This document shows, piece by piece, positions 1 through 64,000 of a stretch of 64,000 nt of DNA; position 1 is the stretch's first letter; every line of letters starts with the position of its first letter. The notes under the pieces were generated by a model, which did not search any database, had not been told where the DNA came from, and saw only the letters and a program-made list of their open reading frames with translations. The stretch is from Candidatus Heimdallarchaeota archaeon (GTDB lineage Archaea > Asgardarchaeota > Heimdallarchaeia > Hodarchaeales > Hodarchaeaceae), in the NCBI GenBank assembly GCA_020353515.1, contig CP070695.1:4625414-4689413 (forward strand), given 5' to 3'. Made by a program: the position numbers and the translations under genes.

Positions 1-3000
1 TCGCTATAATTGTTCGCGTTCATATAATCTCCACTTATAGGAATCTTGGGATCAGGTGAAAACAAGAGAATTTTCTCTTTAGCTTCTCCAAATGACACAA
101 GTGCCCAATTATCTGGTGGAATAGTATGTAAAACCCGCTCTCTTTCAGTCTTCCTATATGTCCAAATGTCATTGTGACGTTTGGTAATTAATTCTTCTAT
201 TGGTTTCAAGAATAGGAAAAAACCTGCCTGTATTGATGTTGAAATCCCAGAATTATTTTTGATTGAGAGCTGACTCCATAATAAAGGGCTTTCAGATCGT
301 GTATAGTAAGTGACTCTACAGGAAATATTTTTTAACCGGAAATCATTAACTGGAGAATCAAGATGATATGTTAGTCCAAACCATTTATCTTTGTTCGTAA
401 CAAGAACAGGGGAAGACCAAGTATTGTCAAGAAACTCTAACCAATTCCAGCTATAGGAGGGTTTGAGAAAAGGATGAAATCCACCAACAAAACGTTTGAA
501 CCAAACAAAAGAGTCGCGATTGGGAAAACGTGAAAAGAAGAGTTCATCACTATTTGAAAATTTCCCAGAGAATAAACTCGCACCGTGGGTTGGAGATGTT
601 TGAAAAGATAATAAGTTGTTTGAGAATAGCCATTCTTCCTCTTTCTTTTCAAGAATTACCCTTTTTGTACTCCTATATGGGATTAAAGCTCCAGTTATAG
701 GACGAGAAGTATATGGAAGTTGAATTACTCCTTTGAAAGTATAGAGTTGTACATCTAGATTTTTTATATCTATCTCTTTTCTAATCTGTTTATTAATTCC
801 ACCTTCAAGTTTCATTTTCCATTGGATAGGAGATTTCCATAAGGTACTTTCTAAATCAATTTGAGCTTCTATTGATGTTTCTCGACAAGCATGATATAAG
901 ATTTCAATCGGTACATTTCTAGAATCCCCATCTATCCAATTTAAACCTGGTAAGGGATTATTTTTTACTCCTGGAACTGCTAGGTCTTGTCCACATCGAA
1001 CTTCAAGAATTGAAGTAGAATATTCAACAGTTTTATCTTCATCTGAGGATATTTCACTACCGTTAAACTCGTTTAACCATATTTTACGAGTTAGAGGAGC
1101 TATATTCCTACCAAAAACCCAAGTAAAATGCCCTAATTTGATAGTTTCTCCTGGTTGCAAAGTGTAGGCTTTAGTATCTACCATTGGACCACTATACGGA
1201 TTACCTCGAATTGTTTCAACTTGGGAATCCCAGATAAGACCACATCCAAAACCAAGTTGATTCTCTTTTGCTATCCATGGTTCAGCATATTCTTCAGCAT
1301 TCTGAGGAAAATCGAAGTTATCATTGAATTCAGGATCATCTGATACAATCCACCCCGATTTTAATGGTAAGAAATATTTTCCCAATAAAATACTCGGTGT
1401 TCTCCAAGGACTCCAGAGACGAATGGCAATATTAGTTATTGGAAGATCAGATGTATTAGTCATCTCATAGTAACTTGAGATAAATGGTTTCCCACCCTCA
1501 ACATTGATCCAGCGGGTAACTTGTAAACCAGGTTTTTCGACTTTACTGAGCATTACTTGTTTAAAAGAAACTCCAGAGTCTTCTTTTATGATTTCATATG
1601 GACGATCAAGCCGCCAAAATTCTGATGATTCAGCAGGGAACGGTTTTCCAATATTCATTCCCAGAGTTGAAAAAGTAAATTCACCCACGTCTCTTGATTT
1701 AACAAGTCGTAATTCATTTGTCTCCTTTAAATCAAAATGAAACCGTAACTGTTCATTCTCAACGACTGCTTCTTTATGAGGATTTACGTAAGCAACAGCT
1801 CCCGCTTTAGTGAAACAACTTATATATCGAATGATTGGAGGTAGGGCTTCTTCTCCGCTGGATTTTTGATGATAAAAACGGATATTCCATCGCCAAGCTG
1901 TAACTATAGGTTTTTTAGGTTTTTTAATCATTATTTGGGTTTCAAGAGCGGCACTAGGTTCTAGTAAGTTGATTTTAACTTCATGAGGAGTTGGTAAACC
2001 TTCTCCAATAATTTTAACATGGCCATCAAAAGGAATATTCATCATATTTCGAAATCCAATAGGGATTGCAATTTGTTTTGTGTATCTTCCGAAATATGCT
2101 GAAGGTTCACTCATTGTTACTTGTAAAGACTCTTTGGGTACCCATCCAATGGCTAGTTGAATTTCTTTGTTATCAAGTAGAAAATTCCCATAAAGACGAC
2201 AATCAGTTCGTTTCCAAGGAACCTGATCTATAATATATGTTTCAACTTCAGGGTTCAGTTGAACTTCGATGGAGATATGTTTCTTGGTTCCAGCTTCTAC
2301 AATTACATCTATTGATTCAATAGATACTTTTTCGATACCTTTGAAGAGTGTGAAGTTACCTTTGACTACAATGGGCCGACTTAAGTTATTAATTATTCTT
2401 AATTCGGCTGAAGCTGAATCAATACCGAAAAATACTTCATGTAGATTAGGAACTAGTTGTACAGAAAGCTCCTCCCCATTAATAACATGAGAAAATCCCG
2501 AAATTTCTTTTGCGTGACGATCTATGTAGACAGTTAATGAATTCTGTTTATCTTGAACAAAATGATAGAAGTAAGATTTCATACCAAACTTTTCGAATTC
2601 ATCAGCTTTTTGAGTGACAGTAAGTATCCGAGACTCATACCAATCATTTCGACTAAAGAATGCTTTTTTAAAGAAACCTGTATTTAAAATCGCAGGCATA
2701 AAATTTTCCATGAGTACAGAGGTCTTAGGGCACCACATGAATCCCGTTTTTTTGTAAACAGGGACAGCACGTAGGTTCCCAGCCCATGTATGTAGATCTA
2801 GTCGCCTTTTACCATGTTGAGTCGCAGTTTCAACAGCTTTTAATAACAATCCTTTTCCGAAACCCTTTTTTTGTTGAGATGGACGAACACCTAACAACTC
2901 AGCATACATCGAATCTTCATCTGTCCAATGATTGTCTATAGAACAATACCCCTGAATAATTCCCTCTTCATCAACGACCATTCGCCTTACTTGTTTTGTT

Positions 3001-3251
3001 GCGAACCATTCTTTAAGTATTCTCTCTGCTGTGAACTTTGTGGCACCAAATCCACCACCCCAACTGTCGTCATCTGACCATTCGTTCACACAATCCGCAA
3101 GGCGCCCAGTATCTTCTAGAGTGGCTAATAATTCGCGAATTTTCATCATTTGGGGAGTATTGGGATAGAGTATTCTGATACTATCTACTCGCTCGGATTG
3201 TTGTTCATTTGAACCATGACTCGGTTCTTGTATATGAAGATTTTTGGTCAA
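1..3251 (-). CDS. Large GNAT-family N-acetyltransferase fusion protein (>1080 aa, runs off the left edge)
   Basis: Not in the ORF track because no stop lies in the window. Manual translation of the N-terminal part from TTG at 3251 (GAGG upstream) gives YAELLGVRPSQQKKGFGKGLL (acetyl-CoA motif A) and LHTWAGNLRAVPVYKKTGF (motif B). The same frame is open at position 1; the middle was not translated codon by codon. Confidence 0.8.
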   Translation of the reverse strand, partial: MTKNLHIQEPSHGSNEQQSERVDSIRILYPNTPQMMKIRELLATLEDTGRLADCVNEWSDDDSWGGGFGATKFTAERILKEWFATKQVRRMVVDEEGIIQGYCSIDNHWTDEDSMYAELLGVRPSQQKKGFGKGLLLKAVETATQHGKRRLDLHTWAGNLRAVPVYKKTGFMWCPKTSVLMENFMPAILNTGFFKKAFFSRNDWYESRILTVTQKADEFEKFGMKSYFYHFVQDKQNSLTVYIDRHAKEISGFSHVINGEELSVQLVPNLHEVFFGIDSASAELRIINNLSRPIVVKGNFTLFKGIEKVSIESIDVIVEAGTKKHISIEVQLNPEVETYIIDQVPWKRTDCRLYGNFLLDNKEIQLAIGWVPKESLQVTMSEPSAYFGRYTKQIAIPIGFRNMMNIPFDGHVKIIGEGLPTPHEVKINLLEPSAALETQIMIKKPKKPIVTAWRWNIRFYHQKSSGEEALPPIIRYISCFTKAGAVAYVNPHKEAVVENEQLRFHFDLKETNELRLVKSRDVGEFTFSTLGMNIGKPFPAESSEFWRLDRPYEIIKEDSGVSFKQVMLSKVEKPGLQVTRWINVEGGKPFISSYYEMTNTSDLPITNIAIRLWSPWRTPSILLGKYFLPLKSGWIVSDDPEFNDNFDFPQNAEEYAEPWIAKENQLGFGCGLIWDSQVETIRGNPYSGPMVDTKAYTLQPGETIKLGHFTWVFGRNIAPLTRKIWLNEFNGSEISSDEDKTVEYSTSILEVRCGQDLAVPGVKNNPLPGLNWIDGDSRNVPIEILYHACRETSIEAQIDLESTLWKSPIQWKMKLEGGINKQIRKEIDIKNLDVQLYTFKGVIQLPYTSRPITGALIPYRSTKRVILEKKEEEWLFSNNLLSFQTSPTHGASLFSGKFSNSDELFFSRFPNRDSFVWFKRFVGGFHPFLKPSYSWNWLEFLDNTWSSPVLVTNKDKWFGLTYHLDSPVNDFRLKNISCRVTYYTRSESPLLWSQLSIKNNSGISTSIQAGFFLFLKPIEELITKRHNDIWTYRKTERERVLHTIPPDNWALVSFGEAKEKILLFSPDPKIPISGDYMNANNYS

Positions 3252-3459
3252 GATCTTTTCCTCTACTGATGTCCATGTCTACCCAAAATTTATGATAGAC
3301 AATAACCATAGATAAACATATTTGCACGTAAAAAAGGCTAAACTTAAAAATACAGATTCTGGCAATTCAAATCTGATTCGAATTGAATCGTTATTTAGAA
3401 AAAAACAAATACAAGAACAACCCAAAAGCACTTAACTAGTGTTCTAATTCTCATGTAAG

Positions 3460-4281
3460 GTGAAACTGCTTTTGAGTAGTACAACGCATTTCTTTATTAT
3501 GGTACCTCCTTTCGAAATTACAGGTAGTCGTATTTCTATTGTTACAAAAAGGGGTTATTACGAAATTAATCCCCCAAATAAAATCCAATATAAGGTCACA
3601 AACCTGACCACTGATTTCATAGTGTTATACTCCCATGAGGGAATAGGGATGATGACCGAATTACCACCTTACGCAGATATCAATGCCTTTGATTTGCTTA
3701 ATACGCTATGTCAAGGATTATTTGAGGTCTGTTTTTCATTAACAGGAAGGAGAAAAAGTGATCTGTTATTAGATTTCATCTTTGGAGAAATTTTACCTTT
3801 CACGATGAGGGATTACAAAACTGGTTTTTTTCAATTGAAATTATTACCTGATTCCATTTATCAAGAATTCTATAGACGGTCGTCAACTGTTGAAGAAACC
3901 ATGACTACAACGATTACAACGTTTGATGAAAACATTTTTATCCCATTCAAACAGAAATTTATATCTACAATCCATAATCGCACTGAGGAAAAAGCAAACA
4001 CTACCGTTGGCACTTTTTCTAGAGATTTTCCTAGATTTTTCAGACTACATAAGGATCTATTGACAATTCTCCTCTCTCAAGCGAAGCAAGTCTCTGATCA
4101 TCAACATCTGTCCTTTAGCATATTTGCTCCAATACTAAGAAAAATTAGAATGCTCGATACAATGATGGATCATTTTAAAGTTGAGGAACATAAAAAGCAC
4201 ATCGAACTGAAAATAGAGCCGATGAAAGTGGATTCAGCAGAAATTGCAGGAAAAATCTCTCCCTTAGTAAAGGTGAAGTAA
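3460..4281 (+). CDS. Hypothetical protein (273 aa; start may be slightly downstream)
   Basis: Long ORF filling the gap between genes; no recognisable motif. Confidence 0.6.
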   Translation: MKLLLSSTTHFFIMVPPFEITGSRISIVTKRGYYEINPPNKIQYKVTNLTTDFIVLYSHEGIGMMTELPPYADINAFDLLNTLCQGLFEVCFSLTGRRKSDLLLDFIFGEILPFTMRDYKTGFFQLKLLPDSIYQEFYRRSSTVEETMTTTITTFDENIFIPFKQKFISTIHNRTEEKANTTVGTFSRDFPRFFRLHKDLLTILLSQAKQVSDHQHLSFSIFAPILRKIRMLDTMMDHFKVEEHKKHIELKIEPMKVDSAEIAGKISPLVKVK

Positions 4282-4302
4282 AGCAGGGAGAATTCAATAT
4301 CT

Positions 4303-4677
4303 TTAAATTTCAGATGCGATGTCATAAGCGTCCTTGATACTCGCAATCCAACTCAGAGGGAAAAGAAAATAAGAAATCAAGAGAAAATACAATGTTAACA
4401 AGCCTATGGGAGGAATCATTAGATCAATGGTGAACAATGTATCAAATAGGAAAATTGTAATAGCAAGAGTGAGGGCGACTAGGGATGGTATGAACATGAA
4501 ACCAACTCCTCTTCGTACACGTCCAAGATAAATTTGACCTAATCCTGGTAAAATAAAAGATAATACGCTAACTACGTATTTATTTTTGATAATTCGCTTT
4601 CTTGGTTCATCTGCAGTAAATTGAGTAGTATATGCCTTTGATTCGGTTATTCCTTCCAAAATTATTTCCATCTTCAA
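4303..4677 (-). CDS. Small membrane protein with TM2-like motif
   Basis: VLSFILPGLGQIYLG..RG motif followed by two hydrophobic helices and W..SI.DAY. Confidence 0.65.
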   Translation of the reverse strand: MKMEIILEGITESKAYTTQFTADEPRKRIIKNKYVVSVLSFILPGLGQIYLGRVRRGVGFMFIPSLVALTLAITIFLFDTLFTIDLMIPPIGLLTLYFLLISYFLFPLSWIASIKDAYDIASEI

Positions 4678-4727
4678 AAATAGTATTAAATCATTTTATT
4701 TTAGCATTACTAGGTTTGAAGCATTTA

Positions 4728-5396
4728 TTAAGTTTGATATAGAAATACTTTGAGAATTTCGAATAATTTGTCCAGAGATTTGTAAGGACTGTATAATGTA
4801 GATAGATAAGATATTCCGAACTTAGAAAGTGGAAATGTTGTTTTAAACTCATCCATAGTTGGGGCAAAATGTGCTAAGAAATCGACAGCTTGTTCTTTAA
4901 TTTTGGGGGACATCTTGAATTCGTTAGGATCTTCCGATGAAAATAAATCTACTTTATTCACAACAAAATGGAAGATATATTTTGTATCCGCTGCTTTCTT
5001 GTCCGCTTTTTCGGGTTTTAAATCAAGTGAATCTAGAAAGTAATTGTAAGAATCCTCCATTGCTACCCGCTGTACCTCAACTGATTGATCAGGATCGAGT
5101 AAGAAGAGCATACCATCAGTTTTAAACTTTCGCATGGCTTCACGCCATTTCCGTCGAAGTTTATAGTCCCCTGGATTATCAATTGCAATAATTCGATATT
5201 TTCTGTGTGCTTCTGGCGAGTACCATGGATAGTCTTCTGAACTTTTCAATTTAATCTTCTTTTCTTCAATATTAATCTCAAGAGTCTTTTTACTCACAAT
5301 TTTCTTAACATCGGTTCCTATCATCCGATTAATTAGTGTTGTCTTACCCACCCCTGTATTCCCTAAGACTGTAACTCGAATATCACGATCAAACAC
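4728..5396 (-). CDS. Ras-superfamily small GTPase, Arf/Sar-like, divergent
   Basis: G1 GNTGVGKT, G3 DNPG followed by KLRRKW (Arf-type switch II), GMLFLLD, G4 NKVD; GTG start. Confidence 0.8.
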   Translation of the reverse strand: MFDRDIRVTVLGNTGVGKTTLINRMIGTDVKKIVSKKTLEINIEEKKIKLKSSEDYPWYSPEAHRKYRIIAIDNPGDYKLRRKWREAMRKFKTDGMLFLLDPDQSVEVQRVAMEDSYNYFLDSLDLKPEKADKKAADTKYIFHFVVNKVDLFSSEDPNEFKMSPKIKEQAVDFLAHFAPTMDEFKTTFPLSKFGISYLSTLYSPYKSLDKLFEILKVFLYQT

Positions 5397-5573
5397 ATTC
5401 TAACCTCGTGTAGAACAATAACCTCTGAATATTATTCTTGTTGTGTATTGATTAAAAAGATGGATTATTTAAAAATTAATTGTTTCAAACAAAGGAAATT
5501 AAATTGCCAATAAGCTTTTATTTATGAATAAGTAAGCAAACGTTATAATATAAAGAAAGATATCTGTTTCCAG

Positions 5574-7592
5574 TTGGAGAGAAGCATCCTGCCAGAGTTT
5601 CAGCTAAAGTCTCCTTATCAACCTCGTGGTGATCAAATACCTGCAATACAGCAATTAATTCAAGGAATTAGTGATGGAAAAAAGTACCAAACTCTTTTAG
5701 GAGTGACAGGGAGCGGAAAAACATTTACAGTAGCCAATGTCATTGAACAAGTACAGAAACCTACTCTAGTAATCTCTCACAACAAGACGTTAGCAGCCCA
5801 GTTGTTTCAAGAATTTTCAGAGTATTTTCCTCATAATGCAGTAGAATACTTCGTTTCTTTTTATGACTACTACCAACCTGAAGCATACCTGCCAACAACT
5901 GACCGTTACATCGAGAAAGACTTCAGTATCAATGAGGAAATAGAGAAGATGAGATCTTCAACCACGAGAAGTCTCCTCGAACGGGATGATGTGATTGTTG
6001 TCGCGAGTGTTAGTTGTATTTATGGTCTTGGAGCCCCTGGATCTTATAAAGATATGAGTCTTTTTGTTGAGCGTGGTATGCATATTTCAAAAGAGGAAAT
6101 CCTAGCTACCCTAATTGATATCCAGTATGAACGCGATCAAATGGATTTTTCACGAGGAAAAATCAGAACACGTGGAGACACGATTGATATCTGGCCAATA
6201 TACGAAGACAACAAAGCAGTCCGAATAGAACTCTTTGGAGATGAAATTGACCGTATTACTTATATTCACCCCATCTCGGGGAAAACTCTGCTTTCTCTTG
6301 ATCGTGCGATCGTTTTTCCTGCAAAACACTATATTCGACCCAAAGACGAGCTTAGAGCGGCACTTAGTGGAATTCGAAAAGAATTAAGAGTCCGACTCAA
6401 AGAATTGAGACACCAAAATAAGATAGTTGAAGCACATAGACTGCAACAACGAACACTGTATGACCTAGAGTTGCTAGAAGAGATCGGCCATTGTCCTGGG
6501 ATAGAGAACTATTCTAGATACTTTGACAAGCGTGAGGAAGGAGAACCACCTTCAACATTGCTGGAATTCTTTCCTAAGGATTTTCTCCTAATCATTGATG
6601 AATCTCATATGACGATTCCACAAATTGCAGGAATGAGAGAAGGTGATCTTTCAAGGAAGAAAAATCTGGTAGATTATGGTTTTAGACTCCCCTCTGCTTT
6701 TGACCATCGGCCATTGAGTTTTAAAGAATTTGAAGTTCGGATGGGACAAACAATATTTGTTAGTGCGACTCCAGGTGATTATGCACGGAAAAAAAGCGGA
6801 ATGAACAGTATTGTAGAACAGATAATTAGACCTACAGGATTAATTGATCCAGAGATTGCAGTCAAGTTAAAATTACCAAATCCAATAGATGATTTAATCA
6901 GTGAAATACAGCAGACCACAAAAAGAGGCGAACGGACATTAGTGACTACTTTGACGAAAAGAATGGCTGAAAACCTTGCTGACTACCTTGAAGAGATAAA
7001 AGTACGTGCACGGTACCTTCATTCTGAGATTAAAACCCTAGAAAGAACTGATATCCTACGATCATTGAGGCTTGGGGATTTTGATGTTCTTGTTGGAATT
7101 AACCTTCTCCGAGAAGGGCTTGATTTGCCAGAGGTCTCTTTAGTTGCTATTCTAGATGCAGATAAACAGGGATTCCTAAGAAATGAACGATCTTTAATAC
7201 AAACTATTGGTCGGGCAGCTCGAAATGTCAACGGACGAGTTGTTTTTTATGCAGACAAAGTTTCAGAATCAATGGAGATGGCCATAGCGGAAACGAAAAG
7301 GCGTCGTCGAAAACAATTAGAATTCAATGAGAGAATGGGGATTACTCCACAAACAATATTTAAGGAAGTACGCTCTCCACTTGTTGAACTACAGACATCC
7401 TTTACAGCCATCCAACGAGAGAAAATATCTGCAGAAGATTTACCTGAATATATTGAAGCCTTGAGAAGTGAAATGCAACTAGCTGCAAAAAATCTGGAGT
7501 TTGAAAAAGCTGCAGAAATACGAGATATGATTATTGACCTAGAGAGTCCAAAAATTAAGACACCAAAAATTGTGGATAGAAAAAGTTTCTGA
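5574..7592 (+). CDS. uvrB: Excinuclease ABC subunit B
   Basis: LGVTGSGKT, HNKTLAAQL, YDYYQPEAY beta-hairpin, DESH, GINLLREGLD, QTIGRAAR, C-terminal UVR domain (LEFEKAAEIRD). Confidence 0.97.
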   Translation: MERSILPEFQLKSPYQPRGDQIPAIQQLIQGISDGKKYQTLLGVTGSGKTFTVANVIEQVQKPTLVISHNKTLAAQLFQEFSEYFPHNAVEYFVSFYDYYQPEAYLPTTDRYIEKDFSINEEIEKMRSSTTRSLLERDDVIVVASVSCIYGLGAPGSYKDMSLFVERGMHISKEEILATLIDIQYERDQMDFSRGKIRTRGDTIDIWPIYEDNKAVRIELFGDEIDRITYIHPISGKTLLSLDRAIVFPAKHYIRPKDELRAALSGIRKELRVRLKELRHQNKIVEAHRLQQRTLYDLELLEEIGHCPGIENYSRYFDKREEGEPPSTLLEFFPKDFLLIIDESHMTIPQIAGMREGDLSRKKNLVDYGFRLPSAFDHRPLSFKEFEVRMGQTIFVSATPGDYARKKSGMNSIVEQIIRPTGLIDPEIAVKLKLPNPIDDLISEIQQTTKRGERTLVTTLTKRMAENLADYLEEIKVRARYLHSEIKTLERTDILRSLRLGDFDVLVGINLLREGLDLPEVSLVAILDADKQGFLRNERSLIQTIGRAARNVNGRVVFYADKVSESMEMAIAETKRRRRKQLEFNERMGITPQTIFKEVRSPLVELQTSFTAIQREKISAEDLPEYIEALRSEMQLAAKNLEFEKAAEIRDMIIDLESPKIKTPKIVDRKSF

Positions 7593-7616
7593 TTGGATTT
7601 AGACTCTCTAGTTTGA

Positions 7617-9038
7617 TTACGTATGGATAGGACGGTCTAAAGCACACAGAACTGCTTCTTTGATTGTTTCATAGAATACTGGGTGTGAATGTTCAACTTT
7701 AATTAAATCTTCTGCTTTCATTCGATTCCCTACCGCTAAAGCGCCTTCTGCAATTAACTCAGTTGCGCTGGGACCGATAATGTGCACTCCAATAATTTCT
7801 GTAGTTTTTGCATCCAGAATTACCTTAACAAATCCACGGTTCTGCCCGGCAATAATTGCTCGGCCATTTCCTTGAAAGGGAAACTTTCCTACAAGAATTT
7901 CACCATATTTTTCTTTTGCTTTCTCCTCGGATAAACCAACCGAGGCTACTTCAGGATTAGTAAAAATAGTGGTCGGGATAGCATGATAATTCATTTCAGT
8001 ATCATGACCTAATGCATTTTCAACAGCAACTTCGCCTTCGTGTGATGCTGTGTAAGCTAACATAGGCGAAGGTACTCCTTGAACTACATCACCTGCAGCA
8101 TATACTCCAGGAATATTTGTTTCCATCTTTTTATTAACGATAATTCCACGATCATGTTCAATTCCTGCTTTATCAAGGTTTAATCCCTTTATTGCTGGAG
8201 CTCGCCCAATTGAGACTAGTACGTAATCAGCTTCGATATTATATTCTTTATTTTCAGCATCTATGAATATAACCCTTTTTTTACCAACAGGAGTATCTGA
8301 AATACGAGTGACACGTGAACTAGTATGGACTTTGATTCCACTTCGTTTAAAGGAAGCTTCAAGCTCCTTACTAAGATCAGGATCTTCCATTGGGATTAAA
8401 CGGGGGAGCATCTCTACAACAGTAACATCTGTTTCCTCAAAACATCTAAAAACGCATGCAAATTCTCCACCAATAGCACCACCTCCAATTACAATTAAGC
8501 TCTTAGGAATATGACTCAGTTCAAGCAATTTCTTACTCGTTAGAACTTTCACTCCATCAATTCCTGGTATCGGTACAAAAAATGGTTGACTTCCTGTGGC
8601 AATGATGACTTTTTTAGCAGAAACACGATATGTCCTATTCGATGTGGTTACAGAGAGTGTATAAGGATCAATGAATTTTCCCTCTCCATTCAACACACGA
8701 ACGTTGGCATTTTTCAAGAGGAAATCGATACCTTTCACAAGCCGACGAACAATCATGGTTTTCCTTTTTTGAATACGAGGAAAATCAACACCGATATATT
8801 CAGATTTTAGCCCAAACCGAGCCATTTCCCTTAGTGCCTTGCATCGTTTCGCGGACTCAACTAATACTTTAGTAGGAATACATCCACGATTAAGACAGGT
8901 ACCTCCTATCTGGCCTTTTTCGATGAGTACAACACCATTATCACTCAACTGAGCTGCTCTTATCGCTGCTACGTAACCTGCTGGCCCACCTCCTAGAATG
9001 GCAATTTCGGCATGAACTATTTCTACTATTTCTTCCAT
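7617..9038 (-). CDS. lpdA: Dihydrolipoamide dehydrogenase (E3)
   Basis: GGGPAG FAD motif, GGTCLNRGCIP redox disulfide, GGGAIG NAD motif, C-terminal HPVFYE. Confidence 0.92.
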   Translation of the reverse strand: MEEIVEIVHAEIAILGGGPAGYVAAIRAAQLSDNGVVLIEKGQIGGTCLNRGCIPTKVLVESAKRCKALREMARFGLKSEYIGVDFPRIQKRKTMIVRRLVKGIDFLLKNANVRVLNGEGKFIDPYTLSVTTSNRTYRVSAKKVIIATGSQPFFVPIPGIDGVKVLTSKKLLELSHIPKSLIVIGGGAIGGEFACVFRCFEETDVTVVEMLPRLIPMEDPDLSKELEASFKRSGIKVHTSSRVTRISDTPVGKKRVIFIDAENKEYNIEADYVLVSIGRAPAIKGLNLDKAGIEHDRGIIVNKKMETNIPGVYAAGDVVQGVPSPMLAYTASHEGEVAVENALGHDTEMNYHAIPTTIFTNPEVASVGLSEEKAKEKYGEILVGKFPFQGNGRAIIAGQNRGFVKVILDAKTTEIIGVHIIGPSATELIAEGALAVGNRMKAEDLIKVEHSHPVFYETIKEAVLCALDRPIHT

Positions 9039-9357
9039 TTGAAAACAACTCGGAATTGATGGTTATTCAATGAAGAATATAATTAATCATTTAAATCAAT
9101 TCTTTAACTATAATGTATTGCTAACGTCAAATATGATTTTTTTATATCAAAATCGTCCGAAGAGATCCAATAAAGAAAACATTTTCCTTTTGACTAGATT
9201 TAACGCGACTACAGTATTAATTACTAGTGATTCACAATTCAGTGAATAATTGTCTTTATAAAAATAATGTATTTTACTTAAATCAGGTATTATTTCCACT
9301 GAAATTGTCTAATAATCCCAGAAAAAGTGGAAAACCAAACGAAAATACTTCTAAGGT

Positions 9358-10683
9358 TTGATCATGGCATTGCATCCTGTGCAGGTGATTGGTTTAATAA
9401 TATTTATTGGAACTTACATTTTAATCACGTCAGAGAAATTGCATAGACCGATTTCTGCTCTTCTAGGAGCAAGTGTCATATCCATTTTGTTGATAGTTAC
9501 CCAGTGGCCATACGAGGGACATGCGACAACTTTCCACACAATCGTTTCCCGTGTAGAATGGAATACTCTTCTTTTCATCACTGCAATGATGATTATTACG
9601 ATAATTTCTAGCCGATCAGGCCTTTTTCAATATATCAGCATCATCATTGTACGCTTTACAAAAGGGAATCCAAAGACTTTGTTGCTTTCATTATCCTTGC
9701 TAACTTTCATAATCAGTTTTGTCTTTGATGTCATCACTACAATGTTAATAATTGCACCTTTAACAGTTGAAATATATAAAATTCTAGAATTCGACTTTAG
9801 ACCAACTCTCATTGTGGAAGCAATTACAGCTAATTTTGCGTCAATTTCATCTTTGGTAGGAAGTATACCAAATATTGTTTTGGCAGATAAGAGCGGTGCA
9901 TTATTTCTTGACTTTGTAATAGTAATGGGGCCCCTTAGTCTTATTTTGTTACTAACAGCTCTACCCGTATACTATCTCACTGCAAAAAAGACATTTGTAG
10001 ATACCCCTATATCGTTGGTAAAGGAAATATTCTTATTAGACCCAAACATTCTCGTCGAAGATAAACGTACTTTCTATGTAGTAATTGTGGGATTGATTAT
10101 ATTGGTAATAGGATTCATTTTTGGAGGTATTGTGCAGTTAAAGGCAGCAGAGATTGCTTTATTAATTGCTTCAGGATTGTTACTGTTTTCAGGAATGCAC
10201 CCTAAAGACATTTTCAGGGATGTGGAGTGGATTTCAGTTTATTTTATTATTGGACTCTTTGTTCTTGTGGGTTCAATTGAAATCTTAGGATTACTTGACC
10301 TTTTGGGTGAAATCCTGACCCCATTTTTGGAACTCCCCTTATTCCTCTCACTACCATTTATTTCATTTGGAATAGGATTCACATCTGCTGTAGTTGACAA
10401 CATTCCTATTTCAGCAGCATTAGCTCCTGTATTTGCTGATCTCCAGGGGGCAGGAGTGATTGGTACTATCGAATGGTGGGCTTTAGTGATAGCTGTGAAC
10501 CTAGGTGGATATGTATTACCAATTGGCAGCCCTGCTAATATTCTAGCAATTAATCTTTCTAATCGAGAAGGGGCCACCATCACTTTCATGGAATTTCTCA
10601 AGATAGGGGCTCTATTAGGACTTCTTCATCTTCTAATCGGTACGATTTACTTGATTTTTCTTTCCACAATTGGTTTTTTTTAA
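9358..10683 (+). CDS. ArsB/NhaD (IT superfamily, CitM/SLC13-like) anion permease
   Basis: Many TM helices; SLVGSIPN, SAVVDNIP and NLGGYVLPIGSPAN motifs. Confidence 0.85.
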   Translation: MIMALHPVQVIGLIIFIGTYILITSEKLHRPISALLGASVISILLIVTQWPYEGHATTFHTIVSRVEWNTLLFITAMMIITIISSRSGLFQYISIIIVRFTKGNPKTLLLSLSLLTFIISFVFDVITTMLIIAPLTVEIYKILEFDFRPTLIVEAITANFASISSLVGSIPNIVLADKSGALFLDFVIVMGPLSLILLLTALPVYYLTAKKTFVDTPISLVKEIFLLDPNILVEDKRTFYVVIVGLIILVIGFIFGGIVQLKAAEIALLIASGLLLFSGMHPKDIFRDVEWISVYFIIGLFVLVGSIEILGLLDLLGEILTPFLELPLFLSLPFISFGIGFTSAVVDNIPISAALAPVFADLQGAGVIGTIEWWALVIAVNLGGYVLPIGSPANILAINLSNREGATITFMEFLKIGALLGLLHLLIGTIYLIFLSTIGFF

Positions 10684-10814
10684 TATCTAAACACTCTCAC
10701 TCTTGAATTATTTCTCTTGCATTTAATGACAGAATTATAAAAAGCCTTTTTGGTTAAAAATTTCTGTTTTTTCAGTAATAACTGCTTCATTGTGGATAGA
10801 AGGAAGGAAAAAGT

Positions 10815-11879
10815 TTGAGAAAAAACCTAAGAATCTTGATTGCACTCTGTTTATTCTCCTCTTTTAACATAATTTCTCAAGGATATTTTCAAATCTCATT
10901 TACATGGACAGAAACAATGGAGGGAGTAGAAGTTATTGCTTTTATAGCTGATGATTTTGATCGGGGAGAATTAAATTTTATTCAAAACTATTTAGAATCA
11001 TATGGATGTAATGTTACCATTGCAGGAATAAATAGAACTGTATCAGGAGTATCTACAGATATTTTAATATCCAATGTAAACATTACCCGCTATGATTGTA
11101 TATTAATCCCTGGAGGAGGAAGTCCCGCAAATTTAGTGGAACATGAAGAGGTTTTAGAAATTATTAGAACAGCCTATTCAGAAGGAATACTGTTAGCTGC
11201 TATCTGTCATGGTCCACTGGTCTTAGCTGAAGCTGGAGTGATTGACGGGAAAAATGTAACTGGTTATCAAGGAATCAGAGCAGATCTGGAATCTGCAGGT
11301 GGGAATTATGTGTCTGAAAGCGTTGTCATTGATGGATCAATAATTACAGCCAATGCGCCTTTTTTTCAAGAGATAAGCTTAGCTATTGCCACTGTTTTAG
11401 GTTATTATGAAACTGATCCACCAACAATAAAAAATTGCAGTTATGAAGTCTTAAGTGTAAATGAAGTCATAACTTATAATGTAACAGTCGAAACTACTGA
11501 TGAAACAGGTATCTATATGATCACAGCTTTTATCTATGAAGTTTCCGAGAATAAAGAACGATTATACCCCTATTTTACCACGTTTGGGATATTAGATGAT
11601 GAAAACGAAGATGGTATTTATAAACGGTCATTTATCTTAGACAAAGGATATTACTGTGTGGATATTGCGACTGTGGATGTTTTTGGAAACGAAGAGACTT
11701 ATTCAAATGCATTGTATATAACTCGGTTAATTGGGTCTTTGACTACATCAGAAAATAATTCCTCAGTAACAAAAACAACAGAAACAAGGGAAACTTCAAC
11801 AATTTTCCCTGAATTGATAATAATCTGGATATCATTAATTTCTCTTGTTTTTCATACACGAAAACGACGGGGAGTATGA
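10815..11879 (+). CDS. Secreted, membrane-anchored DJ-1/PfpI-family protein
   Basis: N-terminal signal-like peptide; IPGG and AICHGP nucleophile elbow; beta-rich second domain; S/T-rich linker; C-terminal TM helix plus RKRR tail. Confidence 0.8.
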   Translation: MRKNLRILIALCLFSSFNIISQGYFQISFTWTETMEGVEVIAFIADDFDRGELNFIQNYLESYGCNVTIAGINRTVSGVSTDILISNVNITRYDCILIPGGGSPANLVEHEEVLEIIRTAYSEGILLAAICHGPLVLAEAGVIDGKNVTGYQGIRADLESAGGNYVSESVVIDGSIITANAPFFQEISLAIATVLGYYETDPPTIKNCSYEVLSVNEVITYNVTVETTDETGIYMITAFIYEVSENKERLYPYFTTFGILDDENEDGIYKRSFILDKGYYCVDIATVDVFGNEETYSNALYITRLIGSLTTSENNSSVTKTTETRETSTIFPELIIIWISLISLVFHTRKRRGV

Positions 11880-12082
11880 ACCCATCTATTGTATTAAGGC
11901 TTTTATATTGTTACACTTAGTTTCTTATTTTATTCGAAGGAAATGATGTTTTGATTGATCTAAACAACATTGAACTATCTAAATAGAATATACTTAAAAA
12001 ATCATTCAATTAAAGAATTTTAAAGCTGAAAGAAACTTTTTGCCAAAAAGATAGTCTATTTAAAGACTTAGTGTAATTTTAA

Positions 12083-12100
12083 TACAGAACTATAACTGTA
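12083..12100. promoter_or_regulatory. Candidate operator TACAG-N8-CTGTA upstream of the ArsR-like regulator
   Basis: Inverted repeat seen directly; further ACTGTA/TTACAGT half-sites near 12116 and 12151. Confidence 0.3.
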
Positions 12101-12190
12101 ATAAACATCCATGAAACTGTAAAAAGAAGGTTCAAAATCCAACTACACATTTACAGTGCTCATAGGATGACTAATTAGGAGTTAATTGTT

Positions 12191-12943
12191 TTGGATAATA
12201 ATAAAAAGGACCCTGAAGAACCTCAAAATGAAGTAGATGATGTTACAGACCTTAAAGAATCAATTCGTGAAATGAAACAAGAAATTCGGGAACAGATGAG
12301 GGAACTCAGGGAAGAACTTGGGGATTTTAAAGAGGATTTTCCACCACCACGACGTCCAAGAAAACCGAGACCACCACGACCTCCCCGAGGTGAAATTGGT
12401 ATTCGTATAGATAAGGAAGACTGGGAAGATTGGGGTGAACGCTTTGGTAAATCCTTCGAACATTATATTGGAGGGATCTTAGATTCAATAGGAGAGACCA
12501 TTGATCGGTCTGTAGGTTCCATTTTCCACCCTCCTTCTGCCCGACGTGAACGGCGCTGGAAAGGAAAGAGAAAGGAACCATTCTTTGTTCCTGAAGAAGA
12601 ATTAGAAGAATTTTATACAGAGGGATCGAAAATTGCAGCAGCCCTCTCTGATCAAACTCGTCTAAGAATGTTGAAAGAACTTGAAAAAGAACCCCTCAGA
12701 CAATCTGATCTCTCAGAAAAAACCAATACCCGTGGTGGGAACTTCAAGCATCACATCACTATCCTCAAAGATGAAGGACTTGTCCGACAAGAAGGAGTTC
12801 GTGAACGCTATATGCTTACTTATTCTGGGCGAGAAGCCCTAAAACTTGTGGAATTCTTGTATTCTCGTGGTAAGAAGCGTATTCCTATCCCAGTCTATGC
12901 CACTGATGAGGAAGAAGAAGATATTCTAGATGAGGAGGAATAA
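12191..12943 (+). CDS. ArsR-like winged-helix transcriptional regulator with long N-terminal extension
   Basis: ALSDQTRLRMLKEL...NFKHHITILKDEGLV..E...YMLT wHTH; N-terminal coiled-coil and Pro/Arg-rich tract; acidic tail. Confidence 0.8.
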   Translation: MDNNKKDPEEPQNEVDDVTDLKESIREMKQEIREQMRELREELGDFKEDFPPPRRPRKPRPPRPPRGEIGIRIDKEDWEDWGERFGKSFEHYIGGILDSIGETIDRSVGSIFHPPSARRERRWKGKRKEPFFVPEEELEEFYTEGSKIAAALSDQTRLRMLKELEKEPLRQSDLSEKTNTRGGNFKHHITILKDEGLVRQEGVRERYMLTYSGREALKLVEFLYSRGKKRIPIPVYATDEEEEDILDEEE

Positions 12944-13628
12944 CTGCGTGAACACCATTCAATTAGGAGACATTCTCTATGATTGGTATGGAGAACCAGA
13001 AATCCTTTCAACTCCTTATTATAAAATAATTCTCACGAAACCTGCTAAAATAATGGAAATCACCACAGATTTACCATCAACCAACGGAATAGTCATTCTA
13101 GGGGATATAGAAGCGATAGTTGATTCAATTATGTACACCAAGTCTCATGGTGCAGTTGGTAATACAACTAATTTTTCAGGAACCAATTTGGTCATCTTAG
13201 GTCTTTCAATAGCTAATTTAGAAAGTTCTCTCAAGAAAAGTGACCTTCCAGATGAAGAGGATCAAAAATTCAAAAATCAGGCTGAAGCGATAATCTCGAA
13301 ATTTAAAAGACGAGTTGAAGACCCGAATATGAATATTTCACTTGATAATGAAGATGACGAATTTCATCATATGATTTTCGGTCGGAGAAACTTTTTCCTT
13401 ATTGGAGGTATTCATAGTAGGAAATTCGTTTTAATTCACAAAAAGCAGATCTCAATCCGTGAAGGAGAATATAAATTAGTCCAGATTGATCCAGTAGAAG
13501 GCATTACTATTGCTAAACGGGATAATGTTTTGAATATTGGTGGTACACGAAATAATCTAGGCTCATTAGTGGGGGAATTTGGTTTGAATATTGCCTCTTC
13601 AGTACTTGAACATCTACTCTGGGATTAA
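12930..13628 (+). CDS. Hypothetical protein coupled to the ArsR-like gene
   Basis: ORF overlaps or abuts the upstream stop; the true start may be the GTG near 12948 after GGAGG. Confidence 0.6.
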   Translation: MRRNNCVNTIQLGDILYDWYGEPEILSTPYYKIILTKPAKIMEITTDLPSTNGIVILGDIEAIVDSIMYTKSHGAVGNTTNFSGTNLVILGLSIANLESSLKKSDLPDEEDQKFKNQAEAIISKFKRRVEDPNMNISLDNEDDEFHHMIFGRRNFFLIGGIHSRKFVLIHKKQISIREGEYKLVQIDPVEGITIAKRDNVLNIGGTRNNLGSLVGEFGLNIASSVLEHLLWD

Positions 13629-13675
13629 TGTCCTATCTTTTTTTCTCACTTTTACCTAGGAGAGGGGTCTGAAGG

Positions 13676-14995
13676 CTAAATTGCCTTCATTTCACCAGAT
13701 TTAACCCCAAACATCATTATAAAAGCTATTACAAAACAAATAGAACTCACTGGGAACAGCAGAGAGAATGTACCAGCAGCAAATAAGTCAAAAATTAACC
13801 CAATAATTGCAGGACCAGCAACAGCAGCAGAACTACTGAATAGGTAATAAAGGCCAGTGTATGACCCCAACTTCTCATCAGTGGCGATTTCCCAGACAAT
13901 TACAATCGAATTAATATTAATTAAAGCCCACCCAATTCCTCCACAACCCATAATTATCATTGTTATGTAATACTGGAGTTGAGGAGTCAAACCTAGTATG
14001 TTAAATTGCCCAATAGCCATTGTACATATTAAAAAAAAGAGTAAAACTGGTAATCCAATCCTTATTGTATTTGCCCTTCCAATTTTTTGTCCAATATACC
14101 CAGCAGGGATAGCAAAAACTACAAAAACTAGCGCAAATAGCGTTAACATCAGACTTGCTGCTGCTTCTGCATCTTCAATTGCTGCTTCGGTCCCTGGTTC
14201 TGCAATATTCATTATATGAGGAACAATCGTCGTTGCCCAGCTTGTAAACCATGTTTCAAGAGCATTATATCCTAGGAACCAGAAGAATATAGCGATTAAT
14301 ACAAAAAGACATGATTTATCTTTGTCAGTAAGAACTTCTCTTATACTTGAAATAACTGAGACTTTAGGAACTGTGATCTCTTCAGTACTTTCACGAATTA
14401 CGACATCTTCGGGTTCCTTTACGAAACTCACAAGTAATATAAGTGCTATTATCATAATTAGCGCTGTACTTCCAAAAGCAACTACTGGATCAATTGAGTA
14501 GAGTATTGAACCAAAAAGAAAAGCGTAAACTGCTCCAAGACCACCCATCAGATTTATTACTCCGTTTGCTTTACTTCTCTGTTTTGATGGTATTACATCT
14601 GGCATCAGAGCAACCACAGGTGCCCGATAGAATGCCATCATTAGCAAGAAACAAATTATGGCAGCCATTAGAACGAGTAAAACATCTTTCACTAGTGGAA
14701 GTGATGTTAAAAAGAAAGCAGAGATAGGAACACCTATAATTAGAAATGGGATCCGCCGTCCCCATCGGGTTCTCGTCCGATCTGAGATTGATCCAACTAT
14801 AGGTTCCATAAATATCATTGCTAGGTTATCAAGTCCCATAATAGCCCCGACAACAACACGATCGGGAATGAAGCTGTTTAACCATAATGGAACATAACTG
14901 TTGTATAAAGCCCAACTGATTCCAGTTGTAAAAAATCCTAATCCTATCAAAAACGTCTTTGACCAATTTAGGCCTGAATCTTCACCCGAATGCAT
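13676..14995 (-). CDS. MFS sugar transporter (GPH/SLC45/MalT-like)
   Basis: About 12 TM helices; GSISDRTRTRWGRRIPF motif. Confidence 0.88.
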   Translation of the reverse strand: MHSGEDSGLNWSKTFLIGLGFFTTGISWALYNSYVPLWLNSFIPDRVVVGAIMGLDNLAMIFMEPIVGSISDRTRTRWGRRIPFLIIGVPISAFFLTSLPLVKDVLLVLMAAIICFLLMMAFYRAPVVALMPDVIPSKQRSKANGVINLMGGLGAVYAFLFGSILYSIDPVVAFGSTALIMIIALILLVSFVKEPEDVVIRESTEEITVPKVSVISSIREVLTDKDKSCLFVLIAIFFWFLGYNALETWFTSWATTIVPHIMNIAEPGTEAAIEDAEAAASLMLTLFALVFVVFAIPAGYIGQKIGRANTIRIGLPVLLFFLICTMAIGQFNILGLTPQLQYYITMIIMGCGGIGWALININSIVIVWEIATDEKLGSYTGLYYLFSSSAAVAGPAIIGLIFDLFAAGTFSLLFPVSSICFVIAFIMMFGVKSGEMKAI

Positions 14996-15127
14996 AGTTT
15001 AACCTAAAGAAATGAGAGAGCATATTATTATTTCGTAGCTTTCAAGGTCAGAGAATAAGAGTTAGACCTGCATTTTGACTAGGAATTTCTTTGTTAAAAG
15101 TGTTCTTTTATCTCATTATGAGAATAA

Positions 15128-15601
15128 CTATTTGTGTGGAGTAACTGAAGCTGTAATTATATCTCGAATTTTCCCCCCTTCTGTTTTATCAGATTTTGCT
15201 AAGAAACGCTTCCAGTAATCAACCGGAACACCAATTAAATCAAATAATTCTTTCAAAATGATGTACATTTCAATGATTAAATCAGAATTATTTTTTAAGA
15301 TGGCTTCATCTCCAGGTCGGCGGAGAAAACTACGTATAGTAGTTAAAACATCTATTGCTACTTCATTCAATTTTACATTTTTATCTTGAGCTAAGGAAAT
15401 CTCTGTAAACTCATGTTCCTTAGCAAAATTCATAGTCTCAACATTTGCAGCTAAGACAGTAAAGCCATCTGTGTCACTTTTAATATAATGGAAGATAATA
15501 TCATCTTTAGGAACACGATTCATAAGAAAAGGACCTAATTGGGAAAAATTGATCTGTTTCATCTTGTCAAACGAGATTTGATAGTATTTCATTAACATCA
15601 A
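15128..15601 (-). CDS. Hypothetical protein
   Basis: 157-aa ORF with protein-like composition; no motif. Confidence 0.55.
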   Translation of the reverse strand: MMLMKYYQISFDKMKQINFSQLGPFLMNRVPKDDIIFHYIKSDTDGFTVLAANVETMNFAKEHEFTEISLAQDKNVKLNEVAIDVLTTIRSFLRRPGDEAILKNNSDLIIEMYIILKELFDLIGVPVDYWKRFLAKSDKTEGGKIRDIITASVTPHK

Positions 15602-15764
15602 CTAAGAAAAAAAGAAAGAAAGAGAGGTTAGGTGAGGTTGGATGAGTAACCTTTCAGTCACTTAGTACAACCTATAGATTAATTTCGTCACTAGTATATA
15701 AATATGCCGATAGACATAACCGTGCTAAAACACTGCGAATTATACTTAAAGAGTTCACACCTCT

Positions 15765-16517
15765 TTACAAGCTCGGAATCTTTCCCACTGGAGCGACATA
15801 TACAGTAAATTCATTTTCTCCATCAATCCCGAGTAATGTATCAACTTTATTCTGATTATAAAATCCGATTGCGCATGTTCCTGCATTTATTGCTGCACAA
15901 GCTAAGTACAAATTCTGACAAATATGACCTGCTTCTAATGCAATGAATTTGCTTGATAGAATTGAGTGTCTCCATTCCATTCGATAAGGAACTGCTACCC
16001 AACACAAAATAATTGCTCCGTTTACAGCAAAAGAGTATTGTTTATAACAAATTTTTTCCATTAAAGCTTCCATATCTTTTATATATTCTAAATAGCAAAG
16101 CTTATGACTAAGTGAAAGGTATCGGTAGAGGCCTTGTTCTAAACTTGTAACTCTATTTATGAAAAGATAAGTTTCAAACGGGTGTCTTCCCCCAGCTGAA
16201 GGAGTTGTTCGTTTGACCTGATTTTGAGTTACTTTTCTCACTCCTTGTGTACACCATAACAAAAATGATAATTCCTCAAGCGTTAAGGGATCTTTAACAT
16301 ATTTTCTATGACTCCTTCGCAATCTGATCACCTCCTTAAATGCAATATTCCCAACACTAATGTCTTCTGGAGAAATCAGATCTATTACTTTTGCCTCCTT
16401 AGGATAGTCTTTTTGTATTGGGGGTTGAGGAAGGTTCTTCTCTTGATCTGACTCAGGAAAATCCTTTGAATATCTGTCTTCATCCCATGCTTTAAGCACT
16501 TTTCTGAATTCGTTCAA
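15765..16517 (-). CDS. SagB/ThcOx-type FMN-dependent nitroreductase-family dehydrogenase
   Basis: RRSHRKY, RTTPSAGGRHPFE, EAGHICQNLYL and GTCAIG motifs. Start reassigned from 16607 to TTG 16517 (AGGTGA SD). Confidence 0.85.
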   Translation of the reverse strand: MNEFRKVLKAWDEDRYSKDFPESDQEKNLPQPPIQKDYPKEAKVIDLISPEDISVGNIAFKEVIRLRRSHRKYVKDPLTLEELSFLLWCTQGVRKVTQNQVKRTTPSAGGRHPFETYLFINRVTSLEQGLYRYLSLSHKLCYLEYIKDMEALMEKICYKQYSFAVNGAIILCWVAVPYRMEWRHSILSSKFIALEAGHICQNLYLACAAINAGTCAIGFYNQNKVDTLLGIDGENEFTVYVAPVGKIPSL

Positions 16518-16563
16518 CTGATCACCTAAAGCTTTGGATAATTGAACTATTAGATTATTTATC

Positions 16564-17610
16564 CTAATGAGAGTATCCCTGCAGTTTTTGGGCACCCTTC
16601 TGTTCAAGTATCTTAATCTTGTTTAAGATGTCCACAACAACGAGTATTATTTGATTTCTTTCTTGATCTGATGAATCGGGTATTCTTTGTACGGTTTGGG
16701 AGATTTCTTCCCATTTCATACCTAGATTTTTGTAAAATTCACCCAAACTGTCCAAGGAAGGATAAAATTCTGCGGATTCTTCCAAAAATTGTGAATATAG
16801 GAGTCTAAACAGTCCCCCACCAGTTCCATAGTCTGAGATGAATCCTGCAATTTCATCACACCGTTCTTGGAGTTTTGGATTACTCATGATTGATAATTTT
16901 TCTAAATCTAGGACAAATTTTGTTATGGCATCAATCCCATTTGTTGTTCCGAAAATACGCATCATTCGACTTTTTTTCAAGATATTCTGACCATTCTTTT
17001 GAATAGCAATTAGGATAACATCCTTGGGATCTGGAACTTTTTCTGGAAATGAAAATTCATACATGAAATTTCGTGGATCCATCCAACGACTATATGAAGA
17101 ATTTCTCGCTCTAGCTAAATCATCTAATGAGATTTTTTGTAAATCAGGAAAATGAGTATCTGCAATTAAGACTTTAGAATTTTCAGGATTGTATCCTGCA
17201 ACCACAATCGCATGCTGTCCAAAGTGGAAACCCTTAGGTAATTGTTGATATGGTAAGTAAGCCATATCTACGTTGATTGCTGTAGGTATTCCATTCTCTA
17301 TCCGTTCTCTGAGTCGATGCCATCCCTCTTCCTTATTATTCGTCATGAATTTGTGTAATTCGATGTTCAATAGTTTACACAGATTATCTTCAAATCTATA
17401 TTGTCGTCCACCCATTATTGGATTCTCACTTCCAAGTTTTCCATACCCCAACCCCAAACCGCTGCCTAAACCAAAAATCATTGCCTCACTCATTGTTAAT
17501 CCGTGAAATTCAAAGACATCTCGAATGGCTGAGGAAGTACAATGTACACCAGGGACGTGACGAAAATTAGAGATAGGATAATTGTTTATATGTTTCGCAT
17601 TGCTAACCAT
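16564..17610 (-). CDS. BtrH-family protein (BtrH_N papain-like fold + DUF4872-like C-terminus)
   Basis: HCTSSAIR (Cys), SEAMIFGLG.GL, HFGQHAIVVAGY (His), IADT (Asp), GTGGGLFRLLYSQFL. Confidence 0.8.
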   Translation of the reverse strand: MVSNAKHINNYPISNFRHVPGVHCTSSAIRDVFEFHGLTMSEAMIFGLGSGLGLGYGKLGSENPIMGGRQYRFEDNLCKLLNIELHKFMTNNKEEGWHRLRERIENGIPTAINVDMAYLPYQQLPKGFHFGQHAIVVAGYNPENSKVLIADTHFPDLQKISLDDLARARNSSYSRWMDPRNFMYEFSFPEKVPDPKDVILIAIQKNGQNILKKSRMMRIFGTTNGIDAITKFVLDLEKLSIMSNPKLQERCDEIAGFISDYGTGGGLFRLLYSQFLEESAEFYPSLDSLGEFYKNLGMKWEEISQTVQRIPDSSDQERNQIILVVVDILNKIKILEQKGAQKLQGYSH

Positions 17611-17627
17611 GATTATGAACTCCAGAG

Positions 17628-20093
17628 TTAATGGACAAGAAAGGTAGCAACTTTCGATTGTTTAATCTTTTTAATGTCTTCTGGAGATCCTGTTGCGATT
17701 ACTTCTCCTCCCTCAGGACCCCCTTGAGGACCCAATTCTATTAAATAATCTACATAAGACAATACGTCCACATCATGCTCAATTATCAATACAGTATTCC
17801 CTTGGTTAACTAATTTATCTAAGAGAGTAATCGTTTTCAGGATATCATTGTAATGAAGTCCAGTGGTAGGCTCGTCTAAAACATAGAGTGTTTTCTTCTT
17901 CCTCGCCCTTCCCAGTTCCTTAGCCAATTTAATCCTTTGAGCTTCTCCACCACTTAATGTTGTTGCAGGTTGCCCTAGCGTTATATAGCCCATCCCGATA
18001 TCGTCAAGGATGTTCAGATGGTTTATAATTTTCTCTTCATTCTTGAAGATTTCAAGGGATTCAGATACAGTTAAGTTGAGTATTTCATGGATATTCCGTT
18101 CTTTGTATTTTACTTCTAGAATTTCCAACAAATAGCCTGTTCCATCGCATTCTTCACACGGTAAATCGATTTTCGTGAAGAATGAAATCTGTAAATCAAT
18201 AAATCCACCCCCTTTACAATGAGGACACCGTCCTTTATCACTATTAAAGGAAAAATGTCCAGGACTATATTTTCGTGTTCTAGCTACCCGCTGTTTGGCA
18301 AACAACTTTCTGATATCGTCCCAAATTCCAATGTAACTAACAGGATTTGATGTTTTGGTTCTACCAATAGGGGACTGAGAGACTACAATGCAATCTGAAA
18401 CCTCTTCCCAGCCTGAAAGCTTTCCTTTAATTTCATCGATCTGGATGTATCCCTCCTCTTCCCCATTTTTCTTATTGAAATGTTCTTGTAACAAAGGTAC
18501 GAGCGTTTCACTGATTAAAGAACTCTTTCCACTTCCAGAAACACCAGCAACTCCAACCATTATTCCTAAGGGTATTTTTATTTCTATATTTTTCAAATTG
18601 TTTGTAGTTACATCCTTCAGTACAAGGAATCCTGCTGATTTTAATATCTTTCTCTTTTCTGTGGGTTTTTTTCGGGGAAGTTGAAGTTCTCCACTCATGA
18701 ACTTTCCAGTATAAGACTTTTTATTTTTCTTGATTTCCTCTAGCGATCCTTGAAAGATGATCTCCCCACCATTTATTCCCGCACCAGGCCCCAGATCAAT
18801 TATTTGATCCGCTTTTGAAATAATATTTCTATCATGTTCCACAATGATCACGGAATTTCCAAGTTCTTTTATTTCTGATAATATGGTCATTAGACTGTTC
18901 TTTTCAAGCTCATGCATCCCCATACTGGGTTCATCAAGAATGAAAATCAAGGAGTCCAATCCAGCATCCAAATGGGACATTAAACTCAGTCTTTGAAGCT
19001 CTCCACCTGATAAAGTTGTCATACTCCTATTCAAACTGAGATAGGAAAGTCCAACAAGCTTTGATTTCTCGAGACGCTTAATTATTTCATTTTTAAGCGC
19101 TTTTCCATGACTAGTTTTCACATGAGAATCCAAATCTTTCAAGAACTTGATTAATTCAGCGATGGTCATGGTTCCCAATTCTCCGATGTGTTTCTCATTA
19201 ATTAATGCCGTTCTTGCCTGCTCATTGACCTTATACCCATGACAACTGGGACAAGTTACTTTCGTCATAAAATTCTTTTCAATCTTATTCCTTCTATAAG
19301 CACTTGTGGTTTTGGCCATCGCTCTTTCAAGATGGGGGATGATTCCTTCAAATTTTGTTTCTATCAGGCCCTCAAATCTTCGAGATTTCCACTTGAATTG
19401 CATCTTCTTGTCTGTTCCATACAAAAAAATATCCTGAATCTTTTGGGGGAGTCGGTTGTATGGGGTATTGATATCAAATTCCATTACGTCAGCTAAACCT
19501 ATTGTAAAATTCTTCATGTCTCCAAAAGCAGCTGATCCACTTGCACAGATTTCTAGGAGATTTTTTGTAGGATCGGGTATCAACTTTTCCTCACGAAATT
19601 CTGCGATATAACCTCTTCCTTTACATTCTAAGCACATTCCAGAAGGTTCGTTATAACTGAAGTGCTTGATCTCAAGATTTATTGCCTTCATTCCACAAGT
19701 TGGGCATGATAGATCAATATCAACTGGTATTTGACAAATCTGACATGTTTTTATACTTTCTAAGGCAAATAGATGACGTAATAAAGTGTAGATTGTGGTT
19801 TTTGTTCCAACAGTGGATCGAGGACTAACAATACGGGCAGTTCGTTGTTCTACTGCCACGGTCGGAGACAACCCACTTAATAAATCGAATGGTTTCTCTT
19901 TCTCAACTTTGGGAGGTAGTCCTATCGATTGGAGATATCGTCTCATTCCTTCTTCAAACAGAATGTCGAAAGCGAGTGAGCTTTTCCCGGAGCCTGAAAC
20001 TCCAGTAATCGCAATGATTTGGCTTTTCGGAATATTAACATTTATGTTTTTCAAATTATGAATTCTTGCCCCAACTACTTTAATCTGATTCAT
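17628..20093 (-). CDS. uvrA: Class II UvrA-like ABC ATPase (DrrC/Ecm16/UvrA2 type)
   Basis: Two GVSGSGKSS Walker A motifs, two LSGGE signatures and Zn modules. The segment between the first CxxC pairs (CQIC...CPTC) is only ~10 aa, so the UvrB-binding domain is missing; 821 aa. Confidence 0.88.
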   Translation of the reverse strand: MNQIKVVGARIHNLKNINVNIPKSQIIAITGVSGSGKSSLAFDILFEEGMRRYLQSIGLPPKVEKEKPFDLLSGLSPTVAVEQRTARIVSPRSTVGTKTTIYTLLRHLFALESIKTCQICQIPVDIDLSCPTCGMKAINLEIKHFSYNEPSGMCLECKGRGYIAEFREEKLIPDPTKNLLEICASGSAAFGDMKNFTIGLADVMEFDINTPYNRLPQKIQDIFLYGTDKKMQFKWKSRRFEGLIETKFEGIIPHLERAMAKTTSAYRRNKIEKNFMTKVTCPSCHGYKVNEQARTALINEKHIGELGTMTIAELIKFLKDLDSHVKTSHGKALKNEIIKRLEKSKLVGLSYLSLNRSMTTLSGGELQRLSLMSHLDAGLDSLIFILDEPSMGMHELEKNSLMTILSEIKELGNSVIIVEHDRNIISKADQIIDLGPGAGINGGEIIFQGSLEEIKKNKKSYTGKFMSGELQLPRKKPTEKRKILKSAGFLVLKDVTTNNLKNIEIKIPLGIMVGVAGVSGSGKSSLISETLVPLLQEHFNKKNGEEEGYIQIDEIKGKLSGWEEVSDCIVVSQSPIGRTKTSNPVSYIGIWDDIRKLFAKQRVARTRKYSPGHFSFNSDKGRCPHCKGGGFIDLQISFFTKIDLPCEECDGTGYLLEILEVKYKERNIHEILNLTVSESLEIFKNEEKIINHLNILDDIGMGYITLGQPATTLSGGEAQRIKLAKELGRARKKKTLYVLDEPTTGLHYNDILKTITLLDKLVNQGNTVLIIEHDVDVLSYVDYLIELGPQGGPEGGEVIATGSPEDIKKIKQSKVATFLVH

Positions 20094-20105
20094 TTTTTCA
20101 CTCTC

Positions 20106-21248
20106 TCATAGTTTTATTTGCAATAATTTCCTAAATCCACTTTCTTCTAGGTTAATGATATCTTCAACGAGTTTGGCTAATCCTGTTAAATCTAGGAGTT
20201 GTAAACATTCTTCCTCGTCTTGATCCAAAACCTTCTTGATATTACTCGAAAATTCAGTCCACAACGCAGCTGATTTCGCAATTTTCTCCATTGCATCCTT
20301 CAAATAGAAGAGTTCCTCCTCCTTCCAAGCATGTATTCCCTCTCTAATGTCATGATGATTCAAAAGTTCTTTCAAATAGTTTGAATAAAGATTTCGAAAG
20401 ATAGCTCCTCCTGTTCCCATTTCCTCGATTAATCCATATACCATTTCAAGTGTAAATGCTGCCTTTGATATAGTTTCATTGGAATAAGGTGTTTTCATTG
20501 TTCCTTTCAAAATATTTGGCCAAGTTGGTATTGATTCCATAAATGATTTTAATGCAGGAATCCCATGATAGTTTGTTGATGGAGCTACGACTTGTCGGGC
20601 AACCTGTTGAAGGGGCAACTTTATTGCTCTAGCAAAGGGAGATTTTTTCCCATCTGATCTTTTAAAGATACGAACATGTTTATTATGGGGATGCAAGAGT
20701 CGCTCTCCAAATTTTGAACTGCGTGCTTTCTTGAGGTCTTCGATTGGAACCTCTTGAACATCATCAAATTCTGTATCATAGATAAAGGCTACATCTTTTA
20801 CTTCATCATATCCAGTTAGTGTAACATAATGGCCTCCAAAGTGCATTTCTTCGGGCCAATCAAAATATGATAAGAAACCCATATCAACCTGCAATCCTAA
20901 GGGAATATTTTGCGTGATCCATTTTTTAGAAACTTCCCAAGCAATATTAGCAGAAGTAAACGTTTCTATACTAATATTCAATCCCAATATACGGCACACC
21001 ATACTCTCATCAGTGACTGTTCCTTGTTTCCCTCCAATGAATAACGGAAATTCCCTACCAAACAAATCTTCTGTTTGATCACTCTGTGAATTATTGAAAA
21101 AAGTAAATCCAAATGTGCAATCTAGACCAAACACCATATTCTCAGTAATTTCAACTCCTTCATGTACAATTAGGTTTCTTAATGTTGTAGATTCACAATG
21201 GCTCCCCTTATTATGGGAAAAATTTTCAATAGTATGACTTGTATTCAT
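20106..21248 (-). CDS. BtrH-family protein, second paralog
   Basis: HCESTTLR, TENMVFGL, HFGGHYVTLTGY, IYDT, GTGGAIFRNLYSNYL. Confidence 0.8.
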   Translation of the reverse strand: MNTSHTIENFSHNKGSHCESTTLRNLIVHEGVEITENMVFGLDCTFGFTFFNNSQSDQTEDLFGREFPLFIGGKQGTVTDESMVCRILGLNISIETFTSANIAWEVSKKWITQNIPLGLQVDMGFLSYFDWPEEMHFGGHYVTLTGYDEVKDVAFIYDTEFDDVQEVPIEDLKKARSSKFGERLLHPHNKHVRIFKRSDGKKSPFARAIKLPLQQVARQVVAPSTNYHGIPALKSFMESIPTWPNILKGTMKTPYSNETISKAAFTLEMVYGLIEEMGTGGAIFRNLYSNYLKELLNHHDIREGIHAWKEEELFYLKDAMEKIAKSAALWTEFSSNIKKVLDQDEEECLQLLDLTGLAKLVEDIINLEESGFRKLLQIKL

Positions 21249-21251
21249 TTT

Positions 21252-21932
21252 TCATACCTCTCGAAATTTAAACTCTCCTTCATCTTCTCTAATGGATTGA
21301 ATAAACTCCTCTACCCATTGTCTTTGAGCTTTGACTATATAGTATGGCCTTTCAAATAAGGCTTTGACAACAAATTTATGTCTAGAACTTTGAAACTCTT
21401 TTGCAGTCGCACCTCCTACTATAATCTGGTTAGGGGCAGATTTTACAATTTCCTCCACATTCTCCATTTTTTCAAGTTGTAGCTCAAACCAGTAAATACC
21501 GTTGTCAAGTTCTCCCTTATATTCCTCCAAAGCAGAAAGGGCATCAGATTTAGGCAAAAGAGAAATTCCCGCTAATCCTAAATCGAATAAGGATTTTGTT
21601 CTTGGAGGACTACGCAGACAAAACTGGATTTGCTCGCAAATTTTCTGTTCCCCGATTTCAGTGATTGTGTAGATTTTTTTAGAGAGCTGTTCATCCCGTT
21701 TTTTCTCTCCTTGAATGTACTTTTTATTTTCTAATATACCTAAACTCTTATAGATTGTTGACAGTTTCATATCAACCCATTCTTCGAACCCCCTCTCATC
21801 AAGTATTTTCTTGATATGCCAAGCATGTGCTGGTCCTTCTGATAAGATTAATAACAATGCTATTTGGGTTGCTGGGATAAATTTCACTTTATTAGATTGA
21901 GTTTGGTTCTTTCTTGATTTTTGACTCTGCAT
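21252..21932 (-). CDS. PadR-family transcriptional regulator
   Basis: LLILSEGPAHAWHI...STIYKSLGILE..KYI...KKIYTITEIG, plus a helical C-terminal domain. Confidence 0.88.
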   Translation of the reverse strand: MQSQKSRKNQTQSNKVKFIPATQIALLLILSEGPAHAWHIKKILDERGFEEWVDMKLSTIYKSLGILENKKYIQGEKKRDEQLSKKIYTITEIGEQKICEQIQFCLRSPPRTKSLFDLGLAGISLLPKSDALSALEEYKGELDNGIYWFELQLEKMENVEEIVKSAPNQIIVGGATAKEFQSSRHKFVVKALFERPYYIVKAQRQWVEEFIQSIREDEGEFKFREV

Positions 21933-21952
21933 TTATTATCGCCACTTAAAGA

Positions 21953-21987
21953 ATATTCTACTAATGTAACTTCTACTAGTAGAATAT
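21953..21987. promoter_or_regulatory. Candidate PadR operator: inverted repeat ATATTCTACTA-N13-TAGTAGAATAT overlapping the perfect palindrome TTCTACTAGTAGAA
   Basis: Arms at 21953-21963 and 21977-21987; palindrome at 21971-21984. Lies between a TATATA element (21985-21990) and the padR ATG. Confidence 0.6.
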
Positions 21988-22089
21988 ATAACAATGTCTA
22001 AATGGGTAATTCTATGATATCCGGATGATTTCTCTAGGCCTATTATTAAAAAATTAGATATCTAAACTTATAAGGATTGGATAAGAATA

Positions 22090-22368
22090 ATGAATTTTCC
22101 GAATACACCGTGTTATTATTATAAGAGTAAGATTGCAGTCACAAAATGTGAACGATACAATCATCCTATCTGTTTAGAAGACAAACGAATATATAAAAGA
22201 ACAAGATGTTATAAAAATGGAGTGAGTAATGGAAGAGTATCCTATTCATATGATTATGTGTACTATGATTGTATTCCGTGTAATGCAATTGATACCACAC
22301 ATAAGAAGCAGAGCTTTGAAAGAAGTTTGTCTCCAAATGATGAACTCAGAGGTGACCCTAGTGAATAA
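22090..22368 (+). pseudogene. Degenerate or truncated B-box-like zinc-finger ORF
   Basis: C-YYY-x4-AVTKC-ER-Y-x2-PICLED...CIPC pattern; expected His/Cys ligands appear replaced by Tyr; the tail runs into the next gene. Confidence 0.35.
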
Positions 22369-23176
22369 TTTTCAAAATCGTGATAGTTGGAACACTATTT
22401 CAAGATCGTATCAAGGTGAGAAACGAATTTCCCTACAAGACGTTCATTACGGTCCTGTTGCTCCTGGCGAAAGGAAATTAAATTTCCTCGGTGATGTTAA
22501 GGGTAAAAGAATCTTAGAACTCGGTTGCGGGGGTGGCCAAAACTCAATTGTGCTAACCAAATGGGGTGCAGAAGTTATTGGGTTAGATATCTCAGATATT
22601 CAGCTAGAACATGCGAATACCCTCGCAAAAGAGGAAGGCGTAAGAGTCCAATTTGTACAGGGGAGGATGGAAGACTTAGAAAGATTTAAAAATAATACAT
22701 TCGATATTGTAATTTCTTCCCATGCTATTGGGTATGCAGACGATTTAAAGGCAGTGTATAAGGAAACTGCCCGTGTTCTAAAACCTGAAGGATTCTTAGT
22801 GTTTTGTTTCGAGCATCCTATTTACTTAACTATTGGATCAGCACTAGAAGAATGGGATTTTAAAAAGGTTAAAAACTACTTTGATAGAAACCGAGAAGAA
22901 TGGGATTGGTCCTGTTTTGACGGAACTATAGCAACGTTCAATCAAGGAAATTGGTCGATTAAGGAAATTATCAATGATTGCATTGAAGTAGGATTGCATA
23001 TAATTCGAATAGAGGAACCTCAAGCACATGATATCGCTAATATGGATAAGAAAGCCAGGTCAGCTGTTCCTTACATCTCAGCAGTGGATGAAACACATGA
23101 TAACTACTTTAACAAATTTGTACAGGTAATTAGAATCATCCCGTTTTCATTAATACTCAAAGCTAAAAAGTCATGA
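22361..23176 (+). CDS. Class I SAM-dependent methyltransferase
   Basis: ILELGCGGG, GLDIS, FDIVIS, RVLKPEG. Start reassigned to GTG 22361 (GAGGTGA SD). Confidence 0.9.
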   Translation: MNNFQNRDSWNTISRSYQGEKRISLQDVHYGPVAPGERKLNFLGDVKGKRILELGCGGGQNSIVLTKWGAEVIGLDISDIQLEHANTLAKEEGVRVQFVQGRMEDLERFKNNTFDIVISSHAIGYADDLKAVYKETARVLKPEGFLVFCFEHPIYLTIGSALEEWDFKKVKNYFDRNREEWDWSCFDGTIATFNQGNWSIKEIINDCIEVGLHIIRIEEPQAHDIANMDKKARSAVPYISAVDETHDNYFNKFVQVIRIIPFSLILKAKKS

Positions 23177-23289
23177 TATACGACTTTTTCTCACCATCCT
23201 ATCTTTAAATAACCCCTAGCACAAATGCAAAAATAGAAAGGTAAATTCCACTAAACAAAAAAAAAGTTGATGAGGTTGATCGCATCCTA

Positions 23290-23588
23290 ATGAGATTAGA
23301 AGCAGGTACCTCAGTCGAGGCAATTTTTGATGACACTAGTATTCCTTTAGAATCAATTAAGAAAGTAAAATATTATTACAAAGCGTCAAATTATGCAAGA
23401 AGAGTGCCTTTGATCCCAGAGTTGTAAACAAATTGAAAAAAACTCATAAATGTTGTAAATGCGAGGCAGAGTTCTACGCGAGCTATAAGGGATTATATTA
23501 TTGTCCGATTCATCTAGAAGAAGCGCTAGCTAAAGAGAAGAAAGCCACTAAAGAAAAGATTGAAAGCCTAACTCTGAAAAATCATTAG
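23290..23588 (+). other. Two short adjacent ORFs (45 aa and a 51-aa Zn-finger-like ORF), or one frameshifted gene
   Basis: 23290-23427 MRLEAGTSVEAIFDDTSIPLESIKKV...; 23433-23588 contains CCKC...YYCPIHLEE. Confidence 0.35.
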
Positions 23589-23703
23589 CACTAGAAATTT
23601 TATATTGAACGCAGTTTAGATTAAAAAGAAAGTTTCTTAAGAAATCAGAAAAAATTCTTAATATAGCTGATGGTAATTTTATTACAATACGGAGATAACT
23701 TTA

Positions 23704-24261
23704 ATGTCCACCGATGAAATTCTATTTGAAATGCCTCATTTTTCGCAATATAAGATCGTTGTAGCTGGTGATGCGCTAGTTGGAAAGACTCAATTAGTAT
23801 CTGTATTTACTGGAAGAGATTTTGAGCACAAACCGACCGCAGGAGCTGATATTTCGTTTCTTAAATTACGGGGTAAAGGAGATAAAGGTGACCAAACAAC
23901 AACTGCTATTTTTTGGGATCTATCAGGACAACCTGCTTTTGATAAAGTACGCCCCCTCTTCTATGAGGGAGCCCATGCAGTAATCTATACTTTTGATGTA
24001 ACTAGGGAGTCTACGGTTTTATCACTTCCAAGCTGGGTGAAAGAAGTGAAAAAAAATCTACCTAATAGTCCCGCTATCTTAATTGGGAATAAAATTGATC
24101 TGAAAAAAGAACGACAAGTTAGTGATGATATAGGCCAGAAATTTGCTGATCGAATGAACGCAGCATACTTTCCGACATCTGCTACCAAGAATCAAGGCGT
24201 TGGGACAGCTTTTGCATCTGCGATTCGACGCGCTGTGTATTTCAGGGATGCAGAGGGATAA
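23704..24261 (+). CDS. Rab-like small GTPase
   Basis: GDALVGKT, PTAGADI, WDLSGQ, FDKVRPLFYEGA, FDVT, NKID, SAT; no C-terminal prenylation Cys. Confidence 0.92.
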   Translation: MSTDEILFEMPHFSQYKIVVAGDALVGKTQLVSVFTGRDFEHKPTAGADISFLKLRGKGDKGDQTTTAIFWDLSGQPAFDKVRPLFYEGAHAVIYTFDVTRESTVLSLPSWVKEVKKNLPNSPAILIGNKIDLKKERQVSDDIGQKFADRMNAAYFPTSATKNQGVGTAFASAIRRAVYFRDAEG

Positions 24262-24282
24262 ACAGCTCCTTTCTTGAAATTA

Positions 24283-24951
24283 CTAATCAAAACCCTTTAA
24301 TAACTCCGAAACGCGTTTTTGAACATTTTCAAGTCGATTTGAGCTCAGAAGATCGATATACTGAATTATTCCATGATTATTTGAGAAAGAAATCTTCCAA
24401 TTAGAAGGATATGGATCGCTAATGATTCCTTTTTTGGCTAGATCACGAGTGAATGTGCCAACCTTCCTGATTAAGGAAGGATAAGCCTGAATGGCTTCTC
24501 CTGCTGCCTCTGTTGTCATTAATACAGGAAAAAATCGAGAAAAAGTTTCAATCTTAGCCAGTCCAACTACATTTGGTAGCTTTACTTGGATTTCTTTGTC
24601 ATTCAATTGAAATTGCATATTCTGGAACTCATAGACATAGTCCTGCCAAGTCAAATAGTGGATTATCAATGCCAATAATTCACGACTATAATAGGGTTTT
24701 ATGATAATAGACCCAATTTTGTCAAAAGGAAAGCTCCAACCAAATAGACAACTACTCCCTCCAGGATACAGAGTTGTTCCTTTCATTTGAACGCCTAGTT
24801 TTTGTGATATTCGGTTTATAGCTTCACAGCTCAAACTATTCCCTTTGGAAAAGCCAACAATACTTTCAACTAAGTCGAGGCTTTTTTGCAATGCACAAGA
24901 GGAAATCTGGTTTTTGTACTCAGGAAATAAAAAAAATGGAATGCGAGACAT
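24283..24951 (-). CDS. Hypothetical protein with probable atypical protein-kinase-like fold
   Basis: YPGGSSCLF (Gly-loop-like), IIIKPY (beta3 Lys), LPNVVG, GIISDPYPSNWKI (D-x4-N), IQYIDL (metal-binding Asp). Confidence 0.5.
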   Translation of the reverse strand: MSRIPFFLFPEYKNQISSCALQKSLDLVESIVGFSKGNSLSCEAINRISQKLGVQMKGTTLYPGGSSCLFGWSFPFDKIGSIIIKPYYSRELLALIIHYLTWQDYVYEFQNMQFQLNDKEIQVKLPNVVGLAKIETFSRFFPVLMTTEAAGEAIQAYPSLIRKVGTFTRDLAKKGIISDPYPSNWKISFSNNHGIIQYIDLLSSNRLENVQKRVSELLKGFD

Positions 24952-24957
24952 AGGTTA

Positions 24958-26370
24958 TTAAACCCAATCTGCAGAGTCAATCTTTGTGGGCAGATAGGTA
25001 CCAGTCATAAATCGCCAGTCTTTCCCAGCTAGCGCTTGGATCTCGGCCTTTCTCCCAGTTTCAGTCATAATTTTAATCTGTTTTTCCCATTCAGGACGAG
25101 ATTTCACAAAATCTTCTTGAAGTAAATCCTCGGCTCGTTTCATGTCGTTTTCGGTCATTTTGATGAGCACAGACTTTGGAATTGAATATTCCTTGATATC
25201 GGAAGGTAATAATCCTAGCCATCGAATATCTGGAACAGCAAGTTCCACACTTTCAAAACTCAGGGCTTTACTCCCTATTGAATACACTCTCAAGATATCT
25301 AGACCATAAGGATCAGCATCTAAAAACCCCAAGATTGGAATTTGTAGCTCTTCATGAATCTTTTTGATGAACATTCTCGTGGCCATATCTGGTTGGCCAG
25401 AAGCGGTTATTAAAACGCATGGAAGATAGTTAAAGAATTTATCTTCTGCTAAATCTTGGAAAACTGCATCTTTTTCTATCACTAGGACGAATTCGGCATC
25501 ACTCTCGATATTGTCAATCTGATCTAACATCGGAGTAATAGCATGCCCTCCTAAGCCTTGAGTACAATCAATCCGATCCCCGCCTTCAGTAAAAGACATT
25601 CTACCTATGACTTTCCCTTTCGCAGAAGCGATTACGTTCAAAGAATTTCGAGATACCCGTAATAATGCTCCTAGGTCTTCAATTAATCCGTCGGATACTC
25701 GTTGATTTTCAAATAGGTTGACATCACGATAAAATAAGTGTCGCTTTGTCGCATGTTTTTCGGTATCGAGGATTTCACTTACATACCGCATTAAACCTGT
25801 CAACTGTACAACACTTTTCACACTACTGAGGTGGCGAAATTGTCTATCAACTACATGGCTTCCTAAGAGAACCATTTTAGAATTGTCATCATAACCTACA
25901 TTTTCAGAACTACGAGCTGGAATGCGAAATGCTGCTCCTTTGGGATCCTCAGCAATTTCTTCAAGAAATCTTCTTGCAACTGCCTGTAAACGTGCCCTTG
26001 TTTCCTCTGGAAGTACATTGTCTACTTTAAGAACTGATACAGGTAAGTCGATATCCTGAGACGTCATCACCTTTCGTAGTTCCTTTACTTTGGATAAATC
26101 AACTTTTCGTCGTATTTGTAATACTACCTCCTCTGACTTTGCCAATTGCCACAGTGAATCAAGATTACTCTTTTTAAGTTCTTGATAACGTTTTGTTTTC
26201 TTTGCTCCAAAAAAGATTAAAAACGGTTGTTTTGTTTTTAAACCTAGCTGGTTTTTTACAATCGTTCTAATGGCACTAAGAGAACCATCTTTTTCAATAT
26301 CAGATTTTATAACCTTATTAGTGAAGGAATAATCTTCAATAATTGTTTTAATAAATTGTTTAGACACCAT
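24958..26370 (-). CDS. top6A: DNA topoisomerase VI subunit A with N-terminal extension
   Basis: TKRHLFY catalytic Tyr motif, VLVIEKDAVF, SGQPDMATR, DADPYG Toprim, KAEIQAL. Confidence 0.95.
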   Translation of the reverse strand: MVSKQFIKTIIEDYSFTNKVIKSDIEKDGSLSAIRTIVKNQLGLKTKQPFLIFFGAKKTKRYQELKKSNLDSLWQLAKSEEVVLQIRRKVDLSKVKELRKVMTSQDIDLPVSVLKVDNVLPEETRARLQAVARRFLEEIAEDPKGAAFRIPARSSENVGYDDNSKMVLLGSHVVDRQFRHLSSVKSVVQLTGLMRYVSEILDTEKHATKRHLFYRDVNLFENQRVSDGLIEDLGALLRVSRNSLNVIASAKGKVIGRMSFTEGGDRIDCTQGLGGHAITPMLDQIDNIESDAEFVLVIEKDAVFQDLAEDKFFNYLPCVLITASGQPDMATRMFIKKIHEELQIPILGFLDADPYGLDILRVYSIGSKALSFESVELAVPDIRWLGLLPSDIKEYSIPKSVLIKMTENDMKRAEDLLQEDFVKSRPEWEKQIKIMTETGRKAEIQALAGKDWRFMTGTYLPTKIDSADWV

Positions 26371-26379
26371 TAATCCATC

Positions 26380-29300
26380 CTATTCTTTTGTCATATAAGC
26401 GTCCAGTCGTCCAACAACATCTGCTTTTCTTCTAAGTCGGACATTAGCTTTTATCTGTTTGATTTTTGCTGCTGATAAACCATAAACTTGCTTTAGATCA
26501 CCATCAGGCCAATAAAGGAAATCAATTATCCGGTTTATCCCCTTTTTAACTAATTCTTGAGCAACAGGAATAGGTAAATCTGCTAATCTAACGATTGGAC
26601 TTTCTAAATCATGAATACAAGCTTTTATTAATTTAGATGGGACGTAATCATCAGGAATGAAGTTATATCTCTTAAGATGAAAGTAGAGATCCTCTATATT
26701 GTCAATCCCCATTTCGTGAAAAGTAGCAATATGTTCTTCAGGAATCCTTACGAAGTTTTCAATTGGGGTTCCTAGACTCTTTTTCCGCTTTAAAGCACCA
26801 AGGTTGACTTTTCGATATTTCGATAATTCATATCTCTTTATTTCAAGTAATTCCGCTAAGTCATCTTTAGGCCAGAATAAGAACTCAATTGTTGAAGTTA
26901 TCCCTGCATTATACAATAAGGGGATCTTCTGGGGAAAGCTATCTTGTACGGTTGGTAAAATTGCAACAGGTTTCTCTAACACCCGTTTTACGGTTTCAAC
27001 TGGTTTTACAAGTGACTTGGTTAATCTTTCTGTATCTAAACGGAAGTATAGATCTACAACATTATCGACCCCCAGACTCGTAATTTGTTCTAATTGTTTA
27101 GGAGAAAATGCTCTGAGTGAGGATAATTTGACCCTAAATTCGGTATCAGTTTTTTTATGGGTTATTATATCTACTAGATTTATTGAATTCCTCGCTGAAT
27201 TGTATTCTTCCTCATCTATGATTCCCATAGGATCTTCTAGTTGAGAAAATTCAGTTTTTATTAGTTGAGTTACCGAAGTTACTCCGTTGAACGCTAATGG
27301 AGTAACATATTGCGGAGGGAGTAAGCTATAATAAGCTAAAGATGAGTTAAGGGCATCTTTAAGGTTTGCTAAACGGGATTTTAATTGATCAGAGACAGAA
27401 ATTGTTCCTAAGTCTATAAATAGAAGATCTTCCAGAACCCTAATCCCATGTTTCTCAATTTCTGTAAAATCTATGTACCCTGACTCAATGAAAGTTGGAA
27501 GAGGAGTATCGGCCTCGGTTATTTCACCAGCAGCCTCAAAGTCGAACTCTGTTTTTAGAGAAGCTATCTCAGATATATCCATACCTATAAGTTTGGTTAA
27601 AGCACCATTGGGAGTGAATAACCAATCGGAGATTGTTGAAACACCACTTTGTGACAGTTTTCGCAAATCATTTAAAGGTAACTCCTCAGATAACCGATTT
27701 ATTGGACTATCAAGAATTTCATATAGCTTTTCCAATTCCTTCTGCTTAAAATCCTCTCTATCACGTAAGATAAATTCCTGGATTGAAGTAATATTCTTCT
27801 TATCCAATTCAGAAATGATTTTAGTAGGAATAATTCCTGAAAAATTATCTAGTGGAATTATCTCATCCTCTAAGTGTTTAATAACTTCAGGCATCTTGAT
27901 TCCGGTTACCAATGCCCTAGTCTTAGGTGAGGTAGATCCTATCTTTTCAGCAAGTTCTCTAATACTCTCGTCGAAAATGTCTCCAATATGATTTATGGAA
28001 TGTTCTTTGAAAATAGATAACCATTCTAAGGTTATTTTAGGAATAAAACATATGGGAATGTTTAAGAATTGTTCTATTTCATTGAAATTTAGTGTTTCCA
28101 ATTCAGCAAAGAATTCAGAGGGATCAGTTCCTAATATTGTCTCAATCCGTTCTGTAGAAGTTGAATAGGCATCTTGTAAGGTCTCAATACGTTTTTGTTT
28201 TAGATTTTTAACCTCTTCTCGGTCTGATCCAAAAACTAAACTCAACGGGATAGTCAAAATTGAAAATATTCGAGTCCATCTCTCTCTGTCTATCCGTATT
28301 GTTTTATCTCCTTCTTTTGCAAGATAGATGTCCTCCTTGGGGCTAGTTAAAAGCTCAAAAACGGTTTTTATTTCCTCACGTTGTAATGCGGCGAGATAGT
28401 CTGAAGGAAAATTGAGTTTCTCTATTGTCAATCGTTTTAGAAAAGTTATAACTGCAGTAATATTAATTGAATCCTGAATGGCTTTAATTCTTGCTGCTTG
28501 TATTTGTGTACGATTTTCAAGTTCCTCCTGAGACTCTATCATCAGATCTAAAACCGTTCTGACTTTTGCTTTTTGGAAATTCTTTATTTCTTCTTTTGTA
28601 GGTATAGGACTTATTTCGATTGGTAGGTCTAGAATGGTTTTTGCATCAAGTATTATTTGCCAATCAATATCACTATCAACAAAGGTTTTCGGAGTTGCCA
28701 CATAATATAAATCAGCTAGACTCTCTATACCCAAACGAGTAAGTTTTCGAATAGTGTTTCTATCGAAAAGTGAAACTTTAGTAAGAGGAATCATCTTCTC
28801 CTCTTTCATTGATTTAATATTATTGAAGTTAAGGTCTTTCTTCATCGCAACCACTTGTTTTAAGTCCATCTCAAGTGTATTGATAATTTGGTCCTCAGGC
28901 GTAGTTAAGAAGTCGTAAATTGTAGATATTTGCTCATCAGCGAGTATTTGAAGCTGCTTCCGAGGCAATCCTTCCAGAATTGAAACAGATGTTTCTGTTG
29001 ACTCACGAAGCTGGACAAGATTAATTTTCTTTCTTAAATTAGCAACATTTTCTGGGGGTGTCTCCAAGATCTCGGAAAGTTCTTCCTCAGAGGTTATTAG
29101 GAAACGAATTATGGTGTCAATCCGTTTTTTAACCAAATTATCGATATATTTAGCTGCAATAATACCAGTAAGGTAAGTCACGGGAAGTTCTAAAGCTTCC
29201 ATGGCTTTTTCAACATAACTCCAATCTATTTCGTCATCTTCATCTAACATGTCTTCAGAAGCGGTAAAGTAGAGATCCTCAACCGTTTCAATACCATAAC

Positions 29301-32300
29301 CTAATAATGTTGAAATTGTCTTACGATTGTATCCACACACTGCTTCCAAAGGCATTCCGTGTTCTTTAATTGCTACTGATTGCTTTAATTCGTCAATACG
29401 AGGTAAAGACATTTTAAGAATTGATTTTAAATCATTAGGTGACCAATAAATAAGCTTTATTATCTGATCAATTCCATTACTTGCTAATCGTTCGAGACCA
29501 TCATGTGAAATTCGGATTGCAGTTTTATCTGAACTACTCCGAAGCTGTAACATTGCCACGGGTGTTTCAAGGATACGTTGAAACCTTTCAATTTTTTTCC
29601 ACTTAACACCCATTACTCCAAATGTGTCCTTTCGTGCACAGAAATACACACTTTCCACTGTGGAGAAGCCTTTAGAAATTAAGGATTTCATTTCAGTAGC
29701 GGAAATGACTCCAAGGTCAATCAGAGGCATGCCAGAGAGGAAGAGATCGAAACTTGACAGCATGGTATTAACAAAATTCTCATCACGACCGATTAATTCT
29801 TCAATTTCTGTTTTTGACCAAGTAACTAAATCAATAAAGGAATTGATGTTATTAGCATGAAGTCTAGCAATCCATATCGGTTTTATTTGAGGAATTCTCG
29901 AGATTGGAGTTAAAAAGAGTGTATTTAATTGCTCTATTTCACGTTTAGATAATTCTAATTGTTTTATTTTGCCATTAGAATATGGAAGTTGATAGTAAAG
30001 CTCTTGAACACTAAATTCTGTCTGGAGTAATTTCTGCCAAGCTTTTCCCTCTAAATTATTTGCCAATATAGATACAGGAAGAACTTTAGAGTCAATGAGA
30101 GATTTAATTTCTTCGATGGAAATTTTACTTTTTGTTCGTTCAATTAGTTTATAGGACATACCTGTTTTACGATGCAAGTCAGTATCAGGCCATAGTAGAA
30201 AATCAATAATTCTTGAGACTCCCATATGATGAAGGGTATGATAGTATTTACTTGGTATAGGAAGATAACAAATAGGAGAGTTTAAAAGATTGAGTAATTC
30301 TTCTATTCGATTTTGGAATGTCTTAGGTTTTAATTCAAACTCGGTTGCTGCTGCTTGTAATTCTTCCAGACAGAGAATATTATTTGTTTCCAATTTTTCA
30401 CGCTCTTCTGGAGTCAATAGGGGAACTGGTGTACCATACGTTCTCTTAATTGTTTCCAGAATTTGAGGATCCAATTCTTCTAGTTTCATCAAAGTCGAGG
30501 AAGGGCATCGAATAAAATCATAGACAGTTTCTATGCCAAGACCCTTTAACTTAGTTTCTAATCCTGAGTCTAACCACCAAGCAGCTTTTGTTGGGAATAT
30601 TTCATGTTCCTGTTCTATTTGTTCTTGAATCTCATCCTGTTTCATAGAAATCAGACGAGATATTAAACCACGAATGATCTGAAGCTCTCTTTCCTCCATC
30701 AGGAGAAAGTCTATGAAACCCTTAATCTCGAGACGTTCCAAATCTGGCTGCATAGTTTCATCTAGAGCATCTACTTTTTGGAAAGGTTTTTCCTCATTTA
30801 ATTGAGTAATTTCTTCACTTTGGACTTTTTTTGAACGGAGAATAAGTTTTTCTGTGAGCTCGGAGATATCTGCCAACTTTTCAGTTGGTGTTTGAAGAAA
30901 TTCCTTTATTTTCGAAATATTTCGTCCCCTTAAACGTGGTGTTACACGATAGTCCATCCAATCGAATGTTGCAGCGCCTATGACCTTGTCTGCATCTATA
31001 TATCCCTGTTTTATTCCTTCTTGGATTTCTTTCTTTATCATTTCAAGAATTTTAATTGATAAATTGGGAACTATAGCTAATTTTTCTGGGAATGCTATCA
31101 TGTAATCTAGGATATTGAGAATCTTTGCTGATTTCAATCCTTTTTTGATGTCTTCAGTTATCCAAGGCATTGTTTCAAAATCAAATGCTGTTACAGGATA
31201 ATCCGTTAGAATTTCATTAATAGCTCTCTGCTTTGCTTCATAAATTAGCTTTTCAGGGAAATTCTCAACCATACGAAGTTGGGATATCGGTGTGGCAAAA
31301 AAGTCAAGGGAAGATACTATCCAACGCTTATTTAGCGCTTTATGTATTCTTAAAGCTTGACGGTATTTACTATAATCATCTTCTATCCCTTTTGGAAATA
31401 TTTCGAACTCACGCATTGTAGGCGCTTTATTTGATCTTTCCTGACTATTAACTGTTGCACGTTTAATTTCGACTATTTTTTCTTCTGTTAATCCAGTAAT
31501 GTTACTCAATTCTGCTATTGGGGCTCGTAAAAATTGATATATTGTTTGGATATTGTGTTCAACAAGGGTTACATAAGTCGAAGTGGGTAACCATTCCCCA
31601 ATGCTTGAAATTAAAGGACTTGGAGGAAAAGTGCGACGAACTAAACGTGGTACTGCAGATGCTAATGCTTTTTCGAGCTTTGCCATCTCTTCAGTGGATT
31701 GCAGTAGGAAAGGAGTTTCAGTTACATCTAATATTTTCGATAAGTTCCTAAGAACTTTTGGGGCCGCACTTTCAAATCTGGACTGCCTTTGTTTCTCCCT
31801 ACGCTCTCGTTCAGCTCGTCCTAGATGTTGACTTAAACCACGGGCTAATTTTTTCAGAACTTTCATTATTTCTTTTCGAAGTTCATCAACATCAGCAATG
31901 TACTCTTTACTCGTCTCTGGAAAAGGAATCTTTGAGGAAACCAATGAAACGACAATAGCAATAGGTGATTTATTGATCTTGATCTTATAATTCTTCCAAG
32001 CCATCTTTTGAACGCATTTGGAAATTATATCGTTTCCAGCTCCAAATAGTAGTGGAATACGATTTGCAAAACGGTAAATCTTTGGATTGCCAGATTCACT
32101 TGAAAGAATTGGGCCACCATAAGCCAAAGCTGCCTCAACTATGAATGGATGTCCTGAATATGCAGATATATCTCCTGCTGCAGCTCGGACGAACTGAGGA
32201 TTCAATTCTTTCTCGATACCCTTTGCTAGTAGTTCCCAACCTAAAGGTGCTAATGAATCACCACTCGGCCTTCTGAATGGAAAATACTTCTGTTCCCGTC

Positions 32301-33315
32301 GTTTTTTTGGTTCAGAATCAGGCATTACAAATCCTTCATGGATTATTCGTCTAATATCGCTTGCGGAAAGTGTGCTGGGAATCTTTTCATGACTTATTTT
32401 GACAAAATCTAGGAAATCTTGTGCAGTTTTTGGGCCAATTCCTTGGAAATGGTCTTGAAGAAAAGCTTCCATATTTTCACTGCGTGTAACTGCCAGTTCT
32501 CGTTTAAATTGAGTTATATCAGTTCCCCAAGGGTGAACTTTAGCTATTTGAGGGTACGGAGGCATCTCTTCAACAACGCGTTCCATAACTATTGGTTCAT
32601 CACTATCAGGATATTGAATGTATAAGCTAGCATATGGCGTAATCATACCTAATTGGGAAAAATATTCTCTAACCCAACGAGAAGCAAGGTTCCATGACCC
32701 AGTGAAGGTAACACTCACTTCTGTTCCTGAATTTGGGATTGCCTCTGTTGTTTCTTGAGGAATTTCTCTTTGAGTTAATATTATGGGTTCATTCTCAGCT
32801 AAATTTATCATTAATTCGTGATAACTAGTAAAATCTTCATTGATATACTTTGATTTTATTATCAGAGGAAGGTCAACTGATGACATGGCGTTTAATAACA
32901 CCATCTTTGCACCAAGACCAAATCTACCTCGTGATTGACGAGCCCCATAATTACTTCCAGTCAACACCCTACCAAACAAGGGAGGTACAAATTCATTTTG
33001 GACACCACTCCCATTATCACGAACAGTTAATCGGATAAAATCGACTTTCTCATCTGATTCAAAAGTGCTTATATTAAGTAATTTTGCGATTTCTTCTTTC
33101 TTTAATCGTTGAATTGTAACATGTATTTCAGGAAGATTTCCAATTCGCTCAGCTGCATCTAATCCGTTTTCTACTAATTCTCTCACACTAGTGAAAACAA
33201 CTCTCATTGTGTTATCGAAACCAGCAATAGCTTTGTTATCCTGGAAGAAATCGGCTGCAGATCTACGTACAACTTTCTCTTTAGCAACTTTTCCTCTTTT
33301 GGCAGCCTTTGTCAT
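26380..33315 (-). CDS. top6B: Giant DNA topoisomerase VI subunit B (2311 aa) with C-terminal HhH repeat array
   Basis: GHKL motifs RELVENGLDA, RDNGSG, SRGRFGLG; H2TH FQGIGPKTA; transducer RFANRIPLLF, WKNY, SKEYIA; then ~1750 aa of repeats in the same frame. Confidence 0.93.
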   Translation of the reverse strand: MTKAAKRGKVAKEKVVRRSAADFFQDNKAIAGFDNTMRVVFTSVRELVENGLDAAERIGNLPEIHVTIQRLKKEEIAKLLNISTFESDEKVDFIRLTVRDNGSGVQNEFVPPLFGRVLTGSNYGARQSRGRFGLGAKMVLLNAMSSVDLPLIIKSKYINEDFTSYHELMINLAENEPIILTQREIPQETTEAIPNSGTEVSVTFTGSWNLASRWVREYFSQLGMITPYASLYIQYPDSDEPIVMERVVEEMPPYPQIAKVHPWGTDITQFKRELAVTRSENMEAFLQDHFQGIGPKTAQDFLDFVKISHEKIPSTLSASDIRRIIHEGFVMPDSEPKKRREQKYFPFRRPSGDSLAPLGWELLAKGIEKELNPQFVRAAAGDISAYSGHPFIVEAALAYGGPILSSESGNPKIYRFANRIPLLFGAGNDIISKCVQKMAWKNYKIKINKSPIAIVVSLVSSKIPFPETSKEYIADVDELRKEIMKVLKKLARGLSQHLGRAERERREKQRQSRFESAAPKVLRNLSKILDVTETPFLLQSTEEMAKLEKALASAVPRLVRRTFPPSPLISSIGEWLPTSTYVTLVEHNIQTIYQFLRAPIAELSNITGLTEEKIVEIKRATVNSQERSNKAPTMREFEIFPKGIEDDYSKYRQALRIHKALNKRWIVSSLDFFATPISQLRMVENFPEKLIYEAKQRAINEILTDYPVTAFDFETMPWITEDIKKGLKSAKILNILDYMIAFPEKLAIVPNLSIKILEMIKKEIQEGIKQGYIDADKVIGAATFDWMDYRVTPRLRGRNISKIKEFLQTPTEKLADISELTEKLILRSKKVQSEEITQLNEEKPFQKVDALDETMQPDLERLEIKGFIDFLLMEERELQIIRGLISRLISMKQDEIQEQIEQEHEIFPTKAAWWLDSGLETKLKGLGIETVYDFIRCPSSTLMKLEELDPQILETIKRTYGTPVPLLTPEEREKLETNNILCLEELQAAATEFELKPKTFQNRIEELLNLLNSPICYLPIPSKYYHTLHHMGVSRIIDFLLWPDTDLHRKTGMSYKLIERTKSKISIEEIKSLIDSKVLPVSILANNLEGKAWQKLLQTEFSVQELYYQLPYSNGKIKQLELSKREIEQLNTLFLTPISRIPQIKPIWIARLHANNINSFIDLVTWSKTEIEELIGRDENFVNTMLSSFDLFLSGMPLIDLGVISATEMKSLISKGFSTVESVYFCARKDTFGVMGVKWKKIERFQRILETPVAMLQLRSSSDKTAIRISHDGLERLASNGIDQIIKLIYWSPNDLKSILKMSLPRIDELKQSVAIKEHGMPLEAVCGYNRKTISTLLGYGIETVEDLYFTASEDMLDEDDEIDWSYVEKAMEALELPVTYLTGIIAAKYIDNLVKKRIDTIIRFLITSEEELSEILETPPENVANLRKKINLVQLRESTETSVSILEGLPRKQLQILADEQISTIYDFLTTPEDQIINTLEMDLKQVVAMKKDLNFNNIKSMKEEKMIPLTKVSLFDRNTIRKLTRLGIESLADLYYVATPKTFVDSDIDWQIILDAKTILDLPIEISPIPTKEEIKNFQKAKVRTVLDLMIESQEELENRTQIQAARIKAIQDSINITAVITFLKRLTIEKLNFPSDYLAALQREEIKTVFELLTSPKEDIYLAKEGDKTIRIDRERWTRIFSILTIPLSLVFGSDREEVKNLKQKRIETLQDAYSTSTERIETILGTDPSEFFAELETLNFNEIEQFLNIPICFIPKITLEWLSIFKEHSINHIGDIFDESIRELAEKIGSTSPKTRALVTGIKMPEVIKHLEDEIIPLDNFSGIIPTKIISELDKKNITSIQEFILRDREDFKQKELEKLYEILDSPINRLSEELPLNDLRKLSQSGVSTISDWLFTPNGALTKLIGMDISEIASLKTEFDFEAAGEITEADTPLPTFIESGYIDFTEIEKHGIRVLEDLLFIDLGTISVSDQLKSRLANLKDALNSSLAYYSLLPPQYVTPLAFNGVTSVTQLIKTEFSQLEDPMGIIDEEEYNSARNSINLVDIITHKKTDTEFRVKLSSLRAFSPKQLEQITSLGVDNVVDLYFRLDTERLTKSLVKPVETVKRVLEKPVAILPTVQDSFPQKIPLLYNAGITSTIEFLFWPKDDLAELLEIKRYELSKYRKVNLGALKRKKSLGTPIENFVRIPEEHIATFHEMGIDNIEDLYFHLKRYNFIPDDYVPSKLIKACIHDLESPIVRLADLPIPVAQELVKKGINRIIDFLYWPDGDLKQVYGLSAAKIKQIKANVRLRRKADVVGRLDAYMTKE
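26383..31620 (-). repeat. Protein-level tandem array of ~28 divergent ~55-70-aa HhH (alpha-CTD/RadA-N/HHH_5-like) modules
   Basis: Recurrent consensus P[IVL]xxL..x(6-8)L...GI.[TS][IV].[DE][FL][LY]....L....G.....I..[IL]K, counted by eye from ~residue 565 to ~2290. Confidence 0.8.
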
Positions 33316-33328
33316 ATTTTATTTCCAC

Positions 33329-35812
33329 CTATTCTTTTTTTCCTTCAGAAAGTATGGCAACTGATGTTAGAGTAACTCCTTTTGTTTTATCTAATCGCAT
33401 CAATGTGACTCCAGAAGTGGATCTCCCAATTGTCCTAATATCCTCTATTGGAATTTGAATCAGTTTTCCATCACTTGCGACTAACAATAAGTCGTCTGTA
33501 TCTGCAACACTTCTTACAGCGATAACGTCACCATTTCTTTCTTTTGTCTTTATATTAATAACACCTTTTCCATTTCGACGAGTGATTCGGTAGAGATCAA
33601 ACATAGTTCGCTTCCCATACCCTTTTTCACATACCGTTAACAGAGTTTTATTTTTATCAACAATTGCCATATCTACTACAGAATCTTCTGGTCTTAACTG
33701 TATTCCTAATACTCCGATACTACTTCGTCCGACAGCTCGTACTTCCCCTTCAGAAAACCTTATCGCTTTACCTTTTTGAGTTGCCAACATTACATCTTTT
33801 GTTCCATCGGTGACTTTCACACCAACAATCATATCTTCCTCACGAAGCTGAATGGCTATAATCCCTGTAGAGCGTATATTGGCATAATCCCCGAGGGGAG
33901 TCTTCTTAATTAGACCATTTTTAGTTGCTAAAACTAGAAAATGAGTTTCATCGAATTCTGAGACTGGGATCATCGTTTCAATTTCATCATCTTTCTCAAT
34001 TTTTATTAGATTCACAATATTAACCCCCTTTGTGACCCGTTGTTTCGATAATGGAATTTGATACCCACGAACCCTAAAGACTCTTCCTTTGATGGTAAAA
34101 AAGAGAATACTGTCATGTGTTGAAGCAATAATCATTTCTTTCAGAAAATCGTCTTTTCCAATCTCCATCGATTTGATCCCTTTCCCTCCTCTATGTTGGG
34201 CAGAATAAGCTTCAGCAGATATTGATTTAATATATCCGTTTTGAGTTAAAGTAACTACAACATCCTCTCGTGGAATGAAATCTTCTTCAGTTTTCCCAGT
34301 CCAATCAGAATCATCTCTTAAGATTTCTGTTCGTCGAACATCACCATATTTTCTTTTTATTTCCTCTAATTCATCAGTAATTATAGTAAAAACACGTTCT
34401 TCACTTGCTAGGATCGCTTTAAATTCTTGAATCGCCTTTAAAATCTCATTATATTCATTAATAATTTTTTGACGATCGAAACGGGTCAAACTCCTTAATG
34501 GAAGAGACAAGATATCTTTTGCTTGAATTTCTGAAAAGGAAAATTGGGCAATTAACGCTTTTTGCGCTTCTGCTCCTGTCTCGGCGCTTCTAATTAGTGA
34601 CAATATTTCATCAAGGTTTTCTACAACAATTTTTCTTCCTTCTAAAATATGAGCTCGTTCTTGAGCCTTTTTAAGCTCGAATTCTGTACGGCGAACAACA
34701 ATCTCATATCTATGATCAATGAATTGAGTTATCAATTCTTTTAAATTAAGATTTTTTGGCCTAAACCGAATCTCATTACCCACACGGGCGTCTATAAGCG
34801 CCATATTTTTTATAGAATAGGAAATTTGCATTGGAGTGTATTTAAACAAACGATTCAAGACCAAATCAAGGTTAGCTGCTTTCTTAAGATTAATGACTAT
34901 TCGTGTGCCGTGAATAATGTTTGATTCGTTTTTTACTTTACCAATTTCTGGAAGTTTACCAGAGTCTTTCATTCGTCCAATTATATCAACTAAACCTCGT
35001 TGTTCAACCGTATCTTGACGTTTAACTAAATAAGGAACTTCTGTAACTATTATCTGAGTCTTACTCTTTTTCTCCACAATTTCATATTTCGCTCTTAAAA
35101 TAACATTCCCATTACCAGTGTGGTATGCTCGTTTTATCCCAGATGTCCCAAAAATAACACCGCCCGTAGGAAAATCAGGTGCCGGAATATATTCCATCAA
35201 TTCATCAATGCTGATTTGTGGATTTTTAATAGTTGCAATCACCCCATCTAAGACTTCGGTCAGATTATGAGGGGGCATTGAGGTAGCCATCCCGACAGCA
35301 ATGCCCATTACTCCATTAATTAAAAGTTGAGGAATCTTGGCGGGGAGAATGACTGGTTCTTTGTCCAATCCATCAAAATTATCTTTAAAATCAACTGTAT
35401 CCTTTTCAATGTCTTTCAACATTTCTTCGGTAATTTTTTGCATCCGAGCTTCTGTATATCGCTGAGCTGCCGCTAATTGCCCATCCATGCTTCCAAAATT
35501 ACCCTGTCCTTCAATTAAGGGGTATCGTAGAGAAAATGGTTGAGCCATCCTTACTAAAGCATCATAAACAGCTGTTTCTCCATGAGGATGGTATTTTCCG
35601 TGTGTTTCGCCAATAGTTCGGGCACACTTTCTGGGAGGTTTATTGTGTGCTAACCCCAGATTGTGCATGGACCATAAGATACGACGATGGACAGGTTTAA
35701 GTCCATCTCGTACATGTGGAAGAGCTCTACTTGTAATTACTGACATAGAATACTCGAGGTAACTCTTAGACATCGTTCTTTCGATGGGGGTTAATTTAAT
35801 GTTACTACTCAT
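33329..35812 (-). CDS. gyrA: DNA gyrase subunit A
   Basis: RDGLKPVHRR, KYHPHG, AAQRYTE (catalytic Tyr), GyrA-box QHRGGKG, beta-pinwheel repeats. Confidence 0.97.
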   Translation of the reverse strand: MSSNIKLTPIERTMSKSYLEYSMSVITSRALPHVRDGLKPVHRRILWSMHNLGLAHNKPPRKCARTIGETHGKYHPHGETAVYDALVRMAQPFSLRYPLIEGQGNFGSMDGQLAAAQRYTEARMQKITEEMLKDIEKDTVDFKDNFDGLDKEPVILPAKIPQLLINGVMGIAVGMATSMPPHNLTEVLDGVIATIKNPQISIDELMEYIPAPDFPTGGVIFGTSGIKRAYHTGNGNVILRAKYEIVEKKSKTQIIVTEVPYLVKRQDTVEQRGLVDIIGRMKDSGKLPEIGKVKNESNIIHGTRIVINLKKAANLDLVLNRLFKYTPMQISYSIKNMALIDARVGNEIRFRPKNLNLKELITQFIDHRYEIVVRRTEFELKKAQERAHILEGRKIVVENLDEILSLIRSAETGAEAQKALIAQFSFSEIQAKDILSLPLRSLTRFDRQKIINEYNEILKAIQEFKAILASEERVFTIITDELEEIKRKYGDVRRTEILRDDSDWTGKTEEDFIPREDVVVTLTQNGYIKSISAEAYSAQHRGGKGIKSMEIGKDDFLKEMIIASTHDSILFFTIKGRVFRVRGYQIPLSKQRVTKGVNIVNLIKIEKDDEIETMIPVSEFDETHFLVLATKNGLIKKTPLGDYANIRSTGIIAIQLREEDMIVGVKVTDGTKDVMLATQKGKAIRFSEGEVRAVGRSSIGVLGIQLRPEDSVVDMAIVDKNKTLLTVCEKGYGKRTMFDLYRITRRNGKGVINIKTKERNGDVIAVRSVADTDDLLLVASDGKLIQIPIEDIRTIGRSTSGVTLMRLDKTKGVTLTSVAILSEGKKE

Positions 35813-35832
35813 TATCGTCCAACATTCCTTGC

Positions 35833-37806
35833 TTAAATATCTAAATTTTCAACTTCTAGGGCATGAGTTTCAATAAATTCACGACGGGGAGGCACATTAT
35901 CTCCCATCAAGGTGTTAAATATTTGTTCAGCTTCGATAATATTTACACGTGTAACTTGTAATAAGGTTCGATTATTAGGATCCATGACTGTTTTCTGCAA
36001 TTGGATTGGATTCATTTCTCCCAAACCTTTGAAACGACTAATTTCAACATTTTTCCCCCAATCATTGACAATCTTATCTTTTTCCTGATCAGAAAGGACA
36101 TAGAGTTCTTTATTCCCCTTCTTGATACGGTATAACGGAGGTTGAGCTATGAAAAGATATCCTTCATCAATTAATTCCGGCATATAACGAAAGAAAAATG
36201 TTAAGAGAAGACAGACAATGTGGTGTCCATCAATATCTGCATCCATTAGCAGAATAACTTTATGATATTTAACATTTTCAATTTGAAAATTTTCGCGATA
36301 ACCAGCTCCGATTGCTCTTATTATCTCAAGAATTTCCTTGTTGCGCATTGCTTTTTCTAATCTTGCCTTCTCGACATTTATCACTTTTCCCCTTAGAGGA
36401 AGAATCGCTTGATATTCACTGAATCGTCCCTCTATAGCAGTGCCTCCTGCAGAGTTACCTTCTACTAGGAATAGTTCACGCTTCGCAGGATCAGTTTCTG
36501 AGCAATCAACCAGTTTTCCTGTTCCTTTGGCTTGAGTCTTCTTAACAGCTTCACGAATTTGCCTAAATTTCATCCGAATAGTCGCTGCTTGTTCGCATTT
36601 ATCGATTATCTCTCTTGCACTGTCAGGATGCTCTTCGAAGAATTTCAAGATGTTTTCATAACTGCAACGCTCAACAATTCCCTTGACTTCACTGTTACCT
36701 AATTTACTCTTTGTTTGCCCTTCGAACTGAGGATTCATAACTTTTACAGAAACGACTGCGACTAATCCCTCTCTAACATCATTTCCTGTAAAAATTGATC
36801 GTTTCTCTTTCAATCCTTTCTTTAAATGAGTGTTTCGTATCAGATGTTCATTCTTCAAAACATACGAATTTATTGCTCTAGTTAAACCTGATTTAAATCC
36901 TGATAAATGCGTTCCCCCGTGTCTAGTATTAATATTATTCGTGAAAGTATGAATTAAATCTCGTTCTGACCGGTCATACGCTAAGGCTACTTCAACTTGA
37001 GTAGTTTCGATCGTTTCATCAAAATAGGGAATATCTTCATGAGAACGGTTTGGGGCTAACTGTTCGACATACGCCTGAATCCCACCATCGTAATGAAAAC
37101 TCCAAGTATTCTCCTTTTCCGTTTCTAGGCTCATCTCTGATTCCAACTCCTCTCTTGCTTTACGATTATCGATTAAAGTAATAGTTAGCCCTTTATTTAA
37201 AAAAGCAAGCTCACGAAGCCGATTTTTAATTGTTGGAATGTGGAAATGAACAGCTTCAAAGATCTCATGGTCAGGAATAAAGGTAATATGGGTTCCTCCT
37301 CTATCTTTCCAATCTTCTTTTACCTCAATTAATCCGTGAGAAATAGTTTCTCCTCTAACATATTCTTGCATTAAAATTACCCCCCCATTCCTTCTAACTT
37401 TGACTTGCATCCAGCTGGATAATGCATTTACTACAGCAATTCCAACACCGTGCAGGCCGCCACTCACTTTATATGAGGAATGATCAAATTTCCCTCCTGA
37501 ATGTAGTCGTGTTGTCACGAGTTCTAGGGATGACATATTATAATGAGGATGAGGTTCAGTCGGGATTCCTCGACCATTATCTTGAATTGTGACAGACTCA
37601 AAACCATGTTCTGTCTGTCCCAAAATGACGTTTATTCTATCACATACTCCAGCCATTGCCTCATCGATTGAATTATCTACGATCTCCCAGACAAGATGAT
37701 GAAGCCCATATTCATCAATACTTCCAATATACATTGCTGGGCGACGACGTACCGCTTCAAGTCCCTCTAGAACCTGTATACTACTCGCATCATATTCTCC
37801 AGACAA
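35833..37806 (-). CDS. gyrB: DNA gyrase subunit B
   Basis: LEAVRRRPAMYIG, EIVDNSIDE, DNGRGIP, SGGLHGVG, EGNSA, PLRGK, DADIDG, RFKGLGEM; TTG start. Confidence 0.97.
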   Translation of the reverse strand: MSGEYDASSIQVLEGLEAVRRRPAMYIGSIDEYGLHHLVWEIVDNSIDEAMAGVCDRINVILGQTEHGFESVTIQDNGRGIPTEPHPHYNMSSLELVTTRLHSGGKFDHSSYKVSGGLHGVGIAVVNALSSWMQVKVRRNGGVILMQEYVRGETISHGLIEVKEDWKDRGGTHITFIPDHEIFEAVHFHIPTIKNRLRELAFLNKGLTITLIDNRKAREELESEMSLETEKENTWSFHYDGGIQAYVEQLAPNRSHEDIPYFDETIETTQVEVALAYDRSERDLIHTFTNNINTRHGGTHLSGFKSGLTRAINSYVLKNEHLIRNTHLKKGLKEKRSIFTGNDVREGLVAVVSVKVMNPQFEGQTKSKLGNSEVKGIVERCSYENILKFFEEHPDSAREIIDKCEQAATIRMKFRQIREAVKKTQAKGTGKLVDCSETDPAKRELFLVEGNSAGGTAIEGRFSEYQAILPLRGKVINVEKARLEKAMRNKEILEIIRAIGAGYRENFQIENVKYHKVILLMDADIDGHHIVCLLLTFFFRYMPELIDEGYLFIAQPPLYRIKKGNKELYVLSDQEKDKIVNDWGKNVEISRFKGLGEMNPIQLQKTVMDPNNRTLLQVTRVNIIEAEQIFNTLMGDNVPPRREFIETHALEVENLDI

Positions 37807-38057
37807 AATCTAACACCGAATACCCTATTTCAAGAAATTTCCAAAAAAACATCATTGTAAAGCAATAAAATAGAATTTCATTCAGTTAAAATTTCGACAA
37901 AATGACTTTTAAGTTTTTTCTAAAGAAATAACCTCTTTCAGACAATATTTGCTGATTTTTTTCGTATTCATTCATTATTAAATAATAGGAAACAGTTTAG
38001 AATTCATTTTCAAAACTTTAAATCAAAAAGGTGATAAAAATCTACGTATAATTCCTT

Positions 38058-38795
38058 TTAATTGCCTGAAATTAACCTGTCACATAGATATTCATGTAAG
38101 TTTGCCTCTAGGAGATCTTTACAAGTTCTTTTGATATCATAATCAAGACGAATGATTTCTGCTTCGATTTTTGTTGCATTTATCTCTGCTATGGCATAAC
38201 TCGCTTTAGGATTTCCGTCACGAGGTTGACCAACTGAACCAGGGTTGAGAACGACCTTTTTTCGATATTTATAGACAAAAGGTTGGTGTGTATGACCTAT
38301 AACGACAAGATCCCATTTTTTAAGCCATTTACCAAGTCGAACTTTTTGTTCAGGAGGTGGATTATCAAGCCAAAAAGGGAAGAGGAAGTAATCCCATTTA
38401 TCTTCAGGTGTTCCGTGTGCAAGTAGAACTTTTCTACCTTCTATAAAAATCTCCTTACTGACTGGTAAGGACTCTATATAATGGTAATATGTTGCTGCAT
38501 CAGCCTCTAACAGTTTTTCTCGTGTCCAAGTCAATGCTGCTGCTGCAATTGGATTGAACCACGACTTTTGTCTATTGAAGTTGTTATCTGTAACAACTTC
38601 ATCATGGTTCCCTTTGATAACATGTTCACATCGCCTTCTAATTATATCAATGCATTCTAACGGATGAGGATAATATCCCACAACATCCCCAGTACAACAT
38701 ATAGAATTAATATCATTTCTCTGATCAATATCTCGGAAAACTGTAGAAAGTGCCTCTAAATTTCCATGCATGTCAGATATATAGGCCACTTTCAC
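38058..38795 (-). CDS. Calcineurin-like metallophosphoesterase
   Basis: SDMHGN, GDVVGY, GNHD, AHG, GHTH, NPGSVGQPRD. Confidence 0.9.
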   Translation of the reverse strand: MKVAYISDMHGNLEALSTVFRDIDQRNDINSICCTGDVVGYYPHPLECIDIIRRRCEHVIKGNHDEVVTDNNFNRQKSWFNPIAAAALTWTREKLLEADAATYYHYIESLPVSKEIFIEGRKVLLAHGTPEDKWDYFLFPFWLDNPPPEQKVRLGKWLKKWDLVVIGHTHQPFVYKYRKKVVLNPGSVGQPRDGNPKASYAIAEINATKIEAEIIRLDYDIKRTCKDLLEANLHEYLCDRLISGN

Positions 38796-38826
38796 AATTC
38801 TAGACTCCCAGATTCTAGCTAGTGGT

Positions 38827-39234
38827 TTAGCTAGTCTGCTGTCTTAATGAGGTTTTTAATTCTTCATTTTGAGACTCAAGAATGTGAATTCGATCATCTT
38901 TAGCTTTCAATTGATCTTTAAGCTTATTACTATCGTCTTTAGCAAAATCAAGTTCCCGTTCAAGAGACACGATTTTATTTTCAGTAGTTTCCAATTTTTT
39001 CTCAAAATCTGTTTGTTGCTCTGAAAGGGTGTGCTCAAGAGTGGAGATTTTAGTTTTGAGATCATTATTCATCATTTTGATCTCTTCTATTTTGTCTTCT
39101 AATTCCTTCTTCTCCTTTAGTAACCGATTAACTTTAGTGGGAACCTCTTTTGCTATGTTTACAGCTTGTGTGAGATTCTGTTGAATTTCTGTTAATTGTT
39201 CATTCACTTCATTGAAAGAATTTGTCATGTGCAA
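38827..39234 (-). CDS. Small all-coiled-coil protein
   Basis: Continuous heptad pattern, rich in E/K/L/Q, over ~125 aa. Confidence 0.7.
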   Translation of the reverse strand: MHMTNSFNEVNEQLTEIQQNLTQAVNIAKEVPTKVNRLLKEKKELEDKIEEIKMMNNDLKTKISTLEHTLSEQQTDFEKKLETTENKIVSLERELDFAKDDSNKLKDQLKAKDDRIHILESQNEELKTSLRQQTS

Positions 39235-39546
39235 ACACCTTGTCTATAGAAGCTCGCAATCCATTTAAAGCATTTGTCTTTTTCATCCCCATTATTTTTT
39301 CTCCCAACTAACGAAATACGTATGAAAACTATAGTAATGTCATCTATGATCTAATTATGAAAGTTATGACTTGGATTTTGACGATTTTTACAGAAAGAAG
39401 CAAGATAAAACTCTTTTTCTGCTGTTAATTGGACATTTATAAAGGCTAAAGGAATTTAAACTCATCTCTGGCCTAAGTTTAGACTCGAATTACATATTAA
39501 AATGAATGATTTTCAAGTAAATATTGAATTAAAGAGAGCAATTATA

Positions 39547-39726
39547 ATGAAACTAATTTCATTTAAGGCACCCAATACATATCTGGAAGGGCTAGACGAG
39601 TTAGTCCGAGCTGGGGTATATAGTTCGCGATCTGAAGCCATCAGAATGGCCATTCGGGACTTACTCAAACGAGAACTGAACTGGAAGGCTGGCAGTTCTC
39701 CTGCGTCTCTGGCGGAAGTTGAGTAA
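39547..39726 (+). CDS. Ribbon-helix-helix (CopG/Arc, CdrS-like) regulator
   Basis: MKLISFKAP.....LDELV..G.YSSRSEAIR.AIRDLL; start taken at ATG 39547. Confidence 0.85.
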   Translation: MKLISFKAPNTYLEGLDELVRAGVYSSRSEAIRMAIRDLLKRELNWKAGSSPASLAEVE

Positions 39727-39995
39727 AACTAAACGAGTAGGATAGACAACACTGACCTCGTCGTGGCTTTATTTTTTCTTGTTTTTCACATTGAATTTCT
39801 TCAAAAACCGAACCTGACGATTGATCAAATTATTATTAGGAACCAATACCTCATATTTTTATCAATATTGTTGAGTCTTTCAGGAAAACTTTTTTCTTTT
39901 TATTACTTAATAGATAAATAATCTCATTTATAGTTGGTCAAGGTAAATTTTACTCAGTTAAAAAGTCATTATAAGCTAAATTTTGGTGACAATTA

Positions 39996-41321
39996 TTGAA
40001 TCAAACCTCTGAACCAAAAAAAGGCAAGAAAGACAAGAAAAAGAAAAAAGACAAGCCAAAAGGCACAAAAAGAACTTTCAGAGATAATATGCGTCAATTG
40101 AAGTTTAATTTAACAACAATTAGGGCAAATACCAAGCTTGTTTTACGACTTGTCTGGCGAGAAATTAAATATTATATCCCCCTTCAAGATTTATTCCTTC
40201 TATTCTTCTGGATCGGCCTTATCATTGGACTTATCCTTATTCTTATAATTTGGGGTGCTCCCCTTGTCCTTGGGATCATTCCTGGAGACCCTTGGAATGC
40301 ATGGGGAGGATCCGCTTGGGCTGGATTATTTCAGGCTAGCGAACCAGATGTTGATGGTCTCCATCTAAGTTTAATGAGAGGAATTTTTAATGAGACGACC
40401 GTCCGATATGGTGCTGGTATCATCGGAACTATTACCATACTCGTTCGAGCAATGATTAAATCTCCTATTGCTAAGTACCGAGACAAAGTCAATACACGGA
40501 AAGGGGTAACTTATGTCTTTGGTACTTCAAGGCCAGCTGAACAGTTTTTATTCGAGATGATTTCGCAATTCGGGTATGAAGAAAGAGTATCCTTGATTGC
40601 TGATGTGGATCTCCTCTGGATACGTAGTTTGATGGGAATTGACATTTATGTCGTTGAAAATCAATTAGAATTTGCTAAACCAAATCTTTATGATATTATT
40701 GGGTTTAAAAACGCCAGTCGTGTCATGATTCTTACTGAAAGCATAGAGTTGAATCAGAATATTTTGACAAACATCCGACGTGTTCGTCCTGATGTTGAAA
40801 TCATCCTTCTTTCTCAATATGCACCTGCTTTCGTTTTTAGCGATCTTGTCCAGGATGAAAATCTTATAATCCTTGAAGATCTAGATGCAACTATTCAAGG
40901 TTTAGTTCATTCACTAAGTCTAGATTTCGATTACCCACCAACTGTTGAGATTGATGTCCCACGAACTTATATTGGCTCTACAGGAGTAGCAATGAGTTCT
41001 GATCTGTTTAAGCAAGTAGTTTTACTCATCCGTAGAGGAAAGGAACTTTTGTCTCCAACAGAAGAACTCAAACTTGGAGATCGTGTGGTCATTTATTTCT
41101 TCTCAAATTACTATATGAAACTCACTAATAGAGTGGTCACTGAGCTCCCACTACTTCCTAAGAAGAAGAAAGAAAAGAAAAGTAAAAAAAAGAAGAAAAA
41201 GAAAGAAATTCAGGAAATAGAATTTACAGGAGAAGAGACCGTGATACCAACAATCGATATTCCAGTAGTGGGAGACTCTATGATCTATGATTCAAAACGT
41301 CCTGATGATGAGGTGGATTAA
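39996..41321 (+). CDS. Membrane protein with degenerate RCK (TrkA_N/TrkA_C) domains
   Basis: Two hydrophobic segments, then YVFG...GFKNASRVMILT..IELNQNILTNIRRVRPDVEII (RCK_N) and YIG...LLIRRG...LKLGDRVVIY (RCK_C); Lys-rich tracts at both ends. Confidence 0.65.
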   Translation: MNQTSEPKKGKKDKKKKKDKPKGTKRTFRDNMRQLKFNLTTIRANTKLVLRLVWREIKYYIPLQDLFLLFFWIGLIIGLILILIIWGAPLVLGIIPGDPWNAWGGSAWAGLFQASEPDVDGLHLSLMRGIFNETTVRYGAGIIGTITILVRAMIKSPIAKYRDKVNTRKGVTYVFGTSRPAEQFLFEMISQFGYEERVSLIADVDLLWIRSLMGIDIYVVENQLEFAKPNLYDIIGFKNASRVMILTESIELNQNILTNIRRVRPDVEIILLSQYAPAFVFSDLVQDENLIILEDLDATIQGLVHSLSLDFDYPPTVEIDVPRTYIGSTGVAMSSDLFKQVVLLIRRGKELLSPTEELKLGDRVVIYFFSNYYMKLTNRVVTELPLLPKKKKEKKSKKKKKKKEIQEIEFTGEETVIPTIDIPVVGDSMIYDSKRPDDEVD

Positions 41322-42032
41322 ATGTCATTCTTTAGAAGAAGGCGAGTTAGGAAATTCGCAGAGAAAGCAGTAGAACAACAAAACTCGATCTTTGTATTTG
41401 GAAGTAACATATTTGCCGAAGCTTTCATTGACCGATTAATCCAGATTGGTGCTCATAGTAAAGTAGCACTAATTTCGGACAAGAAATTAGCTTGGATAGA
41501 GGAAGTAAAAGAAGAAGTAAATGTTTTATATGAAAGTCAACAAGAGGAGTATGCAAAGAGAAACTTATATGAAACAATTGGCTTTCAGTATGCGGAAAAA
41601 GTCATCATACTCCATGAAGATCCTGTAATAATTCAGAATATCATGGCATTTATTTCAAATGACGAGTTAAAAGTTATTCTGTTGAAACAATTTGCTCCTC
41701 CTTTTGTGCAATATCTATCTGGACAAAAGCAAGGACAAATCATCATTGTTGATAATTTAAATCAAATTGTTAATGAATTATATCAACAGATGAACCTACA
41801 ACTAGTTAAACCACCAGTTATTTCCATCCCTGTTCCTAAAAGCAGAATAAACAAACCCATTGACGACCTTAAAATTCCAGGTGTTCGTATTCTAAATATT
41901 TTAAGGGAGGATTCCAAAAAAAGAATTTTCCCTCTAGATCAACCCACTCAAGAAAATGATCGCTTATTATTATATCTAGAGGATTCAGAGAACTCATTGA
42001 AAAGCTTAGTGGATTATCTAACGCAATTCTAG
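41322..42032 (+). CDS. Soluble degenerate RCK-domain paralog
   Basis: IFVFGSN, VALISDKKLAWI and NLYETIGFQYAEKVIILHE match the upstream protein; RCK_C-like end (NKPIDDL...ILR...QENDRLLLY). Confidence 0.65.
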   Translation: MSFFRRRRVRKFAEKAVEQQNSIFVFGSNIFAEAFIDRLIQIGAHSKVALISDKKLAWIEEVKEEVNVLYESQQEEYAKRNLYETIGFQYAEKVIILHEDPVIIQNIMAFISNDELKVILLKQFAPPFVQYLSGQKQGQIIIVDNLNQIVNELYQQMNLQLVKPPVISIPVPKSRINKPIDDLKIPGVRILNILREDSKKRIFPLDQPTQENDRLLLYLEDSENSLKSLVDYLTQF

Positions 42033-42044
42033 TGTTATAGAAGC

Positions 42045-42668
42045 TTATCTAGAGCGAACCTCATAACAAATAAGCTTTTCATTTTCGATCTTTCTTTGTG
42101 AAATGACACGAAAAATAAATTCTTCTTTGAAATCTCTCTCTAATGACTCGTTTTCATTGAAAATAGATGAGAGAAAAAAAGCTTTTCCGAAAAAGAATCG
42201 TGTAAGATCTTTAAGAAATTCTTGGATTACAGTTATGCCCTTGGGACCTCCTGCCCAACTTTTTTCCAAGAATCCCTTCCTCATTTCTTCAAGACTTGTT
42301 CTTACATATGGAGGGTTAAAAAATATGATATCAGGAGAAAATTTTGATGGATTAAAGGATCGAAGACGATCCATACACACAATATCATATTGGTTACGAG
42401 GGAGATGATCTTTCATGTTTTTAAAACTTAAAATGGCAGATTGATAAGAAAGGTCTGTTCCTATGAAGTTAATCATTGGATATTTTTTAGCTAATACAAT
42501 GGAAATGAACCCACTGCCTATTCCCACTTCACACACTAGGATTGAACGATTACGATTCAATATTTCTCGATGTAATTGTGTTTCTAGGACATCAACCATA
42601 AACCAAGTATCTTCTTGAGGGGGGTAAACATTTGGATTTTTTTTCAACTTTAATTCAGGAAAGGCCAT
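42045..42668 (-). CDS. HemK2/N6AMT1-type release-factor glutamine methyltransferase
   Basis: VYPPQEDT, EVGIGSG, FNPPYV, WAGGPKG. Confidence 0.85.
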   Translation of the reverse strand: MAFPELKLKKNPNVYPPQEDTWFMVDVLETQLHREILNRNRSILVCEVGIGSGFISIVLAKKYPMINFIGTDLSYQSAILSFKNMKDHLPRNQYDIVCMDRLRSFNPSKFSPDIIFFNPPYVRTSLEEMRKGFLEKSWAGGPKGITVIQEFLKDLTRFFFGKAFFLSSIFNENESLERDFKEEFIFRVISQRKIENEKLICYEVRSR

Positions 42669-42700
42669 GATAGGCGATCCAAGATATCATTTAGCAATAT

Positions 42701-45592
42701 TCAATTTGATACAATGGCTTTCTCAATCTCTCCCAAAATTTCTTCTAGGGACTCCTTTACTCGTACTGAATAGAATCCACTTGAATATTGCAATAAATTC
42801 ATGTAAAATGAATTGGTATTGAGGAGAGAATGCCAACTTAGCAGAAGTAAAACTTTCCGAAGTGTCCACTCCTTTTTCTTCCAAACCTTTTTTAATTTGC
42901 CATAATCACATCCAAAATCTGGAATTACCCCTGAAACATGGAAAAATGTCGTTTCATCCTGTTCATCGGATTCAACTGCAATTTTTGATCCTAATATTCC
43001 TCTTAGGGAATTCATAGCTTCAACACTTGAAAGAGCTCCCATTTCTATTGTTGGCACAGGTTTCTTGTCCCTTTCGATAAAGAAAATATCAAGATCTGTT
43101 TTTATATAGTCTTTATCGATTATTTTTCCAGTCTCTTGGAAGATTCTAGAGATAGTATCCTTAGTATGATTTTCTAACACTTCTGTATAGCTTCTGTAAA
43201 TATCTTGGTTAGGATTTGATTTTAAGACTTCAATTGCTTCTTTAAGAAAAGGATAGGATTTCTTATGAACTAATGCGTTTGAGATTTCTAATCGAATATT
43301 TGTTGGTAAGGATCTATTTTTGGAACTGAAATAGTACGCACCCACGTTTTTCCATGTTATAAATTCCTCTTTTGTGATGATTTGATTGATAGATGCATTT
43401 ATCTTGTTAATTTTAGACGTAGGATCTTGTAGAAAGGTTTTATCACCCTTTGTAAGCGCTTTCCTGTCAATATTAAGGAACGGACACGCTTGAGAATATT
43501 GTTTTTGGAAATCTTTTTCGAATTTATTTATAGTTTTCTCAATATTGCCTGGTAAAGATGCATAGATCTTATTGATTGATTCTTTTGTTTTCTGGAGGAG
43601 TTTCTGGAAATTATCTTGGAGTTTATTAAGAAAACCACGATTTGAGGTTACTGATTCGAACTTTTTTTCCGCAATTTTCCCGTCAACAAATTCTAGAGCT
43701 GCATTCTTTGCTTTATCTAGATCTGATTGGATTTTTTCAATTAATTTTGTATATTCCTCTTGCGTTTTTTGTAAAATTTCAATTGTGGATTTAACAGGTG
43801 CAGATGAAAATGATAGTAACTTCAACTCGTTAAGTTCTAGATCGTAACCTTTGGAGATATCAATGGGATTTCGAGAAAGATACTTATTCAAATCCTTGAT
43901 TCGGTTTTCATAAGCAGCTTTAAACTCATCTAATCGTCGTTCTACTAACTGATGTTCTTTCTGGATATGGGTGATGTTTGCTTCATTGAATGCTGCAATT
44001 ATTATTTGAACATCCATTGTTGTACTGTCAACTCCTCCCTTAAATGCTTCAGGTTCTGGAAAAACTAAATTGAAGTCTAGATGTGGTCGGACTCTTTCTA
44101 AATAAGAATAGATTGAGAAGATCGCAAAACTATAAAGAATTTGATTACTGAACTCTGAAATGATCTTTACTGTGTTATTAAGATAATTATCTGGATTTTC
44201 TTCTCCAAGTGCAACTTGACAAATAAGTGAATTAACCCCGTAGCTCAATGAAGAGAATAGAGCTCGATAGAAAGGGAGAATGTCAGTTGCTCTCTTCACT
44301 TGAAAAGAAAGGGGATCAAGCTTTGTAATTTTATACTTCGTTATCATTTTTTGAACTGTTGAGAAGTGAGAGTCAGGGATTTGACCTTGTAATGCTGGTA
44401 GAACATCCGTTACATCAATTTTGGTCTCCATAGTCACTATTCTGAAGAGAATTTGCATGTATTTCCATGCAGTGAGTGTTAAACCAGCTGCAAATTGATC
44501 ACAAAAATTCCTGATATAGGGGATAACCAAATTTTCCTCTGTTTTGTAATCTTTTAACATATCAACTCCAATACGAGATAATGTCCCTGCTACATCATAT
44601 TCTTCATTTATTTTTGCAGTAAGATCCTCTATAGCTTTTTCAAATCCATTAATTGTAGGATCGATAAGAAAAAGAAGAGGAAATTCTCGGCGAAATTTTC
44701 TGAATATCTCATCCTCAAGTCGGGCATGAAGATTGGCTTTCGTTACTTCATTGAGCGCAAAATCGGCAAGAACTTCTTGTAAGTCGTTTTCTTCAAAATC
44801 TTCAATTATTTCTTTGAGACCCTCTTCCACTTTATTTTGTTTCTGAAGATTATCGATTTCTGATAGTATATGCTTTAAAAAATCTTTTTTAACGGAATCA
44901 ACTTTCGGGAATGTTACTAATGCATGGGGATGTTCGCTTGTCAAAAATTCTAGCATATCATTTGATAATTCAGCAATTAGATTGTTCCTATCATTTCGAA
45001 TTCTAGGATGGAGATCACTATATTTTCCTTTGAATTCAGATACTTTTACTAATGTTGTTGAGTATTCATAATCATTAATGGATTTAATGACTACTTGACC
45101 GACAGCAAAAAAAAACGTGTCTTTATTCATGGGGATCGATTTTCGCTTTCGTGCTTTCTTGATACTCTCAAGGAATAAGTCTAGAACATCGTTAACTCCC
45201 AATGCTCTAAACTCTCTCATTGTACGCTCATAGACTTCGGTCTGAATTGTATCCTCTGCAAATATTGTTACAAGCTCTTCATAATATTCGACCAAATCTG
45301 GAGCAACAACTCGATTTTCGGGAGAAATTAGTAAGAATTGGCCAACTAACTCCCCTGTTTCGTTTTTAACGAGAAATCTGCCAGTTCTATTACTGTGACT
45401 CCCGCCTACAAATCGTTCAGTATCACCCCCAATCTCTCCACCCAGCATCGTCTGAACAGCAGTTAACCCGCCAGTATAGACCTGCTCATCAAGGTCAGTT
45501 CTTAGACCAGGTTGTCCTAAACTAATTAAACTTAAACCTGAAACTGAAGCTAAACTAACCCAAACTACAGGTTCATAATCGTAATCGGTCAT
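42701..45592 (-). CDS. Large helical protein with N-terminal longin-like domain
   Basis: SGLSL...DEQVYTGGLTAVQTMLGGEI fits the longin pattern D..L..G.L.A[IV]....E; central coiled-coil region. Confidence 0.55.
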   Translation of the reverse strand: MTDYDYEPVVWVSLASVSGLSLISLGQPGLRTDLDEQVYTGGLTAVQTMLGGEIGGDTERFVGGSHSNRTGRFLVKNETGELVGQFLLISPENRVVAPDLVEYYEELVTIFAEDTIQTEVYERTMREFRALGVNDVLDLFLESIKKARKRKSIPMNKDTFFFAVGQVVIKSINDYEYSTTLVKVSEFKGKYSDLHPRIRNDRNNLIAELSNDMLEFLTSEHPHALVTFPKVDSVKKDFLKHILSEIDNLQKQNKVEEGLKEIIEDFEENDLQEVLADFALNEVTKANLHARLEDEIFRKFRREFPLLFLIDPTINGFEKAIEDLTAKINEEYDVAGTLSRIGVDMLKDYKTEENLVIPYIRNFCDQFAAGLTLTAWKYMQILFRIVTMETKIDVTDVLPALQGQIPDSHFSTVQKMITKYKITKLDPLSFQVKRATDILPFYRALFSSLSYGVNSLICQVALGEENPDNYLNNTVKIISEFSNQILYSFAIFSIYSYLERVRPHLDFNLVFPEPEAFKGGVDSTTMDVQIIIAAFNEANITHIQKEHQLVERRLDEFKAAYENRIKDLNKYLSRNPIDISKGYDLELNELKLLSFSSAPVKSTIEILQKTQEEYTKLIEKIQSDLDKAKNAALEFVDGKIAEKKFESVTSNRGFLNKLQDNFQKLLQKTKESINKIYASLPGNIEKTINKFEKDFQKQYSQACPFLNIDRKALTKGDKTFLQDPTSKINKINASINQIITKEEFITWKNVGAYYFSSKNRSLPTNIRLEISNALVHKKSYPFLKEAIEVLKSNPNQDIYRSYTEVLENHTKDTISRIFQETGKIIDKDYIKTDLDIFFIERDKKPVPTIEMGALSSVEAMNSLRGILGSKIAVESDEQDETTFFHVSGVIPDFGCDYGKLKKVWKKKEWTLRKVLLLLSWHSLLNTNSFYMNLLQYSSGFYSVRVKESLEEILGEIEKAIVSN

Positions 45593-45758
45593 TGTGAAAG
45601 ACTCCTCGCGCTCTATTCAAAGTATTTAATTATATACAATTATAAAGGATGCATAAATTATACTATTATAAATTTAACTTAAATTGAACTAGAACCACGA
45701 AAGCAAGTAATTAAATCAGTGAAATCTTAAAGAAAACTGCAATGAAGGCCATGATACT

Positions 45759-46160
45759 TTGTTTCGAAAAAGATTGCGTGAATTATTAAAAATGATGGGT
45801 GTTGGAGACATTGATGACGAATTACTCGATTCCTTACAACGTCAGCTCTTTCAGTTTCTAGAATTTGACGATTCTGCTTTAACGGGTGGTATAACGTTTA
45901 AAACTGGAAGCATTTTAACTACAGTTCAAGTGCATAACTATCAAGAGATTCGGGATCAATTGCACCGAAGTTATGAAATGGGTGAACAACCAGAAAAAAT
46001 GAATCTTCGCTTGATAATGACAAGTCTTTGCCTTTACTTAAAAGAAAACAACAAATGTCAGGTCACCGATGAAATGTGTCTATTTCAAGCAGGATCAGAG
46101 TGGTGGAAATGTGAAATTGTTCACGCATCGTGTCAGAGTAACAACGAGGAATGGAAATAA
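45759..46160 (+). CDS. Hypothetical protein with Cys-rich C-terminus
   Basis: CLYL..NNKC.VT.EMC.F.....WWKC cluster. Confidence 0.55.
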   Translation: MFRKRLRELLKMMGVGDIDDELLDSLQRQLFQFLEFDDSALTGGITFKTGSILTTVQVHNYQEIRDQLHRSYEMGEQPEKMNLRLIMTSLCLYLKENNKCQVTDEMCLFQAGSEWWKCEIVHASCQSNNEEWK

Positions 46161-46190
46161 TTCTCATAAACTTAATTTAGTAACATAATT

Positions 46191-46736
46191 TTATTTTTTA
46201 GACACATCAATAATAATCTGAATGATATTCTGCATGAAAAGAGATTTTCCAATGTTTTCTCGAACAGAAACAGGATAAATCGCTAAGTTTTGTGATTTAA
46301 CCCAATTTGCTATTGTTTTAGGGATTTCTTTTTTCCCTGTTTCAAATTTGTTTCCAACAAGCAAAATTTGATTAGGGGGGAGATGATTACAAGCTATAGT
46401 ATATAATTGTTCAATCTCCATTTGAGAATCTTTATTTTTATAGTCAAAAATTAGGATGGCAATTGAAGCAGCCTTTAAAAAAGAAGAAATCGAATTTGAA
46501 TAGACATCATTGCCTGAGACATCACAAAGTTGTAGAAAATATTGATTATCTCCTAGAATTGTGTCTACATTGTAAAACCTTACTCCTATAGAAGGTTGAT
46601 ACTCCTCTGAAAACGGAAGATCAAGAATCCAGTGGACAATCGAGGTTTTTCCTACTTCTGGTCTTCCAAGAAAAACAACTCTAAAATAGTCCGCTAATGT
46701 TGCCTCTGACGAAGATAAACTCATTGAAAACACCAT
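46191..46736 (-). CDS. Divergent Rab-like small GTPase
   Basis: GRPEVGKT, YQPSIGVRF, CDVSGN, GNKFE, SVR. Confidence 0.85.
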   Translation of the reverse strand: MVFSMSLSSSEATLADYFRVVFLGRPEVGKTSIVHWILDLPFSEEYQPSIGVRFYNVDTILGDNQYFLQLCDVSGNDVYSNSISSFLKAASIAILIFDYKNKDSQMEIEQLYTIACNHLPPNQILLVGNKFETGKKEIPKTIANWVKSQNLAIYPVSVRENIGKSLFMQNIIQIIIDVSKK

Positions 46737-46741
46737 ATGTG

Positions 46742-47719
46742 TTAAAGTCGGATATTTTCAAAGATTATTTCAGGACGACCCTCTATAGCCTTTTCTTTCC
46801 AGAGTTCAAAGGGGATTGATCTTTTTTCACCATTTCCTCTTACTACAATCCCTCGATACTTTCGCATGATCTGTACTGCAACCCATGAAAACCCTTGTGC
46901 GACAATACAGATTTTAGATAGTCCTTTAAACTCCTCTAATTCCTGATTCAATAATGGACCAACGATTTTTTCGATATCTTTTGAATCAACTGTTCCACGG
47001 ACACAGAACACCCAGATTCGCATACCCTGTCCATCATAAGCTATTAAATCGTAAGGTCCTGATTCCACTAGAGAACGAGAAGGTTGGATAAACACTATAT
47101 CTGCAATATTGTTTGCAAAAACAGAAAAACGTAGTGGTAAACCTTCAGGGTCATGACCGATCAACATGGAATGAAGAATTTCAATAAACTTCGGTGAAAC
47201 ACTTGCTAGGGTTAGAAGAATTGCCTCATTATCACCAGAGAGATTTGAAATCACATTTTCTCCAATACCGAATTGCTCTTGAGCAAAGTTGCTAATAACC
47301 TGTGGTGTAAGACCAGAAATTCGAGTCATTTCTGTGATGAGGGATTGATGAAAAGCACTAGTTGTTTTGGTGTCATATAGCATAGAAAGGGTTTCAACAG
47401 GTCTTCCTGTTTTCTTTTGTAGAAGGGTTGATCTAAACTTTCCACTTCTGCTTAATTTACGGCTATCCATCAGGAAACGCGCTTTCTCTAAGGCAATTTC
47501 TTCGAGAGATTGTGTTATTAGAGATGTACTGCAATCAACACAGGAATATTGGATTTTATTAGACAAAAATTGTCGTACAACGCCTATTTCACAAAAAAAG
47601 GAGGATCTGCAATGAGGACAGAAATGAGCCATGAAAGCAGCGTTTTTATCGCTGAGATCCCGACTAGGCCCCCCTTCTAATACACAGGGCCGACAATTAC
47701 TATCACAGTGCATTTTCAA
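46742..47719 (-). CDS. Hypothetical protein: N-terminal RING-like Zn cluster and C-terminal degenerate PD-(D/E)xK-like domain
   Basis: CRPC...HFCPHC..FFC...CVDC; C-terminal YDLIAYD...IWVFCV...ICIVAQGFS..A. Confidence 0.5.
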   Translation of the reverse strand: MKMHCDSNCRPCVLEGGPSRDLSDKNAAFMAHFCPHCRSSFFCEIGVVRQFLSNKIQYSCVDCSTSLITQSLEEIALEKARFLMDSRKLSRSGKFRSTLLQKKTGRPVETLSMLYDTKTTSAFHQSLITEMTRISGLTPQVISNFAQEQFGIGENVISNLSGDNEAILLTLASVSPKFIEILHSMLIGHDPEGLPLRFSVFANNIADIVFIQPSRSLVESGPYDLIAYDGQGMRIWVFCVRGTVDSKDIEKIVGPLLNQELEEFKGLSKICIVAQGFSWVAVQIMRKYRGIVVRGNGEKRSIPFELWKEKAIEGRPEIIFENIRL

Positions 47720-48142
47720 GAGTCAATACCTCATATTTTCCCTTCTTAGACATAGTAAATTACCGATTATACAATGAACTCTGAGATTCTAAATCACTTA
47801 CTACGCTCTATTTCAAGAATTTAAAAGTAATTCCAAATGACTGCAGTTGTTCATCTTAAAAAATCTTTCTTTGAGTTTATTAAGTAAAACCTTGATAAGT
47901 GGCTAGACTCACATATCGATTAATTTACTTCGTAATCTAAGTTACAAATAATGCAAATGCTCCAATATCAACAGTTTTTTATCTTCTATTGCTGTAATTT
48001 TTATTATTGGATCAACGAGAGTTAAAAATGGTACTTAAATTGATTCAAAAAATTTGAGAAGAGATTTTCGAATGTTATATCAAGTACTTATCTAACTAAG
48101 TTTATTCGTGAAATCTTGTTACATTAAGGAGACCATAACAAA

Positions 48143-48574
48143 ATGAGATACGTTCACCAAACTAATCAAGAGAGTTATCTTCTCCGCCTTTTTCGGGGAG
48201 AGGATATCATTGAATCCTTACAAAAATTTTGTAAACACCACAATCACATTGGATCTGGACGAATACAGGGGATTGGTGCTGTTTCTGCAGCTAAGATTGA
48301 TTTCTTTAATGGAATTGAATACATAACAAATACTTTCTCAGAAAACCTTGAACTTCTGTCCTTAACTGGTAATATCGCTCAAGACAAGATAGTACACCTA
48401 CATGGAGTTTTTGGGAGATCTGATGGATCTTGTGTTGGTGGACATATCATGTCTGGTTGCATTGTATCTGTCACCTGTGAAATTCAAATTTTAGTTTTAG
48501 ATCCTCAGGTTACTCGGGAAGAAGACCCACACACAAAATTGAAACTATTAAACCTACCAAACGAAATTAAATGA
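48143..48574 (+). CDS. PPC/DUF296 domain protein
   Basis: RLFRGEDI, GIGAV, ELLSLTGN, HLHGVF, GGH, TCE. Confidence 0.9.
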   Translation: MRYVHQTNQESYLLRLFRGEDIIESLQKFCKHHNHIGSGRIQGIGAVSAAKIDFFNGIEYITNTFSENLELLSLTGNIAQDKIVHLHGVFGRSDGSCVGGHIMSGCIVSVTCEIQILVLDPQVTREEDPHTKLKLLNLPNEIK

Positions 48575-48605
48575 ATTGTAATATACAAGAAAGAGATGAA
48601 ATATT

Positions 48606-48965
48606 TTGAGACGAGCAATTAAAGTAGGAAAAGTAGCAGGACCCTATTCACCTGCAATTGAAACTTCTAGAAAAAAACAGATTTTTGTTTCAGGACAAAT
48701 TGCATCCAATTTAGATGCTGATATTCAAACTCAAACAAGAGAAATAATTAATAAAATTGAAGCAATCCTTGGAGAAGCAGAGGCGTTTTTAAGTGACATT
48801 GCAAAAACTACAATTTATCTAGTAGATATGAATGATTTTTCTGCTGTAAATGAAGAGTACGCAAAATATTTTCCTTCAGATCCACCAGCTCGAGCAACAA
48901 TTCAAGTAGCAGCACTCCCATTAGGTGCTCGTATTGAGATTGAAGCAATTGCAGCCCGAGACTGA
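48606..48965 (+). CDS. ridA: RidA/YjgF-family imine deaminase
   Basis: GPYSPA, FVSGQI, DFSAVNEEYAKYF, PARATIQVAALP, IEIEAIA. Confidence 0.88.
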   Translation: MRRAIKVGKVAGPYSPAIETSRKKQIFVSGQIASNLDADIQTQTREIINKIEAILGEAEAFLSDIAKTTIYLVDMNDFSAVNEEYAKYFPSDPPARATIQVAALPLGARIEIEAIAARD

Positions 48966-49011
48966 AACAGTACTTCTATAAACGATTCCTAAGGAAACCA
49001 TTAATGTTAAC

Positions 49012-50847
49012 TTAGGCATATTCTATCTCGAGCTGCCCACTCCCTTCTTGGATACTTTGTGCAAGTGTAACTAAAGTATAAGGGACCTCTCGTCGGCTTA
49101 AATAATCCAGAATCATTTCAAACCTTGTAGGATCGTAATCTAAAGTCACCTTATCCAACACGAAGAGCGGATAATCGGAAAGATATTCCTCACGTCCAGC
49201 TAACATAACAATTAATGCAATTGTTATTCTTTCACTATCACTTAAGCTTTCTATTGGTTGATCAATCATTTTTCCCTTCCGTTTTCGTTTAACGATTAAA
49301 TTGAAATTTGGATTGATACGAATATCTTCGAAATCTTGGTATGACATTAATTGATATACTTTCTTGATTTGGTGATTAAAGTTCTCTATGACACCTAATT
49401 TGACTGTTTTTTCTCGTTCTTCTAGGAAAGTTTGTAACTCACCATAAAAATCATATTCAGATTGCACTTGGTCAATCTGATCAATACGTTTTGATTTTTC
49501 ATCTATCTGTTTGTCGAGTTGTTCTATTTTCCCCAAAATTCTTTGAATCTTTGCATCAAGCTCATTTATCAACTTGATAGAATCAGCTCGTCCCTGATCA
49601 ATGGACTTCTCAAGAATTTTTAACTCAGATTCTTTTTTAGAATAATCACGCTCTGATGATTCAATATCTTTTTTCTTTTCTTTAATTTCTTTTTGTAATC
49701 GTCTAATTTCTTGTTTTGCCTTACTAATTCTTATCTGATTATCATTTTTTATTTTATGAATGAGGACTTCTAAATCTTCTTTCCGCCGTTCTGCATCATC
49801 GATTTGAAATTCTAATTCACGAATACGTTTACTGAGATGAGAATCATCAACGAGTAATTTATCTTCACGGGTTTTGGCGTGTTTTTCGGTATATGGTCGT
49901 CCACAAACGATACATTTTCGTAAATCAGGCATCCGTTGAGAAAGAGATATCCAGTTTCGTACCTCCTTAATTGATTTCTCAGTCTCTTTTTTCTCATTCC
50001 TCACTTCATCTAAATATCGTCTATATTCTCTGATCTCATCAGCTATCCGAGCAATCTCCTGATCAACGCTCGGGTGTTCTACCATGAAATTTTTTATTTC
50101 TTCTTCCATTAATTTAATTTGAACCTGTGTATCGCGATTTCTGGCCATATTTAATTTTATAATGTCAGAATCAGTTTCTATTTTATTCTTGAGAGCAAGA
50201 ACTTCCTTGGATAGTTTATGATAGCGATTTTCTATCTCTGAATATGATTGAATCTCTTCCATGTTGATATCAGGAAGCGTTTCTCTTTCGATTTTAGCTT
50301 TTTCTAGCTCATTCTCTAGCTGTGAATGTTCCTGTCGCATACTATCAATATCGGATTCATACATTAGATAAATACGGAGATCTTTCTTTAAATTTGTCAG
50401 AAGAGATTTAAGATATGATATTAAAAAGGTATAATACGTTACATCAGAATATTGAGTTAAGAGCTTCTCCAATTTCCTCCCAGTAGTGATTGCAGTAATG
50501 AGTTCATTATCTGGGGTTGCTAGAGTGAAAAGATTTGCTTTTTGATTTTCTGGATGAAAAGGATTTCCAGTAACATTTAATTTATTACCTCCTTTAACCT
50601 CAAACTTCCGCTCACAAACGACTTTTCCTTTTTGCTTAAGTTGAACACGTCCTTTATTCGCAAAAAGATTGAGATAATATCTTCGAGTTTCAATCTTTTC
50701 CTGAGGTAAGTTCAATAATTCGAATCCACGAACCAATGAACTTTTCCCAGTAGCATTTGGTGCTTTAATTAAGTTCTTACCTTCTTTGAAGTCCATCGCA
50801 ACTTTATCGATCCCTCCTATATTTTCCAAGATGATGTGCAAGGTCAT
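49012..50847 (-). CDS. Archaea-specific SMC-like ATPase (Sph/ClsN/Arcadin-4-like) with zinc hook
   Basis: ENIGGI, APNATGKSS Walker A, coiled coils centred on CIVC, LSDSER signature, LFVLDKV Walker B. Confidence 0.85.
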   Translation of the reverse strand: MTLHIILENIGGIDKVAMDFKEGKNLIKAPNATGKSSLVRGFELLNLPQEKIETRRYYLNLFANKGRVQLKQKGKVVCERKFEVKGGNKLNVTGNPFHPENQKANLFTLATPDNELITAITTGRKLEKLLTQYSDVTYYTFLISYLKSLLTNLKKDLRIYLMYESDIDSMRQEHSQLENELEKAKIERETLPDINMEEIQSYSEIENRYHKLSKEVLALKNKIETDSDIIKLNMARNRDTQVQIKLMEEEIKNFMVEHPSVDQEIARIADEIREYRRYLDEVRNEKKETEKSIKEVRNWISLSQRMPDLRKCIVCGRPYTEKHAKTREDKLLVDDSHLSKRIRELEFQIDDAERRKEDLEVLIHKIKNDNQIRISKAKQEIRRLQKEIKEKKKDIESSERDYSKKESELKILEKSIDQGRADSIKLINELDAKIQRILGKIEQLDKQIDEKSKRIDQIDQVQSEYDFYGELQTFLEEREKTVKLGVIENFNHQIKKVYQLMSYQDFEDIRINPNFNLIVKRKRKGKMIDQPIESLSDSERITIALIVMLAGREEYLSDYPLFVLDKVTLDYDPTRFEMILDYLSRREVPYTLVTLAQSIQEGSGQLEIEYA

Positions 50848-51017
50848 TTTTTAACAGCTCTCCAATTATTAATGTATTTTTGCAGAATACGTGCGATAGG
50901 ATCATTTTTTTTCGGAGGTTGCGTCGGTAAGGAGCTGAGCTGCTTAAGATGGTTGATCAACTCAGTTTCAGCTGAATGGAGAACACTCTCCCTATCATCT
51001 GCCTTTCTTTTAACCAA
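50844..51017 (-). CDS. Unannotated 57-aa protein coupled to the SMC-like gene
   Basis: GGAGGA SD, TTG start, MVKRKADDRESVLHSAETELINHLKQ...NNWRAVKK; stop overlaps the SMC start as ATGA. Confidence 0.65.
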   Translation of the reverse strand: MVKRKADDRESVLHSAETELINHLKQLSSLPTQPPKKNDPIARILQKYINNWRAVKK

Positions 51018-51056
51018 AATTCCATCCTCCAGTTATCTGGGTCTTCCTCCTCAAAG

Positions 51057-51452
51057 TCAGGTTAGTTTCCATTGAACAGAGAAACGTTTTCTCTTCACTT
51101 GCTGTAAAAGGTTGGTTATTTCTCTTGGAAGCTGTTCGTTTTTCTCGTTTTGTAGTACTTTGTGAACTCGATTTTTGTCCTTTAGCCAAGAGGCCATCCT
51201 TCCTAACTCTGAATCTTCTAAAAAATCTTCTATTCGGAGCGGTTCGAGGATTGATACTTCAATGTTTCCTTTATGTTTTTGCATTTCGGGTAAAATTAAT
51301 GCCATACTATTCCCTGTATTCTTCATAAGGAATAGTCCTTCAACTAACTTACCTGCAAAGAGGTCAGGGTAGAGGTTAAGGTATCTAGCAAAGGTTCGAC
51401 GTAATGAAGTTGTTCTAAGATAAACCATTAGCATAACTATGAGAAGTCCCAC
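51057..51452 (-). CDS. Hypothetical protein, first gene of the SMC-like operon
   Basis: Co-oriented, 39 nt upstream of the 57-aa ORF; start GTG 51452 or ATG 51434. Confidence 0.6.
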   Translation of the reverse strand: MGLLIVMLMVYLRTTSLRRTFARYLNLYPDLFAGKLVEGLFLMKNTGNSMALILPEMQKHKGNIEVSILEPLRIEDFLEDSELGRMASWLKDKNRVHKVLQNEKNEQLPREITNLLQQVKRKRFSVQWKLT

Positions 51453-51640
51453 CTTTTTTATTTTCAGTGGTTTTAATAATGCTTTAAACTGAATTATGGT
51501 CTTAAGTTGAGCTGGTAGAGTGACTGGATTTGATTCTTTTTAACTTTGTTGAAGAAGTCTATTTAATTCACCAACTTAAATGCATATTGAATTTCTTTGA
51601 ATTAGAATTCCTTTAAGCTGATCTTGGTAATTCAGGAGAA

Positions 51641-52177
51641 ATGATTGCTATGGTACATATAAATATAGAGTTTAAGGCGCAGTGTAATGATCCCGAAAAA
51701 ATCAAAAAAATTCTTACTTCAAGAAATGCTGACTATAAGGGGTTAGATCGCCAGGTAGATACGTACTTTAAAGTGAATACGGGAAGACTGAAGTTAAGAG
51801 AAGGAGACATTGAGAAAGCTTTGATTTTCTATAGTCGAAAAGACACTAAAGAACCTAAACAATCAAATGTTACACTTTTTCCTGTTGATTCCAATTCATC
51901 CACTCTTTTGAAAGAAATTTTGGTAAAATCTTTAGGTGTTCTTGTAATCGTTTCTAAACAAAGGAGTATCTATTTTATTGATAATATTAAATTTCACATT
52001 GATACAGTAGAGGAGTTAGGTTCGTTTGTGGAGGTAGAAGCTATAGATATTAATGGTACTATTGGGGTTACCAAACTACAAGAAGAGTGCCAGTTTTTTC
52101 TAAAATTATTTGAAATCCCTGAAGAAGACTTGATATCTACATCGTACAGTGATTTATTATTAAAAAAACTATCCTAA
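51641..52177 (+). CDS. cyaB: CYTH-domain protein (class IV adenylate cyclase/triphosphatase)
   Basis: NIEFKA, QVDTYF, RLKLRE, KQRSIY, HIDTVEELGSFVEVE. Confidence 0.85.
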   Translation: MIAMVHINIEFKAQCNDPEKIKKILTSRNADYKGLDRQVDTYFKVNTGRLKLREGDIEKALIFYSRKDTKEPKQSNVTLFPVDSNSSTLLKEILVKSLGVLVIVSKQRSIYFIDNIKFHIDTVEELGSFVEVEAIDINGTIGVTKLQEECQFFLKLFEIPEEDLISTSYSDLLLKKLS

Positions 52178-52189
52178 AAAGAAGCAATT

Positions 52190-53641
52190 TTAATATGGAC
52201 ATGATGGATCAGATGCAAGCCAGTCACCACTCTCTCCATATGCAGTCACACGGCAGCCTCCACAAATGAAATTGTGAGTACATTTTCCACATTTCCCCCT
52301 CACTTGAGAGCGATTACGTACTGTACGTAAAACAGGATTATTTATCCAAATATTTTCTAATCCATTTTCTAATATGTTTCCTAAATGAATATGAGTAACA
52401 GGTGCACAAGGTAATATATTTCCTTCTGGACTTAATCCACAATAGGTGATTCCTGTCGCGCACCCTCCTGCATACTCAGCAAATTGCCTGAAAAGCTTTT
52501 TCGCGGATTTTCCCATAATTTCTTCATGGCGCTTTTCAAAACCAATTACTATCTCACTTATTGGAAAGATCTCATAATTTGAAAGCTTGGCACATTGGGG
52601 AGCAAAGTAAGTCATTCCACGAGTCATTACAGCTACACCTTTCCCTGTCTTTGCATAATTTACGAAGAATTCGGATAGATCCTTTAATATTGATTTTTGT
52701 TCTGTAGGATTGACATTTAAATGAGATAATGCTTTACCTCTCCCCACTGGGAGTATTCTTGACACATATAATCGTGTTGCACCAAGTTCAGAAGCTAATT
52801 CAATTAGATCTGGAATTTCCTTTATATTCCTATTAGTGAGGGTTACTGCGATTATCAGTTCTTTGAATTGATCTATCTCTGAGCACACCTCTATTCCTTG
52901 GAGAGCCTTCGCATGAGCTCCTTTTACACCACGAAGTTCATCATGGAAAGATGAACTATAACTATCAAGACTGATTGAGATACCAGTAACCCCCGTATCT
53001 GCTATATCCTTAGCGACAGTCTGATCAATCATTGTACCATTAGTTGAAAGTGTACAAAGGAGTCTACGTTTAGAAGTACGTTTCGCAATTTCATAAAAGT
53101 CATCACGAATAAGAGGCTCTCCACCAGAAAAACTTAAAGAACCACAGCCCGATTTTGCTATAATATCGACTACGCGAAGAGCTTCGGATGTAGAGAGTTC
53201 TATAGAATGAGTGTTTTCATCGAAAACGGAGTGGGAATCTTGATAACAATGAATACATTTTAAATTACACTTGTATGTAAAATTCCACACTATTGCTATT
53301 GGAGGTAAAGTTGGTTGAGGTTTAGAAACCCCAAACCGTCCTACACCCCTTAACCATGCAACAACTGAACGTGTATACAAAGTATTAGACGTAAAACGTT
53401 GAAATTCTTCATCATTTAGCTTAAGAACCTTTCTAAGAAAAGTATTTGCTATAATTGTACTGGGATAACAATATAGGCAAAATGGCATTTCCCTCCTAAC
53501 CTCTGAAAGAATCCTAACAATAGGGGATTGTTGGCAATGAGGACAGATATTTACAAGACTACTTGCTAAAAGTCGGGCAAAAGCTGCTGCTGGACCATGT
53601 TCAAATATTTTTAACACTGAATTCAGCTGTAATAACTGCAA
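52190..53641 (-). CDS. Radical SAM protein with SPASM domain
   Basis: CNLKCIHC, SGGEPL, GCATG...PC, CGKC....CGGCR...DPSC. Confidence 0.92.
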   Translation of the reverse strand: MQLLQLNSVLKIFEHGPAAAFARLLASSLVNICPHCQQSPIVRILSEVRREMPFCLYCYPSTIIANTFLRKVLKLNDEEFQRFTSNTLYTRSVVAWLRGVGRFGVSKPQPTLPPIAIVWNFTYKCNLKCIHCYQDSHSVFDENTHSIELSTSEALRVVDIIAKSGCGSLSFSGGEPLIRDDFYEIAKRTSKRRLLCTLSTNGTMIDQTVAKDIADTGVTGISISLDSYSSSFHDELRGVKGAHAKALQGIEVCSEIDQFKELIIAVTLTNRNIKEIPDLIELASELGATRLYVSRILPVGRGKALSHLNVNPTEQKSILKDLSEFFVNYAKTGKGVAVMTRGMTYFAPQCAKLSNYEIFPISEIVIGFEKRHEEIMGKSAKKLFRQFAEYAGGCATGITYCGLSPEGNILPCAPVTHIHLGNILENGLENIWINNPVLRTVRNRSQVRGKCGKCTHNFICGGCRVTAYGESGDWLASDPSCPY

Positions 53642-53766
53642 TAAAAGTCATCCTGTACCATTTGAAGCCTGCATAAATTTAACAATGCAAAAAAGATGTG
53701 ATTTATTAACTATTTTATGAGACTGCAAAATAGAATAAGTGAAAATATTAATTAGTAGATGGTTCT

Positions 53767-54576
53767 TTGATCTTCAAGATGTCATTAAAAACGACACATG
53801 CTAGCTATATTGATATCCATTGTCATTTACCTGAAAATTATTTTTTCAAAGATATTCATACACATATCACACAGTGGATTCAACAGGGTCTTATACATGT
53901 AGTTTCTGTCAGTCAAGACTTTAGAGAATCCCTCCGTTCAATTGAACTGTCGAAAAAATACCCTGATATGGTAATCCCTTCGATTGGGATTCATCCATGG
54001 AAAGCTCATAAAAAACACAATGAGTTAGAGCAGTTTGATCAGCTTCTTTCAGAAAATAGAAAAATCATTATTTTAGGTGAAATTGGACTAGATTTTCACT
54101 TTATTTCTCAAAAAGAAAGATATTCATATCAAAAGAAGGTATTGGACTTTTTTTTTGAACAAGCGGAAAAAAGAAATCTCCGAGTAATGCTTCATGTAAA
54201 AGGGGCTGAAGAAGAAATTGCTAGATACATTGAAACAAGAAGTCTTCCAGGTAAGAACTGCTGCATTCATTGGTATTCTGGTTCAATTCAAATTCTCAAA
54301 AAACTCATTGATCTCGATTGTTTTTTCTCATGTGGTCCAGCTTTGAACTATTCCCGTAACCATCAACAAATTCTCAAATCAGTCCCTTTGACTCGATTAT
54401 TGACAGAGTCAGATGGTAATGTCAAGTATCAGGGGCGAGTGGGACATCCTGGGATGATGCCAGAGGTTGTTGACCTAATTGCTACAATAACTAAGCAAAA
54501 GAAGCACGAGTTATTTCAATTTATAATCGAAAACTCTCTTTATTATTTAGGAAAAAAAGAGAAAAAAAGTGCGTGA
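53767..54576 (+). CDS. tatD: TatD-family DNase
   Basis: IDIHCH, GIHP, GEIGLD, IHWYSG, LTESD. Confidence 0.9.
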   Translation: MIFKMSLKTTHASYIDIHCHLPENYFFKDIHTHITQWIQQGLIHVVSVSQDFRESLRSIELSKKYPDMVIPSIGIHPWKAHKKHNELEQFDQLLSENRKIIILGEIGLDFHFISQKERYSYQKKVLDFFFEQAEKRNLRVMLHVKGAEEEIARYIETRSLPGKNCCIHWYSGSIQILKKLIDLDCFFSCGPALNYSRNHQQILKSVPLTRLLTESDGNVKYQGRVGHPGMMPEVVDLIATITKQKKHELFQFIIENSLYYLGKKEKKSA

Positions 54577-54580
54577 TAAT

Positions 54581-55387
54581 TTAAGGGAAGTCTTTTCTGC
54601 GCATTGCAAACATTGATAGTAACAAGAAGCCTGCGACCAACGCGATACAGACAATAAGAGAATTAAAGGGCTCAAAATCAGGAATATTAAAGTTAAAGTG
54701 ATCCACTAAGAAATATTCTGCTGTAACATGATAGATATGATTAACAATTGAGTAGGGACTATTTCCACCAGCTGCGAATCCAAAGATGAATTGACTAAAA
54801 AAAACTTCAAAATAAGCAATGGCTAATCCCCAGCCTAATGCGTTCTTATCAATCACTATACCAAGGAGTAAAAAAATCGTACTATAAACTACGACCCATA
54901 ATCCTACGAATAACCACGTTCCAATCAAAATATCAAGCTTCAAAATTGTAAAATCATTTACTATGAAACACAATCCAAGATAAATGATCAACGCGTCAAA
55001 ACAGGCGATTACAACCCCAATAACAAGAACTGTGATCCATTTAATTAATACTATTTCTTCTCTTTTGACAGGTCTTGATAGAAATTGACTAATGGTTTTG
55101 TTCTCCTTTTCATCCGAAATAGCTGATATTCCTAAAATTAAACAAATAAGAGGCAGGATCAAGAAGTTGAAGATGTTAGTTTCTTCACCTATGGCGATGA
55201 TTTCTAGATAATCACGTATGGCTGCAGACGACATATTAAGATAGGGGAGAAGGGGGAGAATACTTACAAAAATCAGAATGTAGGTTTTTTTATCGAACAG
55301 GACTTTGCTAAAAAATATCTGTCCTAGAAAAACACTTCTGGTTAACATAGAAGGCGATTGTGATTCTTTTGTGGCACTAAAACTCAT
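54581..55387 (-). CDS. ABC-2 type transporter permease
   Basis: About six TM helices; AISDEKENKTI..FLSRPV.R..I...K motif. Confidence 0.85.
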   Translation of the reverse strand: MSFSATKESQSPSMLTRSVFLGQIFFSKVLFDKKTYILIFVSILPLLPYLNMSSAAIRDYLEIIAIGEETNIFNFLILPLICLILGISAISDEKENKTISQFLSRPVKREEIVLIKWITVLVIGVVIACFDALIIYLGLCFIVNDFTILKLDILIGTWLFVGLWVVVYSTIFLLLGIVIDKNALGWGLAIAYFEVFFSQFIFGFAAGGNSPYSIVNHIYHVTAEYFLVDHFNFNIPDFEPFNSLIVCIALVAGFLLLSMFAMRRKDFP

Positions 55388-55408
55388 TACTTTTTCACCT
55401 ATAACAAA

Positions 55409-56326
55409 TTATGTCAAGAAATCAAAAATTGCTTCAATATTATCGGTTTGACTCTCTAAGTGATTTATTAGCAGTCCATTCTCTGCGATCAATCGAGTAG
55501 CGGTGGGATAAAACGTACTTGGAGTATCTGTAACCACTATGAGATCTTCTGTTGCTTTATCTGATGGAAAAGTGATAGTCCTAATGATATCCTTTTCAAT
55601 CAAGAGTTTGGAAAGCGTTTGTAATTCATTACGTGGGGCTCGGAATAAAATTTGATGTGGAAATTGATCTATAAGGTTGAGAACCTCTTCAGGGGGTCCT
55701 TCTGCTAACGCTTGCCCCCTATGGATCAGAACCATTCGGGTTGACATTTCATCAAGTTCATATAAAATATGACTCGAGATCAATACAGTTACTCCCTCCT
55801 GGTTCAACTCGGACACAAGCTGCTTCATCTCCCGACGACCCAATGGATCAAGACCCCCAAACGGTTCATCCAAGATTAACAAATCAGGATCATGAACAAT
55901 AGCTGCTGCCACCTTAAGACGCTGTTTCATACCCTTTGAATATGACTTAATACGTTTTCCCTTGACAGCAAGTCCCACTTTTGCCAAAGCTTCCTTAGCA
56001 GCGGTTTCTGCTTGTTCCCGAGGAAGAATCAACTTAGCAAGTGATGAAACAAATTGCTTACCTTTCATCCATGGATAGAGATCCTCATGTTCCGAGACAT
56101 ATCCAATTCGTCTTTTTAATATGATATTATTGATAGGATTTTCATCAAACACTCGAACTGTTCCAGTATCAGGACGAATTTCTCCCATAATGAGTTTGAG
56201 TGTTGTTGATTTTCCAGCCCCATTTGGCCCAAGAAAACCTGTTACTCCAGTTTTCGCAGTCATAGTCAGGCGTGAAACTGCTACCACATCACCGAAGGAT
56301 TTTGAAACCTCATTTAGTTCAATCAC
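55409..56326 (-). CDS. ABC transporter ATP-binding protein
   Basis: GPNGAGKST, YSKGMKQR, LDEP, SSH. Start taken at the GTG overlapping the upstream stop (the track gives 56341). Confidence 0.92.
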   Translation of the reverse strand: MIELNEVSKSFGDVVAVSRLTMTAKTGVTGFLGPNGAGKSTTLKLIMGEIRPDTGTVRVFDENPINNIILKRRIGYVSEHEDLYPWMKGKQFVSSLAKLILPREQAETAAKEALAKVGLAVKGKRIKSYSKGMKQRLKVAAAIVHDPDLLILDEPFGGLDPLGRREMKQLVSELNQEGVTVLISSHILYELDEMSTRMVLIHRGQALAEGPPEEVLNLIDQFPHQILFRAPRNELQTLSKLLIEKDIIRTITFPSDKATEDLIVVTDTPSTFYPTATRLIAENGLLINHLESQTDNIEAIFDFLT

Positions 56327-57315
56327 TTTGAATGCCTCCAATAAACCTGAAAAACGACAATTAAAAAACCAAGTAAAATGTAGAGACCTAATACTCCAAG
56401 GATCATCCAGCTTTCAATACCAACCCCATCTGTCAAATGTAATGTCTGAACACCTCTAAATGAATTATAATCGACCTCAGTTGTTCCAAGCAGAATGTAA
56501 GATGTTAATAACAAGAGAGTGAGCACATCAAGAAATATCTCATATCCAGCACTGTCTCCTGAGAATGCTAAGGAGCTGATAATCATATTACTCGTGAACA
56601 TAAGCATAAATGTTGTTAAACCAGCGTATAATCGTCGATTCGTGATAGAAGAAAAAGCAAGGATGATAGCTGAATAAGTTATAGTAATAATTTCTGTAAA
56701 TACAATTACATGCACTAGAACAGGGAGAGCGCTTATTAGGTCAATATTCCCAAGACCAACCACTAACAAGAAGAACTCAACGACATAGGGGAATGTTAAA
56801 ACAATATTACCGAAAATAAAGAATGCTAAGAATTTACCCAAAACATATTCATGTCTTTCTAGCTTACTGTAGTAAATTTCGGTTGTCTGGTTGGAAATAT
56901 CGTCAGCTATGAGCCCTGATCCTACCATAACAAACAGAATTAGTATAAATATACTTGTCCCCCCCAAGTTGAATGAACTTGAGGCACCATCACCAGTTTC
57001 CACAAAGAAAGATATTCCGAAACTAACTATTCCTCTTATCATAGTAAGGAGATTATCTTCTAATAAATCATTATTAGTAATTTGGTCAGAAAACATAAAT
57101 TCTCTCATTGAGAACAGGAACATGTTCATTATCACAAAAGTAAATATCAGGAAACTTATCAATACTTTGACAGCTCTAGAACGTTTCCATTCATGAATCC
57201 ACCATTGCCATGCAATTGCCCATAATCTATAAATTCTTCCACGACGAATCCCATCAAAAGGTCGGAAAGCGAATTTCCTAACGTATGCGTCAGAGCTTGT
57301 GGTTGGTTCACTCAC
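56323..57315 (-). CDS. ABC-2 type transporter permease
   Basis: Multiple TM helices; GLIADD...IYYSKL.R.EYVLGK. Confidence 0.82.
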   Translation of the reverse strand: MSEPTTSSDAYVRKFAFRPFDGIRRGRIYRLWAIAWQWWIHEWKRSRAVKVLISFLIFTFVIMNMFLFSMREFMFSDQITNNDLLEDNLLTMIRGIVSFGISFFVETGDGASSSFNLGGTSIFILILFVMVGSGLIADDISNQTTEIYYSKLERHEYVLGKFLAFFIFGNIVLTFPYVVEFFLLVVGLGNIDLISALPVLVHVIVFTEIITITYSAIILAFSSITNRRLYAGLTTFMLMFTSNMIISSLAFSGDSAGYEIFLDVLTLLLLTSYILLGTTEVDYNSFRGVQTLHLTDGVGIESWMILGVLGLYILLGFLIVVFQVYWRHSK

Positions 57316-58244
57316 TGAATTTGAACCTCCTGTTCTTTAAATAGGCTAACAAAGACATCTTCAAGACTTCTTGACCGACTTCCAAGATATCGAATATCAA
57401 CTCCGAGTTGATATGCGGTCGTAAAAATTTCTTTTTCAATATCTGGAGTTTTTTCAACTTCAATAAATGCCCCATCAGTCCACACTTTCATCCCATTCGC
57501 TGCAAGTGCTTCTAATAATTTCTCACTCTCTGATTTCACTTTTACACTCACAGTTGAACGCTTATTTGCTGTCAATTCCTGTATTTTTCCTTTTGCAAGG
57601 ACTCTTCCTTCCGATACAACCAATGCATAATCAGTAGTTTGTTCGACGTCTCGAAGAAGATGTGAGCTTAGAATAACGTTCTTTCCTTCATCTTTCTGCA
57701 AATTTCGTATCAATTCAAGCATCTGAACGCGCCCTGATGGATCCAATCCATTAGTTGGTTCATCTGCGATGATAATTTCAGGGTCATGAACTAAAGCAAC
57801 AGCTAATTTTACCTTTTGTTTCATACCAAGAGAGAATGTATCTAACTTCCTATACCTCTCCTCTCCTAGACCTACGTAGAAAAGGGAGTCGCTAGCCCGT
57901 TGCTTACTCTCTGGATAAGACAACCCGTTCATCCGTCCGCAAAAGGCCACAAAACTCATGGCCGTAGCGTCAGGAATGAATGATGTGTTAAATTCAGGGA
58001 TGTAGCCAATTCGATCTCTCACCTGATTGATTTCGTGGCGAATGTCATACCCTAACACTTGTGCATTTCCTCGGGTTGGGCGAATGATACCAAGCAAAGT
58101 CCTGATGAGAGTAGTTTTACCGGCTCCGTTCGGCCCAAGGAATCCAACTCCACCAGCAGGAACCTTCACTGAAATATCCTCAATTCCTCGAATTTTACCA
58201 TAATATTTTGTCAGCGAATCTGTGGCTATTATTTCAGCTTGCAT
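57312..58244 (-). CDS. ABC transporter ATP-binding protein
   Basis: GPNGAGKTT, FSLGMKQK, DEPTNGLDP, SSH. Confidence 0.92.
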   Translation of the reverse strand: MQAEIIATDSLTKYYGKIRGIEDISVKVPAGGVGFLGPNGAGKTTLIRTLLGIIRPTRGNAQVLGYDIRHEINQVRDRIGYIPEFNTSFIPDATAMSFVAFCGRMNGLSYPESKQRASDSLFYVGLGEERYRKLDTFSLGMKQKVKLAVALVHDPEIIIADEPTNGLDPSGRVQMLELIRNLQKDEGKNVILSSHLLRDVEQTTDYALVVSEGRVLAKGKIQELTANKRSTVSVKVKSESEKLLEALAANGMKVWTDGAFIEVEKTPDIEKEIFTTAYQLGVDIRYLGSRSRSLEDVFVSLFKEQEVQIQ

Positions 58245-58408
58245 CTTCCAGTCACTCTTTTTTCGACTTATCTATTACAATAAGTGAGATTAGTTCGCTC
58301 TACTTTTTAAGATAAAGATAGAGGCAGATAAAAACATCGAAAAAGCATCTACTATGAAATCAAGAAATTACAGATAAACGAATACTATTTGATTTACTTC
58401 TTTCCCCC

Positions 58409-58693
58409 TTAGACAGACTCGGAGCATAAGTTGTTTAGACATTTATCCTCCTGCAGAGGATTTCCACAATTCAGGCAAAAATTCGGTCTAGTAAATACAG
58501 GAACACCTTTTTGTCTGATTTGAGTTATTCGATGCAATGGAATACTATCTACTTGGCGTCGCTTCATAAATTCATCGAAGCTGAGCTCAATATATTCATC
58601 AAAATCGCGAAAAATTATTGAAAATTCTTGACGAATTTCTGATCCATATTGGATTCGCGAGAACCACTCTTTTATTTCCCCTTTTCTTGTCAT
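58409..58693 (-). CDS. DUF504/MJ1316-like RNA-end-recognition domain protein with C-terminal Zn ribbon
   Basis: I.FRD...IPLHRITQI...G motif; CLNC...C...C tail. Confidence 0.65.
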   Translation of the reverse strand: MTRKGEIKEWFSRIQYGSEIRQEFSIIFRDFDEYIELSFDEFMKRRQVDSIPLHRITQIRQKGVPVFTRPNFCLNCGNPLQEDKCLNNLCSESV

Positions 58694-58957
58694 TTACCAA
58701 TATCCTTCTCTTTTATCATTAAACAGAAAAGTGATAATATTCAGCAGATTATTGGGGATGAATGCGTCTATAAGACGATCCACCCCTCATCTGCCTTCTA
58801 CTCTAGGGAAATAGGAGGATCAACAAAAGTATATTCCTTGATATAATAGAGGAAACAGGGATTTTTAAACTTAAAGAATGTGGCAATCATAAAAAAAAGA
58901 TGTAACGACTCCTGTAATTTGAAGATAAGAGAAACTACTTCCAGAAGGAAATCGTCA

Positions 58958-60823
58958 TTGCCTACCGTAGAAATCACGAATTTCAGTCTACACATTGAAT
59001 TTTTCCCAAATGAAAGTAATCTCTTAACGTTAATCCATGAAGGATTAGGGAGAAATGTTATCAATTCGCTTTGCGGTGGGAATGGTAAATGTGGAAAGTG
59101 TCGAGTTGAAATTCTAGGTAAAATATCAGAAGATCAGAAGAATTTTGAAGGAATAAATCCACCAACAGAAAATGAACGTCAATTTCTAGGAGATTCAATC
59201 CACAAGAATATTCGTCTTGCTTGTCAGGTGGTTCCGAATGATACAGACATAAAAGTCACTATTTTAGATTTAATTGAGTATCAAGACAGTATTTTCAAGA
59301 TTCAAGATTCATTTAGTGACTTCAAGTTGAATTTTCAGTTTAACCCTAGAATCTACAGTAATTCGTTAATTATTCCACCTGCTACCTTAGAAAGGCCTCT
59401 GGACGATTTTAACCGCTTATTGGATGCTCTAAAAGAAGCGACATCACTAACTCAATACAAACTCGAATCCTTGTCTCAGCTCGCAATTATTCTTAGAAAA
59501 ACTGATGGGAAAATAAATATAATCATTGATAGAGAGAAGAAAAAGTTAATAACCCTTAATAAGGAAGAAACTTCTATTTTAGGAGCTGTAGTGGATGTTG
59601 GAACTACATCAATTGTTGTTACGTTAATCGACCTTGAAACAGGCATTATTCTTGGTGCTGATTCAATAATTAATCCTCAAATCGAGTTTGGTAGAGACAT
59701 TATGAGCCGATTAACATATGCATTAATGTCTTCTTCAAACCAACAACAACTACAAGAAAAAGTCTTTAATGGAATATCGAAACTATTAATGAAGCTTATG
59801 TCATCAACAAAGTCATCTCTTGAGAATATTTATGAAATGGTGGTCGTGGGAAACTCAGCAATGCACCATTTATTCCTAAATTTACCAGTTGCTGGATTGT
59901 CTCGTGCTCCTTTTGTACCTGTCATTTCAAAAACTATTTCCTTTTTTGTTAAGGACATAGATAAAACTCAATCCCTTAACATCCCATCCCAAGCAATAAT
60001 AACAATGCCCCCGTTAATTGGTGGATTTATCGGTTCCGACGCCGTGGTGGACGTTCTTTATACTGGTTTCAATCGAAAAACAGGCGTGCATTTATTAATT
60101 GATTTCGGTACAAATTCAGAGATCTTACTTTCGAAAGACAATAACTTATATGCGGCATCTGTAGCTGCTGGTGGGGCCTTTGAAGGACAACATATCACTT
60201 GTGGTATGCGAGGAGTTCCAGGGGCTATTGAACAATTTCGAGTCGAAAATGGAAAGTATAATTTTCAAACAATTCAGTTAGATAAGCCAAAAGGAATTTG
60301 TGGAACTGGGATTGTTGACATTTTAGCTCAATTATTACTCCATGAACAATTAGATCATCGGGGACAACTCTTTACAACCTCAGGGGAAAAAATTAAGAAG
60401 CTAATTCTCGTTCCCTCTGAAGAAACTGACAATAATCAAGAAATTTACCTGACACGGAATGATATTGAAGCAATCCAGAAAGCGAAGGCCGCCACACTAG
60501 CAGCTATACGAACATTAGCCGATCATCTTAATATTGAAATAAAAAACATTGATTCAATCCACATTGCAGGAGTATTTGGTTCAAAACTGAATATAGATAG
60601 TGCAAAGGTCATTGGCTTGTTACCAAATATACCTAATGATAAGTTCATTATTCAGGGTAACACTGCAGAAAAAGGAGGAAGGGCGTTTTTATTATCTATG
60701 GAGGCTCGTTGTAAGGCTAGTACTATTGCTACAGCGATAAAACGACTTGAACTCACTCAATTTTCAAAATTTCAATCTTTTTTTACAGAAGGATTATTCT
60801 TTCCAAAACTTAGATCAAAATGA
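58958..60823 (+). CDS. RACo-type (ASKHA, DUF4445) reductive activator of corrinoid proteins with 2Fe-2S domain
   Basis: CGGNGKCGKC...RLAC, DVGTT, NPQ..FG.DIMSR, DFGTNSE, AAGGAFEG, GICGTG. Start reassigned to TTG 58958 (the track gives 58880). Confidence 0.88.
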   Translation: MPTVEITNFSLHIEFFPNESNLLTLIHEGLGRNVINSLCGGNGKCGKCRVEILGKISEDQKNFEGINPPTENERQFLGDSIHKNIRLACQVVPNDTDIKVTILDLIEYQDSIFKIQDSFSDFKLNFQFNPRIYSNSLIIPPATLERPLDDFNRLLDALKEATSLTQYKLESLSQLAIILRKTDGKINIIIDREKKKLITLNKEETSILGAVVDVGTTSIVVTLIDLETGIILGADSIINPQIEFGRDIMSRLTYALMSSSNQQQLQEKVFNGISKLLMKLMSSTKSSLENIYEMVVVGNSAMHHLFLNLPVAGLSRAPFVPVISKTISFFVKDIDKTQSLNIPSQAIITMPPLIGGFIGSDAVVDVLYTGFNRKTGVHLLIDFGTNSEILLSKDNNLYAASVAAGGAFEGQHITCGMRGVPGAIEQFRVENGKYNFQTIQLDKPKGICGTGIVDILAQLLLHEQLDHRGQLFTTSGEKIKKLILVPSEETDNNQEIYLTRNDIEAIQKAKAATLAAIRTLADHLNIEIKNIDSIHIAGVFGSKLNIDSAKVIGLLPNIPNDKFIIQGNTAEKGGRAFLLSMEARCKASTIATAIKRLELTQFSKFQSFFTEGLFFPKLRSK

Positions 60824-60857
60824 AGAAGTAGGAAAACATGAGGATAAGGAGATAACC

Positions 60858-61613
60858 ATGCGCGGTTTAGAAAATAAAAGAGTTCTCATTACTGGGGGAG
60901 CTAGGGGGATTGGTGCAACAACAGCAAAACGCTTCTTAGAGGAAGGGGCACGTGTTGTTATATTAGATATTGATGATCAGGCGAACCAACAGATTAAAGA
61001 CACGCTCCCAGCATTGAGTGGTACCATAACTGCTGATGTTTCGAAGCACGAAGAGGTTGATCAAGCTTTCAATGAATTAGATAATCTGTTCAATGGAATA
61101 GATATTTTGATCAATAATGCTGGAATCAGTATAAGGCATCCCTTTATGAAAATAACTCCCGAAGAGTGGCTCAAGACAATGAATGTGAACCTGAATGGTA
61201 TGTTCTTTGTAGCTCAACAAGCAGCCAGGAGAATGTTATCAAATGGTGGAGGAGTTATCTTAAACATGGGTTCGACTAATGGTATGAGGGGTTATCATTA
61301 TTATACTGATTATAATGCCTCAAAGGCTGGGGTTATAGAACTTACCCGCTCAATGGCACTCGAATTAGCCCCTAAAGTCCGAGTAAATGTCATATGCCCT
61401 GGGTTCATCTTAACACCAATGCAGGAGGCCGAATATACCCCTGAAATGCGTATAGAATTTGAAAACAAAATTCCATTAGGTAGACTTGGTAAAGCTGAAG
61501 AAGTCGCAGCCCTCTTTGTTTTTCTTGCCTCTGACGATGCTCTTTTCATTACTGGACAGTGTTTTGTTATCGATGGAGGGGAAATCTGTGGAGGATTGGC
61601 AAGTCAAAAGTAG
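60858..61613 (+). CDS. Short-chain dehydrogenase/reductase (FabG-like)
   Basis: TGGARGIG, NNAG, YNASK, DGG; start ATG 60858 after AGGAG. Confidence 0.9.
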   Translation: MRGLENKRVLITGGARGIGATTAKRFLEEGARVVILDIDDQANQQIKDTLPALSGTITADVSKHEEVDQAFNELDNLFNGIDILINNAGISIRHPFMKITPEEWLKTMNVNLNGMFFVAQQAARRMLSNGGGVILNMGSTNGMRGYHYYTDYNASKAGVIELTRSMALELAPKVRVNVICPGFILTPMQEAEYTPEMRIEFENKIPLGRLGKAEEVAALFVFLASDDALFITGQCFVIDGGEICGGLASQK

Positions 61614-61646
61614 AAATACTTTTTCAGTTAATGAGAGAAAAGAAAA

Positions 61647-62081
61647 TCATTCCACTAGGACATCTACGTTGACTGGCACTCCAGTAGTTACCGCATTAGT
61701 AGCAATACAAAAATTTTTGAAGATCTTTATGCAACGTGTTTTCTTTTTCAACGTAATATCTGGATTCCATCTAGGGATTAGTTTTACTTCAATCTGAGTA
61801 ATTCTTAGATACCCTTCATTATTTCTGGTTAATGTGCATTTAGCTTTGGTTTCCATACTCTTAACTGGAATTCTGGCTTTGTTCAAACATAACGTGAAAG
61901 AAGCAGAAAGGCAGCTAGCAACAGCTGCAGTTAATACTTTGGAAGCATTAGGATATTTATCTTCTCCTCCAAAGTCTTTAGGTTCGTCAAACAATAACTC
62001 AGGATAATAATCTTTATCAAAAGTTGTTGTGAATTGCACTGGGCCCGTTTTTTTTATACTAATCACAAAAATTTCATCCAT
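61647..62081 (-). CDS. OsmC/Ohr-family protein
   Basis: DEP..FGG, AAVASCL and FCIAT cysteine pair; start ATG 62081 after AGGAGG. Confidence 0.85.
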   Translation of the reverse strand: MDEIFVISIKKTGPVQFTTTFDKDYYPELLFDEPKDFGGEDKYPNASKVLTAAVASCLSASFTLCLNKARIPVKSMETKAKCTLTRNNEGYLRITQIEVKLIPRWNPDITLKKKTRCIKIFKNFCIATNAVTTGVPVNVDVLVE

Positions 62082-62259
62082 GAAAAATTTCCTCCTATTT
62101 AATTCTTTAAATTGTGAGATCATATTTCTTATTGGTTATGAGTTCAATAGCTATTGCTTCGGATAAATATATCAGAAACGATTTTGTTATAGTGAGTTTT
62201 TTCTTGATTAAAATATGTACCAAAACCAGACGATTTTACACTTTTATGGTGGATAACTG

Positions 62260-62988
62260 ATGAGTAATACAATAAAAACCGCAATTATTACTGGGGCTTC
62301 CAAGGGTATTGGGAAAGCTATCAGTCTAAATTTCGCTGCAAATAACATTGATGTTGTCTTAGCTGCACGGAACAAGACACAGCTTAAACAATTGCAAGAT
62401 GAAATAGAAGAAAATTATCAAGTTAAATCTCTAATTGTGCCCACTGATGTGACTGATGAAATCCAAGTGAAAACCCTAGTACAGAAAACACTGGATCAAT
62501 TTGGAAAAATTGATATTTTAATAAATAATGCTGGAGTGGGACGATTCAAACGAGCTGATGAGTTTACATTAGATGATTACAACTATATGTTTGATATCAA
62601 TGTCAAGGGAGTTTTTCTTGTTACTAAATACGTTGTTCCCCATATGGTGGCTCGGGAATCAGGTCAAATCATCAATATTGCAAGTATAGCAGGAAAAAAT
62701 GGATTTAAAACAGGAACCCTATATGCTGCATCCAAACATGCTGTAGTAGGCTATACTTGGTCATTACGAGAGGATCTTAAAGAATATAAAATAAAAGTAT
62801 CAGTAGTGTGTCCAGGTAGTGTCGTGACAGAGTTTGGGGGTAAGAAACCTGATAAGGTAGAATGGAGTATGGAACCTGAAGATGTCGCTTTTGCATGTTA
62901 CTATTTAGCTTCTGAATCAGATTATGTTAATACAGCAGAAATAATTATCAAACCTAGATTGAATCCACGAAAGATCAATCAAAGTTGA
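62260..62988 (+). CDS. Short-chain dehydrogenase/reductase
   Basis: TGASKGIG, NNAG, YAASK. Confidence 0.9.
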   Translation: MSNTIKTAIITGASKGIGKAISLNFAANNIDVVLAARNKTQLKQLQDEIEENYQVKSLIVPTDVTDEIQVKTLVQKTLDQFGKIDILINNAGVGRFKRADEFTLDDYNYMFDINVKGVFLVTKYVVPHMVARESGQIINIASIAGKNGFKTGTLYAASKHAVVGYTWSLREDLKEYKIKVSVVCPGSVVTEFGGKKPDKVEWSMEPEDVAFACYYLASESDYVNTAEIIIKPRLNPRKINQS

Positions 62989-63158
62989 GTATCTGATTCC
63001 CACTTTTTGGTTTAGGATTATCCTACTTGCCAGACATAGATATGAGGATAATTCTGATTTGCCCTAAATCAATAAAAATGCAAAAATTGAAGTCTCTTTC
63101 TGGTGTATGAACAACGAAAGAGAGTAGAAGAGTAAATAATATATTAGAAGGATTTAAC

Positions 63159-64000
63159 TTGCAAGTAAATCACAAAGCTGAATTCCTACCCGAGAAAGAC
63201 AGGTTTATAAGGGCGAGAGAAAAAGGGCCACGACAATGGATCATTGCTCACATGCTTATTGGATCTAATAAGCTCATTGTATTAGCTATATTCATGGGAA
63301 CCATTCTAACTGCGACGATGAATTCTGGTTTGATGGTAATTATAGGAATAGCTTTAGATGAATTCACCAGAGGAGAGGGTTCAAATTTGTTAACATATGC
63401 CATCTTATTTATTGTTTTTGCGGTTGGTTCACCAATTCTTAACTTGATAACAAATATTATTCGAGAAACGTTAGCCCAGAGAATGGAGAAAGAGGCCCGA
63501 CACGAATTTTATGTCAATTTACTTGGAAAAAGTCAATCTTTCCATGATTCTCAACGCATTGGAGACGTCATGGCAAGAGCCACTAATGATGTCCGAATGT
63601 TGAATTTTATGATTAGTCCAGGCCTTTCGTTGATATTTGAATCTTTTATGAATTTAATCACACCAATATTATTCATTGCAATTTTATATCCTTCAGAACT
63701 CTTATTAGCTCCTTTTCTTTTCACTGTACTCTTTATTATTACTTTAAGAGGATATACTAGAAAATTAGGACCAGTTAGCGACCAATTACGATTTGAATTC
63801 GGTCAGATGAACACAATACTAAATGAAACCCTTTCTGGGATAGAAGTCGTTAAAGGAAGTACAACGGAAGAATATGAAATGAATCGTTATCTCATCAATG
63901 CTCAAGGCTATCGGGATGCGTTTGTACTTCAAGGAAAAATCATGGCAAAATATATTCCGGTATTATTGATCGGACTTGCGATAACTCTTGGATTAGGACA
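63159..64000 (+). CDS. ABC exporter (fused permease/ATPase type), N-terminal TM domain, runs off the right edge
   Basis: Manual translation from TTG 63159: TM helices and LLGKSQSFHDSQRIGDVMARATNDVRML, typical of exporter membrane domains. Confidence 0.85.
   Translation, partial: MQVNHKAEFLPEKDRFIRAREKGPRQWIIAHMLIGSNKLIVLAIFMGTILTATMNSGLMVIIGIALDEFTRGEGSNLLTYAILFIVFAVGSPILNLITNIIRETLAQRMEKEARHEFYVNLLGKSQSFHDSQRIGDVMARATNDVRMLNFMISPGLSLIFESFMNLITPILFIAILYPSELLLAPFLFTVLFIITLRGYTRKLGPVSDQLRFEFGQMNTILNETLSGIEVVKGSTTEEYEMNRYLINAQGYRDAFVLQGKIMAKYIPVLLIGLAITLGLG

Follow-up and report, generated by a model that had tools for sequence, protein, structure and literature searches.

A three-gene unit composed of a PadR-family regulator, a papain-like transacylase-fold enzyme (BtrH_A), and a UvrA paralogue without the UvrB-binding domain (UvrA2) is conserved in Asgard archaea, and this trio probably shields DNA from toxic DNA-binding compounds. 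It is described here from the genome of Candidatus Heimdallarchaeota archaeon, in a window (the whole 64,000-nucleotide stretch of DNA that was analysed) in which the three genes stand at the head of a longer co-oriented array. No description that joins BtrH and UvrA was found in the searchable literature, in agreement with a previous sequence-only reading of this DNA, which knew of no description of such a module in archaea.

Operon Organization and Promoter

The minus strand of the window carries five co-oriented genes between positions 15765 and 21932, which encode, in order, PadR, BtrH_A, an 821-aa UvrA, a second BtrH-like protein (BtrH_B), and a SagB-type nitroreductase. The ORF coordinates confirm the array as it had first been read, with intergenic gaps of 3, 12, 17, and 46 nt. 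The last gap presumes that the SagB-type gene starts at TTG 16517, which is preceded by an AGGTGA motif; the alternative start, TTG 16607, would result in a 44-nt overlap with BtrH_B.

The PadR-family regulator (21252-21932, minus strand, 226 aa; PF03551, 42.3 bits with a cut-off of 27) consists of an N-terminal winged helix followed by a C-terminal domain of about 120 aa. In almost every module its gene immediately precedes that of BtrH_A, and the protein is presumed to be an autoregulated repressor of the operon. The padR promoter and candidate operator (21955-21991, minus strand) were delineated by sequence reading and conservation. Upstream of the padR ATG (21932), a TATA-like element (TTATATAT, 21984-21991) is directly followed by a perfect 14-bp palindrome (TTCTACTAGTAGAA, 21971-21984) and then by a degenerate second copy (21955-21969), both of the type ATTCT-N6-AGAAT. 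The 14-bp palindrome occurs only once in the window, and the best genome-wide match to its 16-bp form is the padR promoter itself. The layout of a TATA element and two palindromes is kept at orthologous padR genes of other families, with lineage-specific central bases, and the palindromes, in such lineage-specific variants, were present in 10 of the 12 padR promoters inspected. Judging from this conservation, they are predicted to be PadR operators. With regard to further PadR targets, a genome-wide search with the 16-bp operator (up to three mismatches) gave 69 matches versus 74 in the control and thus points to none, and the operator was not found upstream of a pair of genes elsewhere in the genome that encode a tandem double UvrA and a toroid protein.

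UvrA2, a UvrA without the UvrB-Binding Domain

UvrA2 (17628-20093, minus strand, 821 aa) matches TIGR00630 with 846 bits and PF17755 with 66 bits. TIGR00630 is covered solely at model positions 2-125 and 251-923; because positions 126-250 are unmatched, the UvrB-binding domain is missing, which bears out what had been noticed in the sequence. In the alignment with 3PIH, its residues 127-819 correspond to residues 249-912. Both Walker A motifs, with lysines K37 and K523, are intact, as are two LSGGE signatures, the insertion (DNA-binding) domain, and three zinc modules (CxxC pairs), and the Asgard UvrA2 orthologues are all 820-865 aa long. Since class I is already represented in the same genome by two full-length UvrA genes, alongside one uvrB, UvrA2 is an extra UvrA. 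The uvrB gene, the only one in the genome, is located at 5574-7592 of the window, about 10 kb from uvrA2.

In comparisons with PDB entries, UvrA2 scored 655 bits with the Thermotoga maritima class I UvrA, 540 bits with 2VF7, and 422 bits with 7SH1. A search of a representative library with UvrA2 returned mostly tandem double UvrAs and two usable single-copy relatives. In the UvrA tree, where Ecm16 and Deinococcus radiodurans UvrA2 (DrUvrA2) are represented by close plasmid-borne homologues recognised by their PDB scores and DrrC is not included, the Asgard proteins form a monophyletic clade of their own (support 97), whose closest relatives are a 794-aa protein and the C-terminal halves of tandem double UvrAs. 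The sequence-only reading had assigned this UvrA to class II and not to class I. The best tree sets it apart from class I, and at a split with support 96 it lies on the side that contains the Ecm16-type clade, but the AU test is borderline and does not firmly exclude a grouping with class I: constraining UvrA2 and class I together costs 36 lnL units with a p-AU of 0.053.

BtrH_A, the Partner of UvrA2

BtrH_A (20106-21248, minus strand, 380 aa) contains a papain-like N-domain (Pfam BtrH_N) and a helical domain (DUF4872) in a transacylase fold. Its candidate triad is Cys18, His136/His140, and Asp158, and neither these positions nor His17 vary among close homologues. As had been claimed for both BtrH-like paralogues, the presumptive Cys-His-Asp positions (His-Cys, HFGxH, and Asp) align intact in BtrH_A and BtrH_B, and also in bacterial relatives. 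A fold search with the AF2 model of BtrH_A (pLDDT 91) retrieved CtaG, CcbD, and AziU2/U3 at Z 21-23 over 292-320 aligned residues, and the N-domain also resembles C39 peptidases, PeiR, and phytochelatin synthase (Z 12-14). The protein is acidic, with a pI of 5.4.

The BtrH_A subfamily is restricted to Asgard archaea. Within the BtrH_A clade of 42 rows, UvrA2 is encoded within 8 kb in 39, and by this near-obligate linkage BtrH_A is a dedicated partner of UvrA2.

Distribution of the Conserved Unit

UvrA2 orthologues were detected in 89 of the 400 Asgard genomes (about a fifth), and BtrH_A lies within approximately 6 kb of UvrA2 in at least 77 of those 89. Five Asgard families (f1, f15, f17, f20, and f32) keep PadR-BtrH_A-UvrA2 together despite changes in gene order. 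The linkage of PadR, BtrH, and UvrA2 is not a matter of chance, as it recurs in many genomes, and the sequence-only reading, which had staked its proposal on conservation elsewhere, is upheld in this respect. The conserved unit is PadR-BtrH_A-UvrA2 and thus smaller than five genes. Within the genus the cassette is patchy (3 of 21 genomes), with gains and losses apparently taking place at a single locus, a pattern that fits an accessory trait.

Accessory genes differ freely among lineages, and they are of the small-molecule enzyme or transporter kinds, such as SAM methyltransferases, a nitroreductase, and an MFS protein. In Loki-type modules the operon itself includes another, different SAM methyltransferase, and alpha/alpha-toroid and DUF3795 genes are added. 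None of the modules scanned, including that of the window, contains an ATP-grasp or adenylating enzyme, a PKS, an NRPS, or a carrier protein (PP-binding) gene; the single PP-binding ORF of the genome and its transferase are located 1.9 Mb from the module. The observation that the scanned neighbours include no YcaO, NRPS, or carrier-protein gene holds, and no scaffold-building enzyme is among them.

BtrH_B, the SagB-Type Gene, and Flanking Genes

BtrH_B (16564-17610, minus strand, 348 aa) also has the BtrH_N and DUF4872 domains, with an apparently intact triad. It had been counted as a member of the module; instead, it belongs to a different, older PadR-BtrH pair. It falls in a genus-level clade that normally occurs as a two-gene PadR-BtrH unit without UvrA2, and orthologues in three genomes of the same genus (G071, G074, and G075) are found at the same chromosomal position, where BtrH_A and UvrA2 are both missing. 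PadR-BtrH pairs of this kind, lacking UvrA2, occur widely among both bacteria and archaea. A PDB sequence search with BtrH_B gave no match, and relatives surfaced in the fold search only.

The SagB-type gene, with an FMN nitroreductase fold (15765-16517 or 15765-16607, minus strand, 250 or 280 aa; TIGR03605, 115.8 bits with a cut-off of 78.4), does not sustain the five-gene unit as originally drawn. It was found in none of the approximately 100 other modules. Its linkage in close relatives was examined in G075, G076, and G060: at the syntenic locus of G075, from the same genus, it is absent between BtrH_B and a 157-aa ORF (orf157), and a 70% orthologue in G060 does not adjoin BtrH. Paralogues are present elsewhere in the genome. 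Of two metagenome scans, one gave no relative and the other a single one, at 65%, whose 8-kb contig ends short of the SagB position. The SagB-type gene is thus a local accessory outside the conserved module. As the gene is no conserved part of the module, the idea of an azole-containing or peptidic toxin, which rested solely on it, was given up; no YcaO cyclodehydratase was found beside it among all ORFs of at least 100 aa between 12191 and 24261.

On the other side of the array, a SAM-dependent methyltransferase (22229-23176, plus strand; Methyltransf_11/25) diverges from the padR intergenic region. It is found in the same divergent position in G076 and is possibly an accessory member of the module. 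Downstream of the SagB-type gene lie orf157 (15128-15601), with gaps of 163 and 132 nt on its two sides, and a gene for an MFS transporter (13676-14995, minus strand; MFS_1, 122.6 bits). The BtrH_B-orf157-MFS synteny recurs in G075, there without UvrA2. The MFS transporter is probably a separate transcription unit, and it is possible that it serves as an efflux component.

Comparison with Known Systems

The closest known parallel is the PadR and UvrA-like pair of chromomycin clusters, in which the PadR-like repressor SrcmRII/CmmRII adjoins the 825-aa UvrA-like SrcmJ/CmrX (PMC5992853). This aureolic-acid pair of Streptomyces (CmmRII/SrcmRII with CmrX/SrcmJ) likewise combines a PadR-family repressor with a neighbouring UvrA paralogue of about 825 aa, and it confers resistance to a DNA-binding compound, but it is bacterial, lies within a type II PKS cluster that also has an ABC exporter, and has no BtrH-like enzyme (PMC5992853). 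In the Asgard module, by contrast, padR and uvrA2 belong to one operon with BtrH_A alone between them; an MFS gene follows 2.6 kb downstream, there is no PKS, ABC-2 exporter, or biosynthetic cluster, and the papain-like transacylase-fold enzyme is a constant partner.

Ecm16 (7SH1) and DrrC resemble the Asgard UvrA2 in that the UvrB-binding domain is missing and the ATPase sites are intact. The Asgard protein is outside the Ecm16-type clade, though on its side of the split, and a resistance role may be proposed for it by analogy. DrUvrA2 (2VF7) is of similar length and has lost the same domain, yet in the tree the DrUvrA2-type clade joins class I, away from the Asgard clade.

CtaG, CcbD, BtrH, and AsbE (PMC12865890) share with BtrH_A the bipartite fold and Cys-His-Asp triad (Z 21-22, about 300 residues). 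However, identity is only 11-15%, and BtrH_A is paired with a DNA-binding ATPase, with no cognate carrier or biosynthetic neighbours. In LmrR-LmrCD of Lactococcus lactis, a PadR repressor likewise controls adjoining drug-protection genes; LmrR is a short PadR that regulates an ABC exporter, whereas the Asgard PadR is of the long form and has predicted ATTCT-N6-AGAAT operators, with UvrA2 and BtrH-like enzymes as the effectors. The SagB/TOMM azoline dehydrogenase systems share the SagB-type FMN domain, but YcaO is absent among the Asgard neighbours scanned (ORFs of at least 100 aa).

Proposed Function and Alternative Explanations

With moderate confidence, the module is interpreted as a ligand-inducible resistance operon against a DNA-binding small molecule, probably planar or cationic. 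In this scheme, PadR bound to the two palindromic operators, which overlap the region from TATA to the start, would repress the operon until the compound or a related signal is bound. UvrA2, unable to recruit UvrB, would then find drug-distorted DNA and release the compound with ATP, as is thought for Ecm16 and DrrC. The released compound would be inactivated covalently by BtrH_A, either by N-acylation of an amine, by analogy with BtrH and CcbD acting on amino sugars, or by cleavage of an amide or ester linkage. Lineage-specific additions, in this scheme, would be BtrH_B, the SagB-type nitroreductase, the divergent methyltransferase, and the MFS transporter. The analysis establishes gene content, domain loss, intact catalytic motifs, and fold, as well as the conservation of the linkage and of the predicted operators; repression, inducer, drug release, and BtrH_A chemistry are inferred. 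So is the scheme of the sequence-only reading, in which a toxin would be stripped from DNA, cleaved or acylated, and then redox-modified.

The class II UvrA proteins Ecm16 and DrrC are described as giving resistance to DNA intercalators (PMC9328131, PMC10192343). On the other hand, BtrH_A-like ligases use carrier-protein thioesters (PMC12865890), and the module has no carrier. The solved relatives of BtrH_A, which are all biosynthetic ligases or an aziridine-forming enzyme, also count against resistance, as does the position of UvrA2 outside the Ecm16 and DrUvrA2 clades, with its borderline separation from class I. In addition, we know of no candidate toxin for anoxic sediment habitats.

A bolder version, which we regard as rather unlikely, would make BtrH_A and UvrA2 obligate partners in one machine and thereby a new Asgard-wide, UvrB/UvrC-independent find-and-disarm pathway instead of a loose resistance island, in which the UvrA-type sensor would hand the DNA-bound drug or a covalent adduct directly to the papain-fold thiol enzyme for acylation or cleavage.

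A cryptic small biosynthetic cluster has also to be considered, in which BtrH-type ligases, in some lineages together with methyltransferase, toroid, or other tailoring enzymes, would make a DNA-targeting metabolite, UvrA2 would provide self-resistance, and PadR would be the pathway repressor. The characterised structural relatives (CtaG, CcbD, BtrH, AsbE, and AziU2/U3) all act in natural-product biosynthesis, uvrA-like genes serve as markers of DNA-intercalator clusters (PMC10413001), the PadR and UvrA-like pair is itself known from the chromomycin cluster (PMC5992853), and methyltransferase, alpha/alpha-toroid, and DUF3795 genes are further members of Loki-type modules. However, a conserved core of only three genes, freely varying accessory genes, the lack of carrier, adenylating/ATP-grasp, PKS, and NRPS genes in every module scanned, and the remoteness of the only PP-binding ORF and its transferase make this explanation improbable.

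Equally improbable in our estimate is UvrB/UvrC-independent adduct repair, in which UvrA2 would recognise a bulky covalent lesion, such as an acylated base or a crosslink between DNA and a peptide or protein, and BtrH_A would remove the adduct by thiol-dependent cleavage. All DNA-binding modules are retained in UvrA2, the N-domain of BtrH_A is similar to true peptidases/isopeptidases, and the near-obligate 1:1 pairing suits a two-protein machine more than a loose resistance island. Against it stand the acidity of BtrH_A, its whole-length relatives, which are small-molecule enzymes, and the lack of a linked nuclease, ligase, or polymerase; that no fused UvrA-BtrH protein was found is weak evidence in the same direction. 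Moreover, PadR regulators typically sense small molecules and not DNA damage.

A general xenobiotic or phenolic stress operon of merely co-regulated genes, with UvrA2 as an auxiliary damage sensor for canonical NER or in an unrelated process, would fit the PadR-BtrH pairs without UvrA2, the borderline AU test, the proximity of the sole uvrB, and DrUvrA2, which to our knowledge has no clear drug-resistance role, but it is the least probable explanation, as the linkage is specific to the BtrH_A subfamily across five families despite reordered genes, and a hand-off to UvrB is not expected from a protein that lacks the UvrB-binding domain.

Biological Implications

UvrA paralogues without the UvrB-binding domain are mainly known as self-resistance proteins of antibiotic-producing actinomycetes. 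The Asgard class II-like UvrA, outside any biosynthetic cluster, has a near-obligate enzyme partner and a readable predicted operator. If the interpretation as a resistance operon is true, it would suggest that DNA-binding compounds serve in chemical warfare in anoxic sediments and would offer a simple three-gene system for studying DNA protection by class II UvrAs. It would also extend the papain-like ligase fold of CtaG, CcbD, and BtrH from biosynthesis to carrier-independent protection.

Gene Organization and the Putative padR Operator

The module occupies 15765-21932 on the minus strand, in a closed genome of 4.94 Mb (G000), and consists of five open reading frames arranged head to tail. 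These encode a PadR regulator (21252-21932, 226 aa; Pfam PadR 42.3 bits, cut-off 27), BtrH_A (20106-21248, 380 aa), UvrA2 (17628-20093, 821 aa), BtrH_B (16564-17610, 348 aa), and a SagB-type nitroreductase (TIGR03605, 115.8 bits vs 78.4). By Pfam and NCBIfam, both BtrH-like paralogues contain BtrH_N and DUF4872 domains, and UvrA2 is a UvrA. The first three gaps are 3, 12, and 17 nt, and the fourth depends on the start codon of the SagB-type gene. If translation begins at the TTG at 16517, which is preceded by an AGGTGA motif, this gene (15765-16517, 250 aa) lies 46 nt from BtrH_B; with an upstream TTG (15765-16607, 280 aa) the two genes overlap by 44 nt. The co-oriented five-gene run described in the sequence-only reading is confirmed. 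The locus is flanked by a Ras-family small GTPase gene (23704-24261, plus strand; PF00071, 119 bits), a synteny anchor across same-genus genomes, and by orf157 (15128-15601, minus strand, 157 aa), which has no family match, is kept at 88% identity in genome G075, and in this genus always lies between BtrH_B and an MFS gene.

Upstream of padR, the TATA-like sequence TTATATAT runs straight into a perfect 14-bp palindrome, TTCTACTAGTAGAA (21971-21984), and a second, degenerate copy occupies 21955-21969, some 20 nt upstream of the padR ATG. This position predicts promoter occlusion by PadR. The palindrome occurs once in the window, and the best genome-wide match to its 16-bp form is the padR promoter; no further operator copies were found in a genome-wide search, and the double UvrA gene of G000 is not preceded by one. 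The padR promoter (21955-21991) was compared with those of loci L040, L042, L045, L057, L058, L083, and L086, and a TATA element with two ATTCT-N6-AGAAT palindromes was also found ahead of padR in other lineages. The padR promoters of G076, G071, and G397 share the same palindrome core, those of modules in the Loki-type family f20 contain ATTCTCATATGAGAAT twice, and those of same-genus PadR-BtrH_B pairs contain ATTCTAATATTAGAAT twice. Since the half-sites ATTCT/AGAAT are shared by Asgard PadR-BtrH units and the 6 bp between them are lineage-specific (CTAGTA-like, AATATT, or CATATG), the pattern looks like that expected of a co-evolving repressor and operator.

UvrA2 and the Other UvrA and UvrB Genes

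The TIGR00630 model is matched by UvrA2 at positions 2-125 and 251-923 only, and residues 127-819 align with 249-912 of Thermotoga maritima UvrA, both of which indicate that the UvrB-binding domain is missing, as had been claimed. UvrA2 retains intact copies of two Walker A motifs, two LSGGE signatures, and three Zn modules. The genome has a single uvrB (5574-7592, plus strand; TIGR00631, 999 bits; domains UvrB_inter, Helicase_C, and UVR), which is encoded on the strand opposite to uvrA2, some 10 kb away, and does not belong to the operon. G000 also encodes two full-length UvrA proteins, the two class I uvrA genes being distant from the locus (3.73 and 4.10 Mb), and a 1638-aa tandem double UvrA (G000:C1:3573597-3579532; positions 7598-13533 of locus L198, plus strand) neither half of which has the UvrB-binding domain. 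The gene of the latter overlaps by 4 nt one for a 340-aa squalene-hopene-cyclase-like alpha/alpha-toroid protein; this pair directly follows UvrA2 in many f20 genomes and is 1.07 Mb away in G000.

A tree built from 45 UvrA sequences or halves unites the Asgard UvrA2 proteins in one clade (support 97). Closest to this clade is a 794-aa protein, followed by C-terminal halves of tandem double UvrAs. A split with support 96 places this group on the same side as the Ecm16-type clade, recognised via a plasmid homologue (1331 bits to 7SH1), while the Deinococcus radiodurans UvrA2-type clade, recognised via a homologue with 1164 bits to 2VF7, groups with class I. When the Asgard clade is constrained to join class I, the log-likelihood drops by 36 units (p-AU 0.053), and the raw scores of UvrA2 are highest against class I UvrA (655 bits), followed by 2VF7 (540) and 7SH1 (422). 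The tree favours a separation from class I but does not prove it. UvrA2 is a distinct lineage without the UvrB-binding domain, outside any characterised resistance clade. The only non-Asgard case seen of such a UvrA near a BtrH-like gene is in a Methanocella sp. (locus L144), where a UvrA of about 840 aa at about 6144-8660 (minus strand) lies about 1.2 kb from a divergent BtrH-like gene; this UvrA groups near class I, apart from the Asgard clade.

Predicted Fold and Chemistry of BtrH_A

AlphaFold predicts the structure of BtrH_A with confidence (pLDDT 91.3). Over its whole length it resembles AziU2/U3, CtaG, and CcbD (Z 21-23; 292-320 aligned residues, 11-15% identity), and the N-domain alone resembles phytochelatin synthase, the isopeptidase PeiR, and C39 peptidases (Z 12-14). 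CtaG, CcbD, BtrH, and AsbE belong to the papain-like ligases: with a Cys-His-Asp triad, they make amide bonds using acyl groups supplied by carrier proteins, and amino sugars are acylated by BtrH and CcbD (PMC12865890). The triad, previously noted as intact in both paralogues, is indeed conserved in BtrH_A and BtrH_B. No carrier-protein gene was found in any module scanned, and the sole PP-binding ORF of the genome, together with its transferase, is 1.9 Mb from the module; therefore, BtrH_A would have to draw on a CoA thioester as its donor or act as a hydrolase. That ORF (83 aa, 24.8 bits) and the only ACPS-type phosphopantetheinyl transferase are 2 kb apart (G000:C1:2726233-2728749) and make up a lone carrier-protein system.

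A cryptic biosynthetic cluster is an improbable explanation of the module, because neither a scaffold-building enzyme nor a carrier protein is present. A pair of proteins for UvrB-independent repair of adducts or crosslinks seems just as doubtful: BtrH_A is acidic and its full-length relatives are small-molecule enzymes.

Conservation of the Module in Asgard Archaea

DNA around PF14399 matches and UvrA2 orthologues was fetched from Asgard genomes, and all ORFs were scored against the window proteins with phmmer. Of 400 Asgard genomes, 89 carry a UvrA2 orthologue (E <=1e-230; identity 56-89%; complete frames 820-865 aa long). The 89 genomes are related to one another and do not count as independent cases. 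By family, the orthologues are found in 79 of 135 genomes in f20, 3 of 21 in f1 (the window's own family, all in one genus), 2 of 3 in f15, 1 of 2 in f17, 1 of 4 in f21, 1 of 12 in f7, and one genome in f32. At least 77 of the 89 have a BtrH_A-type gene on the same contig no more than about 6 kb from UvrA2, with padR nearly always in front. No such gene is near UvrA2 in G081 and G227, it is 10 kb away in G146, the locus is broken up in G065, and in several other genomes the region is truncated by the end of a contig. In G065, of the same genus, a 138-aa UvrA2 fragment lies beside BtrH_A (G065:C1:747438-747866, locus L071) and a 510-aa C-terminal piece with 80% identity lies 2.2 Mb from it (G065:C1:2960620-2962047), where the module seems broken or rearranged. 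The linkage of BtrH_A and UvrA2 persists through gene-order changes over five families. That the module genes are merely co-regulated is still less likely, given a pairing so specific and persistent.

The expected PadR/BtrH/UvrA linkage thus holds in other genomes, but two proposed members do not belong to the core. The SagB-type gene was found in none of the other modules examined, is absent between BtrH_B and orf157 in G075, and has no recognisable match in the 306 bp left after BtrH_B on the contig of G076. G000 has three paralogues of it, and a 70% orthologue in G060 does not adjoin any BtrH gene; the SagB-type gene is a local accessory. BtrH_B falls in a 12-row genus-level clade of a tree of 153 BtrH-like proteins, with 10 of the 12 rows lacking UvrA2, and represents a two-gene PadR-BtrH unit common among Asgard archaea. 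PadR-BtrH (BtrH_N + DUF4872) pairs without any UvrA also occur in Dehalococcoidia (Dehalococcoidales), Aminicenantia, Verrucomicrobiota, Thermodesulfobacteriota, Theionarchaea, Methanomassiliicoccales, and others (loci L107, L109, L110, L114, L115, L119, L125, and L130), apparently as a mobile inducible enzyme unit. On the other hand, BtrH_A forms a single clade of 42 rows (support 100), 39 of which have UvrA2 within 8 kb. Its database matches are exclusively Asgard down to 38% identity, and scores fall from 250 to 121 bits where bacteria start; BtrH_A is an Asgard-only subfamily.

Among same-genus genomes, the locus is bounded by the Ras GTPase gene on one side and by orf157 and the MFS gene on the other. 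It contains a different PadR type with a BtrH_B orthologue in G074, the window-type PadR followed directly by BtrH_B in G071, BtrH_B alone in G075, and the window's order PadR-BtrH_A-UvrA2-BtrH_B in G076. Because the PadR-BtrH_A-UvrA2 trio of f32 also begins with the window-type PadR, the simplest history suggested by these arrangements is that such a three-gene cassette took the place of the native padR ahead of BtrH_B, and that some relatives subsequently lost part of it.

Proposed Function

The best-supported reading, to which we give about an even chance, is that the operon is inducible and confers resistance to a DNA-binding compound. The operon would be repressed by PadR, UvrA2 would release the compound from DNA in an ATP-driven manner, as has been proposed for Ecm16 and DrrC (PMC9328131, PMC10192343), and BtrH_A would covalently inactivate the released compound. 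The closest described arrangement is found in chromomycin clusters, where the PadR-like repressor SrcmRII/CmmRII adjoins the 825-aa UvrA-like SrcmJ/CmrX (PMC5992853). The likeness lies in a PadR-type repressor next to a UvrA-like gene; however, the chromomycin pair belongs to a PKS cluster that includes an ABC exporter, and no BtrH-like gene accompanies it. Among the papers searched there was none with both BtrH and UvrA, none mentioning DUF4872, and, for Asgard, UvrA, and PadR, no description of the module.

In f20, the order is PadR, BtrH_A, a variable set (alpha/alpha-toroid, DUF3795, and second BtrH genes), a SAM methyltransferase, and UvrA2, often followed by the tandem double UvrA and a second toroid gene. 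PadR-BtrH_A-UvrA2 without these additions occurs in f1, f15, f17, and f32, and the Hodarchaeales module described here is this minimal form.
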